The notes: generated by a model not told the origin, from the sequence alone. A DNA stretch of 64,000 nucleotides from Candidatus Shapirobacteria bacterium (GCA_043817235.1 JBDRHA010000011.1:191769-255768), one strand, 5' to 3'. Positions 1 to 64,000 are shown, numbered from the stretch's first letter. Translations and numbers: made by a program.

Positions 1-51
1 TTATTGCCGCAAACGTCGCAGGCAAAATCTTCTTTTGTCTTAAAAAAGCCA

Positions 52-975
52 TTATTTTTGTTGAAGATAGCCAAAGATGTCCCGAGCGGCTTGGGCTCCT
101 TGCGAACAAGCCGTAATAATCTGGCGAAAGCCCTTAGAGGCAATAACTAAGTCTCCGGCGGCCCAAACGCCATCAACATTAGTTCTTCCGGCCGAACTAG
201 TTTTTATATACCCATCCTCATCCAGCTCTAATCCCAGCATTTGGCTTAATTTTCGGTTAGGTTCGCCGCCAATTTCAACAAAAAGTCCATCACAAGCAAG
301 TTCTTTTTTACCAGCAAACTCACGATCTAAAATAACTGCTTCTAGTTTATTTTTGCCTTTTAATTGAATAATATTGCTATTATAAATTGCGGATATATTT
401 TTCTTAGCATTAAACAGATTAATCCAAGCCGGCTCCGCCCTTAGCTTTTTCCCCCGATAAATTAAATAAACTTGAGGGCAAATCTCACTAAAATATAAAG
501 CGGCGGTAATCGCTGCATCACTCCCTCCCGCCACAGCAACTGTCTTGCCTTTAAAAAACATCCCATCGCAAGTAAAGCAATAAGATACTCCTTTACCTAA
601 ATATTCTTGCTCGCTAGCTAAATTAAGCTGGCGATGCTCCATGCCGGTAGCCAAAAGAAGAGTTTTTGCCTGATATTCTTTACCTGCTTGAGTATTAATC
701 TTAAAAAAATTCTTATCTTTTTCTATTGCTGCCACAATTCCACTCTTTATTTGCGCGCCAGCTATTTTGGCGTGTTCTTGGAATTTAACTGCCAATTCCC
801 GGCCAGATATCTTAGACCAAGAAGGATAGTTGCATATCTGGTGGGCTTTGCTAAGTGTACCGCCCAAAACCGAGGAAACAATTAAGGTTTTTAATTGGTA
901 ACGAGAGGCATATATGCCTGCGGTTAGGCCCGCCGGGCCTGACCCAACAATCAAAACATCATATGTCGAGCTCAT
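52..975 (-). CDS. trxB: thioredoxin-disulfide reductase (FAD-dependent pyridine nucleotide-disulfide oxidoreductase)
   Basis: N-terminal VGSGPAG FAD-binding motif, redox-active CFTC (CxxC) motif, C-terminal GDLV FAD motif; 307 aa typical length; translationally coupled to downstream thioredoxin. Confidence 0.85.
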   Translation of the reverse strand: MSSTYDVLIVGSGPAGLTAGIYASRYQLKTLIVSSVLGGTLSKAHQICNYPSWSKISGRELAVKFQEHAKIAGAQIKSGIVAAIEKDKNFFKINTQAGKEYQAKTLLLATGMEHRQLNLASEQEYLGKGVSYCFTCDGMFFKGKTVAVAGGSDAAITAALYFSEICPQVYLIYRGKKLRAEPAWINLFNAKKNISAIYNSNIIQLKGKNKLEAVILDREFAGKKELACDGLFVEIGGEPNRKLSQMLGLELDEDGYIKTSSAGRTNVDGVWAAGDLVIASKGFRQIITACSQGAQAARDIFGYLQQK

Positions 976-1301
976 TTTTCTCTTAATAGCAGGGCAATTT
1001 GTTCCAAAAGCCCTTCTTTTGGCTGAATCCCGATTAACTGCTTTTCCACTTTACCATCTTTGAAAATAAAAATTGCCGGAATACTCATAATATTGTATTT
1101 TTGAGCGATCTCGCCTGCCTCGTCCACGTTTACCTTAACTACTTTTACTTTCCCTTCCGTTTCCTTACTAAAGTCTTCTAAAATAGGAGCCATTAACTGG
1201 CAAGGACCGCACCAGGGCGCCCAAAAATCCACCACTACTATTCCTTTTTCTGCCAACACCTCTTTTTCAAAATCACCCTCGCCAACATTTAAAACAGACA
1301 T
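972..1301 (-). CDS. trxA: thioredoxin
   Basis: 109 aa with canonical WAPWCGPC active-site motif. Confidence 0.9.
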   Translation of the reverse strand: MSVLNVGEGDFEKEVLAEKGIVVVDFWAPWCGPCQLMAPILEDFSKETEGKVKVVKVNVDEAGEIAQKYNIMSIPAIFIFKDGKVEKQLIGIQPKEGLLEQIALLLREK

Positions 1302-1371
1302 TAATCCCCCTTTTTTTAAAAACTAATTTCTTAATTTTACTAGATTTAATCGCCCTTGAAAATATCCAAAA

Positions 1372-2574
1372 TTACTCATATCTCAATGCCTCGAGAGGCG
1401 AAAGCCGAGCGGCGCGGCGAGCAGGGATAACGCCAAAAACTATTCCAATCAAAGAAGAGACACCGAAAGCCAAGGTTATCGCCCACCAAGTAACCTGAGC
1501 CGGAAAAAACGGTTTAATGGCCAAAGTCGCCAGCCAGCTTAAAAGTACGCCGATAATTCCTCCAAACAAAGAAACAACTACCGACTCCAGTAAAAACTGC
1601 CAAAGAATATCGGAAAAAGTGGCTCCTAAAGCTTTGCGCAAACCAATTTCTTTAATCCGCTCGGTCACCGAAACAAACATGATATTCATAATCCCTACTC
1701 CGCCCACCAATAAGGAAATTGCCGCAATGCCTGCCAGCCCTAAAGTTAGAGTATTTAAAATATTACCAATAGTAGAAAGCAAATCCGCCTGATCAATCAC
1801 CGAAAAATCCTCTTCTTCATAATTCTTAAGCAAAATTTTTTTAATCTCTTCTTTTAGCTCAGGGATTGACTCTTTGTCTATAGCACTAACCGTAAAAAAA
1901 TTAAAATCTTTATTCCCTGCCAACTTCCAAACTGATATATAGGGCAAATAAATTTGGCTGTCAATGTCATTGCCTAAGCCCCCGCCTTTTTTAATCACAC
2001 TGCCGACCACCTCAAAAGTCTCTTCGTCTATTTTTACTTTTTGCCCTACAGGATTGATTTCTCCAAAAAGTTCTTCTTTCACTTCTCCCCCCAAAACTAC
2101 TACATCCTTGCCTCGAGCTTCCTCAGAATTAGTAAAAAAGCGACCAAAGTCAAATTCCAAACTCATACTTTCAACAATATCAGCCGTACAACCTAAGCCC
2201 TGAGCCAAGAATTCTCCAGAGCGAAAATTAACCAAAGCAGAAAAATTAGCCATAGGCACTACGATTTTAGCTAATTTGGCTCTTTTCAAATCAGCAAAGT
2301 CCTCTAAGTCAAAAGTGGTGGCTGACCCAGGCGAAAAACCACCCCCTTGTCCTTGGAGTTGAGCTTCGGCTACCGGCATAATATAAACCATGTTACTGCC
2401 CAAAGACTCAAACTGTTCATTAACATAGCCTTTTAAGCCATTGCCAATACTGATAAGTAAAATAACACTAGCCACCCCAATAATCATCCCCAACATGGTC
2501 AAAAAAGAGCGTAGCTTATTTCTTTTTAGCTGATCAAAAGCAATTTTTAAAAACCCAAGTTTAGTAATTTTCAT
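1372..2574 (-). CDS. ABC transporter permease, MacB/FtsX-like (N-terminal TM, large periplasmic domain, C-terminal FtsX 3-TM bundle)
   Basis: 400 aa; MacB-like topology and C-terminal FtsX-type hydrophobic segments; lies in an operon with an ABC ATPase and a HlyD-family adaptor. Confidence 0.75.
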   Translation of the reverse strand: MKITKLGFLKIAFDQLKRNKLRSFLTMLGMIIGVASVILLISIGNGLKGYVNEQFESLGSNMVYIMPVAEAQLQGQGGGFSPGSATTFDLEDFADLKRAKLAKIVVPMANFSALVNFRSGEFLAQGLGCTADIVESMSLEFDFGRFFTNSEEARGKDVVVLGGEVKEELFGEINPVGQKVKIDEETFEVVGSVIKKGGGLGNDIDSQIYLPYISVWKLAGNKDFNFFTVSAIDKESIPELKEEIKKILLKNYEEEDFSVIDQADLLSTIGNILNTLTLGLAGIAAISLLVGGVGIMNIMFVSVTERIKEIGLRKALGATFSDILWQFLLESVVVSLFGGIIGVLLSWLATLAIKPFFPAQVTWWAITLAFGVSSLIGIVFGVIPARRAARLSPLEALRYE

Positions 2575-3276
2575 CTAATCTCTTTCTTCCTTTTCAATTT
2601 TCCCATCTTTCAAATAAATTCTTCTTTTTCCCGATCTAGCCAGATTAAGATCGTGGGTTACCAAAACAACTGTTTTCCCTTCTTTTTTATTCAAGTCTAA
2701 CAAGATTTTGATTATCTCTTTGCCGGTCTTAGAATCTAAGTTGCCTGTCGGCTCATCGGCAAAAACTATTTTAGGATCAGCGATTAAAGCTCGGGCAATC
2801 GCTACTCTTTGCTGTTCGCCTCCAGATAATTGATTAGGAAAATGGCTTAACCTCTGGCCTAAGCCCAATTCCGAAAAAATTCTTTTCGCTCTGTTTGTCG
2901 CTTGGTCAAAACCGAGAGAATCGTGATACCAGATCGGGAGAAGAACGTTATCCAAAGCGCTAGTGCGCGAAAGCAAGTTAAAAGACTGGAAAACAAAGCC
3001 GATAGTTTGATTGCGCAGTTTTGCCATCTGCTCATCTGTTAAGCTTCGTGTATCTTTGCCAAGATAAACTACTTTCCCTTTACTCGGCCGATCAAGCAAG
3101 CCCAGTAAATGAAGCAGCGTTGATTTTCCAGATCCCGATGGGCCGACAATAGTAAGCAACTCTCCCTTTTTTATTTCCAGCGAAACTTTATCAAGGGCCC
3201 TAACCACCACGCCATCCATAGAATAAACTTTTTCTGCTTTTTCCAGGCTCAAAAGCGAAGTGTTTTTGCTCATCAA
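2575..3276 (-). CDS. ABC transporter ATP-binding protein (MacB/LolD-type)
   Basis: Walker A GPSGSGKST, ABC signature LSGGEQQRVAIARAL, Walker B IVFADEPTGNLD. Confidence 0.9.
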   Translation of the reverse strand: MMSKNTSLLSLEKAEKVYSMDGVVVRALDKVSLEIKKGELLTIVGPSGSGKSTLLHLLGLLDRPSKGKVVYLGKDTRSLTDEQMAKLRNQTIGFVFQSFNLLSRTSALDNVLLPIWYHDSLGFDQATNRAKRIFSELGLGQRLSHFPNQLSGGEQQRVAIARALIADPKIVFADEPTGNLDSKTGKEIIKILLDLNKKEGKTVVLVTHDLNLARSGKRRIYLKDGKIEKEERD

Positions 3277-3282
3277 AAAATC

Positions 3283-4305
3283 TTAGTCTACTAAAACTGC
3301 TTCTCCTAAATTCAACCCTTCTGTCACCTCTGCATAATCATCCGTAACCAAACCGATTTTTATTTCTCTTTTTTCTTTGTCCCAGTTTTGATTAACCACA
3401 TACACCCAGTCTTCATTTGCTCCCTGAAGGGCCTCTATTGGTATATACAAAACTCCAGACACCGAGGCTAAAAGGATTTGCGCCTCCCCTTCCATTTCCA
3501 GTCTTAAAGCCAAATTGGTATTATCCAGTTCCTCAAAGTCAAGATCTATTTGATAATTGGGACTGCTGCCCGAACTAATTGGAACAAAACTGATTCGGGA
3601 CAATGTAGCTTCAAGCTGTTTTTCGGGATAGGCGTCCAAGATTATTACTGCTTGTTTTCCTTCTGCTAAATCAACTACCTCCTCCTCATCGGCTTGAGCG
3701 GAAAAATAAACTGTACTGGGGTTTACTATTTCAAAATCAGCAGTAGCCGGTGTAATATTCACGCCGGCATAAGGCGCATCTACCACTGTCACGATTCCCT
3801 CAATCGGAGTAACCAACGTGGCATACTTCACGGCTAAATTCGCTAGCTCCACATCTAAAACCGCCTTATTAAGATCATTCTGATTTTTATCCAAAATCCG
3901 CTTTACCTCATCGGAAAGCTCAAACCACTTGTCTACGGCTTGATAATCATCCTCTCCCTGCTCAAAATCATTTCTTTCATTTAAATAATCGTACATTTCT
4001 TTTTCGAAAGTCTTTTGCAGTTCCCGTTTATCCAACGAGGCAAGAGCCTGATACTTTTTTACCCAATCGCCCTCTTTCACTCCCACCCAAGCCAGAAGAC
4101 CGGATGCTTGAAACCGAAGGGTTATTTTTTGGCGCGCATGAACTTCTCCAGACAGAGAAAGTAATTTCTCTAAATCTCCTTTTTTTACTTGAGCAGTTTT
4201 TTGCTGCTCTTTTTCAATAATTTCTTTTCTTTCTCTATTTCCCCAAACCAAACCCGCCACTATTAGTAAAATTAAAAGAAAAACAAACCACTTTTTCCTG
4301 GCCAC
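3283..4305 (-). CDS. efflux transporter periplasmic adaptor subunit (HlyD/MacA family membrane fusion protein)
   Basis: N-terminal TM anchor, coiled-coil rich middle, position upstream of the ABC ATPase/FtsX permease pair. Confidence 0.7.
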   Translation of the reverse strand: MARKKWFVFLLILLIVAGLVWGNRERKEIIEKEQQKTAQVKKGDLEKLLSLSGEVHARQKITLRFQASGLLAWVGVKEGDWVKKYQALASLDKRELQKTFEKEMYDYLNERNDFEQGEDDYQAVDKWFELSDEVKRILDKNQNDLNKAVLDVELANLAVKYATLVTPIEGIVTVVDAPYAGVNITPATADFEIVNPSTVYFSAQADEEEVVDLAEGKQAVIILDAYPEKQLEATLSRISFVPISSGSSPNYQIDLDFEELDNTNLALRLEMEGEAQILLASVSGVLYIPIEALQGANEDWVYVVNQNWDKEKREIKIGLVTDDYAEVTEGLNLGEAVLVD

Positions 4306-4410
4306 AATAAGTTTCTTAATTTTTTTTAAACATTTTCAGAAAATATTATAGCTTATTTTGTTAGCTCTAAACAAACTTTCCCAATGCTCCGCAACTACGT
4401 GATTGAGGGG

Positions 4411-4495
4411 TCTTTGTCATTCCCGACTTGATCGGGAATCTATATAATAATTCCCGATGTTGCAAGGGCAGTCAACTCCCGAGGTTGAAGTTTGC
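4411..4495. repeat. composite intergenic repeat: hairpin GTCATTCCCGACTTGATCGGGAAT followed by 36-nt motif TCCCGATGTTGCAAGGGCAGTCAACTCCCGAGGTTG
   Basis: hairpin is near-identical in structure to 22543-22570; the 36-mer recurs exactly at 37843-37878 and partly at 19055-19085. Confidence 0.7.
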
Positions 4496-4522
4496 CCTGA
4501 CAACAACCCCATTAATCTCTTA

Positions 4523-4837
4523 TTAGCTTCCGAATATGAGCCCGGGATGAGGCAAATTGTCTCTGACGATAATTGTTCCCTGATCTTCCTCTAGATCTTT
4601 AATTGGTTTTGGTTTTTCCCAAGCATGAGATCCTAACTCTTCTGCTGACATCCTCGGCCGTTCTATTAAAAGGTGAGAGTCACTGCCATCATGAGGTGTG
4701 CACCAATTTACTTCTACTCCATCGCCGACCTTTTGGAAGAGGGTAGTATTAGGATGGAGAGAACAACCAATAACTTTTCCCTTAGGATCAAAAATAGCCT
4801 CTCCTCTTAATGATTTTCGTTCTTGTTCAGCTGACAT
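4523..4837 (-). CDS. hypothetical protein (His/Cys-containing, no recognisable domain)
   Basis: 104-aa ORF between two repeat/terminator elements; slightly GC-richer than neighbours. Confidence 0.35.
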   Translation of the reverse strand: MSAEQERKSLRGEAIFDPKGKVIGCSLHPNTTLFQKVGDGVEVNWCTPHDGSDSHLLIERPRMSAEELGSHAWEKPKPIKDLEEDQGTIIVRDNLPHPGLIFGS

Positions 4838-4862
4838 AAACTTTTCACCTTCTTTCTTTAAA

Positions 4863-4901
4863 GAATTTTATTTTAAAACAAAAACTGCCCTCAAGGCAGT
4901 T
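4863..4901 (-). terminator. rho-independent terminator (stem AACTGCC/GGCAGTT, loop, T-tract on minus strand)
   Basis: perfect 7-bp stem followed by TTTGTTTT on the minus strand, 30 nt downstream of the stop of the 4934-5431 gene. Confidence 0.6.
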
Positions 4902-4933
4902 AGGTTATTAATAGCACCAATTAAGCCTCCTTG

Positions 4934-5431
4934 TCAATCCTCACAGGAGAAGCCCAGCTCCTGAGCAATGCTTTTAATATCTTCTCTAACCGAATCTAAA
5001 CGGCAAGCTTTGGCAATCGCTAACCGGGATTTTTCCTCATCTCCTTTTTGGTACCAAAGAAGACCGAGAGCAACCCAAGCGTCCGGATAAGAAAAATCAG
5101 CCACTATCCTTTCTTTCCAAAATCTAATTTCGTTTTCCCGTTTTTGAGAATCCAAAGCTCTTAAACGCCGTTGATAAACTTCAGCTTGATCGGCCAGAAT
5201 CAGATTTTCCTGATAAGTAATAGCCGTGTTTATTGCCTCAAGCTTTTCTTCTGCTTTTTCAAATTGCTTATTTTCTAGATAGCATCCGGCTATTTTTAGA
5301 TCTAAATCTACGTTATTTCCCTTTCCAGACACCCGAGCCAAGAGTCGACAGCCCCCAGAAAAAACTAGGACTAGGACGGAAAAAATAAGAATAAAAAATA
5401 GAAAAATTAACCAGAATCTTTTTTTGGCCAT
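4934..5431 (-). CDS. membrane-anchored TPR-like repeat protein
   Basis: N-terminal hydrophobic helix then helical repeats (AWVALGLLWYQKGDEEKS... pattern); overlaps valS start by 25 nt. Confidence 0.45.
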   Translation of the reverse strand: MAKKRFWLIFLFFILIFSVLVLVFSGGCRLLARVSGKGNNVDLDLKIAGCYLENKQFEKAEEKLEAINTAITYQENLILADQAEVYQRRLRALDSQKRENEIRFWKERIVADFSYPDAWVALGLLWYQKGDEEKSRLAIAKACRLDSVREDIKSIAQELGFSCED

Positions 5432-7662
5432 GAGGCGGTCATTAAATATTCAGATTTAAACAAAGAATTATCTTTTAATTCCTTCCTAAAGTTTTGATAA
5501 ACAGCCTCGGTCACGAAAGGAGCAAAGGGATGAAGAAGTTTTAGACTTGCTGTTAAAACTTTTAGCAAGACAGGCAGAGCTTCAGCTTTTCGCTTCTTGG
5601 CTTTTTCCAGATATAAATCGCAAAACTCGTGCCAGAAAAACTGATAAATCATTTCCAAGGCCTGGCCATAGCGATACTTTTGCAAGTGCTGGTCAACTTC
5701 AACAATTAGATTATTTAGCTTTCTTAAAATCTCTTGATCGTCTTTATTTTTTTTACTTTTCTTCAGTTTCCAGCTTTCTTCTTGGCCGATAAAATGAATA
5801 AACCGAGCCGCATTCCAAATTTTATTGGTAAAATTGCGCATCGCTTCAATCTTTTTATCGGAAAGGGCGATATTGCTGGCCGGCCCTACTCCGTAAATTA
5901 AGGCCATGCGCAAAGCATCGGCGCCGTATTTTTCAATTGCCTGGCTGGGGTTTAAGACATTGCCCTTGCTTTTGCTCATTTTTTGCCCTTGCTCATCAAC
6001 CACCTTTGCGTGAAGATGAATCAGTTTAAACGGAGTTTTTTTAGCCAAATAAAAACCGAAAATCATCATTCTGGCCACCCAGAAAAAAAGAATATCCCAG
6101 AGAGTATCTAAAACACTTGTGGGATAAAAGTAGTTAAAGTCTGCGCTATTCTTTTCGGGATTTTGGACATTAAAACCTAGGGCAGTCAGCGGCCACTGGC
6201 CGGACAAAAACCAGGTATCAAAAGTATCTGTTTCCTGCAACAATTTCTTGCCTTGGCATTTTGAGCAAACTCTGGCTTCTTTTAATTCATATCGGGCCTC
6301 AATCGGGGCGCTTAATGTTTGCAATCCCTTTTTTATTTCCGAATAAGAATATTTATTTTTAAATTCTTGATATTTGCCGCCAATAAGCTCGCCTTTTTTA
6401 TCCAAAAAATTAAGCTGGATTTGAGGATTACAGTCCAAGCAATACCAGGCCGGAATTTGTGGCCCCCAAACAATTTGCCGGGAAATATTCCAATCCCGAA
6501 TATTTTCAAGCCAATCAAGATAAACCCTTTTAAACCGGAACGGAAAAACTCTGGTTTCTCCTTTTTTAATCGCGGCAATTACTCCTTTAACCAAAGGCTT
6601 AGTTTTTACAAACCACTGGGGAGTAGGTAAGGGCTCAATAGTTGATCCACAGCGGTAGCAAACACTCAAAGTATGGTCAATTGCTTCGGTTTTGATTAAC
6701 TTTCCCGCTTTTTGAAGCTTTTCAAGAGTGATTTCTCGAGCTTTTTCTATTTTCAGACCATTTATTCCCGGCAGGGCATTAACTATCTTCCCTTTAAAAT
6801 CCAAGCACGCAACTAAAGGCAAATCATGCTTTTTTCCTATTTCAAAATCAGTTGCGTCATGAGCCGGAGTAATTTTTAAAGCACCGGTGCCAAAATCTTT
6901 ATCCACCAAGTCGTCAGCGACTATGGGTATTTTTTTATCGATCAAAGGAACAATTGCTTCTTTCCCAACGAGTTTTTGATATCTTTTATCTTTAGGATTA
7001 ACTGCCACTGCCACATCAGCAAAAATTGTTTCCGGCCGGGTGGTGGCAATTTTAATTATTCCATAATCAAGACAATAAAGTTCTCCTTTTTCTTCTTGAT
7101 GATCAACTTCTAAATCCGAAAAAGCCGTACCGCAAGAAGGGCAGTAATTAACTACTCTTTGCGCCCGATAAATCAAACCACCTTGATGAAGTTTTCGGAA
7201 AGTGGTCAAAATCTGCTTCACAATTCCCGGCTCCAAGCTATAGTGATAACGAGACCAGTCTAGGGCAAAACCAAGTTCTTTCATCTGGAAAATATTAATT
7301 TTCCGGTTTTTTTCCACAAAATTCCAAATCATTTGGTAAAGGGTTTGGCGGTCATAATCAAATCGGCTTTGTCCCTTTTTCCGAAGCTCTTTTTCAAAAA
7401 CAAACTGGGTTTCAATCCCGGCATGGTCTGACCCGGGCAGCCAAAGAGTAATTTTGCCGCGCATCTTTTGATAGCGAATCATGATATCTTCAATCACAAA
7501 CATCGCGTGGCCCATATGCATCGGGTCATTAGCATTAGGAAGCGGCAGAATGATGGTAAAAGGCTTTTTCTTTTTGTTTATTTTGGGAGTAAACAAACCC
7601 TTTTTCTCCCACTCATCATATATCTTTTGCTCAAATAATTGGGGCTGATATTTTTTGTCCAT
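5407..7662 (-). CDS. valS: valine--tRNA ligase (class I aaRS, compact form lacking C-terminal coiled coil)
   Basis: HMGH (HIGH) and KMSKS motifs; LWLPGSDHAGIETQ motif typical of ValRS; 751 aa. Confidence 0.8.
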   Translation of the reverse strand: MDKKYQPQLFEQKIYDEWEKKGLFTPKINKKKKPFTIILPLPNANDPMHMGHAMFVIEDIMIRYQKMRGKITLWLPGSDHAGIETQFVFEKELRKKGQSRFDYDRQTLYQMIWNFVEKNRKINIFQMKELGFALDWSRYHYSLEPGIVKQILTTFRKLHQGGLIYRAQRVVNYCPSCGTAFSDLEVDHQEEKGELYCLDYGIIKIATTRPETIFADVAVAVNPKDKRYQKLVGKEAIVPLIDKKIPIVADDLVDKDFGTGALKITPAHDATDFEIGKKHDLPLVACLDFKGKIVNALPGINGLKIEKAREITLEKLQKAGKLIKTEAIDHTLSVCYRCGSTIEPLPTPQWFVKTKPLVKGVIAAIKKGETRVFPFRFKRVYLDWLENIRDWNISRQIVWGPQIPAWYCLDCNPQIQLNFLDKKGELIGGKYQEFKNKYSYSEIKKGLQTLSAPIEARYELKEARVCSKCQGKKLLQETDTFDTWFLSGQWPLTALGFNVQNPEKNSADFNYFYPTSVLDTLWDILFFWVARMMIFGFYLAKKTPFKLIHLHAKVVDEQGQKMSKSKGNVLNPSQAIEKYGADALRMALIYGVGPASNIALSDKKIEAMRNFTNKIWNAARFIHFIGQEESWKLKKSKKNKDDQEILRKLNNLIVEVDQHLQKYRYGQALEMIYQFFWHEFCDLYLEKAKKRKAEALPVLLKVLTASLKLLHPFAPFVTEAVYQNFRKELKDNSLFKSEYLMTASWPKKDSG

Positions 7663-7722
7663 AAACTTAGGTATATTTTAACAAACTTTCTTTCAGAACT
7701 AAATTAGGTTATCTTAAAGAAG

Positions 7723-8349
7723 ATGAACAAGGCGGTTCTATTAAAAGAAATTGCTGACAAGATCGGGCACTGCCAGCTTTGCCCGCTTTATAAGCAAGCC
7801 ACTAATCCAGTTCCCGGAGAAGGAAATTCGGAAGCTCAAATTGTTTTTATTGGCGAAGCGCCGGGTTACTGGGAAGACCAAAAAGGCATCCCTTTTTGCG
7901 GCGCGGCTGGAAATTTACTAAACAAACTTCTTTCGGAAATAAATTTAAAGAGAGACGAAGTTTTTATCGGCAATATTTTAAAACACCGGCCGCCTAATAA
8001 CCGCGACCCCCTACCCAATGAGATAAAGGCTTGCACCCCTTATCTTAAAGAACAGCTCCTGATTATTAAACCGAAAATTATTATTACCTTAGGAAGATTT
8101 GCCATGAATTATTTTTTACCCGGCGCCTATATTTCCCACACTCACGGACAACTAAAAAAAATAACTTGGCAAGAGTTAAATCTTTTTCTTTATCCGCTTT
8201 ATCATCCGGCCGCTGCTTTGAGGAATGGCCAGGTGATGAATGAGTTAAGAGCTGATTTCTTAAAAATCCCCCAGATTCTGAAAAATTCAGAAGGGCCACC
8301 TCCCGCCCCCCAACCCGCTTTCCAGCCTAAGCAAGAAAACTTATTTTAA
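7723..8349 (+). CDS. udg: uracil-DNA glycosylase, family 4
   Basis: CQLCPL Fe-S cysteine cluster, GEAPGYWED and FCGAAGNLL motifs characteristic of family 4 UDG. Confidence 0.8.
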   Translation: MNKAVLLKEIADKIGHCQLCPLYKQATNPVPGEGNSEAQIVFIGEAPGYWEDQKGIPFCGAAGNLLNKLLSEINLKRDEVFIGNILKHRPPNNRDPLPNEIKACTPYLKEQLLIIKPKIIITLGRFAMNYFLPGAYISHTHGQLKKITWQELNLFLYPLYHPAAALRNGQVMNELRADFLKIPQILKNSEGPPPAPQPAFQPKQENLF

Positions 8350-8352
8350 GTT

Positions 8353-8913
8353 TTAACTTTTTCGGCTAACGTATTCGCCGGTTTCCGCATTGACCACTAT
8401 TTCTTCACCCTTTTTAATAAAAAGAGGAACTTTAACAACCAAGCCATTATCAAGTGTGGCCGGCTTAGTGGCCGCCGAAACTGTATCGCCTCGAACACCC
8501 TTTTCAGTTTTCTCTACCTTAAAAGCAATTTTTTTCGGTAAGCTTATCCCTACTACCTGGCTTTCCCAAAACAAAAGACCGTAAGTTTCACTTGTCTTTA
8601 AATATTTTTCCTCCTCCTTAATAATTTTTCTTTCCACGCTGATCTGGTCGAAGCTTCCAGGATTCATAAAGACTGCTTGAAAACCATCAAAATATAAAAA
8701 TTGATAGTGCTCATTAGTTACCTCAATTTCTTCCACTTTATCATCTGTAATTAAAGTTTCTTTAATTACTTTGCCGGTTTTTAAATTTTTCAATTTTAAT
8801 CTAGTTACGGCATGGCCACGGCCCGGATTAAAAAATTCTTTAGCCACGATTACCACTGGTTCACCTCGCCAGTTTAAAAAAGAGCCTTTGTTTAAGTTTC
8901 CTGCTTTAGTCAT
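8353..8913 (-). CDS. efp: elongation factor P
   Basis: 186 aa, three-domain EF-P with the KPGKGxA-like loop (NPGRGHA) near the N-terminus. Confidence 0.85.
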   Translation of the reverse strand: MTKAGNLNKGSFLNWRGEPVVIVAKEFFNPGRGHAVTRLKLKNLKTGKVIKETLITDDKVEEIEVTNEHYQFLYFDGFQAVFMNPGSFDQISVERKIIKEEEKYLKTSETYGLLFWESQVVGISLPKKIAFKVEKTEKGVRGDTVSAATKPATLDNGLVVKVPLFIKKGEEIVVNAETGEYVSRKS

Positions 8914-8916
8914 TTT

Positions 8917-9660
8917 TCATTCGCCTATCAGTAACTTCAAGCCATATATTACACCCGCTCCTGCCAAAAACAAAGCCAAAGTTAAAAAAGACCTAGCAAT
9001 ATCTTTTTCCTGGCGAATCTCCGGAAGCAAATCACAAGCCGCGATATAAATAAACCCGCCCGCTGCCAGAGGCATTAAGTACGGGATAAAAGCTTGGCTT
9101 TCTTTGGTAAACAGGTAGCCCACTATGCCTCCAAGAACGACAGTTAAAGCGACCAAAAAATTAGCCAAAAGTGCTTTTTTCTTTTGCCAGCCGGAATAAA
9201 GGAGAACCCCGAAATCACCAATCTCTTGAGGAATTTCATGTAAAGCAACCGCTAAAGAAGTGGCTATCCCCAAATTAAAATCAGCACTAAAAGCAGCAGC
9301 AATAATTAACCCATCTAAAAAGTTATGGATACTGTCCCCAATTAAATTTAAGTAGCCAATATTGCGCGCCAGGCACTTATTATCATGACAATGATGATAA
9401 TGAAATATTTTTTCCAAAATCAAGAAACAAAATAAAGAAAAAAAGGTCAGCAAAAAAACTAAATCAGGATCGAGAAATTCTAAAGCCTCGGGCAAAAGGT
9501 GAAAAAAGGCACCAGCTATCAATGCCCCCGCAGAAAAAGAGACTAAGGACAAAATAATTTTATCCAGCAGCTTTTCTTTTATTGCTAAAGTGAAAACACC
9601 AGCCAAAGCTCCCAAGCTAATTAACAAAGTGGAAATTATTACTAAAGCAAAAGTAGACAT
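8917..9660 (-). CDS. ZIP family metal (zinc) transporter
   Basis: multiple TM helices, His-rich HYHHCHD loop, HNFLDG and HEIPQE metal-binding motifs. Confidence 0.8.
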   Translation of the reverse strand: MSTFALVIISTLLISLGALAGVFTLAIKEKLLDKIILSLVSFSAGALIAGAFFHLLPEALEFLDPDLVFLLTFFSLFCFLILEKIFHYHHCHDNKCLARNIGYLNLIGDSIHNFLDGLIIAAAFSADFNLGIATSLAVALHEIPQEIGDFGVLLYSGWQKKKALLANFLVALTVVLGGIVGYLFTKESQAFIPYLMPLAAGGFIYIAACDLLPEIRQEKDIARSFLTLALFLAGAGVIYGLKLLIGE

Positions 9661-9684
9661 ATTACCTATTTTACCAGAAAAATA

Positions 9685-9933
9685 TTACTTTCTCTTTCTG
9701 ACTTTCCCGATAATGTGCCGCAGGAGTTTAATGTCCACGATAATCTCGCTAATAAATGCAAAAGGCAATGCTACTAAAAAAGCAACTTTAAAAGTGCGCC
9801 AAGTAATGGGATCATCGGTCGCAAAATAGATCGCTAAAATATCTTCAATAATACCCATTGCCAAACCAATTAGAAAAAACTCTAAAAGATGAGAATAAAT
9901 AATTTTTTTTTCGCGACGAGTAAGTAAAGACAT
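9685..9933 (-). CDS. small membrane protein, hypothetical
   Basis: 82 aa, two predicted TM helices. Confidence 0.4.
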   Translation of the reverse strand: MSLLTRREKKIIYSHLLEFFLIGLAMGIIEDILAIYFATDDPITWRTFKVAFLVALPFAFISEIIVDIKLLRHIIGKVRKRK

Positions 9934-9944
9934 CTTTAATTTTT

Positions 9945-10190
9945 ATCATAAAAGAAAGCCTGAAGACTTACAAGCGGAAGAATAAATCCTCCCCTTCGCT
10001 CCAGGCTACTCCTGCATCTATTCCTCCTCAGGGAAACTATGCGCAAGATTTGAAAGTGCAAGATAAGCCTATTTTATCATAGAAAAAGGCCTGAAGATTT
10101 CATAAGTCGAAGGTTTCCCCTCGCTAACTTCAGGCCCCCTGCACCCTCCTGGCAAACTCATCCGCAAGATTCCAACTGGCCTTCATGGGT
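9945..10190. repeat. two imperfect tandem copies (~115 nt each) of a structured intergenic element
   Basis: unit 1 approx 9945-10060 and unit 2 approx 10075-10190 align (tcataaaagaaagcctgaag... / tcatagaaaaaggcctgaag... both ending ...gcgcaagatt / ...ccgcaagatt); each contains an inverted repeat (GGCCTGAAG...CTTCAGGCC in unit 2). Confidence 0.6.
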
Positions 10191-10204
10191 TTCTTCCTTT
10201 AGTT

Positions 10205-10769
10205 TTGATCATCTCAAGCAGCCGCAAAGGCAACTCGAGATATAGAAGAGCGACTCTAGAACAACTCGTAGGACTTTCCGACCAAGAGAGGCGCTCATCT
10301 CTCCTCCTTCTAGGAGATTACTCCCAGTCTGCTCCTGACCCAAAATGCTATTTCCAGGCCAAGAATGAAGTCTCACTTTTAAAAGAACCGCGCGGTGCAT
10401 TTGTTACTTTATATAAAAATAACAATCTAAGAGGCTGTGTTGGCCACTGCAGCCGCCACTCAAGACAATCGTTTTTCACCGGTCAAAATAGCCGAACTAC
10501 CCGAATTAAAGATTGAAATTTCTGTTTTATCGCCTAAAAAGAAAATTTCTGATTGGCGCGAAATTGTCTTAGGTTACGATGGGGTAGTTATTGAAAATCA
10601 AAACCGAAGCGGCACTTTTTTACCCCAGGCAGCCACAGAAGCAAACTGGACTTTAGAAAAATTTTTAATTGAGCTTTGTACCCAAAAAGCCGGCTTGCCA
10701 GCCAATTGTTATTTGGATCCCCAAGCCAATATTTATACTTTCCAAGCTCAGATTTTTAGTGAGCCCTAA
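10205..10769 (+). pseudogene. AMMECR1-domain protein, disrupted (frame change/deletion near 10437-10445)
   Basis: frame 2 encodes RGAFVTLYKNNNLRGCVG (AMMECR1 hallmark) and frame 0 continues LATAAATQDNRFSPV...GYDGVVIENQNRSGTFLPQ (AMMECR1 C-terminal half); the two parts overlap where ~15 aa would be expected between them. Confidence 0.6.
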
Positions 10770-11187
10770 ATCCTCTCCCCCAACTTTTTTTAAAACCAAA
10801 AAGATAATAAGAATCAATATTATTATCTTCGGCCCATTTTTCTAGCTCCTCTTTTCCACTTTGCCAATTTTCCTGCCTTTGCCCTCTTAATTCCTCTCTT
10901 TTTTGCAAAATTAATTCTTTTTGCTCAGCTGTTATTTTTCCTTCAGAAATCGCTTGGCCTAGTCTTTCATTAAATCTGTTTTGCATTTCTTGTTGATGAT
11001 CTTCTCTGACCTCGTCAAAAACCGCTTTCACCTCTTCTTTATCAAGGCTAAACCTTTCCACTAAGCGCCCTATAATGGGTGGATATTTATTATTACTACC
11101 CTGAGCATAAACCACAGCCGTCCGATAAGCAGCCAGAGTGACAATAGCTAAACAAAGGGTGATTGGGATCAGTGTTTTGTTTTTCAT
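10756..11187 (-). CDS. secreted hypothetical protein with signal peptide and LTxxQ-like motif (possible Spy/CpxP-like periplasmic stress protein)
   Basis: probable start at MKNKTLIPITLCLAIVTLAAY signal peptide; ITAEQKELILQKREEL segment; directly downstream of an ECF sigma/anti-sigma pair. Confidence 0.4.
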   Translation of the reverse strand: MKNKTLIPITLCLAIVTLAAYRTAVVYAQGSNNKYPPIIGRLVERFSLDKEEVKAVFDEVREDHQQEMQNRFNERLGQAISEGKITAEQKELILQKREELRGQRQENWQSGKEELEKWAEDNNIDSYYLFGFKKSWGRGFRAH

Positions 11188-11194
11188 ACTAATA

Positions 11195-11617
11195 TTACAA
11201 ACCCCGAGAAGGTTTTCTTTCAAGAATTCTTTCCCGGTAAAAAGGCTGGAGGTGCTTAATACGACAGGCTCTTTCATTAACTCGAAGCAAGTTCAGGAAA
11301 AGACCCAGCAAAAAAATTCCTCCCACCAAAGCTAGAACTAAAAAAAGAAAAGGCTTTTTGTAGGAAAAATCGTATTTTTTAAGTAAAACAAAACCTAAAA
11401 AAATGCTGGCTACCATTACCAAAAATGGCAGCCAAGGAAAATAAAAAGAGCGCATTCTTAAGTGAAAAAACAAAACATTTATGAAAAAAACAGCAAGAAA
11501 AATCGCCAAAATAAAACCAAAGCTTAATATAATAGACTCAAAAATAAAATAGATTCTTGGCCGCATTTTTAAATGCTTGCTTTTTATCTCTTTCATTACT
11601 TTTTTACTTAAGTCCAT
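11195..11617 (-). CDS. membrane protein, putative anti-sigma factor
   Basis: 140 aa, three TM helices, overlaps the stop of the ECF sigma factor gene by 14 nt. Confidence 0.4.
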   Translation of the reverse strand: MDLSKKVMKEIKSKHLKMRPRIYFIFESIILSFGFILAIFLAVFFINVLFFHLRMRSFYFPWLPFLVMVASIFLGFVLLKKYDFSYKKPFLFLVLALVGGIFLLGLFLNLLRVNERACRIKHLQPFYRERILERKPSRGL

Positions 11618-12179
11618 GTTCTTTTCCTCTCTTTTTTTCTACAATTTTTTTAAGCAATTTCTTTCCTCTGCTAATTAAGGTCCCCACTGTTCCTAAGGGT
11701 TTACGCAAAATATCGCCGATCTCTTCGTAAGAATACTCTTCCAAATAAAAAAGGGCCAGAGGCGAGCGATATTTTAGAGGCAGTTTTTTTAACGATGTTT
11801 TGACTAATCTTCTAATTTCTTTTTGCTCAAATTCCGCTTCCACATTAGATTTGCTTTTAAAAATTTCTTCAATCCAGGAATTGTCTTCCAAAGAAACTTC
11901 TCTTTTTTTCTTTTTAACCAGATTCATTGCCTCATTATGGGCAATTCGATAAATCCAGGAGGAAAATTTTCTTTTGACATCAAATCCCTGAAGATTAATA
12001 TAAGCCTTAAGAAAAGCTTCCTGGGCAGCGTCTGCCGCCAAATACTCATCACCTACTAAAAAAGTTAGATAGCGAATTAGCTTCTCTTGATAACGAAGAA
12101 CAATCTCCCGATAAGCATCAGAATCCCCCACCCGAACTATTTTGACTATTTCTTCATCGCTTAATTTATCCAAGCTCAA
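11604..12179 (-). CDS. RNA polymerase sigma factor, ECF (sigma-70 region 2 and region 4)
   Basis: 191 aa; conserved FLKAY..L and region 4 helix-turn-helix (SYEEIGDILRKPLGTVGTLISRGKKLL). Confidence 0.8.
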   Translation of the reverse strand: MSLDKLSDEEIVKIVRVGDSDAYREIVLRYQEKLIRYLTFLVGDEYLAADAAQEAFLKAYINLQGFDVKRKFSSWIYRIAHNEAMNLVKKKKREVSLEDNSWIEEIFKSKSNVEAEFEQKEIRRLVKTSLKKLPLKYRSPLALFYLEEYSYEEIGDILRKPLGTVGTLISRGKKLLKKIVEKKRGKEHGLK

Positions 12180-12562
12180 TGATCGTGTTCCTCTTCTTCT
12201 GCAGCCATTGCGTCCGCCCTCGTAGCATGAATTGTCCCATCCGGATGATTAGGAGGAGAGTAAACAGTATAAAGCTGTAAATTCTCTGTTCCTGTATTAA
12301 TTACATTATGCCCTGAACCAGCCGGAACAATTACAGCATCCCCATCTTTTACCTCATATTCCTGCCCATCAATAATCACTTTCCCCTTGCCGGCTTCAAA
12401 GCGGAAAAACTGGTCAACGTGATCATGAACTTCTGATCCAATATCTTCACCTGCCTTGATACTCATTAAAACTAACTGTGCGTGCTTGCCGGTAAAAAGA
12501 ACCTGGCGAAAATTAGTATTTTCCAAAGTATCTTTCTCAATTTTGGCGTAAAATCCACTCAT
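12176..12562 (-). CDS. cupin domain protein
   Basis: 128 aa; cupin motifs G(x)5HxH (EVHDHVD) and GxxxxxPxGxxH (VIVPAGSGHNV); His/Glu-rich C-terminus. Confidence 0.7.
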   Translation of the reverse strand: MSGFYAKIEKDTLENTNFRQVLFTGKHAQLVLMSIKAGEDIGSEVHDHVDQFFRFEAGKGKVIIDGQEYEVKDGDAVIVPAGSGHNVINTGTENLQLYTVYSPPNHPDGTIHATRADAMAAEEEEHDH

Positions 12563-12598
12563 TATTTTCCTCCTTCTTTCTTTTCAAAATTTAATCTA

Positions 12599-14572
12599 TT
12601 AATATCCTACCACATCACCAAACGAGGGCGAAAGCTCTATCTGAGTAAATATTTCCTCCCGGCTCTGTCGAAACTCGTCCACTTTACTTTCTAGCTCTGC
12701 CTCTAAGCTTTCCACTACTTGGGAATAGAAAGGAGCCATATTATTTAAATTAGCAGGATCTAAAACAAGATCGTAAAGTCGATTTTCCCCGGTAAAATAG
12801 TCATGAATTAATTTCAAATTCCCCCTGATAATCGCTCTTCTTTCTGATCCGTAACCCGTTCCCTCCGAAATAATATCTTTAGCAGGCAACTCTTCTCCTT
12901 TTAAAATCGGCTTTAAACTTTGACCCTGAAGAAATTGCGGTTGCTTTCCACCCGCTAAATCAATAATCGTCGGGTAAAGATCAGCTAAAGAAACATTGCT
13001 TATTGTTCTTTGAGCAGAGATTTGCGGGCCGACAACTACTAAAGGTATTTTGATTGTTTCGGTGTAAAAAGTTTTGCCGTGGCCCAAGCCGCCATGATCC
13101 CAAAATTCTTCACCGTGGTCAGCGGAAATAATTAAAATTGTGTTCTGAGTCAAGCCCAAGTCTTCCATTTTTTGCCAAATTTCTCCAACTGCTGCATCAA
13201 CCAAACTAATATCCCCATCATATAGAGAAACTAAAGCCTGACGATCAATTTCCCGCCAGCGGATACGATCCGGGTTATGAGCTGATGCCTCGCGCAATTC
13301 CGTTTCCCGGCCCGATTCTAAAGCAGAAAGATTCGGACTAAAATCCTCTCCCGGATCATAAGGGGCGTGGGGGTCGATATAATGCAACCAAAGAAAAAAG
13401 CGACTATCCGCATAATTTTCTAAAAAAGGCAGAGCCCAACGATTAATTTCCCAAGCCCGGGTTTCAAACTGTTTTGGCCCAGAAGGACCAGTAAAAAAGG
13501 TATAAAGTTTTTCCAAGCTCCTTTCTGCCCCGGGAATTCGATTAACCAGCAAGGTTAAGGCCATAATTTTAAAATGAAATTGATAGTGATAGGGCATTAG
13601 TTTTTCTAAATTAACAAAGCCGTCAAAACCTTGGGAAAACCCCCGGTCAGCGGCCAGAAGCTCATTAGTTAAAATGGCCTGAGTATTATATCCTAGAGTT
13701 TGCATCCTTTCCGCCAAGGTCTCTACTTGGGAGGTCAGAAAATTACTGTTCTCTATTTGGCCGAAAGAAAGATTGTCAACGCTGATTTTTAGCTCGGTAG
13801 GCAAACGGGAAGAATTGAGAGTTGCCAGCGAGGGCAAGGTCCAAGGCGCGTTGGTAAAAGTATTCTCAAAAACAACTCCCTTTTTTGCAATTAGATCTAA
13901 ATTCGGGGAAATATTGTTTTCGTATCCCATAAAACCTAGGTGGTCGGCTCGCAAAGCGTCAATGGTAAGCAAAACAATATTCGGGCTTCCCAAACCAGCA
14001 GACTGATTAATCCGCGGTTTTTTGGGCAACCCCGGCAAGCCGCTTAAATGATGATTTAGCGCAATAATTAGCAAACTTGAAAAAAGCAAACCAAAAAGAG
14101 AAAAAGAAAAGATCGCCAGAGTTTTTTTTAATTTCCCAAAAATCTTTTTTTTGTTTTGCAGGAAAAGAACGGCTGGATAGATTAATAGTCCAGATATCCC
14201 CCCAAGGCCTAGGCTGACAGAAAACAACAAAAGCTTGACAGGAATTTTGAAAAATACACTTTGAAATCGGCCGAAAAGGAAAACAAAAACCACCAGACCA
14301 AAAGCAAAGCCAAAACTTAAAGAAATAATTATCTCTTCTTTTCGGCTTTTTTCTTTGAAAAAAACTCTTGTTAAAAAACCAAATCCCAACCCCGATAAAC
14401 CAAAAAATAAGACATGAAAAAATAAAATAAAAATTATGGCAATAAGGGAATTTTTAGGGAAAACAGCCAGATCATGAAAAGAAGAGAGCAAGATTGAAAT
14501 AGATTGCTGGCTTGCAAACACTAAGCCCGCCAGGGAAGCGGAAACAAAACCGGTAATTAAAGTTTTCTTCAC
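12599..14572 (-). CDS. sulfatase/LtaS-family membrane protein (N-terminal multi-TM, C-terminal alkaline-phosphatase-superfamily sulfatase domain)
   Basis: about six N-terminal TM helices; NIVLLTIDALRADHLGFMGY sulfatase N-terminal motif; DHGEEFWDHG metal-binding region. Confidence 0.7.
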   Translation of the reverse strand: MKKTLITGFVSASLAGLVFASQQSISILLSSFHDLAVFPKNSLIAIIFILFFHVLFFGLSGLGFGFLTRVFFKEKSRKEEIIISLSFGFAFGLVVFVFLFGRFQSVFFKIPVKLLLFSVSLGLGGISGLLIYPAVLFLQNKKKIFGKLKKTLAIFSFSLFGLLFSSLLIIALNHHLSGLPGLPKKPRINQSAGLGSPNIVLLTIDALRADHLGFMGYENNISPNLDLIAKKGVVFENTFTNAPWTLPSLATLNSSRLPTELKISVDNLSFGQIENSNFLTSQVETLAERMQTLGYNTQAILTNELLAADRGFSQGFDGFVNLEKLMPYHYQFHFKIMALTLLVNRIPGAERSLEKLYTFFTGPSGPKQFETRAWEINRWALPFLENYADSRFFLWLHYIDPHAPYDPGEDFSPNLSALESGRETELREASAHNPDRIRWREIDRQALVSLYDGDISLVDAAVGEIWQKMEDLGLTQNTILIISADHGEEFWDHGGLGHGKTFYTETIKIPLVVVGPQISAQRTISNVSLADLYPTIIDLAGGKQPQFLQGQSLKPILKGEELPAKDIISEGTGYGSERRAIIRGNLKLIHDYFTGENRLYDLVLDPANLNNMAPFYSQVVESLEAELESKVDEFRQSREEIFTQIELSPSFGDVVGY

Positions 14573-15960
14573 TTTTTCCTTAAGCCTATTCTATGCAAAA
14601 TCCAGCCAAAAGTCACTCCAGCAAACAAGCCTACGCCCACCTGCCATCTTAAAATATCCGCCCAAAAACCAGAACTTAAGCTCATTTGATCAAACCAAGC
14701 TGTCCCTGGCCCATCTTGAACCAGCCAAAGATTGACGGACGCGGTTTTTTCCGGAACCTGAAAATCAAGCCGGAATTCCTGCCAATCGGAGGTTTTTAAA
14801 CAGCCCGAAGAAGGAGCGGAAAGGCCAATCTGTCCACCCAACTCATCTAAAAAGATCACTTCGGCCCGCGCTTCTTTTTGGAGATCTTGGCATTTATAAT
14901 AACCGGCCAAAAGATAATTTTTTCCCGGCTTTAAATCCAGATATTGATGGGTAAAAAGCATTCCCTTGCCCGCATATTCTAGCTTCAAGCTTTGCTTGCC
15001 TTGATAAAAAACATTTTTGTCTATTCCAAACTGATAAGCTTCGCCTTCGGTGAGCAAGTCTCCCTTTTGCCAACCGTCGGGGAAGTTGTCTTGATCTTGA
15101 TCTTTCTCAAAACCAGTATTAGTAAAATTGGAATATTGCGGAAGCGGGCTTTCTCCATACTGCCAAATAATTTCTCCTTGGCTATTTACTTCCACTACCC
15201 GCGCTTGAGAAGAAACAGAGATTAAAATATTACCGTTTCCTAAATAATCTGCCTCATAAGGAAAGCTTAAAAAGCCCTTAAATTCTTTTACTGTTTCCCC
15301 TTGGTCGTCAATTTCCACTACTCGCTGATTTTTAGAATCAGTAATCAGATAATTATTATTGCCAAATAAATCTATATCTCGCGGCCAATAAAGGGCAGAA
15401 TCTTTGCTTCCATACTCCCAAACAATTTCTCCTTTTAGATTTACTCTAATGACTTTATTTCTTTCCGAATCGGAAATCAAAGTATCGCCGTTTTCTAGTC
15501 GATCTGCATTATGGGGCCGATTTAAATCAGTATATTGCCAATAAACATTTCCCTGCCGGTCAATCTCGATTACTCGATTATGATTCCGGTCAGTTACCAA
15601 AAAATGGCCGTTTTCTAAAATATCAACGTCATTAGGATAAGAAAGAGAAAAATTAGATTGCCAGACAAGCTCTTTGTCCCTATTCACTTCTATCAAACGG
15701 TTATTGCCGGTATCAGCAATAATCAAATTACCGTTAGACAAAATTTTGGCGCTATGAGCAAAAACCAAGCCATCTTCATAAGTCCAAACAACTCCGCCCT
15801 TTTCATCTACTTCTATTACCTTGCTTCCTTTTTTTTGCCAAGCCCGGCCGCCAGCGTCAGCAATCAGGGTATGGCCATTTCCCAATCTTTCCGCTTCCAT
15901 TGGCCGCTCTAAAGTAATTTCACTAGCCCAAAGCAAACCAAGCAAAAGGGAAATCATCAC
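14569..15960 (-). CDS. beta-propeller repeat protein with C-terminal carbohydrate-binding-like domain and TM anchor
   Basis: repeated ~45-aa blades (G..L..D.....V.E.D..G..VW); C-terminal segment FPDGWQKGD...QGKQSLKLEY resembles a CBM4/9-like beta-sandwich; terminal hydrophobic helix. Confidence 0.4.
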   Translation of the reverse strand: MMISLLLGLLWASEITLERPMEAERLGNGHTLIADAGGRAWQKKGSKVIEVDEKGGVVWTYEDGLVFAHSAKILSNGNLIIADTGNNRLIEVNRDKELVWQSNFSLSYPNDVDILENGHFLVTDRNHNRVIEIDRQGNVYWQYTDLNRPHNADRLENGDTLISDSERNKVIRVNLKGEIVWEYGSKDSALYWPRDIDLFGNNNYLITDSKNQRVVEIDDQGETVKEFKGFLSFPYEADYLGNGNILISVSSQARVVEVNSQGEIIWQYGESPLPQYSNFTNTGFEKDQDQDNFPDGWQKGDLLTEGEAYQFGIDKNVFYQGKQSLKLEYAGKGMLFTHQYLDLKPGKNYLLAGYYKCQDLQKEARAEVIFLDELGGQIGLSAPSSGCLKTSDWQEFRLDFQVPEKTASVNLWLVQDGPGTAWFDQMSLSSGFWADILRWQVGVGLFAGVTFGWILHRIGLRKK

Positions 15961-16193
15961 GCTAATATAGCATAAGCCCTCCTTGATTTGTCAAACCTAA
16001 TAAACTAAAATTGGCCCATGTTTGACCAAAATGATTTCCCTTTTGCTCTTTTTCTTGTGGCCGGCTATATTGATTTGGGCACCACTCAAAACGTTGTTTC
16101 ATCATTAGGACCAGTTATCGCTACTGCTTCTGCTTTTTTCTTGGGTTTTTTTGGCTTTTTTTTCACCCGGATTAAGAAATTCATCAAAAAAAT

Positions 16194-17864
16194 ATGGCCG
16201 TTCAAAAAGTCTTAGTTCTCTGTATTGATGGGCTGGAACCCAAAATAATCAATCGCTTGCTTTCCCAAAACAAACTGCCTAATTTTAAAAAACTAAAATA
16301 CTACTCTTCACTAAGAACTACTATTCCGCCGCAATCGCCGACGGCCTGGGCTTCTTTTATCACTGGTTTATCAGCTCAAGAGCATCAACTGGTTGATTTT
16401 GTCAAAAGAAAACCAAAAAATTACGGACTATATTTGGCTCACTCTCCCCGAGATAAAAATCTACCATTTCAGGGCAAGCCTTTTTGGGAAAAAAAGAAAG
16501 ATATTAAAACTAAAGTTTTATTTTTACCAGATACTTTTCCTGCGCCTCAAAACACCAAAACTCAAATAATTTCCGGCCTAGGAACCCCAGATATTTTAGG
16601 AACCGAAGGCAGTTTCACTCTTTTTAGCCAAAAGAAAAGCGAAGTCGAATTAAATCGCGGTCAAAAAATAATTCTTTCTCAATCCAAAAAAATTAACACT
16701 TTTCTTCCCGGACCGGACTTTCAAATTTTAACCGGAACGAAAAAAAGCAATCTTCCGCTTTTATTAGAAATTAATAAAAATAACTTAAAAATCAAATTAT
16801 CTAATCAGAAAATTATCTTAAAGGAAAAAGAATTTTCCCCTTGGATCAGGCTTTCTTTTCAAAAAGGCTTTAAAAGGGTTTGGGCAATCGCTAAGTTTTA
16901 CTTGGTTTCTTTAAAACCCTTAAAGCTTTATCTTTCGCCCCTGCAAATTGATCCTTTAAAACCGCTTTATCTTATTTCTTCACCTTTTTCTTTTTCTAAA
17001 AATTTAGCATCAAAATATGGATCATTTGCCACCCTAGGCCTTCCCCATGATGCTTGGGCTTATGACCAAAATATTTTTTCCCAAAAAGCCTTTTTATCAC
17101 AAGTTAATGATCTTTTTCTTGAGAGAGAAAAAATCATCTTAGGCGAGCTAAAAGATTTTTCGGCCGATTTATTCGTCGCTTACTTGGGCACAATTGACAC
17201 TATTCAGCATATGTTTTGGGGCAATAGAGAAATTATTAATCATTATTACCAAAAAATAGACGAGCTTCTTGGATAAATACTCAGCCTTCTTCAAAATAAC
17301 GACCGGCTTTTTATCCTCTCTGATCACGGTTTTGGCCCTTTTAATTGGGAATTTAATTTAAATACTTGGCTGAAAAAGAATAGTTTTCTTAGCCTTAAAA
17401 ATAATAAAAAAAGCGGCAGTGAGCTATTAGCAGATATAGACTGGAGTAAAACCCAAGCTTATGCCTTAGGCTTTAATAGTCTTTATTTAAATTTAAAAGG
17501 CAGAGAAGGAAAAGGAATAGTCAGCCCACAAAGCAAAAATGATCTATTAAAAGAGATAAGAAAAAAGCTTTTAGCCCAAAAAAATCCGCAGACTAAGAAA
17601 TTTATCATAAAAAACGTTTATCAAGGACAGGAATCGGATTTAATCATCGGCTATTTTACCGGCACTCGGGCCTCCTGGGCCACGGCGGCCGGTGCAACGC
17701 CAAAGAAGATTTTAGTTAAAAGAAAAGGCCAATGGCAAGGTGATCATCTTTTTGACCAAACCGAAGTTCCCGGAGTCTTGTTTGCTAACTATAATTTAAA
17801 AATCAAAAACCCTCAAATTACCCAAGTAATGAATCTAGCTTTAAAAGAGTTACCAATAGCCTAA
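16194..17864 (+). pseudogene. alkaline phosphatase superfamily protein (type I phosphodiesterase/nucleotide pyrophosphatase-like) interrupted by an in-frame TAA at 17274-17276
   Basis: N-terminus VLVLCIDGLEP...TIPPQSPTAWASFITG (Phosphodiest family); reading continues in the same frame after the stop as ILSLLQNNDRLFILSDHGFGP... to a TAA at 17862-17864. Confidence 0.65.
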
Positions 17865-17962
17865 GTTTTTAAGGCGTTTTTTTACTTCTTCGTCAGAGTC
17901 TTCTTTTTTAAAGCAAGAAGAACAAAATATTTTTTTGATTTTCGCTATTAATTTTTTGAGCA

Positions 17963-18328
17963 TCAGAAAATAAGCATTAAGAGAATGAAAAGAAAGACGA
18001 ACAAAAGCGCCCAAAGGGCTGTATAACCCACCAATCTTAAAGCTTGTTTGGTTTCTTTTTTTTCCCAAAACAAATAAAAGGGAAAGCTAAAAACAATAAG
18101 CCCGCAAATTAAAGCGGAAACCGCAAATAAAAGCAAAACAAAAACCGGGCCAAAATAGCCAGGGGCAGCAAACCAGCTATTTCCTTTCCAAAAGATTATA
18201 CCTACCAAACCACAATAACCCAATAATGCCAAAGCCTGATAAAGGGCGATTTTTCGCAACGGATAATCTTTCTTCCGAAACCAGCGAAACATAAAAAGAT
18301 TATAGCAAAGAAGATACTTGACAAGCAA
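17963..18328 (-). CDS. hypothetical membrane protein
   Basis: 121 aa with 3-4 hydrophobic helices; overlapping alternative-frame ORFs 17850-18068 and 18202-18417 judged less likely. Confidence 0.3.
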   Translation of the reverse strand: MLVKYLLCYNLFMFRWFRKKDYPLRKIALYQALALLGYCGLVGIIFWKGNSWFAAPGYFGPVFVLLLFAVSALICGLIVFSFPFYLFWEKKETKQALRLVGYTALWALLFVFLFILLMLIF

Positions 18329-18401
18329 ATAGCCACAGGCTCGGACTTGCGCCTTAATAATTTTCTGCTAAACTGAAAATAGTTATTAATTTTAAATAAG
18401 C

Positions 18402-18827
18402 ATGAAGAACAACTCAAACAACCCTGGCCTAATTCTAGTTATTAGTTATTTTTTAATTTTTTTAGCCAATAGTTTAGTAATTATTTTAACTAATCTTCTA
18501 TTTCCTAATTTTATTGTTTTGGGCACTGCTTGCCATACTAAACTCTGGGCAATAATTCAAAGCATGGGCGTTTTAGCTTTAATAAATACTCTTGCAATTC
18601 CCTTAATAAGGGAATACGAAAATAAAAGGGGGAAAATGCTTAATTCCCAAGAGTGGATGCTTGCTTATTTTTTGGTTAATTTTGCCGGCCTTTGGATAGT
18701 AGCCCGATTTGCCAAAAATTTTGGCTTAGGCATTAGTTCTTGGGTAGTCGCTTTAGTTTTAGCCATTGTTCTGGATGCAGTCCAGAGCGCGACCATGATT
18801 AAATTAGAAAAATTCAGAACCAAGTAA
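18402..18827 (+). CDS. hypothetical membrane protein
   Basis: 141 aa, four predicted TM helices. Confidence 0.4.
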   Translation: MKNNSNNPGLILVISYFLIFLANSLVIILTNLLFPNFIVLGTACHTKLWAIIQSMGVLALINTLAIPLIREYENKRGKMLNSQEWMLAYFLVNFAGLWIVARFAKNFGLGISSWVVALVLAIVLDAVQSATMIKLEKFRTK

Positions 18828-19050
18828 GTTAGGTCTTTTGGCCAGCCTCTAGAAAACGATTTCCTTGCCTCATTCAATTTATCCTTCATTCTCTCTAAAG
18901 TAAAACTTAGTAAAATTCTATAACCGCAAACAGAAAATAGTCAAAAAAATGTAGAGTTAGATTTACATGCAGTCCGAAAAGAATGATTTATGCAATTTAT
19001 GACAATTTTGCTATGCTGAAAATATGGCTGAGAAAGGACACAAATTAGGG

Positions 19051-19087
19051 AACTTCCCGAGGTTACAAGGATAATCAACTCCCGAGG
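19051..19087. repeat. partial copy of the CCCGAGGTT repeat family (CTTCCCGAGGTTACAAGGATAATCAACTCCCGAGGTTG)
   Basis: shares the 16-mer TCAACTCCCGAGGTTG with 4475-4490 and 37863-37878; lies 10-60 nt upstream of korA. Confidence 0.55.
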
Positions 19088-19097
19088 TTGTTGAGTT

Positions 19098-20831
19098 TTG
19101 AGTAAAATAAGGGTAGATAGAACAATAAATAGTAGTGTAAAATATAAATTCTTAATGGCAAGTAAAGTAATTACTATTAAAATCGCTGGGCCGGCGGGGT
19201 TAGGCATCAAGAGCAGCGGCCTGGCTCTCTCCCATATCTTGCTCGACCAAGGTTATTATGTCGCTGACTACAGTGAATATCCGTCCTTAATTAGAGGCGG
19301 GCATAATACCTATCAATTATCTTATTCTCTCCAAGAAGTAAAAGCGCCTTACTCTAAAATTGATCTTTTATTTTCGTTAAAAATCGGCCATTTTAAACCT
19401 CATCTTAAGGAAATGAAAAAAGAGGGCTTAATTTTCTGTGAAGAAAAAAATGCCAAAGTAAAATTTATTCCCTTAGAAAAATTAGCGGCCAAAGCAGGCA
19501 ATTCTGTTTTTAAAAATACGATTTGTTTAGGCGTAGCCGTTTATCTTTTGGACTTGGACTTTAAAAAGGCCAAAAACACTCTTAAGCAATTTTTCCCAAA
19601 AAAAACTAAAGAGAATTTAAAAGCATTTCAGCTCGGCTTTAATTTCGCCCAAGAAAATTTTCCTGTCCTAAAACAAAAAATAGAAATAGCAAAAATTAAT
19701 AAAAAAGTTAAAAATATTTTTTGCGACGGCAATGAGGCCTTTGGCTGGGGATTTTTACAAGGCGGAGGAAATTTTTACAGTGCCTATCCGATGACCCCCT
19801 CAACTACTACTCTCCATTTTTTGGCGGCTAAAGCTAGAGATTATAAGATCAAAGTCCGCCACGCCGAAGACGAGATCGGGGTGGCAAACATGGCCGCCGG
19901 CGCGGCTTTTGCCGGTGCCCGAGCGGCAGTCGGTACTTCAGGCGGCGGTTTTGCTTTAATGACAGAATCAATTTCTTTTTGCGGGATAACAGAAATCGGC
20001 TTAGTATATTATTTAGTGCAAAGACCCGGGCCAGCTACAGGCATGCCCACTTGGACTTCTCAAGGCGATCTTCTCTTTTATATTTTTTCCGGACATGGAG
20101 AATTTCCTAAAGTAGTACTGGCACCAGGCGATCAAGAAGAAAGTTTTGAAATGGGACATCAGGCCCTAAATTTAGCTGAAAACTTACAAACACCAGTAAT
20201 TGTTGTTTCTGATAAATATTTAGGCGAATCAGCCCAAACAGTTGCTGACTTTGCTAAAAGCAAAATTAAAATAGATCGGGGAAGATTAATAGAAAGGGCA
20301 AGTGATTTGCCTAAAAATTTCGCCCGCTACAACACTAAACACCAGTGCGGCCGCTCGTTTCGAACTATTCCGGGGGTAAAAAATGGCGAGTTTTTAGCTA
20401 ATAGTTATGAGCATGATAAATTTGGTTTTGTTGCCGAAGATGCAAAAACAGCCCAGACAATGGCCAAAAAAAGAATGCGGAAGTTAAAAACTGCTTTAAG
20501 GCTAACGCCCAAACCAGCTCTTTATGGCCCAAAAAACTTCGAAAAGCTAATTATCAGCTGGGGCTCGACCAAGGGGCCAATTTTGGCGGCCCTGGATTTG
20601 CTCCATAACCAAAAAATTGCTTTTTTGCAAATAAAAACTTTGTGGCCCATCCATCCTGAAGTTGAAAATATTATTAAGAAGGCCAAAGAAAAAATTATTA
20701 TTGAAAATAACCAAACCAGCCAGCTGACTACTTTACTTAAAACCCAATTCGATTTCAAACCCGATAAAAAAATATTAAAGTTTGACGGCCGGCCCTTTTT
20801 TCCGGAGGAACTCAATGACCAGCTTGAGTAA
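19098..20831 (+). CDS. korA: 2-oxoacid:ferredoxin oxidoreductase, fused gamma-alpha subunit (pyruvate/2-oxoglutarate family)
   Basis: N-terminal gamma-domain motif IKIAGPAGLGIKSSG...YSEYPSLIRGGHNTY followed by the alpha-subunit domain; the true start may be the MASKV at 19155. Confidence 0.8.
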   Translation: MSKIRVDRTINSSVKYKFLMASKVITIKIAGPAGLGIKSSGLALSHILLDQGYYVADYSEYPSLIRGGHNTYQLSYSLQEVKAPYSKIDLLFSLKIGHFKPHLKEMKKEGLIFCEEKNAKVKFIPLEKLAAKAGNSVFKNTICLGVAVYLLDLDFKKAKNTLKQFFPKKTKENLKAFQLGFNFAQENFPVLKQKIEIAKINKKVKNIFCDGNEAFGWGFLQGGGNFYSAYPMTPSTTTLHFLAAKARDYKIKVRHAEDEIGVANMAAGAAFAGARAAVGTSGGGFALMTESISFCGITEIGLVYYLVQRPGPATGMPTWTSQGDLLFYIFSGHGEFPKVVLAPGDQEESFEMGHQALNLAENLQTPVIVVSDKYLGESAQTVADFAKSKIKIDRGRLIERASDLPKNFARYNTKHQCGRSFRTIPGVKNGEFLANSYEHDKFGFVAEDAKTAQTMAKKRMRKLKTALRLTPKPALYGPKNFEKLIISWGSTKGPILAALDLLHNQKIAFLQIKTLWPIHPEVENIIKKAKEKIIIENNQTSQLTTLLKTQFDFKPDKKILKFDGRPFFPEELNDQLE

Positions 20832-21444
20832 ATACCAAACCGCAATGACTCCCACTTGGTGCCCGGGATGCAGTAATTATCTTTTAATGCAGGGCTTGCA
20901 AAAACATTTTGCAGAGCAGAAAACCCCTTCCGAAAATATTGTCATTTGCTACGACATTGGCTGTGCTGGCAACATGGCTGACTTTATCCATACTTATGGC
21001 GTACATACTTTACATGGCCGAGTAATCCCGGTCGGTTTTGGCATTAAGATCCATAACCCTAAATTAACAGTAGTCTGCGTTGGCGGAGATGGCGGAATTT
21101 ATGGCGAAGGTCTAAATCACTTAATTACTGCTGTCCGTGCCAATATTGACCTAAAGGTTTTTGTCTCAAACAATTTTCTTTATTCTCTCACCACTGGCCA
21201 AGCCTCACCCACCACGCCCAAAAAAGCTCAAACTAAATCAACTCCTTACGGGGTTGACCTTGTTCCTTTAAATGCTTTAAGTTTAATTAAAAAAGCTAAT
21301 CCTCAAGTTTGGGTTAAAAAGACAACCAGCCAAAAACCGCCAGAATTATTTTCCAAAATCCAGGAAGCTTTTTTTCATCGAGGCTTTAGTTTGCTGGAAA
21401 TAGAAACCGAATGCCTAGCTTTTGGCAAGCAACTTAAAAAGTAA
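20815..21444 (+). CDS. korB: 2-oxoacid:ferredoxin oxidoreductase beta subunit (TPP-binding)
   Basis: PTWCPGCSNY N-terminal motif and GDGG TPP-binding motif; start taken at MTSLSKYQ overlapping the korA stop. Confidence 0.8.
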   Translation: MTSLSKYQTAMTPTWCPGCSNYLLMQGLQKHFAEQKTPSENIVICYDIGCAGNMADFIHTYGVHTLHGRVIPVGFGIKIHNPKLTVVCVGGDGGIYGEGLNHLITAVRANIDLKVFVSNNFLYSLTTGQASPTTPKKAQTKSTPYGVDLVPLNALSLIKKANPQVWVKKTTSQKPPELFSKIQEAFFHRGFSLLEIETECLAFGKQLKK

Positions 21445-21446
21445 CC

Positions 21447-22424
21447 TTACTTCTTTTTAATTTTTATTTTCAAAAACCGGATAATTAAAACCAGAGGCAG
21501 CCAGACGACAGCGTAAACGCCGAGCCAAATTCCTAAAGTTCCCAAAGAGCGCAAGGAAGCAATTAAAGATCGAGTTGCTTGCTTGAAAATAGCAGCTGGC
21601 CGCCAGGGTTGAGCCGGGGCATAAGGCAAAGAAAGTTCGTCCGTGGAGAGATAAACGGTCACCTTGGCATTTTGAGCGGTTTTTTCTAGATAATCAGCTC
21701 TTCCTTTCAAATTATCAATTTGCTCTTGAATATAAATTATCTGCCGCTGGACCTCCAAAATATCTGCCACCTCCGTAGCCTGGTTTAAAATCTCCTCAAA
21801 TTTAGCTTTTGTTTTTTCTAGGGTGGCTATTCTCGCTTCAATGTCTATATATTGATCAGTCACATCGTGGCCAGTTAAACTTTCGGAAACCACCCGAACG
21901 CCTAGAGAACGATAACTTTCTAAGGCCTCATTAAGCTTATTTTGGGGGATGCGGACTGTCACGCTCCCGGAATCAACCCCCAAAGGGGAATTAAGCTGGG
22001 AATCAACCAGATAACCACCCAAGCCTTCTGATTTAGCAATAACTGCTTTTTGCTGCTCACGCACATTTTTTACTAGCAAAGAAAGCCAGGAGCTCTGCAC
22101 TATTAAACGGTCTTCTACTTCCGGGGCTGGCGCCGCTTCCGGATATAGCCCCCCACGGCCAATACTCGCTTCTTCCAGAGACTGAGAAAGACCAATTTTA
22201 GATGATTCAAAACCGATTAAGTCAGTATTATATTGAGGCAAAGAAGGCGAACTTTTTTTTAGGAGCAAAGCAAACAAAGCAACAATAAGTGTCAATTGCC
22301 AGTTTTTCTTCAGCCAAAAAGTTATTTTGCCCACCGGGATTAAGATAACAAAAACAAAGTCAGGATGCAAATTGCTAGAGCATGCCGTTGCGGTCCGCCA
22401 GTGGCGGAGTATCGGTCCTGTCAT
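21447..22424 (-). CDS. DUF4349-like protein (membrane-anchored, coiled-coil)
   Basis: N-terminal TM, central coiled coil, C-terminal TM; the N-terminal 30 aa of the ORF overlap a repeat element, so the true start is probably near 22320. Confidence 0.45.
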   Translation of the reverse strand: MTGPILRHWRTATACSSNLHPDFVFVILIPVGKITFWLKKNWQLTLIVALFALLLKKSSPSLPQYNTDLIGFESSKIGLSQSLEEASIGRGGLYPEAAPAPEVEDRLIVQSSWLSLLVKNVREQQKAVIAKSEGLGGYLVDSQLNSPLGVDSGSVTVRIPQNKLNEALESYRSLGVRVVSESLTGHDVTDQYIDIEARIATLEKTKAKFEEILNQATEVADILEVQRQIIYIQEQIDNLKGRADYLEKTAQNAKVTVYLSTDELSLPYAPAQPWRPAAIFKQATRSLIASLRSLGTLGIWLGVYAVVWLPLVLIIRFLKIKIKKK

Positions 22425-22425
22425 C

Positions 22426-22573
22426 CTTTGTCATTGCGAGCCCCCGAAACTTCGGGGGGCGTGGCAATCTTCCCAACGAGATTGCTTCGTCCTCCCGATG
22501 GCTAAAAATAACATCGGGACTCCTCGCAATGACACGGTCTCTGTCATCCCGCACTTGATGCGGGATGACAGAG
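22426..22573. repeat. MITE-like element: ~107-bp unit with terminal inverted repeats TGTCATTGCGAG/CTCGCAATGACA and internal hairpins, followed by a 30-nt hairpin CTGTCATCCCGCACTTGATGCGGGATGACAG
   Basis: inverted termini and three internal stem-loops are readable directly; a truncated copy sits at 35921-35990, a related hairpin at 4411-4441 and a related insertion inside the 23S at 29347-29415. Confidence 0.65.
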
Positions 22574-22614
22574 AAACAGAAGACGAATTACGATATAATA
22601 TAATCAATCAAAAT

Positions 22615-22691
22615 GGGCGGTTAGCTCAGTTGGCTAGAGCGTTTCTTTGACGTAGAAAAGGTCAGAGGTTCAAGTCCTCTACCGCCCACCA
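22615..22691 (+). tRNA. tRNA-Val (anticodon GAC), CCA encoded
   Basis: manual cloverleaf fold: acceptor GGGCGGT/ACCGCCC, D-arm GCTC..GAGC, anticodon stem TTTCT/AGAAA with loop TTGACGT, T-arm AGAGG TTCAAGT CCTCT; 74 nt plus CCA. Confidence 0.85.
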
Positions 22692-22695
22692 AATA

Positions 22696-23187
22696 TTATT
22701 TTTCCAAAACAATTGGCTCGTCAGTAGGCTCTAAGCGCTTGCCGTTAATTATCACCCAGACCACGCCCCCTTTTGATCCAATATCGGAAACCAAAAAAGA
22801 ATGTTCTTTGGTTTCTTCATTACTAAAGGGAAAAACAGAAAACATTTTTTGACTTTCCGAATCTTGGCATTCTAAACTAGCAAAGACTTGGTTGTTTGTT
22901 TTAAAAGTTACCAAATATTGCCCTTTAATTAAGGGCTTGATCTTTAAGCTCATAATCTCTGTTTCGTTAACTGCCTGGGAAAGCCAATTCTTGGGAGTAA
23001 AAACCTGACTGCCGGCGGCTAATAAAGAAAAACCTACTAACAAAAGAATAACTAACTTGCCCTTTTTTTCTTGCCAATCTTTGCCGCTGCCTACACCAAA
23101 AAGTAAAACCATTATAGCAGCGCTTACTAGCGCAAAAAGAAGAAGAAACAAAAAAATCTTAAACCAAAAACTAGATATTATTTCCAT
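22696..23187 (-). CDS. hypothetical signal-anchored protein
   Basis: 163 aa, N-terminal TM helix, no recognisable motif. Confidence 0.35.
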   Translation of the reverse strand: MEIISSFWFKIFLFLLLFALVSAAIMVLLFGVGSGKDWQEKKGKLVILLLVGFSLLAAGSQVFTPKNWLSQAVNETEIMSLKIKPLIKGQYLVTFKTNNQVFASLECQDSESQKMFSVFPFSNEETKEHSFLVSDIGSKGGVVWVIINGKRLEPTDEPIVLEK

Positions 23188-23209
23188 ATTTGAAAAACTT
23201 TATCACTTT

Positions 23210-23995
23210 TTAGCTGCTGGCGCTAGTGTATTTTTTCAAAGACCAAAACCAGAATTTCAAAGAAAAATAGGAAGCAATAATCCCCAAGAAAAAACTTAAT
23301 AAAATTATTTCTGGCCTTAATAATCCCAAAAGCACTTTAGCGGGAACGGTAATAAGAACAATCACTGGCACAATGAAAGTTAAGGCAACCCGTGCCCCCC
23401 GAGAGTAAATATCGGTTGGAAATCGAGCCATACTGGTCAAATCTCGATAAATCCAAACCAGGTGATCTACCTCCGTGGTTAAAATACCCATACTGCAAAC
23501 AAATAAATGAAAGGCAAAGCCAAGTAAAATGCTATTAAAAAGTAAAACGATAAACAAGACAAAAGCCAGCGTGGAAACTACCAGCTGATGACTAAAAATA
23601 TACCAAAAAGAAAATATCAGTAAAGGAATCAGAGTAATTAAATCTAAAATATCGGTCCAGCCAAAGAGAGGGCGGAAAAAAGAAGGTAGGGGTTTTAATA
23701 AATCCAAATCATAATTGCCAGAAATAATAAGCGGCCGAAAAATATAAACCCCTCTAAATAAAAACTGAATCACTATATCCACGATATTAAAAACCAGAAA
23801 GAAGAATATTACTTCTTCCCGAGAATATCCAGCAAGTGAGCCGACTCCGGATAAAACAGAATAAAGAAAAACAAAAAAGAAAATAAACCTTATTATTTTC
23901 CCAATTAAAAAAAGCAAACCTCCTTTAGAAGTTAAAAGCTGAGACTGAGCGGCAATTCCTGCCATTTTCAGCCAAATTCTAATTATTCTTCTCAT
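23210..23995 (-). CDS. ABC-2 family transporter permease (six TM)
   Basis: 261 aa polytopic protein; paired with a paralogous permease; no adjacent ATPase. Confidence 0.5.
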   Translation of the reverse strand: MRRIIRIWLKMAGIAAQSQLLTSKGGLLFLIGKIIRFIFFFVFLYSVLSGVGSLAGYSREEVIFFFLVFNIVDIVIQFLFRGVYIFRPLIISGNYDLDLLKPLPSFFRPLFGWTDILDLITLIPLLIFSFWYIFSHQLVVSTLAFVLFIVLLFNSILLGFAFHLFVCSMGILTTEVDHLVWIYRDLTSMARFPTDIYSRGARVALTFIVPVIVLITVPAKVLLGLLRPEIILLSFFLGIIASYFSLKFWFWSLKKYTSASS

Positions 23996-24020
23996 TCCTG
24001 TTTAAAAAACTATTTACTTT

Positions 24021-24821
24021 TTAATTTCCATAAGCAGCAAATCTTTTCATGCCTCGCCCCCAAATTCTCTTTCTTAAAAATAAAGCAGCCAGCAACCAAA
24101 AGAATAAAATTCCTATAATTTGAAATGTTTCCGTGCCAACTACTCCCTGATTCCAAATCTTTAGAGGATAATAAATTAAATAAGGAAAAGGAGTAAAAGA
24201 AATTACTTTAGTGAGAGTATTCGGCAAAACATCCAAAGGAAAAAATACTCCGGACATAAACTCCAAAAAGATAATTCCAAAAAGCCAGCGAGTCGCCCAA
24301 ACATCCTCGGTCCAAAAAGCAAAACAGGCAACCAGGTTACCGATCAGAAAATAAAGCAAAGCAGACAGACAAATAACTAAAGTAAAAACAAAATAAACAG
24401 CTAATTGCCCAGGAAAATATAAATTTAAACCTAATATTTTAACCACTAAAAATATTTCCAAAAATACGAAGAAAACATCCAAAAGCTTTGTTCCCAAATC
24501 TCGAGAAAAAAAGTAGCGAAAAATACTAATTGGTTTAACTAACCACTGGCTTAAATTGCCCTGAATAATTGACCCTGGCAAGTCATTAAAACTCCGCGAA
24601 CCCAAGACTATTCCTCGCAAAAAAGCAACTCCAATGACATAAGCAAACATTTGGGATTGGGTATAACCAAATAAGGCTTCTTTGCTCGCATAAATAGCTT
24701 GCCAGAAAAAAACCAAGGTTAAAAAAAAGACAAAACTGCGAAAACGCCAAAGAAGAAAATTTAAGCGGTAAACAAAGTAGTCTTCTAAAGTCAGTTTAAA
24801 GACCAACCAATATTTTCTCAT
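24021..24821 (-). CDS. ABC-2 family transporter permease (paralog)
   Basis: 266 aa polytopic protein with similar topology to 23210-23995. Confidence 0.5.
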   Translation of the reverse strand: MRKYWLVFKLTLEDYFVYRLNFLLWRFRSFVFFLTLVFFWQAIYASKEALFGYTQSQMFAYVIGVAFLRGIVLGSRSFNDLPGSIIQGNLSQWLVKPISIFRYFFSRDLGTKLLDVFFVFLEIFLVVKILGLNLYFPGQLAVYFVFTLVICLSALLYFLIGNLVACFAFWTEDVWATRWLFGIIFLEFMSGVFFPLDVLPNTLTKVISFTPFPYLIYYPLKIWNQGVVGTETFQIIGILFFWLLAALFLRKRIWGRGMKRFAAYGN

Positions 24822-24848
24822 CCTTATCCATAGTATAATCTATTTTAA

Positions 24849-25595
24849 ATGAAATTAGCGCAAAGTTGGCTTAAAAAACTAGAAGATCAGCTTTTTCCTA
24901 AAGAAGAAAAAAAATATTTTCAAATCCATCAGGCTAGATATTTATTCATTCTCCAACAATTAATCAATTACTTTCCGAGCCAAAAACTCAAGATTTTAGA
25001 TGTCGGGTGTTTTCCATATCATATAGCTAAAATACTGGAAGACCTTGGTCATGAAGTCTGGGGCATTTGCTCCCCTCACGAACCACTGGAGAAAAAAAAT
25101 GTCAAGATTCTTAATATTGAAAAAGAAAAATTCCCCTTTCGGAAAAATTTTTTTGACCTCGTGCTTTTTAACGAAATTATTGAGCATCTTTCTTGCTCAC
25201 CAATTCCTGCTTTAAAAGAAAGTCTACGGGTAACCAAGAAAGGCGGCCTATTTTTCCTTACTACTCCCAACGTCGCTGATTTATTTAACCGCCTGGCCTT
25301 GCTTTCGGGTAAAAACATAATGTATTCCCTTGACTATTTCCGGGAAAATAATGGAGAAGGGAGCAATATTTATCACCGCCATAATCGCGAGTATACACCC
25401 GGAGAAATAACAAAACTTCTAGCAGAAACTAATTGGAGAATAATTAAAAAAAAGTTTTTTATCAGCTATCATCCCTTTAGAAAAGGAAAAAAAGAGCAAT
25501 CAGTAATTTTAAAAGGAGCCAAAATAGCTAACTACTTAATTAGCTTGACCTTTCCTCACTTAAGAGATTCATTTTTTATCTGTGCGCGAAAATAG
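24849..25595 (+). CDS. class I SAM-dependent methyltransferase
   Basis: motif I ILDVGCFPYHIAKIL, acidic motif II, motif III LVLFNEIIEHL. Confidence 0.75.
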   Translation: MKLAQSWLKKLEDQLFPKEEKKYFQIHQARYLFILQQLINYFPSQKLKILDVGCFPYHIAKILEDLGHEVWGICSPHEPLEKKNVKILNIEKEKFPFRKNFFDLVLFNEIIEHLSCSPIPALKESLRVTKKGGLFFLTTPNVADLFNRLALLSGKNIMYSLDYFRENNGEGSNIYHRHNREYTPGEITKLLAETNWRIIKKKFFISYHPFRKGKKEQSVILKGAKIANYLISLTFPHLRDSFFICARK

Positions 25596-25609
25596 ACAAA
25601 AGACTAGTC

Positions 25610-26725
25610 TTATTTATAACCAATTGGCTTCCCTGTTGGCGCCAATTCCAAACTCAATCTTCTTCGCGGTTTATCAACATGCTCAATAAAGCATTTAACT
25701 TTTTGGCCCACATCCAGCTTAGCATTAGGAGGAATTTTGCTAATATGGATTAGCCCCTCAATTCCTGGTTCCAAATTAACTAAAGCGCCAAAGTTAGTAT
25801 TTTCTACTATTGTTCCTGTTATTGCTGTTTCCGGCTGATATTTCTTTTCAATGTCAGCCCAGGGATCTTTCTCCAGTCTTTTGATAGAAAACTGCAGTTT
25901 TTCTCCTGCTTTATTTAGCAAGACAACCTTAGCCTTATCGCCTATTTTATAGAGTTGTCTTAAATTTGCTATTTTTTCCCAAGATACCTCAGAAATATGA
26001 ACTAGGCCCTCCAGCTCCAGGTCTTCTTTATCTACTGGCACAGCAATAAATAAGCCAAAAGGTTCTACCCGAACAATTTTAGCCTCAAATTTCTTTCCCT
26101 CTTTTAAATCGCCTACTAATTTCTTCTCTTTGGCAACTACTTTAGGCTCAGAAACCATTCTTTCTGAAAACACTAAGCGATTTTTGGCTTGATCTACTTC
26201 TAAAACCCTTGCTTCTATCTGCTGGCCAATCAGATTTTCTGGATTTCCCTCATATTTTTTCCCAATTTGCGACCCGGGAATAAAGCCAAAAAGGCCAAAA
26301 GGAGCAGAAACCACTACCCCGCCGCGATTAATTTCCTTACCCCTTACTCTAATATCCTTCTTTTCTTTTAAAGCATTTTCAAAAAACTCCCACGACTGCT
26401 CAAAAGCGGCCTTTCTTAAGGAAAGTAAAGTTTGGCCCCGCTCATTTTCCAAAACCCGGATTTGAGCTCTAACCTCATCTCCAACTTTTAACTGAGAAAC
26501 AAAATCCTTTACTAAGCCTAATTCCTTGCCGGTAATAATGCCCTCAGTTTTCCCGCCAATGTCTAGAAACAGGGTCTTGGGTTTCATTTCCACTACCGTG
26601 CCGGTCACAAATTCACCTCGGGAAAAAGTTTTTAGTGGCGTTGAGGATAAAGTCAACAGCTCCTCCATAGATTTAGGAGCTAACTTGCTTTTTTTATTTT
26701 TCTTTTGTTTTTTGATAACTGGCAT
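25610..26725 (-). CDS. rpsA: 30S ribosomal protein S1 (four S1 RNA-binding domains, short form)
   Basis: repeated S1-domain pattern (G..V.G.V......G.FV.L..G..GL.H.S); 371 aa. Confidence 0.75.
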   Translation of the reverse strand: MPVIKKQKKNKKSKLAPKSMEELLTLSSTPLKTFSRGEFVTGTVVEMKPKTLFLDIGGKTEGIITGKELGLVKDFVSQLKVGDEVRAQIRVLENERGQTLLSLRKAAFEQSWEFFENALKEKKDIRVRGKEINRGGVVVSAPFGLFGFIPGSQIGKKYEGNPENLIGQQIEARVLEVDQAKNRLVFSERMVSEPKVVAKEKKLVGDLKEGKKFEAKIVRVEPFGLFIAVPVDKEDLELEGLVHISEVSWEKIANLRQLYKIGDKAKVVLLNKAGEKLQFSIKRLEKDPWADIEKKYQPETAITGTIVENTNFGALVNLEPGIEGLIHISKIPPNAKLDVGQKVKCFIEHVDKPRRRLSLELAPTGKPIGYK

Positions 26726-27015
26726 AATTCATATTTCTCCTTTCAATATATTATTGACCAAAAAATCAGATTGCTGAGTGTTTAAAGAAAAATCTTGTTC
26801 GGTTTTTAGGTACAGCTTGGCTAAAACCATTGCTGGTCTTACACCGGCTGCCCATACCCAGTAGTCTCCTGGGAACCTAATAATGATTCCTTATCTTGGG
26901 GTGGGCTTCCCGCTTCAGATGCTTTCAGCGGTTATCCTTTGGAAACATAGCTACCCGGCAATGCTCTTGACAGAACAACCGGTACACCAGAGGTTTCCCC
27001 AACTAGGTCCTCTCG

Positions 27016-27772
27016 TCAACGATCCTCCCATTGCTGGGAGGGTTAGACTATATCTTCATCCCCCGAATACTCGGGGGAGCTTGCCTTATTATGGAGGCTT
27101 TAATTTGCTTTATTTATTAAAGATAAAACACATCCTCCATCTCGTCCCGCAGCTGCGGGACTCAGTCGTTAAAGGGGTATAAGACCTCTTTTGAGAAACT
27201 CCTTGCGAACGTATTCGCAATTATATTTCTTTTTGACAGTTGCATAATTTATCGAAGACAATCTATCTGAAAGTTGACAAACTTCCAGAAATTTCTTCGG
27301 CTTTGGTTTTTTTTGCATAATTGAAATTGCCCTAAGCATTATTTCAACCTGCTTTCTCTTAAAAATGATATAAGGGGTCAACTCTTTAAGGGTTGACCCA
27401 ACAGCTTTGTAGCCTTCAATTCTCAGCTCGGTAATATGATCTTTTCTTCTAGAAAGATAACCAATTCCCAGTTTCTTTCTGATCCAAATAAGACCTTTTT
27501 CGTGCCGGGTATCTTGATAAAAACATATTACGGTTTTTACCCGAAAGCCAAAGCTTACCACCTTACGTGGCTTTAACTGAAGCATAATACTTCCGTCGCC
27601 ATATAAAAAACCAGCAATATATGCTTTTTCTTTTCCTGTCATTGTCAAAAAGTCTTTAACCTTCCCTTGGTATTACCCTCTAAGTCACAAGGACCAACGA
27701 GTTTAATTTTAAAGGGCTTCACCAATTTTAGCAAGTGTGACCTTGGCAATTACTTACCAAGGCAGCATTTAT
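27016..27772 (-). mobile_element. self-splicing (group I-like) intron in 23S rRNA carrying a homing endonuclease ORF
   Basis: exon sequence ...CTACAGT | ACGAGAGGACC... is contiguous in E. coli (AGU/ACGAGAGGACC, approx position 2656/2657) but separated here by ~757 nt; boundaries approximate. Confidence 0.75.
27169..27648 (-). CDS. LAGLIDADG family homing endonuclease (intron-encoded)
   Basis: 159 aa; classic LAGLIDADG motif YIAGFLYGDGSI near the N-terminus; lies entirely within the 23S interruption. Confidence 0.85.
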   Translation of the reverse strand: MTMTGKEKAYIAGFLYGDGSIMLQLKPRKVVSFGFRVKTVICFYQDTRHEKGLIWIRKKLGIGYLSRRKDHITELRIEGYKAVGSTLKELTPYIIFKRKQVEIMLRAISIMQKKPKPKKFLEVCQLSDRLSSINYATVKKKYNCEYVRKEFLKRGLIPL

Positions 27773-30760
27773 CTACTGTAGTCAGCTCCCCTCAAGAATC
27801 AGCGGTTACTGCGGATAGAGACCGAGCTGTCTTACGACGCTCTGAACCCAACTAATGCGGCGCTTTAATGGGCGAACAGACCAACCCTTGGCCACTTCTT
27901 CATGGCCAGGATGCGCCAAGTCGACATCGAGGTGCCGAACCGGGCCGTCTATGTGGACTATCGGGCCCGACCAGCCTGTTATCCCCGGGGTAATTTTTAT
28001 CCGTTAAGCCCCATGTTTAACCATCCAAGCATGGGGGATCACTAAGACCTGCTTTCGCATCTCCTCGCCTTGACGGCGGGTGGTATCACCTTAAACTTTT
28101 CCAGTTCAAATGAGTGAAAAAATAAAAGGATTAACCAGCTCGACTTGTAAGTCTCGCAGTTAGGCTAGCTTTTGGCTTTGTCCTTACGGCTCGGTTTCCA
28201 TCCGAGCTAAGCTAACCTTTGTACGCTCGCGTTACCTTTTAGCAAGCGGCTGCCCCAGCCAAACTGACCACCAAACACTGTTCCCGTCCGAGTGTGCATC
28301 GGACTCAGGTAAGACGTAAACTTGATAAAGGGTGGTATTCCACTGGTGGTCCGACGTAAAGTCGGACCTCCCACCTATTCTCGACAGTTACCAAATTCTT
28401 GTCAATGTTAAGTTTCAGTAAAACTCCACGGGGTCTTTTTGTCCTGCAGTAACTAACCGGCATCTTCACCGGTATTTCAATTTCGCCGGATAAAGGGTCG
28501 AGACAGTTGCTCGGTCGTGAAGCCTTTCATACTGGTCTGAACTTACCAGACAATGGACTTCGCTACCTTTGGATCCTTAGAGTTAGGACCGTCGTTCACC
28601 GGGGCTTCGGTTTGAGGCAGTCCAAGTAAACTTGGATACCCCGCTCCTTGACCTTCCGGCACCGGACAGGCTTCAGCCCCTATACTTCCCCTTACGGGTT
28701 TGCAGAGACCTGTGTTTTTGCTAAACAGTCGCCGAGCAATCTTTCGCTGCGTCCCGCCCAAAGGCGGGAAAGGCATCTCCCTAAGTTACGCCTAGCTTTT
28801 TTGCCGAGTTCCTTGACCCTCCTTCTTCCGATCGTTTTAGTTTACTCAACTTGTCCACCTGTGTCGGTTTTCGGTACGAATATTATTTTTTCTCCCAACG
28901 AAGCTTTTCTTGGTATCTGAACCCAGCGGGATTTCCCAAAACAAGTTTGGGATTCCGGCAAGTCTCACTTAAAACGAAATGGCGGATTTGCCTACCACTT
29001 CTGGCTCAACTAACCGATGCGGCAATTTCACTCACCACACCCCACCTCTCCTGATACGTCCCTCCCTTGGTTATAACGAAAAAATAACAGGGCTGGAATA
29101 TTAACCAGCTGTCCATCCACTACTCCCGACGTAACGTCGGGACTTATGTTAGGATCGCCTAACCCTCAGACGACAAACGTTGCTGAGGAAACCTTGGACA
29201 TTCAACGGTCCAGTTTCTCACTGGACTTACGCTACTCATGCCGGCATTCTCGCTCCCGCCAACTCCACTCCGATTCACATCGGAACTTCACTGTAAGCGG
29301 GACGCTCCCCTACCAACCTCGCCTCCTGGGCAAGAAAATCCTAATTTCTAACCCTTTGTCATCCTGAGCATAGCCGAAGGATCTTTTACTCCCAAAGATT
29401 CCTCGACTTCGCTCGGAATGACAAGGCACAATATTATTTAGAATTTCCCTGTCCAAGAGACAAGATTCTCCGTTGTCGGTGGCCTGCTTTAGCCTCGGTA
29501 AATTTTCGGCGCAGCCTATCCATATCGACCAGTGAGCTGTTACGCTTTCTTTAAAGGGTGGCTGCCTCTAAGCCAACCTCCTGGCTGTCTAGGATCGACT
29601 ACCTCCTTCCCCACTTAGCAAGACACTTAGAGACCTTAAACGGGAGTCTGGGTTGTTTCCCTTTCGCCCAACCAGCTTAGCCCGGCTGGACTGACTGCCT
29701 GATTAATTTACCTGGTATTCGGAGTTTGGTTGAACACCGGAGATTGCTCCCCAGATGCTCATCCAGTCGCTCTACCCCCAAGCAAAACAATATCAGGCGC
29801 TATACCAATATATATTTCGGGGAGAACCAGCTATTTCCGAGTTCGATAAGCATATTACCTCTAACCACAGGTCATCCAAAGAGTTTGCAGCCTCAACTGG
29901 TGCGGGCCTCCGGTCGACTTTCATCGACCTTCACCCTGCCCATGGTTAGCTCACTCGGTTTCGGGTATTCCGCCAGCCGCTAAACGCCTTATTCAGACTC
30001 GGTTTCCCTACGCCTTCCCCCGCAACTGCGAGGTTAAACTTGCGACTAAGACGAAAACTCGCCGGCTCATTCTTCAATAGGCACGACATCAGTCCGACGT
30101 AACGTCGGACCTCTGTCTGTTTGTTAGCAAATAGTTTCAGGTTCTATTTCACTCCCCTCCCGGGGTTCTTTTCACCTTTCCCTCACGGTAATATACGCTA
30201 TCGGTCAGCAAGAGTATTTAGCCTTTCCGGATGGCCCCGGAAGATTCCCACGAAGTTTTGCGTGTTCCGTGGTACTCAGGTGCTCTGGCTCAAACTTAAT
30301 CAAATTTCACCTACAGGGCTTTCACCTTCTTTGGCAAGCCATTTCCAGGCTTTTTGGCTATTTTTTCAGCTCAAGACTATCAGAGTCCTACAACCCCCCG
30401 ACGTTACGTCGGGGTTTGGGCTACTCCCTTTTCGCTCACCGCTACTAAGGGAATTATGGTTATTTTCTTTTCCTCTGGGTACTAAGATGTTTCAGTTCCC
30501 CAGGTTATCCCCCCGCAAATGCGGGGTTTCCGAAATTAACTTCGGAAGGGTTGCCCCATTCGGAAACCGCCGGATCATAGGTTGCAGACACCTACCCGAC
30601 GAGTATCGCCGTCTGCCGCGTCCTTCTTCGACTCTTACCGCCAAGGCATCCACTATTTGCCTTACTACAAGATTTTTTCTTTAATATCAACAATCTGATT
30701 CTTTAGTCAATTACTTTCTAATAAGTTGTCAAGGTGCAGCCTGCCTCACCGGCAGGTGGG

Positions 30761-30835
30761 TGGACCGAAAGGGGTTTGAACCCTTGACCTCCCGGATGCA
30801 AACCGGGTGCTCTAATCCAGCTGAGCTATCGGCCC
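30761..30835 (-). tRNA. tRNA-Ala (anticodon TGC), no encoded CCA
   Basis: manual fold: acceptor GGGCCGA/TCGGTCC with the diagnostic G3:U70 pair, anticodon stem CCCGG/CCGGG with loop TTTGCAT, T-loop TTCAAAC; sits ~60 nt upstream of the 23S 5' end. Confidence 0.85.
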
Positions 30836-31075
30836 GCATTCTAAAACATTAAAAAACCGGGGGGTTAACCCGGCTTCTAATTTCCTAAAATAAAGTCTCT
30901 CTTACATAACCAACATTCTTTTTTTCAAAAAGTTAGTTTGCTTTCTCATTAAGTTGAATTTATTGGCTTTTTATTAGAACCGGGCTCTCGCCCAATTTCC
31001 TTTTTTAAAAAGGATAGCCAATTATATCTAGCTTAAGTTAAATTGTCAAATAGTCTATTTATGCTAGAATGAGGC

Positions 31076-31834
31076 ATGGAATTAAAAGAGATCTTGGCCC
31101 AAAAAACCCTTTTTGCCTTTAATCTGGACGACTTCACCATTTTTAAAGGCATTATCCGTGCCTTAGAGGAAAAAAAATCTCCCGCTATTATCCAATTATC
31201 GGCGGGCGAAGCCAGTTTTTGGGGACTAGAAAATTTTATTCGCTTGGCTAAACCTCTAAAGGATAAAAAAATATTTTTAAACATTGACCACGGCAAAAAT
31301 CTTGAGTTGCTTAAAAAAGCGATTGATTTGGGCTTTGACATGGTTCATTTTGACGGCTCGGCTCTTTCTTGGGAAGAAAATATTAATCTTACAGCCAAAG
31401 CAAGCAAACTTGCTCATTCTCAGGGAGTAATCGCCGAAGGAGAGCCAGAAAGCCAAAATACTAATCCCGCTAAAGTTGCTGAGTTTGTCCGAAAAACCAA
31501 AGTTGACTTGGTCGCTGTTTTCTGCGGCAATAAGCACGGCTTTAACTTGCAAAAGCCGGAAAATCTTAATTTTGAACGATTAAGAGAAATAAAAAAGGCT
31601 GCAAAGCCTGCTCTGCTTGCCCTGCATGGCGGCTCAGGAGTACCCGAAGATCAGATTAAAAAAGCAATTAAAGAAAAACTGATTGCCAAAATTAATATTA
31701 ACAGCGTTTTAAGAGATGCCTATTTTAAAACCCTGAAAAAACAGCTTTCTTGCTATAAGGGAAACAAGGCTTATGATCTTCTTGGGCTGGTAAGCCAGGC
31801 AGTTTCCGAAAAAGCAAACAGTCTGTTAGCATGA
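31076..31834 (+). CDS. fba: class II fructose-bisphosphate aldolase family protein (short form)
   Basis: metal-binding motifs NIDHG, VHFDGS, LHGGSG; TGA stop overlaps the ATG of the downstream pfkB. Confidence 0.75.
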   Translation: MELKEILAQKTLFAFNLDDFTIFKGIIRALEEKKSPAIIQLSAGEASFWGLENFIRLAKPLKDKKIFLNIDHGKNLELLKKAIDLGFDMVHFDGSALSWEENINLTAKASKLAHSQGVIAEGEPESQNTNPAKVAEFVRKTKVDLVAVFCGNKHGFNLQKPENLNFERLREIKKAAKPALLALHGGSGVPEDQIKKAIKEKLIAKININSVLRDAYFKTLKKQLSCYKGNKAYDLLGLVSQAVSEKANSLLA

Positions 31835-32769
31835 ATAATAATTTTGATATTATCGTCTTTGGCTCAGCCACTGTTGATTTTTTTTTAACAAGCAAGTGGT
31901 TTGATCAAAATTTTCACTTGGAAAGCGATGCTAAAATAGATGTTGAGCAAAAACTAGTTTCCGGCGGCGGTGGAGGAACAAATGTAGCCGCAGGCTTATC
32001 TCGTCTGGGTCTAAAAACAGCTTTGGTAGCCCGACTGGGCCAAGATCAGTTTTCTTCCCTAATCTTAGATGAGCTGAAAAAAGAAGGGGTATGCCATCGA
32101 CTAACCAGTGTCTTATCTGGAGAAAAAACTGATTCTTCAATTATTCTGGTTAATCAAAAAGGGAAAAAAGTAATTCTTGTCTCTCGCGGCTTCACTCGTC
32201 TGGAAGCTGAAAATATAAATTGGGAACAGCTAGATGCTTCCTGGTTTCATCTTTCCTCTTTGGAAGGCAATTTAAAGCTTGCCTCTGCCCTGATTAGCTA
32301 CGCCAAGACTAACAATGTCAAAGTTTCCTGGAACCCCGGCTCAAGAGAGCTTCTCCAGAAAGAAAAACTAGCCTCGCTTTTAACCAAAATCCAAATTCTG
32401 ATCTTAAATCAAAAGGAAATAGAAGATTATCTGGATCTAAAAATAACTAATTCTAAATTTTGGCCAGAAGTTTATAAAATAGACTCTCCTTTGATTGCTA
32501 TCACTCAAAATCAAAAAGGCTGTTTTCTAGTCTTTACGAAAGAAAACAGAAAAATTCATCTTGCCGCTGTAAAAACAAAAAATATTGAAGCTACAGGCGC
32601 CGGTGATGCTTTTTGCTCGGGAATAGTGGCAGGCTTATATCATCAAGCGCCTCCCCGGAAAGCAGCTCTTTGGGGACTGGCCAATGGTGCCTCGGTAGTT
32701 TCTTATTTTGGCGCAAAAACCGGCCTGCTTACCAAGAAGGGAATAAAAAAATGGTTGAAAAAACTTTAG
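31831..32769 (+). CDS. PfkB-family carbohydrate kinase (ribokinase-like; possibly a phosphofructokinase given the adjacent aldolase)
   Basis: N-terminal GG-dipeptide region GGGGTNVAAGLSRLG and C-terminal ATP-binding motif ATGAGDAFCSGIVAGL. Confidence 0.75.
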   Translation: MNNNFDIIVFGSATVDFFLTSKWFDQNFHLESDAKIDVEQKLVSGGGGGTNVAAGLSRLGLKTALVARLGQDQFSSLILDELKKEGVCHRLTSVLSGEKTDSSIILVNQKGKKVILVSRGFTRLEAENINWEQLDASWFHLSSLEGNLKLASALISYAKTNNVKVSWNPGSRELLQKEKLASLLTKIQILILNQKEIEDYLDLKITNSKFWPEVYKIDSPLIAITQNQKGCFLVFTKENRKIHLAAVKTKNIEATGAGDAFCSGIVAGLYHQAPPRKAALWGLANGASVVSYFGAKTGLLTKKGIKKWLKKL

Positions 32770-33740
32770 CCTTTGCCAAAGAAAAACTTAATGGCAATAA
32801 AAAAATAGACAAAACAAAAAAGAAAAAAGAAGATCCGGTTAAGGAAAGAAAAATCATTAGCCTGGTTCTTACTGCTTCTATTTTCCTAAGCGTCTTTTTT
32901 TATTTAACCGCTCATTGGCCCAATCTTCGTCTTGATCTTAGTCTTCCTTCTTTGCCTCGGTCATTGCCCAGAATCATCGCCCCTTCTGCTCCTCTTGAGA
33001 GTAAAATAGACAACATTGTTCTTGGCCGCCTTGGTGAACAGAAAAATAACTGGGCTGTTTGGATAGAAGACTTAAATAGCGGATTTATCTGGTCTTACCA
33101 AGAAAAGGAAATTTTCCCCTCAGATTCTTTGGCAAAACTAGGGGCCGCTGCTACTCTTTACCAGCAGGCAGAAGCAGGGGAAATTAGCTTAAGCAGCAAA
33201 GTGATTTTAACCCAAGAAGACTTTCAGGGCGGAAGTGGTAATTTGAAAGATAGCCCCGTCGGAAGCGAAATCAGTTTAAATGCAGCTGCCATGCTTTGTC
33301 TTTCCCAGTCGGATAATACTTCTTTCAATCTTATAACAAGGTTCTTGAGCGAACAGCTAATTTCCCGCAATATATTTTCCCAAGGAATGATCAACACCTC
33401 CTTGGAAAACAAAACTACCACTGCCGCCGACCTGGCTTTATTTTTTCAAAAGCTTTATCGCAATCAACTGCTTTCTCCTGAATTCAAAGAGGAAATGCTA
33501 AATAATCTAGCAGAAGGCGCTTTTGCTGACTATCTTCCCAAAAACTTGCCTCAGGGAATTAAAACTGCTCATCAAGTAAGCGAGGGCCTTAATAGTTTAT
33601 CTGATGCAGGCATTGTTTTTGTTCCCCAAAAACCAATTCTCCTGATTTTTCTGGCCAAAAATATCCCGCCTGATCAGGCTAAAGTAATCATCGCCGACTT
33701 AAGCAAAGACGTTTATTGGTTTTTAGTTGCACCAAGGTGA
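32751..33740 (+). CDS. class A beta-lactamase-like serine hydrolase with N-terminal TM anchor
   Basis: SxxK (SLAK), SDN and KTA(G) motifs in the correct order and spacing; start taken at MVEKT because the longer ORF overlaps pfkB. Confidence 0.55.
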   Translation: MVEKTLAFAKEKLNGNKKIDKTKKKKEDPVKERKIISLVLTASIFLSVFFYLTAHWPNLRLDLSLPSLPRSLPRIIAPSAPLESKIDNIVLGRLGEQKNNWAVWIEDLNSGFIWSYQEKEIFPSDSLAKLGAAATLYQQAEAGEISLSSKVILTQEDFQGGSGNLKDSPVGSEISLNAAAMLCLSQSDNTSFNLITRFLSEQLISRNIFSQGMINTSLENKTTTAADLALFFQKLYRNQLLSPEFKEEMLNNLAEGAFADYLPKNLPQGIKTAHQVSEGLNSLSDAGIVFVPQKPILLIFLAKNIPPDQAKVIIADLSKDVYWFLVAPR

Positions 33741-35857
33741 TCTTTTTCAGCTAAAAACCAGGAAGGTGAACACTGATTTTTAGGCGCAGTATTTTCTAGA
33801 AAGTATTCTTGGCCAGTTTGTGGACAACCCTCACAAGGCAAGGTTCCGGTAGACCTGCAAATTACTGTTTCAGCCACGTTGCCGGGCTTTTTCCATCCGG
33901 TTTCAGGGTAGGATTCTAACATTAGATCGGTTATTTTCCGCCAGATAGGAGTAGCGCCGGTAATGCCCGAAGCAATTCGGCTCATGGGCCTATTATCATT
34001 ATTGCCCACCCAAACGGCTACCAAAAACTCTGGCGTATAGCCAATAGCCCAATTATCCCGTAGATTATTACTCGTACCGGTTTTAACTGCTACTTTGTGA
34101 TAAGAAATATTAAGCAAAGAGTGGAGACCAAAGCCCTGCGCTCGAGCAGAGCTGTCGGAAAGAATATCATTAAGCAAAAAAGCCACCCCCGGATCTAAAA
34201 CTTCTTTTGCCGACGGCTTTACATCCAAAAAGGGATTTAAATCCACCTTTTCCCCCAAATTAGCCAGCACCGCATAGGCCTGAGCCAAATCAATCATTTT
34301 TATTTCCCCCCCGCCCAAGGTTAAAGAAAGACCAAAGCGGGAGCGCTCCTGCCAAGTAGTAATTCCCATAAGCTCGCCTTGGCTAATCATCCGGTCCACC
34401 CCAAGAGCGGAAAGAACTTTTACCGCCGGCACATTAAAGGACGAAGCTAAAGCCGTACGCAAAGAAACATTGCCATGAAAACGGCCATCATAATTTTGGG
34501 GAGAATAAGGATCTTGATAAGGTTTTTGAAAAGTAATCGGCGTATCGGGAATAATTGTGGCCGGAGTAAATCCATTTTGCAAAGCCAGGGAATAGGTAAT
34601 TATTTTAATAGCCGATCCGGGAGGACGAGGCCTTAAAGTCACATTCACATTGCCATCATGATCAAAATCATAGTAGTCTTTACTCCCGACCATCGCCAAA
34701 ATTTCTCCGGTTTTTGGCTTAATTATCAAAGCCGCTCCATTGCTTACCCCCAAAGGCGCGGCCTTAACAAGCTCCTCCTGAATAATTTTTTCCACTTTTT
34801 TTTGCAAGTTCAGGTCCAAGCTAGTCTTAACTTCTAATCCTCCCTCTTCTACAATCTGCTCGCCCCATTTTTGGGCCAGGAGATCTTTAACATAAAACAC
34901 GAAATGAGGTGCCTCAATAGAATTATTCTGCATATTAAAGCGAAGGGGCTCCTGCGCAGCTCTTTGTTCCTCCTGTTCTGTTAAATAACCGCTTTTTGCC
35001 ATTAGAGACAACACCTGCTTTTGTCTCTCTTTGGCCAAGTCCGGATAAGCAGAAAAAGGAGAAAAGCGGGTAGGCCCGGCTGGCAAACCAGCAAGCAGTG
35101 AAGCTTCAGCCAAATTTACTTCCCGAACCGACTTACCGAAATATTTTTGGGCCGCCTCCTCAATGCCATAAGCCATGCCGCCATAAGGAATCTCGTTAAA
35201 GTACATCTGCAAAATTTCTTCTTTGGAAAAGCGCATTTCCACCAAAACACTTAAAATCACTTCTTTAATTTTCCGCTCCCAGGTCTTTTGCGAACCCAAA
35301 AGAGCATTCTTAACCAACTGCTGAGTAATGGTTGATCCGCCAATTGGCTCTTTATCAGGATTAGTTAAATTATGCTTGATCGCTCTTAAAATCCCTCGCC
35401 AAGAAAGACCTTTGTGCTGCCAATACTCCCGATCTTCAACAGCAATTGTCGCCTCGATCGCTCTCTTTGGTATTTCTTCTAAAGGGATTAAAGTCCGATC
35501 CTGTTCACGGTAAATTTTGTAAAGAAGATTGCCGTTTCGGTCGTAAATCTTAGTAGTTAAAGCTAGAGGACGATTAATTAATTTTTCCGGAGAAGGCAAG
35601 TCTTTTAAAATCGCTAAATAAAAACCATAAAATCCTGTCACCAGAAAAGTAAAAAAGGTAGCCAAGAAAAGCCAGCGAAACCTAAACCTAAAAAGATTAA
35701 TTTTTTTGATCAACAAGATAAGATTAGTAAATTTCTGGAAGGATAAAGATAAAAAATTTTGAACGAAATTAAAAAGCGCAGCTAAAGATAAATAAAAAGG
35801 TCTGCCTAAATAGTAAAAAAATTTAAACAAAAATAGAAAATATTTTGAAAAAAGCAT
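33713..35857 (-). CDS. penicillin-binding protein 1A (bifunctional GT51 glycosyltransferase/transpeptidase)
   Basis: GT51 motifs EDREYWQHKG and GGSTITQQLVKN; transpeptidase SxxK/SxN/KTG region; N-terminal TM. Confidence 0.85.
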   Translation of the reverse strand: MLFSKYFLFLFKFFYYLGRPFYLSLAALFNFVQNFLSLSFQKFTNLILLIKKINLFRFRFRWLFLATFFTFLVTGFYGFYLAILKDLPSPEKLINRPLALTTKIYDRNGNLLYKIYREQDRTLIPLEEIPKRAIEATIAVEDREYWQHKGLSWRGILRAIKHNLTNPDKEPIGGSTITQQLVKNALLGSQKTWERKIKEVILSVLVEMRFSKEEILQMYFNEIPYGGMAYGIEEAAQKYFGKSVREVNLAEASLLAGLPAGPTRFSPFSAYPDLAKERQKQVLSLMAKSGYLTEQEEQRAAQEPLRFNMQNNSIEAPHFVFYVKDLLAQKWGEQIVEEGGLEVKTSLDLNLQKKVEKIIQEELVKAAPLGVSNGAALIIKPKTGEILAMVGSKDYYDFDHDGNVNVTLRPRPPGSAIKIITYSLALQNGFTPATIIPDTPITFQKPYQDPYSPQNYDGRFHGNVSLRTALASSFNVPAVKVLSALGVDRMISQGELMGITTWQERSRFGLSLTLGGGEIKMIDLAQAYAVLANLGEKVDLNPFLDVKPSAKEVLDPGVAFLLNDILSDSSARAQGFGLHSLLNISYHKVAVKTGTSNNLRDNWAIGYTPEFLVAVWVGNNDNRPMSRIASGITGATPIWRKITDLMLESYPETGWKKPGNVAETVICRSTGTLPCEGCPQTGQEYFLENTAPKNQCSPSWFLAEKDHLGATKNQ

Positions 35858-35920
35858 CGCGGCTATAAAAGAGCTTCTTTCTCATTATAGCCTTCGCCAA
35901 AAAAAAATAATATAGGGAAT

Positions 35921-35990
35921 TTGTGTCGTTTGTCATTGAGAAATTTTTTGTCATTGCGACCCCGCAGCGGCGGGGGAAGCAATCCCGATG
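35921..35990. repeat. truncated copy of the TTTGTCATTGCGA element (TTTGTCATTGAGA + TTTGTCATTGCGACCCCGCAGCGGCGGGGGAAGCAATCCCGATGG)
   Basis: shares left terminus, GC hairpin, GCAATC and CCCGATGG blocks with 22426-22500. Confidence 0.55.
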
Positions 35991-36132
35991 GAACATAGAT
36001 CAATTGCTTTAGTTAAGCTCAAAATATCTTGAGGATTAGCATGAATAATTGCAAAAGGAATTAGTTGACTGACGCGACGTAACTAAAGAAAAATTATCAG
36101 GAATATAAAGGGCTAATCTTTCAGGCGCTTCT

Positions 36133-36522
36133 TTAATAATTTTGCGCCCGTGGATATTGTTGATCGCGATAGGTTCCACGACAGAGCTTAAACCAGATTG
36201 GGCAATACCGAAAATTAACTTTGGTTTCTTTTTTTGTATCAAAGCACATGCCCTCAGATACATGACCCATCATTTTTTTTGACTCAAGATTAATTACAAA
36301 TAGCGCCTGTTTGCCTTCTACCTCTCGCGGATTATCTCTTTCCTTTTTCATACCCACAATAATATTTCTTTTATGGTCGCCAAAATCAACAACTAGCTTG
36401 ACCAATTTATCCGACTCGGGAATATCTTCAACTTTTTCAATGGTACCAACTCGAATATCAACCTTATCTAGAACCTCGTAACCTATGACTGATTTTATTG
36501 GCGCTGGAGTTACTTTACCCAT
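36133..36522 (-). CDS. tRNA-binding domain protein (CsaA/Trbp111/EMAP-like OB fold)
   Basis: IRVGTIEKVEDIPESDKLVKLVVDFGD...IIVGMKK matches the MetRS C-terminal-like tRNA-binding domain; the C-terminal ~25 aa run into a repeat and may not be real. Confidence 0.6.
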   Translation of the reverse strand: MGKVTPAPIKSVIGYEVLDKVDIRVGTIEKVEDIPESDKLVKLVVDFGDHKRNIIVGMKKERDNPREVEGKQALFVINLESKKMMGHVSEGMCFDTKKETKVNFRYCPIWFKLCRGTYRDQQYPRAQNY

Positions 36523-36706
36523 ATTTTAATTTTAGCAAGTAGAAAGAGGTATTTCTGGTTCTGGTTTGGTATTTTTTGGCTGGGAAACAGAACTTTGATG
36601 AGCCGGGCTAGAAAATGACTCATCTGTTTGCATATTATTTTCAATATAGCATATTTTCAACAAAAAATATCCTGAAAATAATTCTTCATAAAACTTAGCA
36701 TCAGTT

Positions 36707-37057
36707 TTATGCGCCTTTCTTATTCTTGCTTTTTCGATAAAGTAGATACAGCAAAGCCGACAGGAAATAATAATATCCTAAAACAAGAAAGAGGACTAGG
36801 GCTATAGTCACCGGACGAGCTGATCCCAAATTAATAATTAATCCCAGTGGTGGGAAAAAAACAAAACCAATTAGAGAAATAATTAGGAAAAACAATAATA
36901 AAAAGGCATTAACCACTCCCGGCAAATGTGAATCGCCACTCATTCCCATAAGCCCAAGAATCAGCCAGGCATAAAATAAAAGAAGAACGCCGATAATTGT
37001 TAAAATGAAAAAAACAATCTTTTGCTTGGTCGGCCTGAAAATCTCTTTCAGGTTCAT
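36707..37057 (-). CDS. hypothetical membrane protein
   Basis: 116 aa, three TM helices. Confidence 0.35.
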   Translation of the reverse strand: MNLKEIFRPTKQKIVFFILTIIGVLLLFYAWLILGLMGMSGDSHLPGVVNAFLLLFFLIISLIGFVFFPPLGLIINLGSARPVTIALVLFLVLGYYYFLSALLYLLYRKSKNKKGA

Positions 37058-37776
37058 TTTTTAATTCTTTTAACCTCATTTATTAAAAGCCAGGGAAAAA
37101 GGAGAACTAAAAAATTAAAGATTGTGGATATCATAAAAAATGAAATTGACGAAATTAAAAAAAGATCGTTCGAGCCTCTTTCATAACCAGAATTAATCAA
37201 AGATTCATAAACAAACTCATAAGGCCGGAAATATACTTTTATAATTAGATCTGGCGGCTGTTCTTTGCTTATCCCGTAAAACCAGATAAGCAAGCTCACA
37301 ACAAAAAGAAAAGCTAAACCAAAAATTAATAATAATTGTTTGAAGGTTATCTTTTTTGACTTTAGTTGTCTTTTCGCCCAATAAAGTTCAAAGAAAATAA
37401 ATAATAAAATTAAAAAATAATAGAAGCGATAAAAGAGAATCTTAAGATAAAAGATAGTTATTCTCGCAATCTGTTTAGCGCTAACTAGCCGGCAACCGGC
37501 CCAACCTCCTATTTCCATCTCTAGCAAACTTTGCTGGCTACCATCCGAGCAAGAACAGCTCAGGGGATCAATGACTATTGAATCAAGAAACAAAACTTTA
37601 AAAGATACTTCTTGTAAACTTCTATCATTTAACTGGCCTCCTGTTTTTAAGCAAGACCAGATTGCTTCCTTGCTAACTTCTTGCCTATATATACTTAGAG
37701 CTTCTGCTCTAGTTAACAAGACGAAAAATATTAAAGCAGATAAAAGGAGACCGGAGCAAAGTCTTATTATCTTCAT
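37054..37776 (-). CDS. hypothetical membrane protein
   Basis: 240 aa; N-terminal signal/TM, Cys-containing extracytoplasmic segment, several C-terminal TM helices. Confidence 0.35.
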   Translation of the reverse strand: MKIIRLCSGLLLSALIFFVLLTRAEALSIYRQEVSKEAIWSCLKTGGQLNDRSLQEVSFKVLFLDSIVIDPLSCSCSDGSQQSLLEMEIGGWAGCRLVSAKQIARITIFYLKILFYRFYYFLILLFIFFELYWAKRQLKSKKITFKQLLLIFGLAFLFVVSLLIWFYGISKEQPPDLIIKVYFRPYEFVYESLINSGYERGSNDLFLISSISFFMISTIFNFLVLLFPWLLINEVKRIKK

Positions 37777-37842
37777 CAGATCAGAAATTTAAAATAATTA
37801 TAACAAAAATAATTAAAAATGTACCCAGGGCAACTTATTCAT

Positions 37843-37878
37843 CCCGATGTTGCAAGGGCAGTCAACTCCCGAGGTTGC
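37843..37878. repeat. exact 36-nt copy of TCCCGATGTTGCAAGGGCAGTCAACTCCCGAGGTTG
   Basis: identical to 4455-4490; intergenic, upstream of the 37054-37776 operon. Confidence 0.75.
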
Positions 37879-37886
37879 TAGCTATA

Positions 37887-40121
37887 TTATTCCCCAACTC
37901 CTGGCGCAAGGAAAGGCTCGCGGTTGCCAGAAACGTAAATATTGGTCGTCGGCCAGGGCTGATCTTGGTTTTCAATATTGGCCGGGCAATCAAAGCAAAA
38001 AATCGTGCCCAAAGGATCACGCACAGCCGAATGGTCCTGCCATTCTAAATTCTCCTTTTCCTCTCCGGGCTGAACCGGCTGGCTGGTATCTTTATCTACG
38101 AGCACCGGCTGGCGCAATGCAACGCTGTGGCCCGGCTCTGTGCCTTTAATAAAATATTCATAGCGAGCTGAACAACCTTCTTCGGGAAGTAGAAATCCCG
38201 TTTGGTTGCAAACTGTTTTGCCCACCACTGTATCTGGGCGAGCCGGCAATCTGGGAGCTTGGTTTTTTAGAACCTCGCTGATAACCGTATTCCAAATAGG
38301 AGAAGCACCAGTAACGCCCGAGGCCACAGCACTCATAGCGGAATTATCGTTGTTCCCTACCCAAACAGTTACGACATAGTCCGGAGTATAGCCTACCGTC
38401 CAATTATCCCGCTTATCATTAGTGGTCCCCGTTTTCACCGCTACTTCCGGATGATCTTCCACTGCTAAAAGAGAGCGAGAACCGAAAGCAGCAGAACGCG
38501 CCCCATTGTCGCTTAAAATATCAGAAATCAAATAAGCTACCTCCGGAGGTAAAACTCTTTTCCCCTGAACAAACTTCTTTTCTTCCAATATCTGACCAGC
38601 CCTGTCCTTAATTTCTAAAATAGAAACCAGATCCTGGCGAATACCGAGGTTAGCCAAAGTACCGAAAGCCGTGGCCATTTCCGTCATTTTCACCTCTCCA
38701 CCGCCTAAAGTAAGCGATAATCCATAATTATCCGGGGCAGAGAAACTTTCAATGCCCATAGCCGAAGCGGTAGCAATGAAACTTTCCAAGCCATTGATAG
38801 CCAGCATCTTTACCGCCGGCACATTAAAAGAATTGCCTAAAGCATAGCGTAATTGAACTACCCCGTGGAAAAGACCATCATAGTTGCGCGGGCAATAAGG
38901 TTTTTGGCCGGGAACTAAAAAACAGGTAGGAACGTCATTAAAAATAGTGGCTGGCGTTACTCTTCCGGTAACCAAACCAGTTGCGTAATTAATGGGCTTA
39001 ATGGCCGATCCCGGCTGGCGCAAAGCGGTAGTCACATTAAATTTTCCATCAATATCCGAAGCAAAATAATCCTTGCTTCCCACCATAGCCAAAACCTCGC
39101 CGCTTTTAGGCTCAGTTACCAAAGCTGCTCCGTTGGAAACATTTTGCCTGCTGAGTTTGGCGACCTCCGAAGCCACTGTTGCTTGGCTAAAATCCTGAAG
39201 ATCCAGATCTAAAGTCGTTCTTACCCGCAAACCTCCCTGGTCCACTACGGCTTGGCCATACTTTTCTACTAATTGCTCTTTAACATAAAAAACAAAATGA
39301 GGCGCCTCAATTTTTATTGCCGGTGAGGCGAAATTTAAATCTTCATCCTTGGCTTCTTGAGCCTCTTCTTTGTTGATATAGCCGCTTTCCGCCATTTGGT
39401 CTAAAACCAGGTGCTGGCGACTTTTGGCCACATCCGGATGAATAAAAGGAGAATAGCGCGTCGGCGAAGCAGGCAACCCGGCTAGCATCGCGGCTTGGGC
39501 CAAGCTTAAATCGGCCACGCTCTTGTCAAAGTAAGTGTTAGCTGCTGCCTGAGCCCCCCAGGATGTCCCCCCGTACGGGGTTTGATTGAAATACATTTCT
39601 AAAATCTGATCTTTGGTGTAAATTACTTCTGCCGCTAAGGTTAAAACTGCTTCCTTTATTTTCCTCTCCCAAGTGCGCTCGGGAGTTAGTAAAGCATTTT
39701 TCACCAACTGCTGGGTAATGGTTGAGCCGCCCTGAAGCTTTTTTCTGAAAATTATATTATAAACAGCTCGGGAAATACCCCTAAGGTCAAAGCCAAAATG
39801 CCGGTAAAAATTCCGATCTTCAATTGCCAAAGTTGCCCAAACTAGAGATTCGGGCACCTCATCAAGTTTAACCGGCACCCGATTTTTTTCGCTATAAATC
39901 TCATAAAGCAGTTTGCCATTGCGATCATAAATTAAAGTAGAGGCCGGGTAAGGAAAAGTGCTAAGTTTTTTGGGCGAAGGCAAAGAAACAATACTAAAGC
40001 CAATAACAACCAGCACGAAAACAAGAAATCCAAAAAATACTATCTTTTTAATTTTTCTGGGAATTTTTTTTCCCCACTTTTTAAAAAAGAAAGACTGCTT
40101 TTTCTTTTCTCGCGGACTCAT
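37887..40121 (-). CDS. penicillin-binding protein 1A, second paralog
   Basis: GT51 motifs EDRNFYRHFG and GGSTITQQLVKN; transpeptidase domain; ~45% identity by eye to 33713-35857 in conserved blocks. Confidence 0.85.
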   Translation of the reverse strand: MSPREKKKQSFFFKKWGKKIPRKIKKIVFFGFLVFVLVVIGFSIVSLPSPKKLSTFPYPASTLIYDRNGKLLYEIYSEKNRVPVKLDEVPESLVWATLAIEDRNFYRHFGFDLRGISRAVYNIIFRKKLQGGSTITQQLVKNALLTPERTWERKIKEAVLTLAAEVIYTKDQILEMYFNQTPYGGTSWGAQAAANTYFDKSVADLSLAQAAMLAGLPASPTRYSPFIHPDVAKSRQHLVLDQMAESGYINKEEAQEAKDEDLNFASPAIKIEAPHFVFYVKEQLVEKYGQAVVDQGGLRVRTTLDLDLQDFSQATVASEVAKLSRQNVSNGAALVTEPKSGEVLAMVGSKDYFASDIDGKFNVTTALRQPGSAIKPINYATGLVTGRVTPATIFNDVPTCFLVPGQKPYCPRNYDGLFHGVVQLRYALGNSFNVPAVKMLAINGLESFIATASAMGIESFSAPDNYGLSLTLGGGEVKMTEMATAFGTLANLGIRQDLVSILEIKDRAGQILEEKKFVQGKRVLPPEVAYLISDILSDNGARSAAFGSRSLLAVEDHPEVAVKTGTTNDKRDNWTVGYTPDYVVTVWVGNNDNSAMSAVASGVTGASPIWNTVISEVLKNQAPRLPARPDTVVGKTVCNQTGFLLPEEGCSARYEYFIKGTEPGHSVALRQPVLVDKDTSQPVQPGEEKENLEWQDHSAVRDPLGTIFCFDCPANIENQDQPWPTTNIYVSGNREPFLAPGVGE

Positions 40122-40135
40122 CCTGGTATTATACC

Positions 40136-41977
40136 TTAAGACTGATTTGAAGAAGCGGCCTCTTGTTCCTTTTTTCTTTCTAAAAGCTCTCGGGGGTCGG
40201 AAGTAATCAGTTTATGCTCCTGGGGCGAAGCAATTACTTTAATAGCCACATGATTTTGGCCGGCAAAGAAAATTCCCTCCCCTATATTTGCCGCCAGTAA
40301 ATACTGCCTTTCTCCCTGAGAAAGGTAAAAAAGATCTCCTACTTGGTCAATAGCTGCCGCATGTTGTTTTAGTAAAATTTGAATAGATGAATTCTTAACA
40401 ATTGCCCCGCCATATTTGGAATTAATAAAGTCGTCCACGTCTTGAGTAATCGTGGTTAAGCCTAAATAATACTTTCGCGCCCTTTTGGCAATACCGTAAA
40501 GAAAAAGAGCTGAGTCCGGATAGCGCATCAAATACCAAGCCTCATCAATTACTAAAACTCTTTTTTTCATCTCTCGCCGGATTTTATTCCAAATAAAATC
40601 CAAAATGATATGCATGGCAATCGGCCGCAAGGCTTCTTCTAGGTCTCTAGTGCCAAAAACGACCAGTTTGTTTTGAATGCTAATATTTGTTTGGGTATTA
40701 AAAAGGCCGGCAAAAGCACCCTTAATAAATTTTTCTAGTCTTGCGGCCAAGGAAGCGGCCAAGTCTTCCTCCATGCCAATAAGTACTTTATAAAGATCTT
40801 CAATTAAGGGCATCTCTTTGTCTTTCTGAGTATCCGGATCCAAAGTTATCCCTTGGTTTTTATATGTAGCTACTAAAGCGCGATCCAAAATTGCTTCTTC
40901 TTGAGGAGACATTTTGCCCATGATAATCCTAAAGAGAGCGTATAAAGAAAGAATTTTCCGTGTCAGCTCATTTTCTCCTTCTTGGGTTTGCACTAGCTCC
41001 AAATCAAAAGGATTAATTTTGGCCTGAGAACTAAAGCCAAAGGTAATATATTGGCCGCCGAGCGCCTGACATAGGGTCTCATACTCATTTTCCGGGTCAA
41101 TAACCATCACCTCTGTATCAAACATCAAAGAGCGCAAAGTTTCTAGTTTAACCAAATAGCTTTTGCCAGCACCGGATTTAGCAAAAATTATACTATTAAA
41201 ATTCTCCATAGAAAAACGGTCAAAAACCACCAAAGAACCATTATGCTGATTTAAACCGAAAAGCACTCCTTTATCATCTGAAAGCTCGGAAGAAACAAAG
41301 GGGAAAGTAGTAGACAAAGTTGAGGTAGGCATATTGCGAGTGACATTGAGCTCGTCTTTACACAAAGGCAAAATAGTTTTAAAGCCCTCCTCCATTTCCA
41401 AAATTGCGGCTTTAGGGATAATCATTAAAGCTCCCAGGGAAGCTTGAAGCTCTTTGCTCATTCGCTCCAGCTGGGCCAAAGAATCAGCCGAAACAGTGAT
41501 ATAGAGCCCAAATTGGAAAAACTTTTCTACCCCCTTGGCCAGCTTTTCCTGAATAGCTAAAGCGTCTTCTAATTTTGCCTGAGTAGTCGGGTCAACTACT
41601 TTTCCCCGTTGAATGTCGGTGGAAATTTCCGCCTCCATCCGGGCAATGGTTTTGCGCATCTCGTCTAGGACTCCCCGGCCCTCTACCGGATAAATATACA
41701 TCGCAATATCCAGCTCCTGGTCAAAATTAACCAAGGGCGAGAGCCAATTAGGCGAAACATAACGAGGGTAATTAACTACATAAAAAGTGCGATAATATCG
41801 GCTATTAATCCGCAAAGTAGTCCAATCTACTTCAACAGCCGAAGGAGCAATAACATCTTTAATGCTCACCAGTCCCGGGGACATCGGTGTAGCTTCCGCT
41901 TGCTTTTCGGGTGCTTCCTTTTGCTGGCTGATTTTTTTTATTTGCTCGCTAGCCTTTTTCCAAAAATCAAGCTTCAT
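40136..41977 (-). CDS. VirB4/TraC-family type IV secretion ATPase (AAA-like, DUF87)
   Basis: Walker A FAKSGAGKS, Walker B VLVIDEAW; N-terminal region YYRTFYVVNYPRYV resembles the CagE/TrbE/VirB4 N-domain; 613 aa. Confidence 0.7.
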   Translation of the reverse strand: MKLDFWKKASEQIKKISQQKEAPEKQAEATPMSPGLVSIKDVIAPSAVEVDWTTLRINSRYYRTFYVVNYPRYVSPNWLSPLVNFDQELDIAMYIYPVEGRGVLDEMRKTIARMEAEISTDIQRGKVVDPTTQAKLEDALAIQEKLAKGVEKFFQFGLYITVSADSLAQLERMSKELQASLGALMIIPKAAILEMEEGFKTILPLCKDELNVTRNMPTSTLSTTFPFVSSELSDDKGVLFGLNQHNGSLVVFDRFSMENFNSIIFAKSGAGKSYLVKLETLRSLMFDTEVMVIDPENEYETLCQALGGQYITFGFSSQAKINPFDLELVQTQEGENELTRKILSLYALFRIIMGKMSPQEEAILDRALVATYKNQGITLDPDTQKDKEMPLIEDLYKVLIGMEEDLAASLAARLEKFIKGAFAGLFNTQTNISIQNKLVVFGTRDLEEALRPIAMHIILDFIWNKIRREMKKRVLVIDEAWYLMRYPDSALFLYGIAKRARKYYLGLTTITQDVDDFINSKYGGAIVKNSSIQILLKQHAAAIDQVGDLFYLSQGERQYLLAANIGEGIFFAGQNHVAIKVIASPQEHKLITSDPRELLERKKEQEAASSNQS

Positions 41978-42716
41978 TTTCCTCCTTTTCCTCTCCTTCT
42001 TTTTTCTTTTTATCTCTCATTAAAACTAGAGGAACTTCGCCTTCCTTTAAGGGGAGCTCCGAGGTATTAATTTTTTCCTGATTATAAATACTGTAGAAAA
42101 AACCTACTAACTGAGCAGTAGTCAACTGTCGAGCGCGCAGCCCCAAGCTTCCTAAAGCCCGAACAACATGCTCTTTTTTGGGCTCCAAATTTGCTTTGGC
42201 TCGTTCAATAATCGCTCTTTTTTCCAAAGGCAAAGCCTGCACTTCTTCCTTGGGCTTAAAAAAAGAAAAAAGAGGAATACTGTTTTTGGCCGCGGCCAGC
42301 CCCAGCTCCAGACTGGAAAAAGGAACAGCAACATAAAAAGACTTGGTCAAAACATTATTTTTCTCTACCATCTGAGAAACAAACTGGCGGTAATGGGCAA
42401 TTTGTTTTCTCGCTAAAGAATCGGTCTTTTTTTGCTCCCAAGAAAGGAGATAATCAAGGTAAGAACTAACATCTTTAAGTGCCGAGTGAATGAAAATTTG
42501 CAAAGGAAAAGACAAGGAATTGAGCAAGGAAGCATAAGCATAAATCATTGCCTCCTGCTCTCGCTCAGAAAGGAGGTCAAAATTAACAGAGGACACTTCA
42601 AAAACATAAGCACAAGAGCCATCTTTAAGAATGACCATATTTTGAGCAATATCCTCAATCGGCAAATATTCTTGGGTAGTTCCTTTAAGAGCTTTTTTCT
42701 TTAAATCCATGGGCAA
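41967..42716 (-). CDS. T4SS-associated protein resembling a VirB4 N-terminal domain (possible split VirB4 or accessory subunit)
   Basis: segment MVILKDGSCAYVFEVSSVNFDLLSEREQEAMIYAYASLLNSL matches the CagE/TrbE/VirB4 N-domain pattern; overlaps the ATPase start by 11 nt. Confidence 0.4.
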   Translation of the reverse strand: MPMDLKKKALKGTTQEYLPIEDIAQNMVILKDGSCAYVFEVSSVNFDLLSEREQEAMIYAYASLLNSLSFPLQIFIHSALKDVSSYLDYLLSWEQKKTDSLARKQIAHYRQFVSQMVEKNNVLTKSFYVAVPFSSLELGLAAAKNSIPLFSFFKPKEEVQALPLEKRAIIERAKANLEPKKEHVVRALGSLGLRARQLTTAQLVGFFYSIYNQEKINTSELPLKEGEVPLVLMRDKKKKEGEEKEENEA

Positions 42717-42725
42717 GTTTTATTT

Positions 42726-43580
42726 TTATGCCAACGCCGTCTTTTTCGCTTGAATCTGTAATGGGGGAATAATTTTCCCTTTGGTCTCAATTTTAATTAT
42801 AGCAAAAGAAAAAGGCTCTTTTTCCACCAAAACTAAATATTGACCATTTGGCAAGGGGGTAGCTGTTTGAAACTGTCCTAAAGAATTAGAGCGCATTGCT
42901 CTAATTGGATTGCCCTCTAAGTCTTGAATCTCCACAATTGCTCCCTCCAAAGTCCTGCCTTCCAGATCCATTATCAAACCATTAATTATATTGGGAACCG
43001 TGGGAGTAGCCGGAAGAGATATTTTTAAATACTCCGGAGAGCTGGACTCCAGTTTTTGCTTTGGTGTATTTTTCCTAATCATTTGAATGATTTCGTCCGA
43101 AGAAGGGCTCCCCTCTTTTTCTGAAGGTGGCAAAATTGTTTCTTGTTTTTCTTTTTCCTGAACGACTGGGGCGGGCGGAATAACCCTTTTTTCCGGTACT
43201 TTTGGCGTCTTAGCCGGATTTTCTACCGGAGTAGAAAGAACCTGGCTAAAAACCGGCACAGGGGTCGGCTTGTAAAAAGAATATTTGGGGAAAAAGGGCT
43301 TTTTCCAAATAAATACAGTGGGAGAATAAGCCGCCCGAAAAAAAGAAACCAGCCAGTATTCCAAGGGCCTGTCGTTAAAAGGCAGAAAGGCTGTCCCTAT
43401 CCCCAACAAAAGAATAGCCAAGCTCAAAGGAAAACGCAAAACAGAAGTCAGGCCAGAATGAAAAAGCAAATAGGCAAAGACAACCCCCGCTGCTAGTTTT
43501 AAAAATTGGTTTAAAGTCATGCTTCCTACTAAACGAAATTCGTAAGAGGATATTTCTTGTGGTATTGGGTACTGGTTCAT
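42726..43580 (-). CDS. VirB3-like membrane protein with Pro/Thr-rich linker and C-terminal carboxypeptidase-regulatory-like beta-sandwich domain
   Basis: two N-terminal TM helices immediately upstream of VirB4 (position typical of VirB3/PrgI); C-terminal LEGAIVEIQDLEGNPI...GQYLVLVEK resembles a CarbopepD_reg fold. Confidence 0.45.
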   Translation of the reverse strand: MNQYPIPQEISSYEFRLVGSMTLNQFLKLAAGVVFAYLLFHSGLTSVLRFPLSLAILLLGIGTAFLPFNDRPLEYWLVSFFRAAYSPTVFIWKKPFFPKYSFYKPTPVPVFSQVLSTPVENPAKTPKVPEKRVIPPAPVVQEKEKQETILPPSEKEGSPSSDEIIQMIRKNTPKQKLESSSPEYLKISLPATPTVPNIINGLIMDLEGRTLEGAIVEIQDLEGNPIRAMRSNSLGQFQTATPLPNGQYLVLVEKEPFSFAIIKIETKGKIIPPLQIQAKKTALA

Positions 43581-43645
43581 CTTTAAACTAATACTACAGC
43601 AAGCTCAAAGCTGATTCAATAATAATCTAGTGTTAAAATACAAGT

Positions 43646-44546
43646 ATGAGTAATTCCTTGCTGATTATTGATGCTCATGCGGTTCTGCATCGGGCCTTTC
43701 ATGCCCTGCCTCCTCTAACAAATAAACAAAGAGAGCCTGTGGGGGCAGTTTTTGGTTTTTTTTCGGTTTTACTTTCCACCTTAAAAAAAATTAAGCCCCG
43801 AAAGCTGGCTATTTGCTTTGACTCTCCCGGGCCAACTTTCCGCCACAAGCTTTTTATCGGCTACCAATCTAAAAGACCGATCACCGAAGACCGCCTGGTC
43901 AGCCAAATCAAAAAAACAAGAAAGTTAGTGGCTGAATCTGGTCTGGCCTATTTTATCAAAAGCGGCTTTGAAGCAGACGACCTTGTCGCTTCTTTGGCTA
44001 AAAAAAACCAAGCCTCAAAAATTTATATCCTAACTGGCGACAAAGATCTAATGCAATTAGTAGATAAAAAAGTTAACTTGCTGCTTATGGGCCGGCAGAT
44101 GAATAAACTTACGAAAGTTAATTCCCAGGAGGTAAAAAAAAATATTAGGAATCAAGCCTTCGCAGGTAGTTGATTTTAAAGCCTTAAGCGGTGATCCTTC
44201 AGATAACTATCCGGGAGTTTATGGAGTTGGCCCAAAAACTGCTTCCAGCTTGTTGGAAAAATTTCAAAATTTTGACAATGTTTATCAAAACCTAAACAAA
44301 CTACCGGATGCTCTTAAAATGAAACTAAAAAAAGGCAAAGAAGCGGGCGAGCTTTCTTATAGGTTAGCTAAAATTGATAATCAAACGCCAATCAAACTAA
44401 AAGGCAAGCAATTAGCTTGGAAAAATGCTAAAATAAAAGAGTTAAAAGAGGTTTTGGCAAAGGAAAGCTTTCCCTCTTTAGTCAAAAGAATAGAAAAAGA
44501 CTTTGGCTTAATAAAGAAAGAAAACTGCCAGCAGAAACTACTGTGA
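43646..44546 (+). pseudogene. 5'-3' exonuclease (Pol I N-terminal/FEN-like), +1 frameshift next to an A9 tract near 44128-44142
   Basis: frame A encodes LLIIDAHAVLHRAFHAL...DDLVASLAKK...ILTGDKDLMQLV; after GTAAAAAAAAATATTAGG the H3TH continuation IKPSQVVDFKALSGDPSDNYPGVYGVGPKTA... is in another frame; removing one A restores a ~300-aa protein. Confidence 0.7.
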
Positions 44547-45451
44547 AACAAAAATCAATTAGGGATGCTTTTGGCCAAGAACTGCTCAAGGTTGCCGCTA
44601 AATATTCTAATATCGTGGTTGTCAGCGCTAATCTTGCCGCGTCGCTTCGCGTCAAAGAATTTGCCAGACTCTATCCGGAGCGTTTTTTTGAGGTTGGGGT
44701 AGCCGAACAAAATGCCACTTCGGTAGCCGCCGGGTTGTCTTTGGGCGGAAAAATTCCCTTTTTAGTATCTTTTGCCTGTTTTTCGCCCTATTTAACCTTC
44801 GGCCAGATCAGGCAAAGTATCTGCTTAAACAAGACTAACGTTAAAATTATTGGCTCGCACGCCGGTTTATCTACCGGGCCGGATGGAGCCGTTCATCAAG
44901 CCCTGGAAGATATTGCTTTAATGAGAGCGCTTCCTAAAATGAAAGTTTTTAGTCCTTTAGACTTTAATGAAACCAAAAAAATAGTCCGAAGCTTAGCCAA
45001 AATTGATGGCCCTTGCTACTTGCGCCTAAGCCGGCCACCAACATCCGTTTATCCCTCTCATCCTTTTAAAACAGGCGAAGCACAAATATTAAAAAGAGGG
45101 TCAAAGATGAGCTTGGTCGGCCATGGGCCGCTATTGGCCGAAACCATTAATTACTTCAAAAGAGAGCTGGCTGGCGTGGAAATTATTAATTGCCCCACCC
45201 TAAAACCCTTAGATAAAAACAGAATCGCCCATTCGGCCGGAAAAACTAAAAAGATAATTACTTTGGAAGATCACCAAATTATTGGCGGCCTGGGAAGCGC
45301 GGTAGCGGAAATAATCGCCGAAAATAAAATCAATGCTCGGCTAATTCGTATTGGCATGCCGGATAAATTCGGCCAGTCCGCCCGCGACTATAAAGAACTT
45401 TGGGAAAAATATTACTGGCAACCACTAAAACAGGCCCTGGACCAAGACTAA
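44543..45451 (+). CDS. transketolase C-terminal subunit (pyrimidine-binding and C-terminal domains of a split transketolase)
   Basis: GVAEQNATSVAAGLSLGG and GSHAGLSTGPDGAVHQALEDIALMRALP motifs; N-terminal TPP-binding subunit not adjacent. Confidence 0.7.
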   Translation: MKQKSIRDAFGQELLKVAAKYSNIVVVSANLAASLRVKEFARLYPERFFEVGVAEQNATSVAAGLSLGGKIPFLVSFACFSPYLTFGQIRQSICLNKTNVKIIGSHAGLSTGPDGAVHQALEDIALMRALPKMKVFSPLDFNETKKIVRSLAKIDGPCYLRLSRPPTSVYPSHPFKTGEAQILKRGSKMSLVGHGPLLAETINYFKRELAGVEIINCPTLKPLDKNRIAHSAGKTKKIITLEDHQIIGGLGSAVAEIIAENKINARLIRIGMPDKFGQSARDYKELWEKYYWQPLKQALDQD

Positions 45452-45463
45452 AAAAAAGGAACA

Positions 45464-46699
45464 TCACTCCTCGCTGGCAATTTTGCCTAACTGGATATAG
45501 CCCCATGTTCTTCGCGGATGATCTTTATTGAATTTCTTTACCCAAGCTAAAAAATCATGACTGTCGCCATAAACCAATACCCTAAGATTGCCTTCAGCTT
45601 CCGAATCAGTGACTCGTCTGATTGCTTCAATTTCCCGTCGCTCAAATACATAATTTCTTTTATTTTTATTAAAAGCAGACACAGTCTCATTAAATTGCCT
45701 AATTAAATCTTTGTTTGCGGGATCGGAAGCTAAATTTCTTTTTGCGTCTAACATATCCTGAAGCAGTTTTACCGCTTGCTCGTTTAGTTCTGTTGACTCT
45801 GCAGGCTTGACATTAATTTTACCATCCATGTGTAGCCTAGTTGTTGCCAATAATGAAGAACGCACATCCTGAAAGCCGTACCGAGATAAATATTGACCAA
45901 TATTTTTTAAGGCTTCTCCTATATAATTCCTAACATGTATTATAGGCTCAACAATTTGTTCATTAGCTCCTGATATTTTATTCAAAGGAGGAATTTCTAA
46001 ATCTGGATTATTATTTATAAAATTTTCGGCCCGAGCAAGATAGTCTTCGAATGCATAGTAAACAGCCCCCCTCAAATAACTATATGGTTCCTCTGCCAGG
46101 CCTGTAATGTCTTTGGAGACTGCAGCTGAGGAAAACAGTTGCAGCTCAATTCTTTTTAAATATTCTAACCGATGATATATAGAAGCAATATCCAAATTTT
46201 CTGTTTCCAAGACCTGCTTAAGCTCCCTTAATAAATCTAAATCAGTAATCGAACTATCAGATACGCCTTCGGAAAAGACTGTTTTTATTCCTTTATTTCT
46301 GATAATTTCTGCAATTATATTTTCAATAATATTTTGGGAGCTCATGAATTCTGCATTGCCACTTTTATGCACATCTTGAATAAATGGATTATAATGTGTT
46401 TGGCCAATAACCAAGATATAATCACTGCCCCCATTCGGATTATGTTCAAAATTTTCTATATTAAAGCCGCTTTTTTGTAGTTCTTTTTCATCTAAGCCGG
46501 TAATCTCGCTAAATGATCTTGTGTTTACAGCTTCAGCTGTGGAGGCACCCACAGGTCTAGCCAGCTGAGGAATTAGAGCTAAAACAGCAAAATCTCTTGC
46601 TATATGAAGAAACTGCCTTCTAGATATTTTTGGCAATTCCCGAGAGGCTCCATTTGCAGTATTAGCTGAAGAAGTGCTTTCGTTACCAATCTCAGACAT
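45464..46699 (-). CDS. secreted hypothetical protein with twin-arginine (Tat) signal peptide
   Basis: ISRRQFLHIARDFAVLALIP matches the S/T-R-R-x-F-L Tat consensus followed by a hydrophobic h-region; 411 aa; no recognisable catalytic motif. Confidence 0.45.
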   Translation of the reverse strand: MSEIGNESTSSANTANGASRELPKISRRQFLHIARDFAVLALIPQLARPVGASTAEAVNTRSFSEITGLDEKELQKSGFNIENFEHNPNGGSDYILVIGQTHYNPFIQDVHKSGNAEFMSSQNIIENIIAEIIRNKGIKTVFSEGVSDSSITDLDLLRELKQVLETENLDIASIYHRLEYLKRIELQLFSSAAVSKDITGLAEEPYSYLRGAVYYAFEDYLARAENFINNNPDLEIPPLNKISGANEQIVEPIIHVRNYIGEALKNIGQYLSRYGFQDVRSSLLATTRLHMDGKINVKPAESTELNEQAVKLLQDMLDAKRNLASDPANKDLIRQFNETVSAFNKNKRNYVFERREIEAIRRVTDSEAEGNLRVLVYGDSHDFLAWVKKFNKDHPRRTWGYIQLGKIASEE

Positions 46700-46738
46700 A
46701 GCTTAATTATGAAGCAAGTTTTTAAAAATTGTCAAATA

Positions 46739-47161
46739 TCAGGCAGAAATAATTTTTTTTGGCTCCAGTCTTTTTATTTTCAGCTTATCAAAATCCTTGT
46801 CATAAGAAACAATTGTCCATTTTCCCGTTTGGATTTCTTTAATCGAAGCAAGTAGAGCATCAATGTATTTAACCTTCTTGCTCTCAAATAACTGCAAAGC
46901 CAATAAATGATCATACTTATCCATAATATTTAAACCCTTCAGGTTCAATATTCCCCTTACCGACAAAGCTACTTTTCTCGGAGCAAATTCATAGTATGAA
47001 GAAAGCGCCCAAGCAATTTCCGCTAAAACCAAACTGGCAGTTATGGCTTTAATCTTGCCCGCTTTTACCTTTTGCAAAAACCGCAGGCAATCATTAAACA
47101 CAGCTTCATTCTCTTTTATTAAAACTCTAAGAAATATATTAGTGTCAATAAAATATTTCAT
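46739..47161 (-). CDS. vapC: PIN-domain toxin VapC
   Basis: start taken at MKYFIDTNIFL (conserved Asp of PIN domain); ~140 aa; immediately downstream of an AbrB/SpoVT-type antitoxin gene. Confidence 0.7.
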   Translation of the reverse strand: MKYFIDTNIFLRVLIKENEAVFNDCLRFLQKVKAGKIKAITASLVLAEIAWALSSYYEFAPRKVALSVRGILNLKGLNIMDKYDHLLALQLFESKKVKYIDALLASIKEIQTGKWTIVSYDKDFDKLKIKRLEPKKIISA

Positions 47162-47162
47162 A

Positions 47163-47405
47163 TTAAAAGCGCTTATAAATTTTCTCCATCTTGGAGCGTG
47201 CTTCAAGAACCCCTTTTTTCTTGGAAGATTTAAGCGAGCCAGCTAAGTCTAAAATATCAATTTTCTTTTTAATTCTAATCAATTTTTTCTTTCTATCTAC
47301 CAGCTCCAATAGAAAACTGCCCGGTTCCTTAAGATCCAACAAATCCCTTATTTCCTTGGGTAAAGTCATTTGCCACTTTTTGGTAATCGTAGTACTTTGC
47401 AACAT
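47163..47405 (-). CDS. vapB: AbrB/MazE/SpoVT-family antitoxin VapB
   Basis: 80 aa; swapped-hairpin motif TKKWQMTLPKEIRDLLDL. Confidence 0.65.
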   Translation of the reverse strand: MLQSTTITKKWQMTLPKEIRDLLDLKEPGSFLLELVDRKKKLIRIKKKIDILDLAGSLKSSKKKGVLEARSKMEKIYKRF

Positions 47406-47602
47406 AGTAAGTCATTCTACTAGCGTATTACGGACTTGTCAAGTATTAACTCCCCCGATAAGTTTTTTTTGGTAGAATTTGGAATTAGAATGATTAATTC
47501 GAGTAAACTTTATGATTTATATTTGAAGCTATATAAAAAACACAGTAATCCAGAGAAGTATTGGCCTCAAGTGGTGCTCAAAGAGTAATCTATCTCTCTT
47601 TT

Positions 47603-47628
47603 GTTTTAATGTTTTAAAACATTAAAAC
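47603..47628. repeat. perfect 26-bp palindrome GTTTTAATGTTTTAAAACATTAAAAC
   Basis: self-complementary; 20 nt downstream of the aldehyde dehydrogenase stop and ~200 nt upstream of vapB. Confidence 0.6.
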
Positions 47629-47646
47629 AATACGATGGACGCGCCT

Positions 47647-49026
47647 TTATTTCTCAAAAGCGACAACTTTTATCTTGCAAAGATCACGAAGACCATATTT
47701 TCCATGTTCTCGGCCAATACCCGATAATTTGTTTCCGCCGAAAGGATTACAAGGAAGAAGATAACTAACGGAATTAATATTTACCATGCCGGTATTAATC
47801 GCTTTCGCTACTCTTTCCGCTCTTCTTTTATCTTTGGTAAAAATATATCCCCCTAAGCCATATTGGGTGTCATTTGCTAAATCAATGGCCTCTTTTTCAG
47901 TTTTAAAAGGAACAATTGGCAAAACTGGCCCAAAAACTTCTTCTTGCCAAACTTTCATCTTTTTATTTACTCTTGTTAATAAGGTAGGTAGATAATAAGC
48001 GCCTTTTAATCCTTTTGGCTTATTGCCTCCAGTTATTACTTCTGCCCCTTTATTCAAGGCGTCTTTAACTTGCTCTTCCAGCGTTTTTAATTGCTTTCGA
48101 GAGACTAAAGGACCGATTTCGGTAGCGGGATTCTGTGGGTCACTGACTTTTTTGTCTTCCAGCATTTTCTTCAAGGCTTTAACTACTTGATCAAACTTAC
48201 TTTGGTGAGCAATTAATCTTTTTAAGCCGTCACATATCTGCCCGCAATTGCCAAATCGATTAATCCAGACTGACTCTACTACTTTATCAATATCGGCATC
48301 AGCAAAAACTATTCCAGGAGCAGAACCGCCCAATTCTAAAATTACTTTTATAAATTTTTTGGAGGCTACTTGATAAAGATATTGCCCAACTTTGGCACTC
48401 CCGGTAAAGCAAATTAAATCTATGCCCTGATGAACCAAAAAGTTACCAACTTCACCGTCGCCATAAATTTCTGAAAATACCCCCTTGGGTAGTTTGCACG
48501 ATCTAATTATATTTTCGTAAAGTTTTCCAGAAAGGGGACATTCTTCAGAATGTTTAAATATAACAGTATTGCCAGCTATTAAATTAGGGATAACTCCCCA
48601 GATGAAATTACAAAAAGGAAAATTCCAGGGAACAATAACTCCCGCTACTCCTATTGGCTCAAAAAAAACCTTATGGACCGCTCTTTTATCTTCAAAAGTT
48701 ACTTCGGGAGCAAGATATTTTTCGGCGTTATCCAAATACCACTTAAAGTAATCCAGACCCGCGTTTATATCAATAACTTCCCTATCTTGGAACATCATCC
48801 CTATTTCTCTGGTAGCCAATTCTCCAATCTCCGCTTTCTTTTTAGAAAAGGCAACATAGATTCGCTTAAGAAATCTTATCCTCTCTTTTACACCTAAGCT
48901 TTTCCAATTATTATGTGCTTTTTCCGCTTGGTCAACCTTTTGCTTTATTTCTCTCTTTGAAGATATTTCTATTTCCCCAACAATCTCGTAATTCCTCCCG
49001 GGGTTAGCGGAAACTAATTTAGCCAT
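47647..49026 (-). CDS. NAD(P)-dependent aldehyde dehydrogenase
   Basis: 459 aa; ALDH catalytic region ELGGSAPGIVF (Glu active site) and FGNCGQICDGLKR (catalytic Cys). Confidence 0.8.
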   Translation of the reverse strand: MAKLVSANPGRNYEIVGEIEISSKREIKQKVDQAEKAHNNWKSLGVKERIRFLKRIYVAFSKKKAEIGELATREIGMMFQDREVIDINAGLDYFKWYLDNAEKYLAPEVTFEDKRAVHKVFFEPIGVAGVIVPWNFPFCNFIWGVIPNLIAGNTVIFKHSEECPLSGKLYENIIRSCKLPKGVFSEIYGDGEVGNFLVHQGIDLICFTGSAKVGQYLYQVASKKFIKVILELGGSAPGIVFADADIDKVVESVWINRFGNCGQICDGLKRLIAHQSKFDQVVKALKKMLEDKKVSDPQNPATEIGPLVSRKQLKTLEEQVKDALNKGAEVITGGNKPKGLKGAYYLPTLLTRVNKKMKVWQEEVFGPVLPIVPFKTEKEAIDLANDTQYGLGGYIFTKDKRRAERVAKAINTGMVNINSVSYLLPCNPFGGNKLSGIGREHGKYGLRDLCKIKVVAFEK

Positions 49027-49053
49027 TAGATTATTTTATCATGGCAAAAAAAG

Positions 49054-49127
49054 TGGACGCGCCAGGACTCGAACCTGGGACCTCTTGCTCATAAGGCAAG
49101 CGCTCTCACCGACTGAGCTACGCGTCC
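49054..49127 (-). tRNA. tRNA with anticodon TAT (UAU; tRNA-Ile reading AUA), no encoded CCA
   Basis: manual fold: acceptor GGACGCG/CGCGTCC, D-arm GCTC..GAGC, anticodon stem CTTGC/GCAAG with loop CTTATGA, T-arm CCAGG TTCGAGT CCTGG; 74 nt. Confidence 0.7.
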
Positions 49128-49177
49128 AAATAACGAATTAGCTTCGTGTAATCCTTCGGATTATATCAAATTTTAGC

Positions 49178-49206
49178 TTGACGAATAGATATTTTTAGGT
49201 TATCAT
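49178..49206 (+). promoter_or_regulatory. candidate sigma-70 promoter for 16S rRNA: -35 TTGACG (49178-49183), 17-nt spacer, -10 TATCAT (49201-49206)
   Basis: consensus-like hexamers with optimal spacing ~110 nt upstream of the 16S 5' end; a second weaker TTGACA at 49242. Confidence 0.45.
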
Positions 49207-49314
49207 AAAGATACTTCGGTTAGCAGTTACTAGAAAGCACCTTGACAATTTATAGGCATTAATTTTTTGAGCACAGATTATCTGCAGCAGGAAGTCAAAT
49301 TTGTAATTAGTTTT

Positions 49315-50782
<1,468 letters not shown>

Positions 50783-50895
50783 AAAGGATTTTCCCCGCAG
50801 TTGCGGGGCAGACTTCTCTGCTGCAGGTAATTTGTGAATTTCAAAAATTAAAAATAAAATGCCCAAAAAAAAAACGGGTTGGTCAGTTTTACTCC

Positions 50896-51591
50896 TTGGA
50901 TCCCGAAAATATTCCCCAGCACATTGCAATAATTATGGACGGCAACCGCCGCTGGGCGAGAAAAAAAGGATTAACCCCCACGCAAGGCCATCGGGCTGGC
51001 GCCAAAAACTTAGTCGATTTAGTTGACCATTGCGAAAAACTCGGCGTCAAACTTCTAACGGTCTATGCTTTATCTACGGAAAATTGGAAAAAGAGAGCCA
51101 AACAAGAGGTCCGAGGCATTTTTGGCTTGCTGATTAAAATTGCCGAAGAAAAAAAAGAAGATTACCAAAAAAGAGGAATTAGATTTTTTGTTTTAGGCAA
51201 TTTCCAGGCTTTTCCCTTAAAAGTCAAACGGGCCATTAGCGAAATTCTTAATATTGTTAAAAAACACGAACGATTAAAGTTTAACGTTGCCCTAAATTAC
51301 GGCGGGCGGGACGAAATAGTCCGGGCGGTTAAAAATATTGTTAAAGACGGGGTACGGCCGAATAAAATAAACGAAAAATTAATTGCCAAATACCTATATA
51401 CTAACGGCCAGCCAGACCCGGATTTGGTAATCAGAACCGGCGGGGAAATAAGAATTTCTAATTTCCTGCTTTGGCAGCTTTCTTACTCCGAGCTTTATTT
51501 TACTAATGCTTTATGGCCGGATTTTGGGCCAAAAAGACTGGAAGAAGCGATTAAAGAATACCAAGAAAGAAGCCGGAGATTTGGTCAGTAG
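50896..51591 (+). CDS. uppS: undecaprenyl-diphosphate synthase (cis-prenyltransferase)
   Basis: HIAIIMDGNRRWA and RTGGEIRISNFLLWQLSYSELYF motifs; 231 aa. Confidence 0.9.
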   Translation: MDPENIPQHIAIIMDGNRRWARKKGLTPTQGHRAGAKNLVDLVDHCEKLGVKLLTVYALSTENWKKRAKQEVRGIFGLLIKIAEEKKEDYQKRGIRFFVLGNFQAFPLKVKRAISEILNIVKKHERLKFNVALNYGGRDEIVRAVKNIVKDGVRPNKINEKLIAKYLYTNGQPDPDLVIRTGGEIRISNFLLWQLSYSELYFTNALWPDFGPKRLEEAIKEYQERSRRFGQ

Positions 51592-51599
51592 GTTTTTCT

Positions 51600-51902
51600 T
51601 TAGCCGGTAAGAATACTAATCCCAAAAATCACTTCGATAGCCCGGATAATAAACCAAGATAAAAATACTACTACAAAGCCCACAATTCCCATCATTACTC
51701 TGCTCCGGCCGCTGGCTACTTTCTCCGGGTTGCCCCCGGAAACCATCATTTCAAACCCGCCAAAAATAATCATTACTAACATAATTATTCCCGCCAGAGG
51801 AATGATATATTTCCACAATTCGGTAAAAACACCCGCAATATCAGTAAATTTAGCAGATACTGTAGAGCTTGGAATATCAAAATTAGCGGCATGAACTTTC
51901 AT
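51600..51902 (-). CDS. VirB2/TrbC-like two-helix pilin-family protein (paralog 1)
   Basis: 100 aa; hydrophobic helix - loop SGGNPEKVASGRSR - hydrophobic helix ending IRAIEVIFG; same architecture as seven other ORFs in the window. Confidence 0.55.
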   Translation of the reverse strand: MKVHAANFDIPSSTVSAKFTDIAGVFTELWKYIIPLAGIIMLVMIIFGGFEMMVSGGNPEKVASGRSRVMMGIVGFVVVFLSWFIIRAIEVIFGISILTG

Positions 51903-51911
51903 GTTATTAAT

Positions 51912-52670
51912 TTAATAATTTAATCCCGGCAAGCTTAATAAATCTACTCCAATGAATCTTAACAGAAAAAGAGAAAAAATCATAAAAAGCAGGCCGGAAA
52001 TTGCGCTTGTTACATAAGCTTGGCCTTGTTTTACTTTCTCCGGGTTGCCGCCGGAGGTAATAATCTGAAAAGCGCCAAAAATCATCAAAAGCAAAGCAAT
52101 TCCGCCGGCAATCCCCATGAAATTCCCAAAAAACCAATTAACAAACTCACTGGTATTATTAATCGGAATACACCCCAAAGCAGTATCAATACCGGTCTCA
52201 CCATTACAAAACCCAGGAAAAAAAACCGAAGTTCCTGGCGTTGGGGTAGGGGCAATAGTGAACATGCTTGAAATTTCGCAGGTATGGTCGTGAGTATCAC
52301 AAACCAGACCAGAAGAACATGTTCCACCTGGGCAGCAATTGTCGCCTACCGACATACCGCAAGCTGGCGTTGGGGATCCGTAATGACAGCCCACGCAAGT
52401 TGTAGGGGTTGGCGCAGGAGTTGAGACAGAAGTTGGCGATGGAGTTGGAGTTATTACTAAGGGAGGAGTAGGTGTATTAGCCGGAGGTTGACAATAGTGT
52501 TCGAAACAAGTAAATGCTGGCGCACCGCAACAAGGCACATTACCATCTCCACAATCATGATAATTATCTATACAATCTGCAGCGAAAGATTTCAGGGGAG
52601 AAATAGAAGCTACAAATAAAAAAAGCGCAAAGAAAAATATCTTTCTAATCACAATTTTTAAATTACTCAC
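51912..52670 (-). CDS. pilin-family protein with N-terminal signal peptide, two Cys-rich modules and Pro/Thr linker fused to a C-terminal two-helix pilin domain (paralog 2)
   Basis: signal peptide; CIDNYHDCGDGNVPCCGAPAFTC... and CVGCHYGSPTPACGMSVGDNCCPGGTC... modules separated by TPTPP repeats; C-terminal GAFQIITSGGNPEKVKQGQAYV...LLRFIGV pilin-like domain. Confidence 0.55.
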   Translation of the reverse strand: MSNLKIVIRKIFFFALFLFVASISPLKSFAADCIDNYHDCGDGNVPCCGAPAFTCFEHYCQPPANTPTPPLVITPTPSPTSVSTPAPTPTTCVGCHYGSPTPACGMSVGDNCCPGGTCSSGLVCDTHDHTCEISSMFTIAPTPTPGTSVFFPGFCNGETGIDTALGCIPINNTSEFVNWFFGNFMGIAGGIALLLMIFGAFQIITSGGNPEKVKQGQAYVTSAISGLLFMIFSLFLLRFIGVDLLSLPGLNY

Positions 52671-53547
52671 TCTTTTTAGATTTTTCTTTTAAGTATTTAA
52701 CTATTAATTGGGCAATGTCTAAATTGGCACGCTTTTCCATCACATAAAATTCCGGGGCTTGGTTCACTTCAATTACTACCGGCTTGTTATTTCTTTTATC
52801 CATCACCAAGTCAACACCGGCAATTTCCACACCCAAAATTTTAGCTGCCTTTTCGGCTTCGGCAGCCACATCCTCAGGGATTTTTTCTAAAATTTGGGAG
52901 CTGCCCGCCGAGCGATTCAAAATCAATTGTTTTTCTTTAGCCTGGCGTTTAAAACCGGTAATAACTTTATAACCGACTAAAAACAAGCGATAATCGCCAT
53001 CATTGGGAATATAATCTTGAATTAAAAAGTTAATACTTGTCCGACCTTGCAAAACTCTATTTAACGCTAAATCGTCCTCGATTAAAAAGGTTCCTTGGCC
53101 ATGCCGGCCGGCCGTAGATTTTATAACCACCGGCTTCGGCTCAGCTTCCACCACTTTTTTAAGATCTTCCCGGTCAGAAACAAAACTGCTTTTCGGATAA
53201 CTCACTCCAGCCCGCAGCAACATTATTGCCTCCGAAGATTTTCTTTTTCGAAAAGCGCCGCCTAATTTGTTCAAATAGTCATCAACTATCGGAATTTTAT
53301 GCTCTTTGGCATATTCCAAAAGCAAAGGCAAGTGCTCATTTTTATCTCCCACTGAGCGAAAATAAAATAAAGAAAAATCCTTTAAAGGCTGGTCTTGAAA
53401 ATAGATCTCCCATTCTTTTTGGATTCCCTCAATTTTAAGAGCTGAATAATGAATAGGAACAAGATCAATTTCTTCTTTTTTAGCCGCCTTAACTAACTTC
53501 TCACCGGAATCAGTCCAGGCCGTATAAAAAAAGGCAATTTTTTTCAT
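52663..53547 (-). CDS. RimK-family ATP-grasp ligase (alpha-L-glutamate ligase-like)
   Basis: 294 aa; ATP-grasp core VVIKSTAGRHGQGTFLI...DYRLFLVG...GVDLVMDKRNNKPVVIEVNQAPEF. Confidence 0.7.
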   Translation of the reverse strand: MKKIAFFYTAWTDSGEKLVKAAKKEEIDLVPIHYSALKIEGIQKEWEIYFQDQPLKDFSLFYFRSVGDKNEHLPLLLEYAKEHKIPIVDDYLNKLGGAFRKRKSSEAIMLLRAGVSYPKSSFVSDREDLKKVVEAEPKPVVIKSTAGRHGQGTFLIEDDLALNRVLQGRTSINFLIQDYIPNDGDYRLFLVGYKVITGFKRQAKEKQLILNRSAGSSQILEKIPEDVAAEAEKAAKILGVEIAGVDLVMDKRNNKPVVIEVNQAPEFYVMEKRANLDIAQLIVKYLKEKSKKSE

Positions 53548-53585
53548 TTGTTGATTATTATTTATTTCATTCTAACACAAAGCCT

Positions 53586-54914
53586 TTAAACTGCAGGGCC
53601 GGTAGTCACCGGCTCCGGCTTGACCAAAAATCCACCCAGATCCCGCCGGCCAATAAGCATTGGCGTATTTAGATGCGAGCGCTTGGTTACATTGGCTGCG
53701 GTTTTAATTTTCCGTCCCTTTAAGTAAAAGGTCAAAGCAATCACCGGCCGCTCGTGTTTGCGAGCTAAAGCCGAGCGATAGTGCCGATAAAAAAGAATAT
53801 TATCCGGATCAAGCAAGCCCAATCCCTTAGCAAAATCCTCGTCAATTGAAGAGCGTAGAGCGCCAGTATCAATTTTGGCCAAAAGCTCGTGACGCTTGCC
53901 CTTTTTCCCTTTAATTTTAACGGTTTCCAAAACTTCTACAACTTTAATCCCCTCTTCCGCCTTTACTTTATCCACAAAGCTTTCGCCAAATAGAGTTTGG
54001 GCAATTTTTACCGCATGATCGACATTCCTGACCTTCAAGCCTTCGGCTTTTTCCAAACGAATGCGCAATCCTGCCCGATTACTTATTTGAATCGATAACC
54101 CCGGCCGAGCATTAAGCTCCACCACCATTGGCCCTTTATCTTTATCCAAAAAAATATCCGCCCCAAAGTAACTCAACCCTTCTATAGCAAAAGAGCATTC
54201 TATGCTCGTTTGCAAAATTCTTTTCCACTCAGGAATTTTAATGCCATTAACTTTTATCCACTTTTTTCTTTTTAAATCAAAGATTTTCGTTATTATTTGC
54301 TGTTTTCCCTGCACACCATAAGTAGTAATGCCGGTGGCTAAATCAATACCTAAACCAATCGCCCCCTGCTCCAAGTTAGCCTTGCCGCGTGATTCCTCGG
54401 TAGGGATGCGCATCATGGCCATCACCGGAATTTTATTGTAAACTACTACCCGAATGTCCGGGGTGCCGGTTTTGGTAAAGCGCAAAAACTTGGGATGAAT
54501 TTTTACTCGCTCTTCCACTAACACTCGATCAGGAAAACCACCTAAGCTATACCGGCCTTCTAAAATATCTAAACAATGATAATGCAAATCAGAGATGCCC
54601 ACTTTTGTGCCATCCGCCAAAAACCATTCTCCGGCAAACTTGCCTTTTTTCTTGACTACCCACACCCCCTGCCCACCCGAACCGGAAGTTGGCTTAACAA
54701 CAAAGCTTGTGTCTGCCTCCTGCCAAGAAAAGCCGCTTACCTGGCGCGGATTTTTAAAAAGAGCAATTAGTTTGGGAACCGGAATACCGGCTCTGGCAAG
54801 CACTTTTTTGGTCCAGGCTTTAGAATTAGCAATTGACCGGCCGCGCGAAGAATTTTTGCGCAGATAAGTCATGGAGCGAATATTTTTAGTAAGAACTTCG
54901 TTTTTAGAAGCCAC
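53586..54914 (-). CDS. ATP-grasp ligase fused to a C-terminal retropepsin-like (DUF785-type, D-T-G-A) protease domain
   Basis: N-terminal ATP-grasp FVVKPTSGSGGQGVWVV...DIRVVVYN...GPMVVELNARPG; C-terminal LLAKIDTGALRSSID aspartic-protease-like motif. Confidence 0.6.
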   Translation of the reverse strand: MASKNEVLTKNIRSMTYLRKNSSRGRSIANSKAWTKKVLARAGIPVPKLIALFKNPRQVSGFSWQEADTSFVVKPTSGSGGQGVWVVKKKGKFAGEWFLADGTKVGISDLHYHCLDILEGRYSLGGFPDRVLVEERVKIHPKFLRFTKTGTPDIRVVVYNKIPVMAMMRIPTEESRGKANLEQGAIGLGIDLATGITTYGVQGKQQIITKIFDLKRKKWIKVNGIKIPEWKRILQTSIECSFAIEGLSYFGADIFLDKDKGPMVVELNARPGLSIQISNRAGLRIRLEKAEGLKVRNVDHAVKIAQTLFGESFVDKVKAEEGIKVVEVLETVKIKGKKGKRHELLAKIDTGALRSSIDEDFAKGLGLLDPDNILFYRHYRSALARKHERPVIALTFYLKGRKIKTAANVTKRSHLNTPMLIGRRDLGGFLVKPEPVTTGPAV

Positions 54915-54919
54915 GCTTT

Positions 54920-55807
54920 TTACCTTTCTAAAACCGCCTTAAATCGTTTGTGCTCCAGCAAACGCCAGCCCGTGTATTTGCCAATAAGCAAATTCAAAAC
55001 CAAAACAGCCAAAAAAGAAAGTTCCGGATTAAGTAAAACCAGCTCTTGAAGTTTTTCCCAAGCCATTAAAGAAGCACCTAAAATGGAAATTACTAAGGTG
55101 CCAATAGTTAAGCTCATCGCGCTTCTTTTAGATTTTCCCAGCTGAACGCGGGTAAATTCTTCGGAAAGCAAAATAAGAAAGAGGATCGGGAAAATAGAAA
55201 TTTGAGTTAAATCAAGAAGGCTCAAAGAAGGAGAAACTGCCAAAAAGCCAAAAGTAATTAAAGAAATAATCATTAAAGTAATCGCTCTTCTTGGCCAGTA
55301 AAAGATTTTTACTTTTTTCAAGCTCCGGCCGGCCAAAACCGTAGAAATTAAAATTACCGCAAAAAGAAAAAGGCCGCCGACAATTCCGGTGGCCAAAAAA
55401 GTAATGGCAATCATCGCCGGCATAAAAATGCCAAAACCAGGAACGCCAATGCCGTACTGAACTGCACCCACCAGAGCCCCTACCAAAGGAAGAAGTAAAA
55501 TCAAAATAATAGTGTTAGCCGGCACACCGCGGCTAACGGCAAAACGAACACTGTATTTTAAAAAGTTATCTAAAGAAAGCGGCCCTAGATTTTGCTCGTC
55601 TAAAAGCGCTTCCAGCTTGCCTTTGGTTTTTATATTCTTAGGCTCAGTAATATTTTCTTTAACAGCTACTGTAGTAGGTATTGCCGAAGCAGTTGATTCC
55701 TGTCCTTGGGGCTCAAGACTAGGGTTAGGAACAATAGTGACCGCGCCAGCCGGCAAAGCGAAAAGAAAAAACAAAGCAAGAAATAGCACTAGTTTTTTAG
55801 TAAGCAT
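54920..55807 (-). CDS. 7TM-type membrane protein with N-terminal signal peptide and extracellular domain (7TM-receptor partner of ATP-grasp systems)
   Basis: signal peptide, ~90-aa extracytoplasmic region, then about seven hydrophobic helices; first gene of the three-gene operon with the two ATP-grasp enzymes. Confidence 0.5.
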   Translation of the reverse strand: MLTKKLVLFLALFFLFALPAGAVTIVPNPSLEPQGQESTASAIPTTVAVKENITEPKNIKTKGKLEALLDEQNLGPLSLDNFLKYSVRFAVSRGVPANTIILILLLPLVGALVGAVQYGIGVPGFGIFMPAMIAITFLATGIVGGLFLFAVILISTVLAGRSLKKVKIFYWPRRAITLMIISLITFGFLAVSPSLSLLDLTQISIFPILFLILLSEEFTRVQLGKSKRSAMSLTIGTLVISILGASLMAWEKLQELVLLNPELSFLAVLVLNLLIGKYTGWRLLEHKRFKAVLER

Positions 55808-55891
55808 GGGCTTATTTTATCAGGAAACAGGCAAAAAAACAGTAATTTGAAGATTTTTCGACAAAAATATTCCTTGGGCATTAGCATAAGC

Positions 55892-55922
55892 TTAGCAAAT
55901 TCCAACCACTTATGCTATAATT
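55892..55922 (+). promoter_or_regulatory. candidate promoter -35 TTAGCA (55892-55897) / -10 TATAAT (55917-55922) giving a leaderless or near-leaderless mRNA for the 55931 ORF
   Basis: perfect -10 hexamer 8 nt upstream of the ATG; no Shine-Dalgarno sequence. Confidence 0.4.
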
Positions 55923-55930
55923 TTGGCTAA

Positions 55931-57859
55931 ATGACAAGCGAAAGAGACGGCCTTCCCCCAGACGAAATTCTTTCTCGGTATGCCGATGAAGAGGACAGAG
56001 GAGGGAAAAAGGGTAAAGAGCATTTCAGAACTTCTATTGGAACCCACGTCGAAGGAGCAATTGATCACTTTAATCGGATGACCACGGAAGAACTGGCGTC
56101 CAATGAAGAAATACTTTCTGCGTTTAGAGAAACTGTATTCGACGCGATTGCTTTTTACGAGGGTCTTCCCGGAACAAGCGGGTATAATTTTGATCGTCCA
56201 GCTCTAGATGCTGAAGCCCGAAGAAAGTTATCAGGAGAAGAGCGGAAACAAATTGAGCAACAAATCAGAAGGTCAAGACTACAAACAATGCTTTTTGAAC
56301 GCTTGTTTCTTTCCCGCGAAGGATCCCGCGAAAGACCTTATTCCTATGTCTCGGCAAAAATAGAAGAAGCAACTTTTGAAAGACGCTGGCGAATAGATCA
56401 AGAAAGAAAAATACGAGCCCGAGAAAAAGATAGGGGGCCGATCAGCAGAGAGCAACAAAAGGCAGAGGAAAATTTAGAAACAGAGCTTTTTGCTCTTTAT
56501 CTTCATCATGAGGCGCGAACACTAATAGACGAGGCTTTTAAGCAAAGACAATTTTATGCTGAAGATTCTGGCTCTACTAAAGAGGCTTTAAGCCGAGGAA
56601 AAACTATTGATTGGCGAATTCCTATTTATCCCGATCGAGTCGATTGGGCCGCTGCCTTCACTGAAATTGTCGCCAGCAAATTCGGCGATAAGGTCGATAA
56701 AACATTGCGAAAAATAGTTGATATTGGCGAACGCGGGCTTAAGAAAAATGGAGAAACCTTAATTGAGCACCCATACGCTGAAGGAATTGTTAAAACCGAG
56801 CACTTTACTGAATTTATCAAACAAATTTATGAGGCGGCTGATCAAGATATGGGCGCTGCCTGGTTAAGTTGGCGTTTAGCTTTGCTCTGGGAAATACCCA
56901 GTAAGTATGGAGTAGCTATTAAGAAAAAGCCGCTAACGCTTCCAGACGGGAGAGAGATAGAGGGATATATTCCGGTAGTCGGCGACGCTCCTTTGACCGC
57001 AGATTGGTATTCCAGTACAGCATTCTTGGATTTTGAACGATTTATTGAAGGCGGCTGGTATATTGATCCCAAGGACGAAGCCGGCAAAAAAAAACTTGAG
57101 GCTTCTCTTCAGGATCCGGCTAAACTAAGAGAGCTCCTTACAGCTCATCGCCACTTGGTAGAAATGTTTTACAACAAGATTGGCCTGCCTCTAAACCTAG
57201 GCAGAATCGGCTCCATTGCACCGGCCACCTACTTAGAGAGCGCCAAAGGGAAATTCGCCAAGAAGGACGGTAATGGCAATATTATTAGAAACCAAAATGG
57301 AGAACCGGTACTTGAAGATAAGCCCACCAGTTTTTGGCAAAAATGGAGAGAAGGGGTGCCATTAAAAGATCTGCCTTGGTGGGAAACGGAGCAAGTGGCT
57401 ACAGGAACCGAAGAAGCTACGCCTACCGGCTCCTTTCAGTTTTGGGCTTTTGTCAACCGTATCCGCGCTCTCTCGATTGCTGATCTGGTCACCAACATGC
57501 CCGGTCCTCAAGATTTAGTAGATTTTAAAACTTGGAAAAGTCTAGCGAGAAACTGGTCAAAATTAAAACTTGACCAAGACGCAAGGAAATGGCTAATTCT
57601 TTCCTGGATTTACCCCTACGTCGGCTTAATAAATAACTATGGAACTAAAGAAGCGGAAAGAGATCTTGGAGCTAGAGTCTTAAATATGGGAGAGCAAATG
57701 GGAGATTATCCCTTAACAAACGCAAAGCCCGGCATGCCAACCATAGACTCCGCTCTAGCAAACGCTTTCAGGGCTAAATTTATTACCAAAGAAGATATTG
57801 ACTGGATAAAAAAGACTATCTCGAAAAAACCAACCGAGATAGTTTCCCTCAGAGATTAA
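55931..57859 (+). CDS. large hypothetical cytoplasmic protein, Arg/Glu-rich, no recognisable domain
   Basis: 642 aa, no signal peptide or TM; higher GC and Arg content than surrounding Lys-rich genes; only plus-strand gene in a 13-kb minus-strand block. Confidence 0.5.
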   Translation: MTSERDGLPPDEILSRYADEEDRGGKKGKEHFRTSIGTHVEGAIDHFNRMTTEELASNEEILSAFRETVFDAIAFYEGLPGTSGYNFDRPALDAEARRKLSGEERKQIEQQIRRSRLQTMLFERLFLSREGSRERPYSYVSAKIEEATFERRWRIDQERKIRAREKDRGPISREQQKAEENLETELFALYLHHEARTLIDEAFKQRQFYAEDSGSTKEALSRGKTIDWRIPIYPDRVDWAAAFTEIVASKFGDKVDKTLRKIVDIGERGLKKNGETLIEHPYAEGIVKTEHFTEFIKQIYEAADQDMGAAWLSWRLALLWEIPSKYGVAIKKKPLTLPDGREIEGYIPVVGDAPLTADWYSSTAFLDFERFIEGGWYIDPKDEAGKKKLEASLQDPAKLRELLTAHRHLVEMFYNKIGLPLNLGRIGSIAPATYLESAKGKFAKKDGNGNIIRNQNGEPVLEDKPTSFWQKWREGVPLKDLPWWETEQVATGTEEATPTGSFQFWAFVNRIRALSIADLVTNMPGPQDLVDFKTWKSLARNWSKLKLDQDARKWLILSWIYPYVGLINNYGTKEAERDLGARVLNMGEQMGDYPLTNAKPGMPTIDSALANAFRAKFITKEDIDWIKKTISKKPTEIVSLRD

Positions 57860-57867
57860 GGGCTTGA

Positions 57868-59520
57868 CTAAACACCAAGCTTTTTTCTCATCCCGCCAAC
57901 AAAACCAGTCATTGTCTCTTTTACTGCAGTCCTTCTGGCACCAGCGCCAGCACCGACAACTCCTGCTGCTCTAGGATACTTGGCAACAAGTTTATTGAAG
58001 AATGCATCTTGAGCTCCTTGGCTTTCGGCATAGGAAGCTGCTGCACTCATTGCTGTTCCCCCCATGATCTTTACCGGAGCAAAAGCCGCGCCGATCATGC
58101 CGCCAATGCCAGAGTCCTTAATTCCAAATGCTCCTCGAACAATGTCGGGCACATTAGGAAGAATCAAAAGAAACCCAATTCCAATAATTGACTTCACAAA
58201 AGCCCCCGCAACCGCTCCGCTAATTGCGCCAAAAATCGGAAGATCCGGCGGACCCATCAAGGGCGGGTACCACATAGCTCCACCTTGCACAACACTAAAA
58301 CTAATCGCTGAACCAATAATAATGACCAGGATAACAGCCGGGAAAACTAAGATATTGGCGGCCAAGTTTTTGAGCCAAGAACCAAAGCCTCCTGGTGATC
58401 CGGGAATGACCCCAACAGCAATTAAAACCGGCGAAAAAATTATCGATAAAACAATGTTAATGTAGGTTTTTATTAAAGCAATTAAAAGCTTGAAGAAAAG
58501 AAAAATAGCAATAAGAATCCAGGCCAAAGCAAAGAGCAAGCCGCCGAGACCCGCGGTAGCAAGACTTGGAAAAATAGTAGCTCCAATTATGGCACCCAAT
58601 AGAGAGAAGAAAGGGAAACCACCTATCAAAGCGCCAAATACCGCTACAAAACCTCCTTGTGTTGCCATCCAATTAGCCGCTGTCTGATTCACAAGGTAAG
58701 GACTCATTATCCCGCCTCCGGCAGAAGACCTTAGAATAGCAATGCTTAAAGCAATAACCACGTACATTAAATCAATCATAAATCCGGCAATCGCGTAAGA
58801 GAAGGTAATAAGGACCAAAACTCCTATCAGTCGAGGCAAAGCGTTTTCTACCGTTAAAACAGTCTGAGGAGAAATCTTGACTCGAAACATAATCATTAAG
58901 CCCACTATTAGCATCGCCACAGCGAAAATAGAATAAGCCACATTACGAAATGCTTGCCAGATAGGCAAAATTGGTTCCAATCCCGCAAAACCAATCCCAT
59001 TGGCCGCGTAAGCAGGAGCGGCTCCTAAACGATGCAAAAGATTATAAGCATAATATACTCCGGAAGCAGGAGGATTTTGATACATAGAGGCGATCAGCTT
59101 TGTGGTGACCCCCATCGCTCCGCCGGAAAAATACCAATCACCAGGAGGCATTAATAGCGCGCCAGGAGGTAAAGAAGAGGGGTTGCTTGCGTTGTTGGGA
59201 TCATAGGTCTCCTCTGCTGTGCCAAGCACGGCGGTAATCAAGGCCTTAGCAGCTAACAGCATTAATCCTTCGCTTTCAAATTCCTCCCCTCCATCTACCA
59301 TTCGGCCCACTAACCAATGGGCCAAACTCGGAACTGGATCCCTTAGAAAACCAGTAAACTTTGTGAATTCCTCCTTAATGCCTAAAACCTCTCCTTGGCT
59401 GGCCTGAGTTGAAGAAGAGGGTAAACTCGAAACTGCATCTGCTTTCCTCGTTAAGCCAAAAAATAAAAAACCCAGGCTTAAAAAGAGCAAAGCTATAAAC
59501 AGAAGTATTTTTTTTCTCAT
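57868..59520 (-). CDS. VirB6/TrbL-like polytopic membrane protein
   Basis: 550 aa; signal peptide, ~200-aa periplasmic domain, then at least six Gly/Ala-rich TM helices; located between the pilin-like gene arrays. Confidence 0.4.
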   Translation of the reverse strand: MRKKILLFIALLFLSLGFLFFGLTRKADAVSSLPSSSTQASQGEVLGIKEEFTKFTGFLRDPVPSLAHWLVGRMVDGGEEFESEGLMLLAAKALITAVLGTAEETYDPNNASNPSSLPPGALLMPPGDWYFSGGAMGVTTKLIASMYQNPPASGVYYAYNLLHRLGAAPAYAANGIGFAGLEPILPIWQAFRNVAYSIFAVAMLIVGLMIMFRVKISPQTVLTVENALPRLIGVLVLITFSYAIAGFMIDLMYVVIALSIAILRSSAGGGIMSPYLVNQTAANWMATQGGFVAVFGALIGGFPFFSLLGAIIGATIFPSLATAGLGGLLFALAWILIAIFLFFKLLIALIKTYINIVLSIIFSPVLIAVGVIPGSPGGFGSWLKNLAANILVFPAVILVIIIGSAISFSVVQGGAMWYPPLMGPPDLPIFGAISGAVAGAFVKSIIGIGFLLILPNVPDIVRGAFGIKDSGIGGMIGAAFAPVKIMGGTAMSAAASYAESQGAQDAFFNKLVAKYPRAAGVVGAGAGARRTAVKETMTGFVGGMRKKLGV

Positions 59521-59558
59521 TCCTTTATATTAAAAACTAAATTCCATTCAAAATCAAG

Positions 59559-61745
59559 TTACCACCCGGGCGGGGTGAGAATATCAAACATATAATTATA
59601 AGTATCGTCTTCTCCTTTAGTTCCATAATTTGTGCCTTTCTTTCTGCCTGGCTGATCAGAATACTCAATTTCTATTTCCGCCGCCTCATATTCATGAGCC
59701 TCGCCTGGCAGTGTAAAAGGCATAGATACCGGCTGGCGGTAAATAATTTCCGCTGATTTTGTCCAGGGCGTATGGATAATTGGAATAATAACATAAGTAT
59801 TGCTTTCGAAAATGGGCTTTAAGATATTATTAATAAGCTGCGTTACCCAATCTCCCCAATCTAAAATGATCCTTAAAGCTCCTCCAACAGAAACCGGTTG
59901 TTTATCCATTATCCCTCCCAAATCATAAGCGCCTATCTCGCAAGTTGGCGGATCAGGCATAGGAATATCCTGAGCTCCAGTAAAAGAACAATTGGTCTCT
60001 CCCGCTACAACAGTACAATTACTGCCAATAGCCGGGTGGCCTGACGGGTACTGCACTTGATCATCAGAACCATAGTTATAATTAACTACTTCTAGATTAA
60101 ACGAGCAGTTTTCTCCTAAAGGGCAATTGAAAGTATGCGAATAAACATTAGGCGCCGCACCCGGGCCAGGAACCGCATTAATGCCTAAAAACTCACCATT
60201 CATACTCACCCACATATGGCCATTTCTTACGTTACCGTTAACACTAACCGTGCAGGTAACACTGGATCCTGAACGAGAACAACTGGATGAAGAGTCAAGA
60301 ATAAAATTAAATTCGCCGGAATTTCCCGGAGCCAGCAAAACATATCCTTCCTGTTTTTCTTTTTGACTGAAGCTGCTTTTCTGGAAAAGTCCTGCGCTAG
60401 CACTTAAAGGATGGGCAATGTTCATTCCTGGTAAGGAAAAATAATCGCCTACCTGATAATTAGCCGTAGCCATCTGCTGGTAATAAGCAGGAGCTTCAAA
60501 CCAAAGCATTTCATCACCCAGCTTTCGAGGCCATTCTTTTTCATCCTTTTTACAATAATAAAATTCCACAAAGCCTTTGCTTTTTTCTATTTTCGTCTTA
60601 TTTTCTTCCTCCGGCAAAATTATTTTTTTTAAAGCTTCATCCGAAGAACTGCCAACCGGTTTAATATTGGCTACTTCGAAATATTCCAACATTAATTCTT
60701 TCACTGTTTCTTTAAGATCCCCTTCACTTCCGCTAATTTCAAAGGCCTCACCCAAAGTCTTGCCATAATCGTCGCCCAAGCCCAAGCCTCCCGGACCGGA
60801 GAGGCCGATTAAGGAAAAGTCGCCGTATTCCGCTACCTGCCAGTTGCCATTGGCATCCTTGTACATAAAATACTGTTTGCCGGTTTGATCATCCATAAAC
60901 AAGAAAGTAATCGCATCCGCCGGTATTCCCGCTGCTTCCAGCTTTGTCGCAAATTCCCGAGCACTATTAAGGCGCGACTGAATATCTACTCCCGGGTTTA
61001 AGCCAGCCTCAGGAATAATAAAAGTTTTTCCGGCCAAATTAACTCCCAAGCTTTCTAGACTGGACCGGAAATTATTAAATTGATTAACAAAATCAGCGAC
61101 GGCCGCATCCATATTTCCGCCGCTGTAATCAGCGTAAAAACTGCCGGCCCAAACCGGAATCTGGTTTAAGCAATCACCAGAGCAATAAGATTGAACTTGG
61201 CGCAAAAACTCCACATACTGATACATCGATCCGCCAAAGGGGTTTCCACCCGTAGGATTACTGGTATTAAAATTAGTAGTGCCAACAGGCACGCTGATTC
61301 CGTTCGCCGGGTTTAAAGCCATTTCCAAAATCCGAGCATATTCTTGAGGATTGCCGCCAAAATAATTATATTCTGTAAAAAGACTGATTGTTCCCGTGTT
61401 TATTTGGGAAAGCTGGGGCAGCCAGTAGCTTTGAAACTCTGAAGCCGAAGTCGTGTGCCAATCTTCCGGCTGCCAAATTATTTCTACATTATATTCAGCG
61501 GCCGCTCTTTCAATATTTTCAATTAAGCCCGGAAAGGCTCTAAGCTCCGAGGAAACTAATCGAACCGTAGCCGATCCATTTTGCAAACGCTCAAAGGCCG
61601 CCGTGTTAAAAGTGCCATTAGGACTGTAAAAATTGTTGACAATATTATAGCCAAAGTCATTGACGCTATCTGCTAAAGCCAAAGAAGGAAAAGCAAGGGG
61701 TAAAAAAGATGCCACAATAAAAACCAAAACCCAGAGTTTTCTCAT
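59559..61745 (-). CDS. secreted Cys-rich hypothetical protein (N-terminal half possibly glycoside-hydrolase-like TIM barrel)
   Basis: 728 aa; clear signal peptide MRKLWVLVFIVASFLPLAFPSLALA; many Cys in the C-terminal half (CSRSGSSVTC, CPLGENC, CTVVAGETNC). Confidence 0.45.
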   Translation of the reverse strand: MRKLWVLVFIVASFLPLAFPSLALADSVNDFGYNIVNNFYSPNGTFNTAAFERLQNGSATVRLVSSELRAFPGLIENIERAAAEYNVEIIWQPEDWHTTSASEFQSYWLPQLSQINTGTISLFTEYNYFGGNPQEYARILEMALNPANGISVPVGTTNFNTSNPTGGNPFGGSMYQYVEFLRQVQSYCSGDCLNQIPVWAGSFYADYSGGNMDAAVADFVNQFNNFRSSLESLGVNLAGKTFIIPEAGLNPGVDIQSRLNSAREFATKLEAAGIPADAITFLFMDDQTGKQYFMYKDANGNWQVAEYGDFSLIGLSGPGGLGLGDDYGKTLGEAFEISGSEGDLKETVKELMLEYFEVANIKPVGSSSDEALKKIILPEEENKTKIEKSKGFVEFYYCKKDEKEWPRKLGDEMLWFEAPAYYQQMATANYQVGDYFSLPGMNIAHPLSASAGLFQKSSFSQKEKQEGYVLLAPGNSGEFNFILDSSSSCSRSGSSVTCTVSVNGNVRNGHMWVSMNGEFLGINAVPGPGAAPNVYSHTFNCPLGENCSFNLEVVNYNYGSDDQVQYPSGHPAIGSNCTVVAGETNCSFTGAQDIPMPDPPTCEIGAYDLGGIMDKQPVSVGGALRIILDWGDWVTQLINNILKPIFESNTYVIIPIIHTPWTKSAEIIYRQPVSMPFTLPGEAHEYEAAEIEIEYSDQPGRKKGTNYGTKGEDDTYNYMFDILTPPGW

Positions 61746-61763
61746 GCGCTAATTTTAGGGTAT

Positions 61764-62114
61764 TTATTGAGGGATGGCAAATTCAGTGACCTCAACGCCA
61801 GTAAAATTCTTAATAAATACTAAAATAAACCAGGCAAGAATCGCTAACACTAGGCCAAAAATAGCCATAGTAAACGTTCCTCTGGCCTTTTGCGCTCCTT
61901 CTTGGCTGCCGCCGGAAGTCAAAAGCTGAAATCCGCCAACAATAATCATTACTCCGACAGCCAAGCCCAGCAGACGCAACGCAACTCCCAAGATATTTTC
62001 GACCATCCCTTCAATATGCGCAAAAGTTGCCACATCCGCTTGAGCCCAGACCGAAGAAGCGCCAAAAGCCAGGTAAGCCACTAAGCATAATAGCCAAGCT
62101 TTAGTTTTTTTCAT
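61764..62114 (-). CDS. VirB2/TrbC-like pilin-family protein (paralog 3)
   Basis: signal peptide plus two hydrophobic helices flanking the loop TSGGSQEGAQKARG. Confidence 0.55.
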   Translation of the reverse strand: MKKTKAWLLCLVAYLAFGASSVWAQADVATFAHIEGMVENILGVALRLLGLAVGVMIIVGGFQLLTSGGSQEGAQKARGTFTMAIFGLVLAILAWFILVFIKNFTGVEVTEFAIPQ

Positions 62115-62153
62115 CTTGCCAATAATTGGAACTAAATTCCCTAATCTAATCGC

Positions 62154-62507
62154 TTAGAAGACTGTTGGGAACGTCAAAGTCTCCAAAAGATCAATTCCAA
62201 AGACCGCTTGAATTAATCTTAAGATAGCCCAAGCGCTAAATACTACAACCAAGCCAACTAAGGCATTTTGTACTTGGCCCTGAGCTGTCTTGACTTTGGT
62301 CTCATCACCCTCGGACATGATCCACTTAATTCCGCCTAAAACCAGCATTACAAAAAATATTAGACCGGCGCCAATCAGCAGAAAATTAATTACGCCTTTA
62401 ACTAAATTAGAAACGTTTACCTGATCAAGTTTGTCAAATTGGTTAGGCGCATTTAAATCAATAGTCTTGTCGTCAGGAGCAGCCAAAACTTGATTTACTA
62501 AAGACAT
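62154..62507 (-). CDS. VirB2/TrbC-like pilin-family protein (paralog 4)
   Basis: two-helix architecture, loop MSEGDETKVKTAQGQVQNAL. Confidence 0.55.
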   Translation of the reverse strand: MSLVNQVLAAPDDKTIDLNAPNQFDKLDQVNVSNLVKGVINFLLIGAGLIFFVMLVLGGIKWIMSEGDETKVKTAQGQVQNALVGLVVVFSAWAILRLIQAVFGIDLLETLTFPTVF

Positions 62508-62592
62508 TTTATTCTTTCACCTCCTCTCGATTTATAATTTATTTACTTTTTAATAATAACGAGATAATTCTTGCTTTGCAATTAGCAATTTA

Positions 62593-62943
62593 TTAAATAA
62601 GCGGAATTAGCGGAATACCTAAGCCTTGCAACTGGCTAATCCCAAAAATAAAGCCAATCAGCTTAATTAAAGCATAAACGGAAAAAATAATCACTAAGCC
62701 AATTAAGGCGTTTTGGACTTTATCGCGAGCCGCTTTTACTTTAGTCTCGTCCCCTTCAGAGCCAATCCAGGAAATTCCGGCTAGTAAAAACTGGATAAAA
62801 AAGAAAATAATCGCCACCGTTAAAAAAATGCCAATAACCCCGCTAATAATTTTATTTTGAAAAAGATCAGCAGCTGCCGTATGATCCGGCGTTCTTAAAG
62901 GGTTAGCATCCGGAATTAAAGGATTTTCAAGTCTGCCAGCCAT
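62593..62943 (-). CDS. VirB2/TrbC-like pilin-family protein (paralog 5)
   Basis: loop GSEGDETKVKAARDKVQNAL; ~70% identical to paralog 4 in the C-terminal half. Confidence 0.55.
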   Translation of the reverse strand: MAGRLENPLIPDANPLRTPDHTAAADLFQNKIISGVIGIFLTVAIIFFFIQFLLAGISWIGSEGDETKVKAARDKVQNALIGLVIIFSVYALIKLIGFIFGISQLQGLGIPLIPLI

Positions 62944-62945
62944 GT

Positions 62946-63311
62946 TTAAAAATCAAAAAACGTAGTAATAATATTAAGATCAAGCAAATCAATTCCGCCC
63001 AGCAAATAGCCAAGCAAGCCGACAAAAGCCATAGCCAAGAAAATAATCGTAATCCCTAAAACACTTTGCCAAAGCGTTTGCTGGGCGGCCTGCACTTTTT
63101 GAGCATCTCCGCCAGCCGTCATCCAGCCAAAGCCAGCCAAAACAATCCTGATCACAAAATAGACTACGGCCGCTAAGGTAATAAAGCCAATTACTCCGGA
63201 AAGGACTGTGGCTGTTCTACCCACCGGATTATTGGTAGGCTGGCCAATATCACCCGCCCCCCGGAAGGGAGTGAAAAACACTTCATCAACTGTCGCCAAA
63301 AGCTTATTCAT
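62946..63311 (-). CDS. VirB2/TrbC-like pilin-family protein (paralog 6)
   Basis: loop TAGGDAQKVQAAQQTLWQSVLG. Confidence 0.55.
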   Translation of the reverse strand: MNKLLATVDEVFFTPFRGAGDIGQPTNNPVGRTATVLSGVIGFITLAAVVYFVIRIVLAGFGWMTAGGDAQKVQAAQQTLWQSVLGITIIFLAMAFVGLLGYLLGGIDLLDLNIITTFFDF

Positions 63312-63313
63312 TT

Positions 63314-63700
63314 TTATTGTGGTCTATAAAGTCTAGGAACCAGTAAAAAGCTAGTGTCCTTGAAAATAATTTGGCCGATCAAGCCAGCCAAAATAAAAGA
63401 AGAGGCAACAATGACTAGACCTAATAAACTTTGCCAGATTTTGGCCCATGCCGCCTCAATTTGATCAGAATTGCCACCGGCACTAATAAAGCCAAAGCCG
63501 GCAAATATTAGGTTAAACAAAGTAAAAATTCCCGCGCCGAAAATAAGCAGTTTAATAGCAATGCCAATAAAATTAAATAAACCAGCTGGTGTGCCCGTAT
63601 CTCCTCCAGATAAAGGTGCGATTGCCGCCGGCGGCTCAATATTGCCAATAGTTGCCGCAAAAAAAAGATTTCTATATTTTTCCAGTTTCAACCTTTTCAT
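63314..63700 (-). CDS. VirB2/TrbC-like pilin-family protein (paralog 7)
   Basis: loop SAGGNSDQIEAAWAKIWQSLLG. Confidence 0.5.
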   Translation of the reverse strand: MKRLKLEKYRNLFFAATIGNIEPPAAIAPLSGGDTGTPAGLFNFIGIAIKLLIFGAGIFTLFNLIFAGFGFISAGGNSDQIEAAWAKIWQSLLGLVIVASSFILAGLIGQIIFKDTSFLLVPRLYRPQ

Positions 63701-63704
63701 TCTT

Positions 63705-64000
63705 TTAAAGCCCGGAGTTAATAATACTTGCTCCGGTAATTACCTCTATCGCTCTTACTATAAAATAACTTAAAATTATTAAAATAAAGCCTAAAAGTGC
63801 CGCCCCAATTGCTTTCCCCCCTTGCTGAACTTTGCCACTGTCTCCACTGCCAGCTCCTACAATCATACCCCAGCCCCCAATAATAATCAAAATCAAGAAA
63901 ATTAAGGCGGCAACAGCATAAGCATTAGCAATAAGAGTGGAAACTAAGTGGCCAGGATCGGTAAACTTTACCTTGTAAAAAGTGCCAATATTAAAAGCCC
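63705..64000 (-). CDS. VirB2/TrbC-like pilin-family protein (paralog 8), 5' end beyond window
   Basis: the reading frame stays open upstream of the listed TTG start to the window edge (..DPGHLVSTLIANAYAVAALIFLILIIIGGWGMIVGAGSGDSGKVQQGGKAIGAALLGFILIILSYFIVRAIEVITG). Confidence 0.5.
   Translation of the reverse strand, partial: AFNIGTFYKVKFTDPGHLVSTLIANAYAVAALIFLILIIIGGWGMIVGAGSGDSGKVQQGGKAIGAALLGFILIILSYFIVRAIEVITGASIINSGL

Follow-up and report, generated by a model that had tools for sequence, protein, structure and literature searches.

Conserved genes beside a VirB2-like pilin array in Candidatus Shapirobacteria: a probable vertically inherited module of the Patescibacteria T4SS

T4SS loci with arrays of VirB2-like pilins have been described in the Patescibacteria from Southlakia epibionticum (SEML1_0006-0019; Wang et al. 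2023, PMC10633639), and the T4SS of this group has been surveyed (Quinonero-Coronel et al. 2025, PMC12102498). The DNA discussed here, hereafter the window, is a stretch of 64,000 nucleotides from Candidatus Shapirobacteria, an ultra-small bacterium belonging to the Patescibacteria, class Microgenomatia; a 100% identical protein bears the same taxon name. Like the described systems, its system is chromosomal and conserved and combines a monoderm-type (MPF-FATA-like) VirB4 with PrgI/VirB3 and tandem divergent VirB2-like pilins, and the annotated ORFs, a subset of the ORFs of the window, include neither a relaxase gene nor one for a coupling protein. Unlike in those systems, the pilin array is followed here by a GH-A-type secreted protein (728 aa), a polytopic membrane protein (550 aa) and a convergent gene for an unannotated cytoplasmic family (642 aa), and 14 kb of DNA, which carries housekeeping genes and the 16S rRNA gene, separates this module from virB4. 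None of the three proteins is named as a component in the two published accounts cited above. The three genes and the pilin array probably constitute a vertically inherited module, the distal half of the Patescibacteria T4SS/VirB2-like pilus system as found in Microgenomatia, and not an acquired island. Against it count this 14-kb separation, the absence of statistically solid homology between the 550-aa family and VirB6/PrgH, the Thr before the putative acid/base Glu of the 728-aa protein, and the unrelated convergent genes of two related loci (L007 and L008). This reading draws on gene content, synteny, the fold of the GH domain with its Glu pair, membrane topology and codon usage, from which we infer the functional roles proposed below.

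The features are collected in Table 1. The three ORFs called in the first-pass annotation agree with it in coordinates, strand and length, and the 642-aa gene is indeed alone on the plus strand, but the surrounding minus-strand block, given as 13 kb, spans 51600-63700, about 12 kb. Pilin genes 1-3 of the array match Pfam PF18895, genes 4 and 5 match a local HMM made from Pfam-verified pilins (6e-18 and 2e-13), and the sixth, partial at the window end, was recognised by translation. The separate pair of pilin-like genes matches PF18895 at 7e-12 and 5.7e-5 and NF045849 (Mbov_0395 pilin-like) at 5.4e-5. The terminator-like hairpin is downstream of the 550-aa gene and falls within the 3'-terminal codons of the gene for the 642-aa protein.

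Table 1. Features of the module and of the related T4SS genes in the window
Feature	Position	Strand	Description
642-aa gene	55931-57859	+	ORF; cytoplasmic, mostly helical, Arg- and Trp-rich product of uncharacterised family
550-aa gene	57868-59520	-	ORF; polytopic membrane protein
728-aa gene	59559-61745	-	ORF; Sec-secreted product, GH-A-like barrel and Cys-containing C-terminal half
Promoter-like site, 642-aa gene	55892-55921	+	TTAGCA, 18-nt spacer, TG-extended TATAAT (TTAGCA-18-TGcTATAAT)
Terminator-like hairpin	57808-57843	-	CTATCTCG / CGAGATAG, then T run; consensus match only
Promoter-like site, 728-aa gene	61752-61780	-	TTGCCA-17-TAAAAT, end 6 nt before ATG; consensus match only
Tandem VirB2-like pilin array, at least 6 genes	61764-64000	-	6th gene runs past window end
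Pilin genes 1-5 of array	61764-62114, 62154-62507, 62593-62943, 62946-63311, 63314-63700	-	
Two more pilin-like genes (100 aa, 252 aa)	51600-52670	-	beyond ATP-grasp/7TM genes
Proximal T4SS operon, same genome	40136-43580	-	
PrgI/VirB3-like gene	42726-43580	-	proximal T4SS operon
249-aa protein gene	41967-42716	-	proximal T4SS operon
VirB4-like ATPase gene	40136-41977	-	proximal T4SS operon

The order of six to seven pilins, a large secreted protein, a polytopic protein of 480-550 aa and a convergent 642-family gene is shared by the window and four related loci (L001, L002, L006 and L015), and the order including the flanking genes is kept in relatives with proteins just 24-66% identical. With L001 the whole neighbourhood is colinear (36-71% identity). 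The pair of 642-family and 550-family genes is present also in L014, L017 and L018, and the two genes stand tail-to-tail, with gaps of 1-216 nt, in all eight lineages whose 3' flank could be checked. Pilin arrays lie upstream of the 550-family gene in the window, L001, L002, L006, L007 and L015; in L008 there is none beside it. The connection with the VirB4/PrgI unit varies in distance to the 550-family gene, from one or two genes (L014/L016) through at most 7 kb (L015) to the 14 kb of the window. In two lineages the 642-family gene has the three-gene operon of PrgI, a further protein and VirB4, as known from the window, for a neighbour. In one of them (L020, L014 and L016) the two adjoin and diverge, the run being PrgI, a 277-aa protein, VirB4 and an M23 peptidase (the sequence of L020 stops before its 550-family gene); in the other (L015) the arrangement is the same but for toxin-antitoxin insertions between them.

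The description of the 550-aa protein as a VirB6-like membrane protein gains support from topology, gene context and family matches which are weak but convergent. Hydropathy, the sole basis of the topology, gives eight hydrophobic segments, laid out as an N-terminal signal/anchor, an outside domain of about 170 aa between segments 1 and 2, about seven TM helices (194-458) and a basic cytoplasmic tail of 92 aa; the protein thus has the at least five TM helices and the large extracytoplasmic domain of the VirB6 type. There are at least 445 homologues, none with a Pfam domain on record, and nearly all of those named by taxon are Patescibacteria. When 85 family members were scanned, the three NCBIfam families matched by most members were all monoderm conjugation TM proteins (NF045848 with eight members, NF045890 with four and NF045889 with three, 15 member-matches in all), and the lowest Pfam E-value (7.3e-4, one member) fell on TrbL/VirB6 (PF04610); these matches are below the curated cut-offs and each is marginal after correction for 85 queries. 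The window protein itself has no Pfam or NCBIfam match to PF04610 TrbL/VirB6 or PrgH, and a PDB profile search as well as hhalign against Agrobacterium tumefaciens VirB6 and pCF10 PrgH were negative. The gene is encoded with T4SS genes, VirB2-like pilins adjoining it and VirB3/VirB4 being in the same genome. On this weak but convergent evidence the 550-aa protein is a candidate VirB6-type channel or pilus-platform subunit.

The 642-aa protein had been described as lacking a TM segment, a signal peptide and any recognisable catalytic motif, and this is confirmed: it has neither of the first two, nor any Cys, and no match was found in Pfam, NCBIfam or PDB, to a housekeeping family or otherwise, even with a 35-member profile. 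The family comprises about 80 clusters in 1.84 billion (1.84e9) proteins, and the predicted structure is of low confidence (pLDDT 47.8). The near-leaderless promoter reported for the gene was also found again; the extended -10 promoter-like site stops 9 nt short of the ATG, so that the mRNA would be leaderless or have a leader of 1-3 nt. This layout is kept in eight of nine distinct homologous loci; in L001, L002, L006, L013, L015, L017 and L018 an equivalent TGnTAnAAT precedes the ATG by 6-9 nt. Since a -10-like hexamer also stands 5-11 nt before the start of 11 of the 61 ORFs in the window, a near-start -10 is a recurring trait of this genome.

In L007 and L008 the gene convergent with the 550-family gene is a different, unrelated one, so the 642 family is no universal component. 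For the 642-aa protein the first-pass annotation proposed a secreted effector/toxin or a regulator, and a part of the machine is a further candidate role. The proteins in this slot (1107 aa in L007, 1191 aa in L008) are large, hydrophilic, Arg/Lys-rich and TM-free, and this raises the possibility, rather doubtful on balance, that the 642-aa protein is no part of the machine but a translocated T4SS substrate (effector), and that the slot convergent with the VirB6-like gene is a cargo position. Consistent with this, the gene has its own promoter on the opposite strand, the protein has no signal peptide and it diverges at the rate of exported proteins (39% identity to L001, versus 62-71% for neighbouring cytoplasmic enzymes); moreover, reviews speculate on the delivery of effectors to the host by the T4SS (PMC11665869). 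However, strict single-copy adjacency that persists to an identity of about 24% would sooner be expected of a machine-associated factor. Moreover, searches with the protein turned up neither a known effector domain nor a toxin fold, T4SS secretion signals are not recognisable in this system, and no small immunity-like gene adjoins its gene.

The 728-aa protein had been predicted to have a signal peptide, a possible TIM-barrel hydrolase-like N-terminal half and a Cys-rich C-terminal half, and all three were upheld, the last as a Cys-containing half. The Sec signal peptide comprises residues 1-25 (cleavage ALA|DS), and eight of the ten Cys follow residue 390. Residues of about 30-310 have the fold of a clan GH-A-like (beta/alpha)8 barrel, and the top structural matches all belong to clan GH-A (enzymes for beta-glucans, xylans, mannans, galactans and exopolysaccharide), although no Pfam GH family match was obtained. 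Two Glu residues are invariant in nine homologues: E125 (FTEYNY, after beta4), which follows strand 119-121/123 and is the putative acid/base residue as judged by sequence and secondary structure, not by superposition, and E246 (IIPEAG, beta7), the putative nucleophile, which is within strand 241-249 and which hhalign places opposite the Glu of LTETG in the A5 family. The residue before the putative acid/base Glu is Thr (T124-E125) and not the Asn of clan GH-A. Other lineages have in this gene position proteins that cannot be aligned with it but contain canonical GH-A motifs, namely EPWNEP and LTETG in A5 and GNEVN and IIAELG in L015, the Asn being present in EPWNEP and GNEVN; the protein of L002 has a weak PF11790 match. 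For the 728-aa protein we infer a retaining enzyme of the beta-glycosidase type, whose variable C-terminal part would be stabilised by Cys.

Its target might be the cell's own wall, that is, the protein might be a functional VirB1 analogue which opens the wall for pilus or channel assembly and is not directed at the host. In favour of this, the gene is part of the pilin/VirB6-like operon, Patescibacteria seldom have VirB1 homologues and other glycosidases have been suggested as possible substitutes (PMC12102498), and conservation is strong in the GH domain, the beta-rich, Cys-containing C-terminal half being variable. This role is nevertheless unlikely: the clan GH-A matches include no fold of a peptidoglycan muramidase or lytic transglycosylase, and dedicated candidates for wall hydrolysis are found in related loci, such as the M23 peptidase after VirB4 (L020) and a CHAP protein (L001).

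Slow rearrangement alone could in principle have kept the 642-aa gene, as an unrelated housekeeping or other neighbour, next to the 550-aa gene, for synteny among L002, L006 and L007 extends to other unrelated genes (RNase H, DUF4012, VanW and Fpg) as well. This is improbable, because the genes upstream of the 642-family gene vary between lineages (7TM_transglut, VanW, the PrgI-VirB4 operon, toxin-antitoxin pairs) while the downstream 550-family gene is constant in eight of eight, and because a family confined to those few clusters matches no housekeeping family.

The first-pass annotation had further regarded the three genes as a compositionally distinct island of higher GC content and arginine usage, consistent with horizontal acquisition. 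The GC content of the region is 0.4385 versus 0.395 in the rest of the window without rRNA, about 4 points richer and third among 84 windows of 5.8 kb, and it belongs to the upper tail by dinucleotide distance (rank 8 of 84) and by tetranucleotide distance (rank 4 of 84). The 642-, 550- and 728-aa genes have GC contents of 0.441, 0.454 and 0.428, respectively, against a mean of 0.398 (sd 0.034). The excess, however, sits in codon position 2 (GC2 0.41-0.46 versus 0.35), while GC3 (0.383, 0.392 and 0.387 versus 0.365, sd 0.041) is merely 0.4 to 0.7 sd higher and the synonymous codon-usage distances to other genes (0.076, 0.057 and 0.059 versus a mean of 0.071, sd 0.013, with 21 genes of at least 300 aa as reference) are ordinary, that is, average or lower. 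Because of this, the GC excess is attributed to amino-acid composition. Equally GC-rich genes occur elsewhere in the window (e.g., 37887-40121, 0.458, and 53586-54914, 0.448), the neighbouring pilin genes of the same system are in the same GC range, and the 23S and 16S rRNA genes account for the GC peaks at 28-31 kb and 49-51 kb, respectively. Therefore, the higher GC stands for total GC, GC2 and oligonucleotide content but not for GC3 or synonymous codon usage, and the higher arginine usage stands for the 642-aa protein (7.5% versus a mean of 3.9%, sd 1.8%; R/(R+K) 0.49) but not for the 550-aa and 728-aa proteins (2.5% and 2.2%).

The block is flanked by pilins and a 7TM_transglut protein; tRNA, integrase and flanking repeats were sought at its borders and none was found, the nearest tRNA being at 49053 and the repeats being short chance ones only. 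No relative without the block at the same site was found among the handful of genomes inspected, and the four relatives named above for gene order have the same arrangement; since the block is syntenic at 24-66% protein identity, horizontal acquisition is unsupported. Although the Patescibacteria T4SS as a whole has been proposed to be anciently acquired from monoderms (PMC12102498), an island that combines a toxin/effector with a VirB6-like protein and a hydrolase is highly improbable and already largely refuted by ordinary GC3 and codon usage, an Arg excess in one gene, borders free of mobility signs, the GC range shared with the pilins and colinearity of block and flanks at 24-71% protein identity.

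If the three genes are a module of the pilus system, as preferred here, the pilins and the 728-aa protein would be exported by Sec, and the 550-aa protein would serve as the VirB6-type platform in the membrane, pilins being extracted from it and polymerised with energy from the VirB4/PrgI unit, whose genes are 14 kb distant. The 728-aa enzyme would act outside the cell on glycan, either of its own envelope or, more likely, of the host cell surface, perhaps at or near the pilus, its gene occupying the VirB5/VirB1 place of classical systems. The 642-aa protein would stay in the cytoplasm or start from there, and its function would be linked to that of the 550-aa protein: it would either dock, as an accessory or adaptor, on the basic C-terminal tail of the 550-aa protein or be a substrate which passes through the latter.

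Compared with VirB6/TrbL (PF04610) and the monoderm equivalents (PrgH, the "extended VirB6" of pLS20 and the Mycoplasma ICE TM proteins Mbov_0396/MMCAP2_0566), the 550-aa protein is likewise a polytopic inner-membrane protein with at least five TM helices and a sizeable outside domain, its gene stands beside pilin-like genes and the weak matches of its family land on these families. Unlike them, it has no significant direct match and is missed by the VirB6/PrgH models, its outside domain is N-terminal and not a central loop, and it has a cleavable-looking signal peptide. The 728-aa protein shares with clan GH-A (GH39 including PslG, GH5, GH1, GH53 and GH128) the (beta/alpha)8 barrel and, probably, the placing of two Glu, after strand 4 and in strand 7, both of them invariant; unlike these enzymes, to which it is just 7-15% identical, it lacks a Pfam GH family match, has Thr for Asn before the putative acid/base Glu, has its barrel fused to a Cys-containing C-terminal part of about 400 residues and is encoded in a pilus/T4SS operon. 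Like VirB1/PrgK/CwlT and VirB5, it is a Sec-exported non-pilin whose gene lies between the pilins and the VirB6-type gene, whereas its fold is neither lysozyme-like/SLT/CHAP nor that of the helical VirB5, with no homology detected. It could plausibly serve in hydrolysis or adhesion, at the envelope or at the tip.

The genes for the 642-, 550- and 728-aa proteins are best read as a distal, pilus-proximal type IV secretion system (T4SS) module of a Shapirobacteria-type bacterium. The three proteins are 100% identical to the hypothetical proteins ABIB61_04475, ABIB61_04480 and ABIB61_04485 of a Candidatus Shapirobacteria MAG (336-kb contig), which places the window in the Patescibacteria/CPR, class Microgenomatia. 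Pilin-like genes flank the three-gene block on both sides, and a 252-aa pilin-like protein of the window matches NF045849, the Mbov_0395/MMCAP2_0565 pilin-like family. The functional assignments of the module proteins are all inferential. Among the neighboring genes, a class A penicillin-binding protein (GC 0.458) directly follows the PrgI-like/249-aa/VirB4-like operon and a second one is also encoded, while an M23 peptidase occupies the position after VirB4 in L020, one of the homologous loci on other contigs. In addition, the 23S and 16S rRNA genes are unlinked, being on opposite strands and separated by about 19 kb, and the window contains three tRNA genes.

Coordinates of the module genes and of other features of the window
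Feature	Coordinates	Strand	Remark
23S rRNA gene	27773-30671	-	
Class A penicillin-binding protein (second)	33713-35857		
Class A penicillin-binding protein	37887-40121	-	
VirB4-like ATPase	40136-41977	-	
249-aa protein		-	in the PrgI-like/249-aa/VirB4-like operon
PrgI/VirB3-like protein	42726-43580	-	
tRNA-Ile, anticodon TAT	49053-49127	-	just before the 16S gene
16S rRNA gene	49315-50780	+	
Two ATP-grasp ligases and 7TM_transglut membrane protein	52663-55807	-	between two pilin groups
642-aa protein	55931-57859	+	
Terminator-like hairpin and T run of the 550/728 operon	57808-57843		within the 3'-terminal ~50 nt of the 642-aa CDS, which is convergent
550-aa protein	57868-59520	-	
728-aa protein	59559-61745	-	
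Sixth pilin gene of the array	63704-64000	-	runs past the window end; C-terminal part ...IIGGWGMIVGAGSGDSGKVQQGGKAIG...

The first-pass annotation regarded this block as a compositionally distinct, Arg-rich island consistent with horizontal acquisition. Its coordinates and strands for the three ORFs were exact, the 642-aa gene is indeed the sole plus-strand gene from 51600 to 63700, and the GC excess is real: 0.4385 in the three-gene stretch against 0.395 in the remaining window without rRNA, ranking third among 84 windows of equal length (the strongest peaks of the GC profile are due to the 23S and 16S rRNA genes). The surplus is located in codon positions 1 and especially 2, with GC2 of 0.41-0.46 against a mean of 0.35. 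GC3 is ordinary (0.383-0.392 for the three genes against 0.365, sd 0.041), and so is the distance in synonymous codon usage (0.076, 0.057 and 0.059 against 0.071, sd 0.013, for 21 long genes). Therefore, the GC shift reflects amino-acid composition, not a foreign mutational history. The 550-aa membrane protein is rich in Ala, Gly and Pro, the 728-aa exported protein in Gly, Ser, Pro and Asn, and the soluble 642-aa protein in Arg and Glu; the Arg enrichment holds for the last one (7.5% against 3.9%, sd 1.8%) and fails for the other two (2.5% and 2.2%). At the borders of the block neither a tRNA nor an integrase gene was found, and the repeats there are short and at chance level only. With ordinary GC3 and codon usage, no island borders and the same gene order in relatives, horizontal acquisition is not supported, a negative outcome that is useful in that the shift in GC is no evidence for gene transfer.

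The order shared by the relatives (L001, L002, L006 and L015) consists of 6-7 VirB2-like pilin genes, a large exported protein and a polytopic membrane protein of 480-550 aa, which faces a gene of the 642 family, that is, the homologues of the 642-aa protein. L001 is colinear with the window throughout, from uppS, two pilins, two ATP-grasp genes and 7TM_transglut to the module. Between the two, the flanking enzymes are 62-71% identical, the membrane protein 53%, the pilins 39-58%, the 642-aa protein 39% and the 728-aa protein 36%. The pattern is that of old genes inherited vertically, the exported and interaction-prone ones evolving fastest. In L001 (1-3512 and 17984-21899), yidC/rnpA and dnaN bracket the module, which is close to the presumed replication origin, and a 937-aa CHAP-domain protein comes after its pilin array; Patescibacteria T4SS loci have been reported near the replication origin. 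One of the two ATP-grasp ligases of the window is RimK-like and the other is of the ATPgrasp_ST type with a RimB-like Zn-protease C-terminus. This ligase/7TM_transglut trio, possibly a peptide-ligation system linked to the pilus genes, adjoins the module also in L001 (6830-9906) and L011 (532-1413), and lies about 8 kb from it in L002 (1-3065) and L006 (19378-21524).

In the 550-aa protein, the hydropathy profile gives an N-terminal signal or anchor with a possible cleavage site (ADA|VSS), an outside region of about 170 residues, about seven transmembrane segments from 194 to 458 and a basic tail of 92 residues. Its family (the 550 family) has at least 445 homologues, and those with a taxon name are nearly all from Patescibacteria. 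Neither the window protein nor a 26-member profile gave a match in Pfam, NCBIfam or PDB, and hhalign of the family against VirB6 (A. tumefaciens pTiC58) and PrgH (pCF10) as single sequences was also negative. VirB6 hits from a tblastn search of plasmids came almost exclusively from Rhizobiaceae. When 85 diverse members were scanned singly against NCBIfam and Pfam, the three NCBIfam families matched by most of them were all membrane proteins of monoderm conjugation systems: MMCAP2_0566 (8 of the 85 members, best E 8.6e-4), pLS20_p028 (4 of 85, 1.3e-3) and Mbov_0396 (3 of 85, 1.9e-4). The lowest Pfam E-value was that of TrbL/VirB6 (7.3e-4), and every one of these matches is marginal taken singly. 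In Mycoplasma ICEs the NF045849 pilin-like gene presumably adjoins the Mbov_0396/MMCAP2_0566 gene, as judged by consecutive locus-tag numbers. Because the matches concentrate on functionally coherent families, and because of topology and gene context, the best reading of the 550-aa protein is a VirB6-type role. This is consistent with a published survey in which VirB6 homologues were 'scarce' in Microgenomatia, 'suggesting extreme sequence divergence' (PMC12102498).

The 728-aa protein begins with a classical signal peptide (MRK, a hydrophobic core and ALA|DS). AlphaFold, supplied with nine homologues, gives a confident N-terminal domain (residues ~30-310, pLDDT 70-91) of alternating strands and helices, for which Foldseek ranks GH5/GH53 (E about 1e-5) above generic TIM barrels. 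Invariant in the family are E125 just after strand 4 (FTEYNY), E246 in strand 7 (IIPEAG), C188/C192 and an EDW motif after strand 3. By position, E125 and E246 are a putative catalytic pair, occupying the acid/base and nucleophile places of retaining GH-A enzymes, although Thr stands ahead of the acid/base where clan GH-A normally has Asn. BLAST does not align the 728-aa protein with the exported proteins that other lineages encode at this position. These carry canonical GH-A motifs, EPWNEP and LTETG in L002, L006 and L007, and VYFGNEVN and FIIAELGP in L015; the L002 protein has a weak match to PF11790 (GH128). Furthermore, in a profile-profile alignment of the 728-aa family with the EPWNEP/LTETG proteins the nucleophile Glu was superposed, although the match is weak (E 1.4e-3). 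The module thus repeatedly includes a secreted GH-A barrel that precedes a variable stretch containing Cys. In the 728-aa protein the C-terminal half is predicted with low confidence and is poorly conserved; it was described earlier as Cys-rich and does hold 8 of the 10 Cys, a modest number for such a term. In L008, a Roizmanbacteria-type locus, a Peptidase_C39_2-domain protein of 620 aa (7653-9515) replaces the GH-like exported protein.

Transmembrane segments and Cys are absent from the 642-aa protein, which contains 18 Trp and has a largely helical predicted structure. A word-indexed search found three relatives only and a scan of genome contigs for further related loci one locus only; an exhaustive profile search of 1.84 billion representatives gave 80 clusters. 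The conserved motifs include FPDRxDW, LRKIV, PYAEG, WRLALLWEI, EGGW, GxPLSxG, LPWWETE, FQFWA and NRxRA, with FIxxEDxxWI at the C-terminus. Pfam and NCBIfam scans matched none of the three window proteins, and a 35-member profile of the 642 family found nothing in Pfam, NCBIfam or PDB. The AF2 model, from an alignment of four sequences, has a pLDDT of 47.8 because alignment depth is lacking, and its fold matches are uninformative. Three identities were rejected: a Walker A ATPase (GGKKGKE is neither correctly spaced nor conserved), a relaxase (no invariant His or Tyr) and a HEPN protein (no Rx4-6H motif). An extended -10 box ends 9 nt ahead of the ATG, and the equivalent layout (6-9 nt) occurs in 8 of 9 distinct loci, a conserved spacing that makes leaderless expression of the gene likely. 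The promoter, signal peptide and TIM barrel proposed in the first-pass annotation were all borne out. A leaderless-type start is also present at the 728-aa gene. Of the 61 ORFs of the window, 11 have a -10-like hexamer 5-11 nt ahead of the start codon and only 13 an SD-like motif, counts which suggest frequent leaderless translation in this Shapirobacteria genome.

Two roles of the 642-aa protein are about equally open. An accessory role in the cytoplasm, serving the VirB6-like protein, would account for the strict pairing of the two genes: in 8 of 8 lineages with available flank the 642-family gene is tail-to-tail with the 550-family gene at gaps of 1-216 nt, and in the window the stop codons are 8 nt apart. 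A role as translocated substrate is favored by independent transcription, by divergence as fast as that of the exported proteins and by variability of the gene slot in other lineages. Opposite the 550-family gene, L007 and L008 instead encode unrelated hydrophilic proteins of 1107 and 1191 aa, respectively, for which hhalign found no relationship to the 642 family. The slot is at 12146-15469 in L007; that of L008 (11675-16052) holds a pilin-like 257-aa protein besides the charged 1191-aa one, and each of the two large proteins has a hydrophobic C-terminus, possibly a tail anchor. The upstream neighbors of the 642-family gene vary by lineage (7TM_transglut, VanW, the PrgI operon, toxin-antitoxin genes). 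In L014, L016 and L020 a PrgI/~277-aa/VirB4 operon followed by the M23 peptidase is directly divergent from it, and in L015 only HEPN/MNT toxin-antitoxin pairs intervene between the PrgI-VirB4 operon and this gene. The L015 insertion (4539-7831) comprises nucleotidyltransferase/HEPN-type genes: MNT-HepT pairs, of which there are at least two, and an additional HEPN gene. The 642-family gene is broken into two ORFs in L016 (3178-4943) and L020 (7884-9251) by a frameshift, pseudogene formation or an assembly error; the near-identical L014 copy is intact.

In Southlakia, the only Patescibacteria species tested, epibiotic growth requires the T4SS, the function and substrates of which are given as unknown in the literature (PMC10633639, PMC11665869). 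HMM surveys of Microgenomatia found VirB4, PrgI and pilin arrays, and almost no VirB6 or VirB1 (PMC12102498). In PMC10633639, PMC12102498 and PMC12857230 we did not find named a GH-A-type exported protein at the VirB5/VirB1 position, a widespread polytopic family as VirB6 candidate of Microgenomatia, or a 642-aa family locked to it. A joint reading, possible but tentative, is that the 550 family is the highly diverged 'missing' VirB6 of Microgenomatia, the GH-A protein a pilus-associated enzyme cutting host glycan, and the 642 family a hitherto unrecognised, lineage-specific Microgenomatia T4SS partner, either a cytoplasmic substrate receptor or adaptor replacing the coupling protein or a conserved cargo injected into host cells by the essential Patescibacteria T4SS. 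Candidates for the missing parts in this locus are the widespread polytopic family in the VirB6 position, the secreted clan GH-A enzyme, which recurs in the locus in three sequence-unrelated versions, and the cytoplasmic family with its gene locked to that of the VirB6-like protein; they offer testable handles on T4SS action at the host surface. Patescibacteria T4SS loci with pilin arrays have already been described (PMC10633639; PMC12102498; PMC12857230), and the module of the window is of the same kind.
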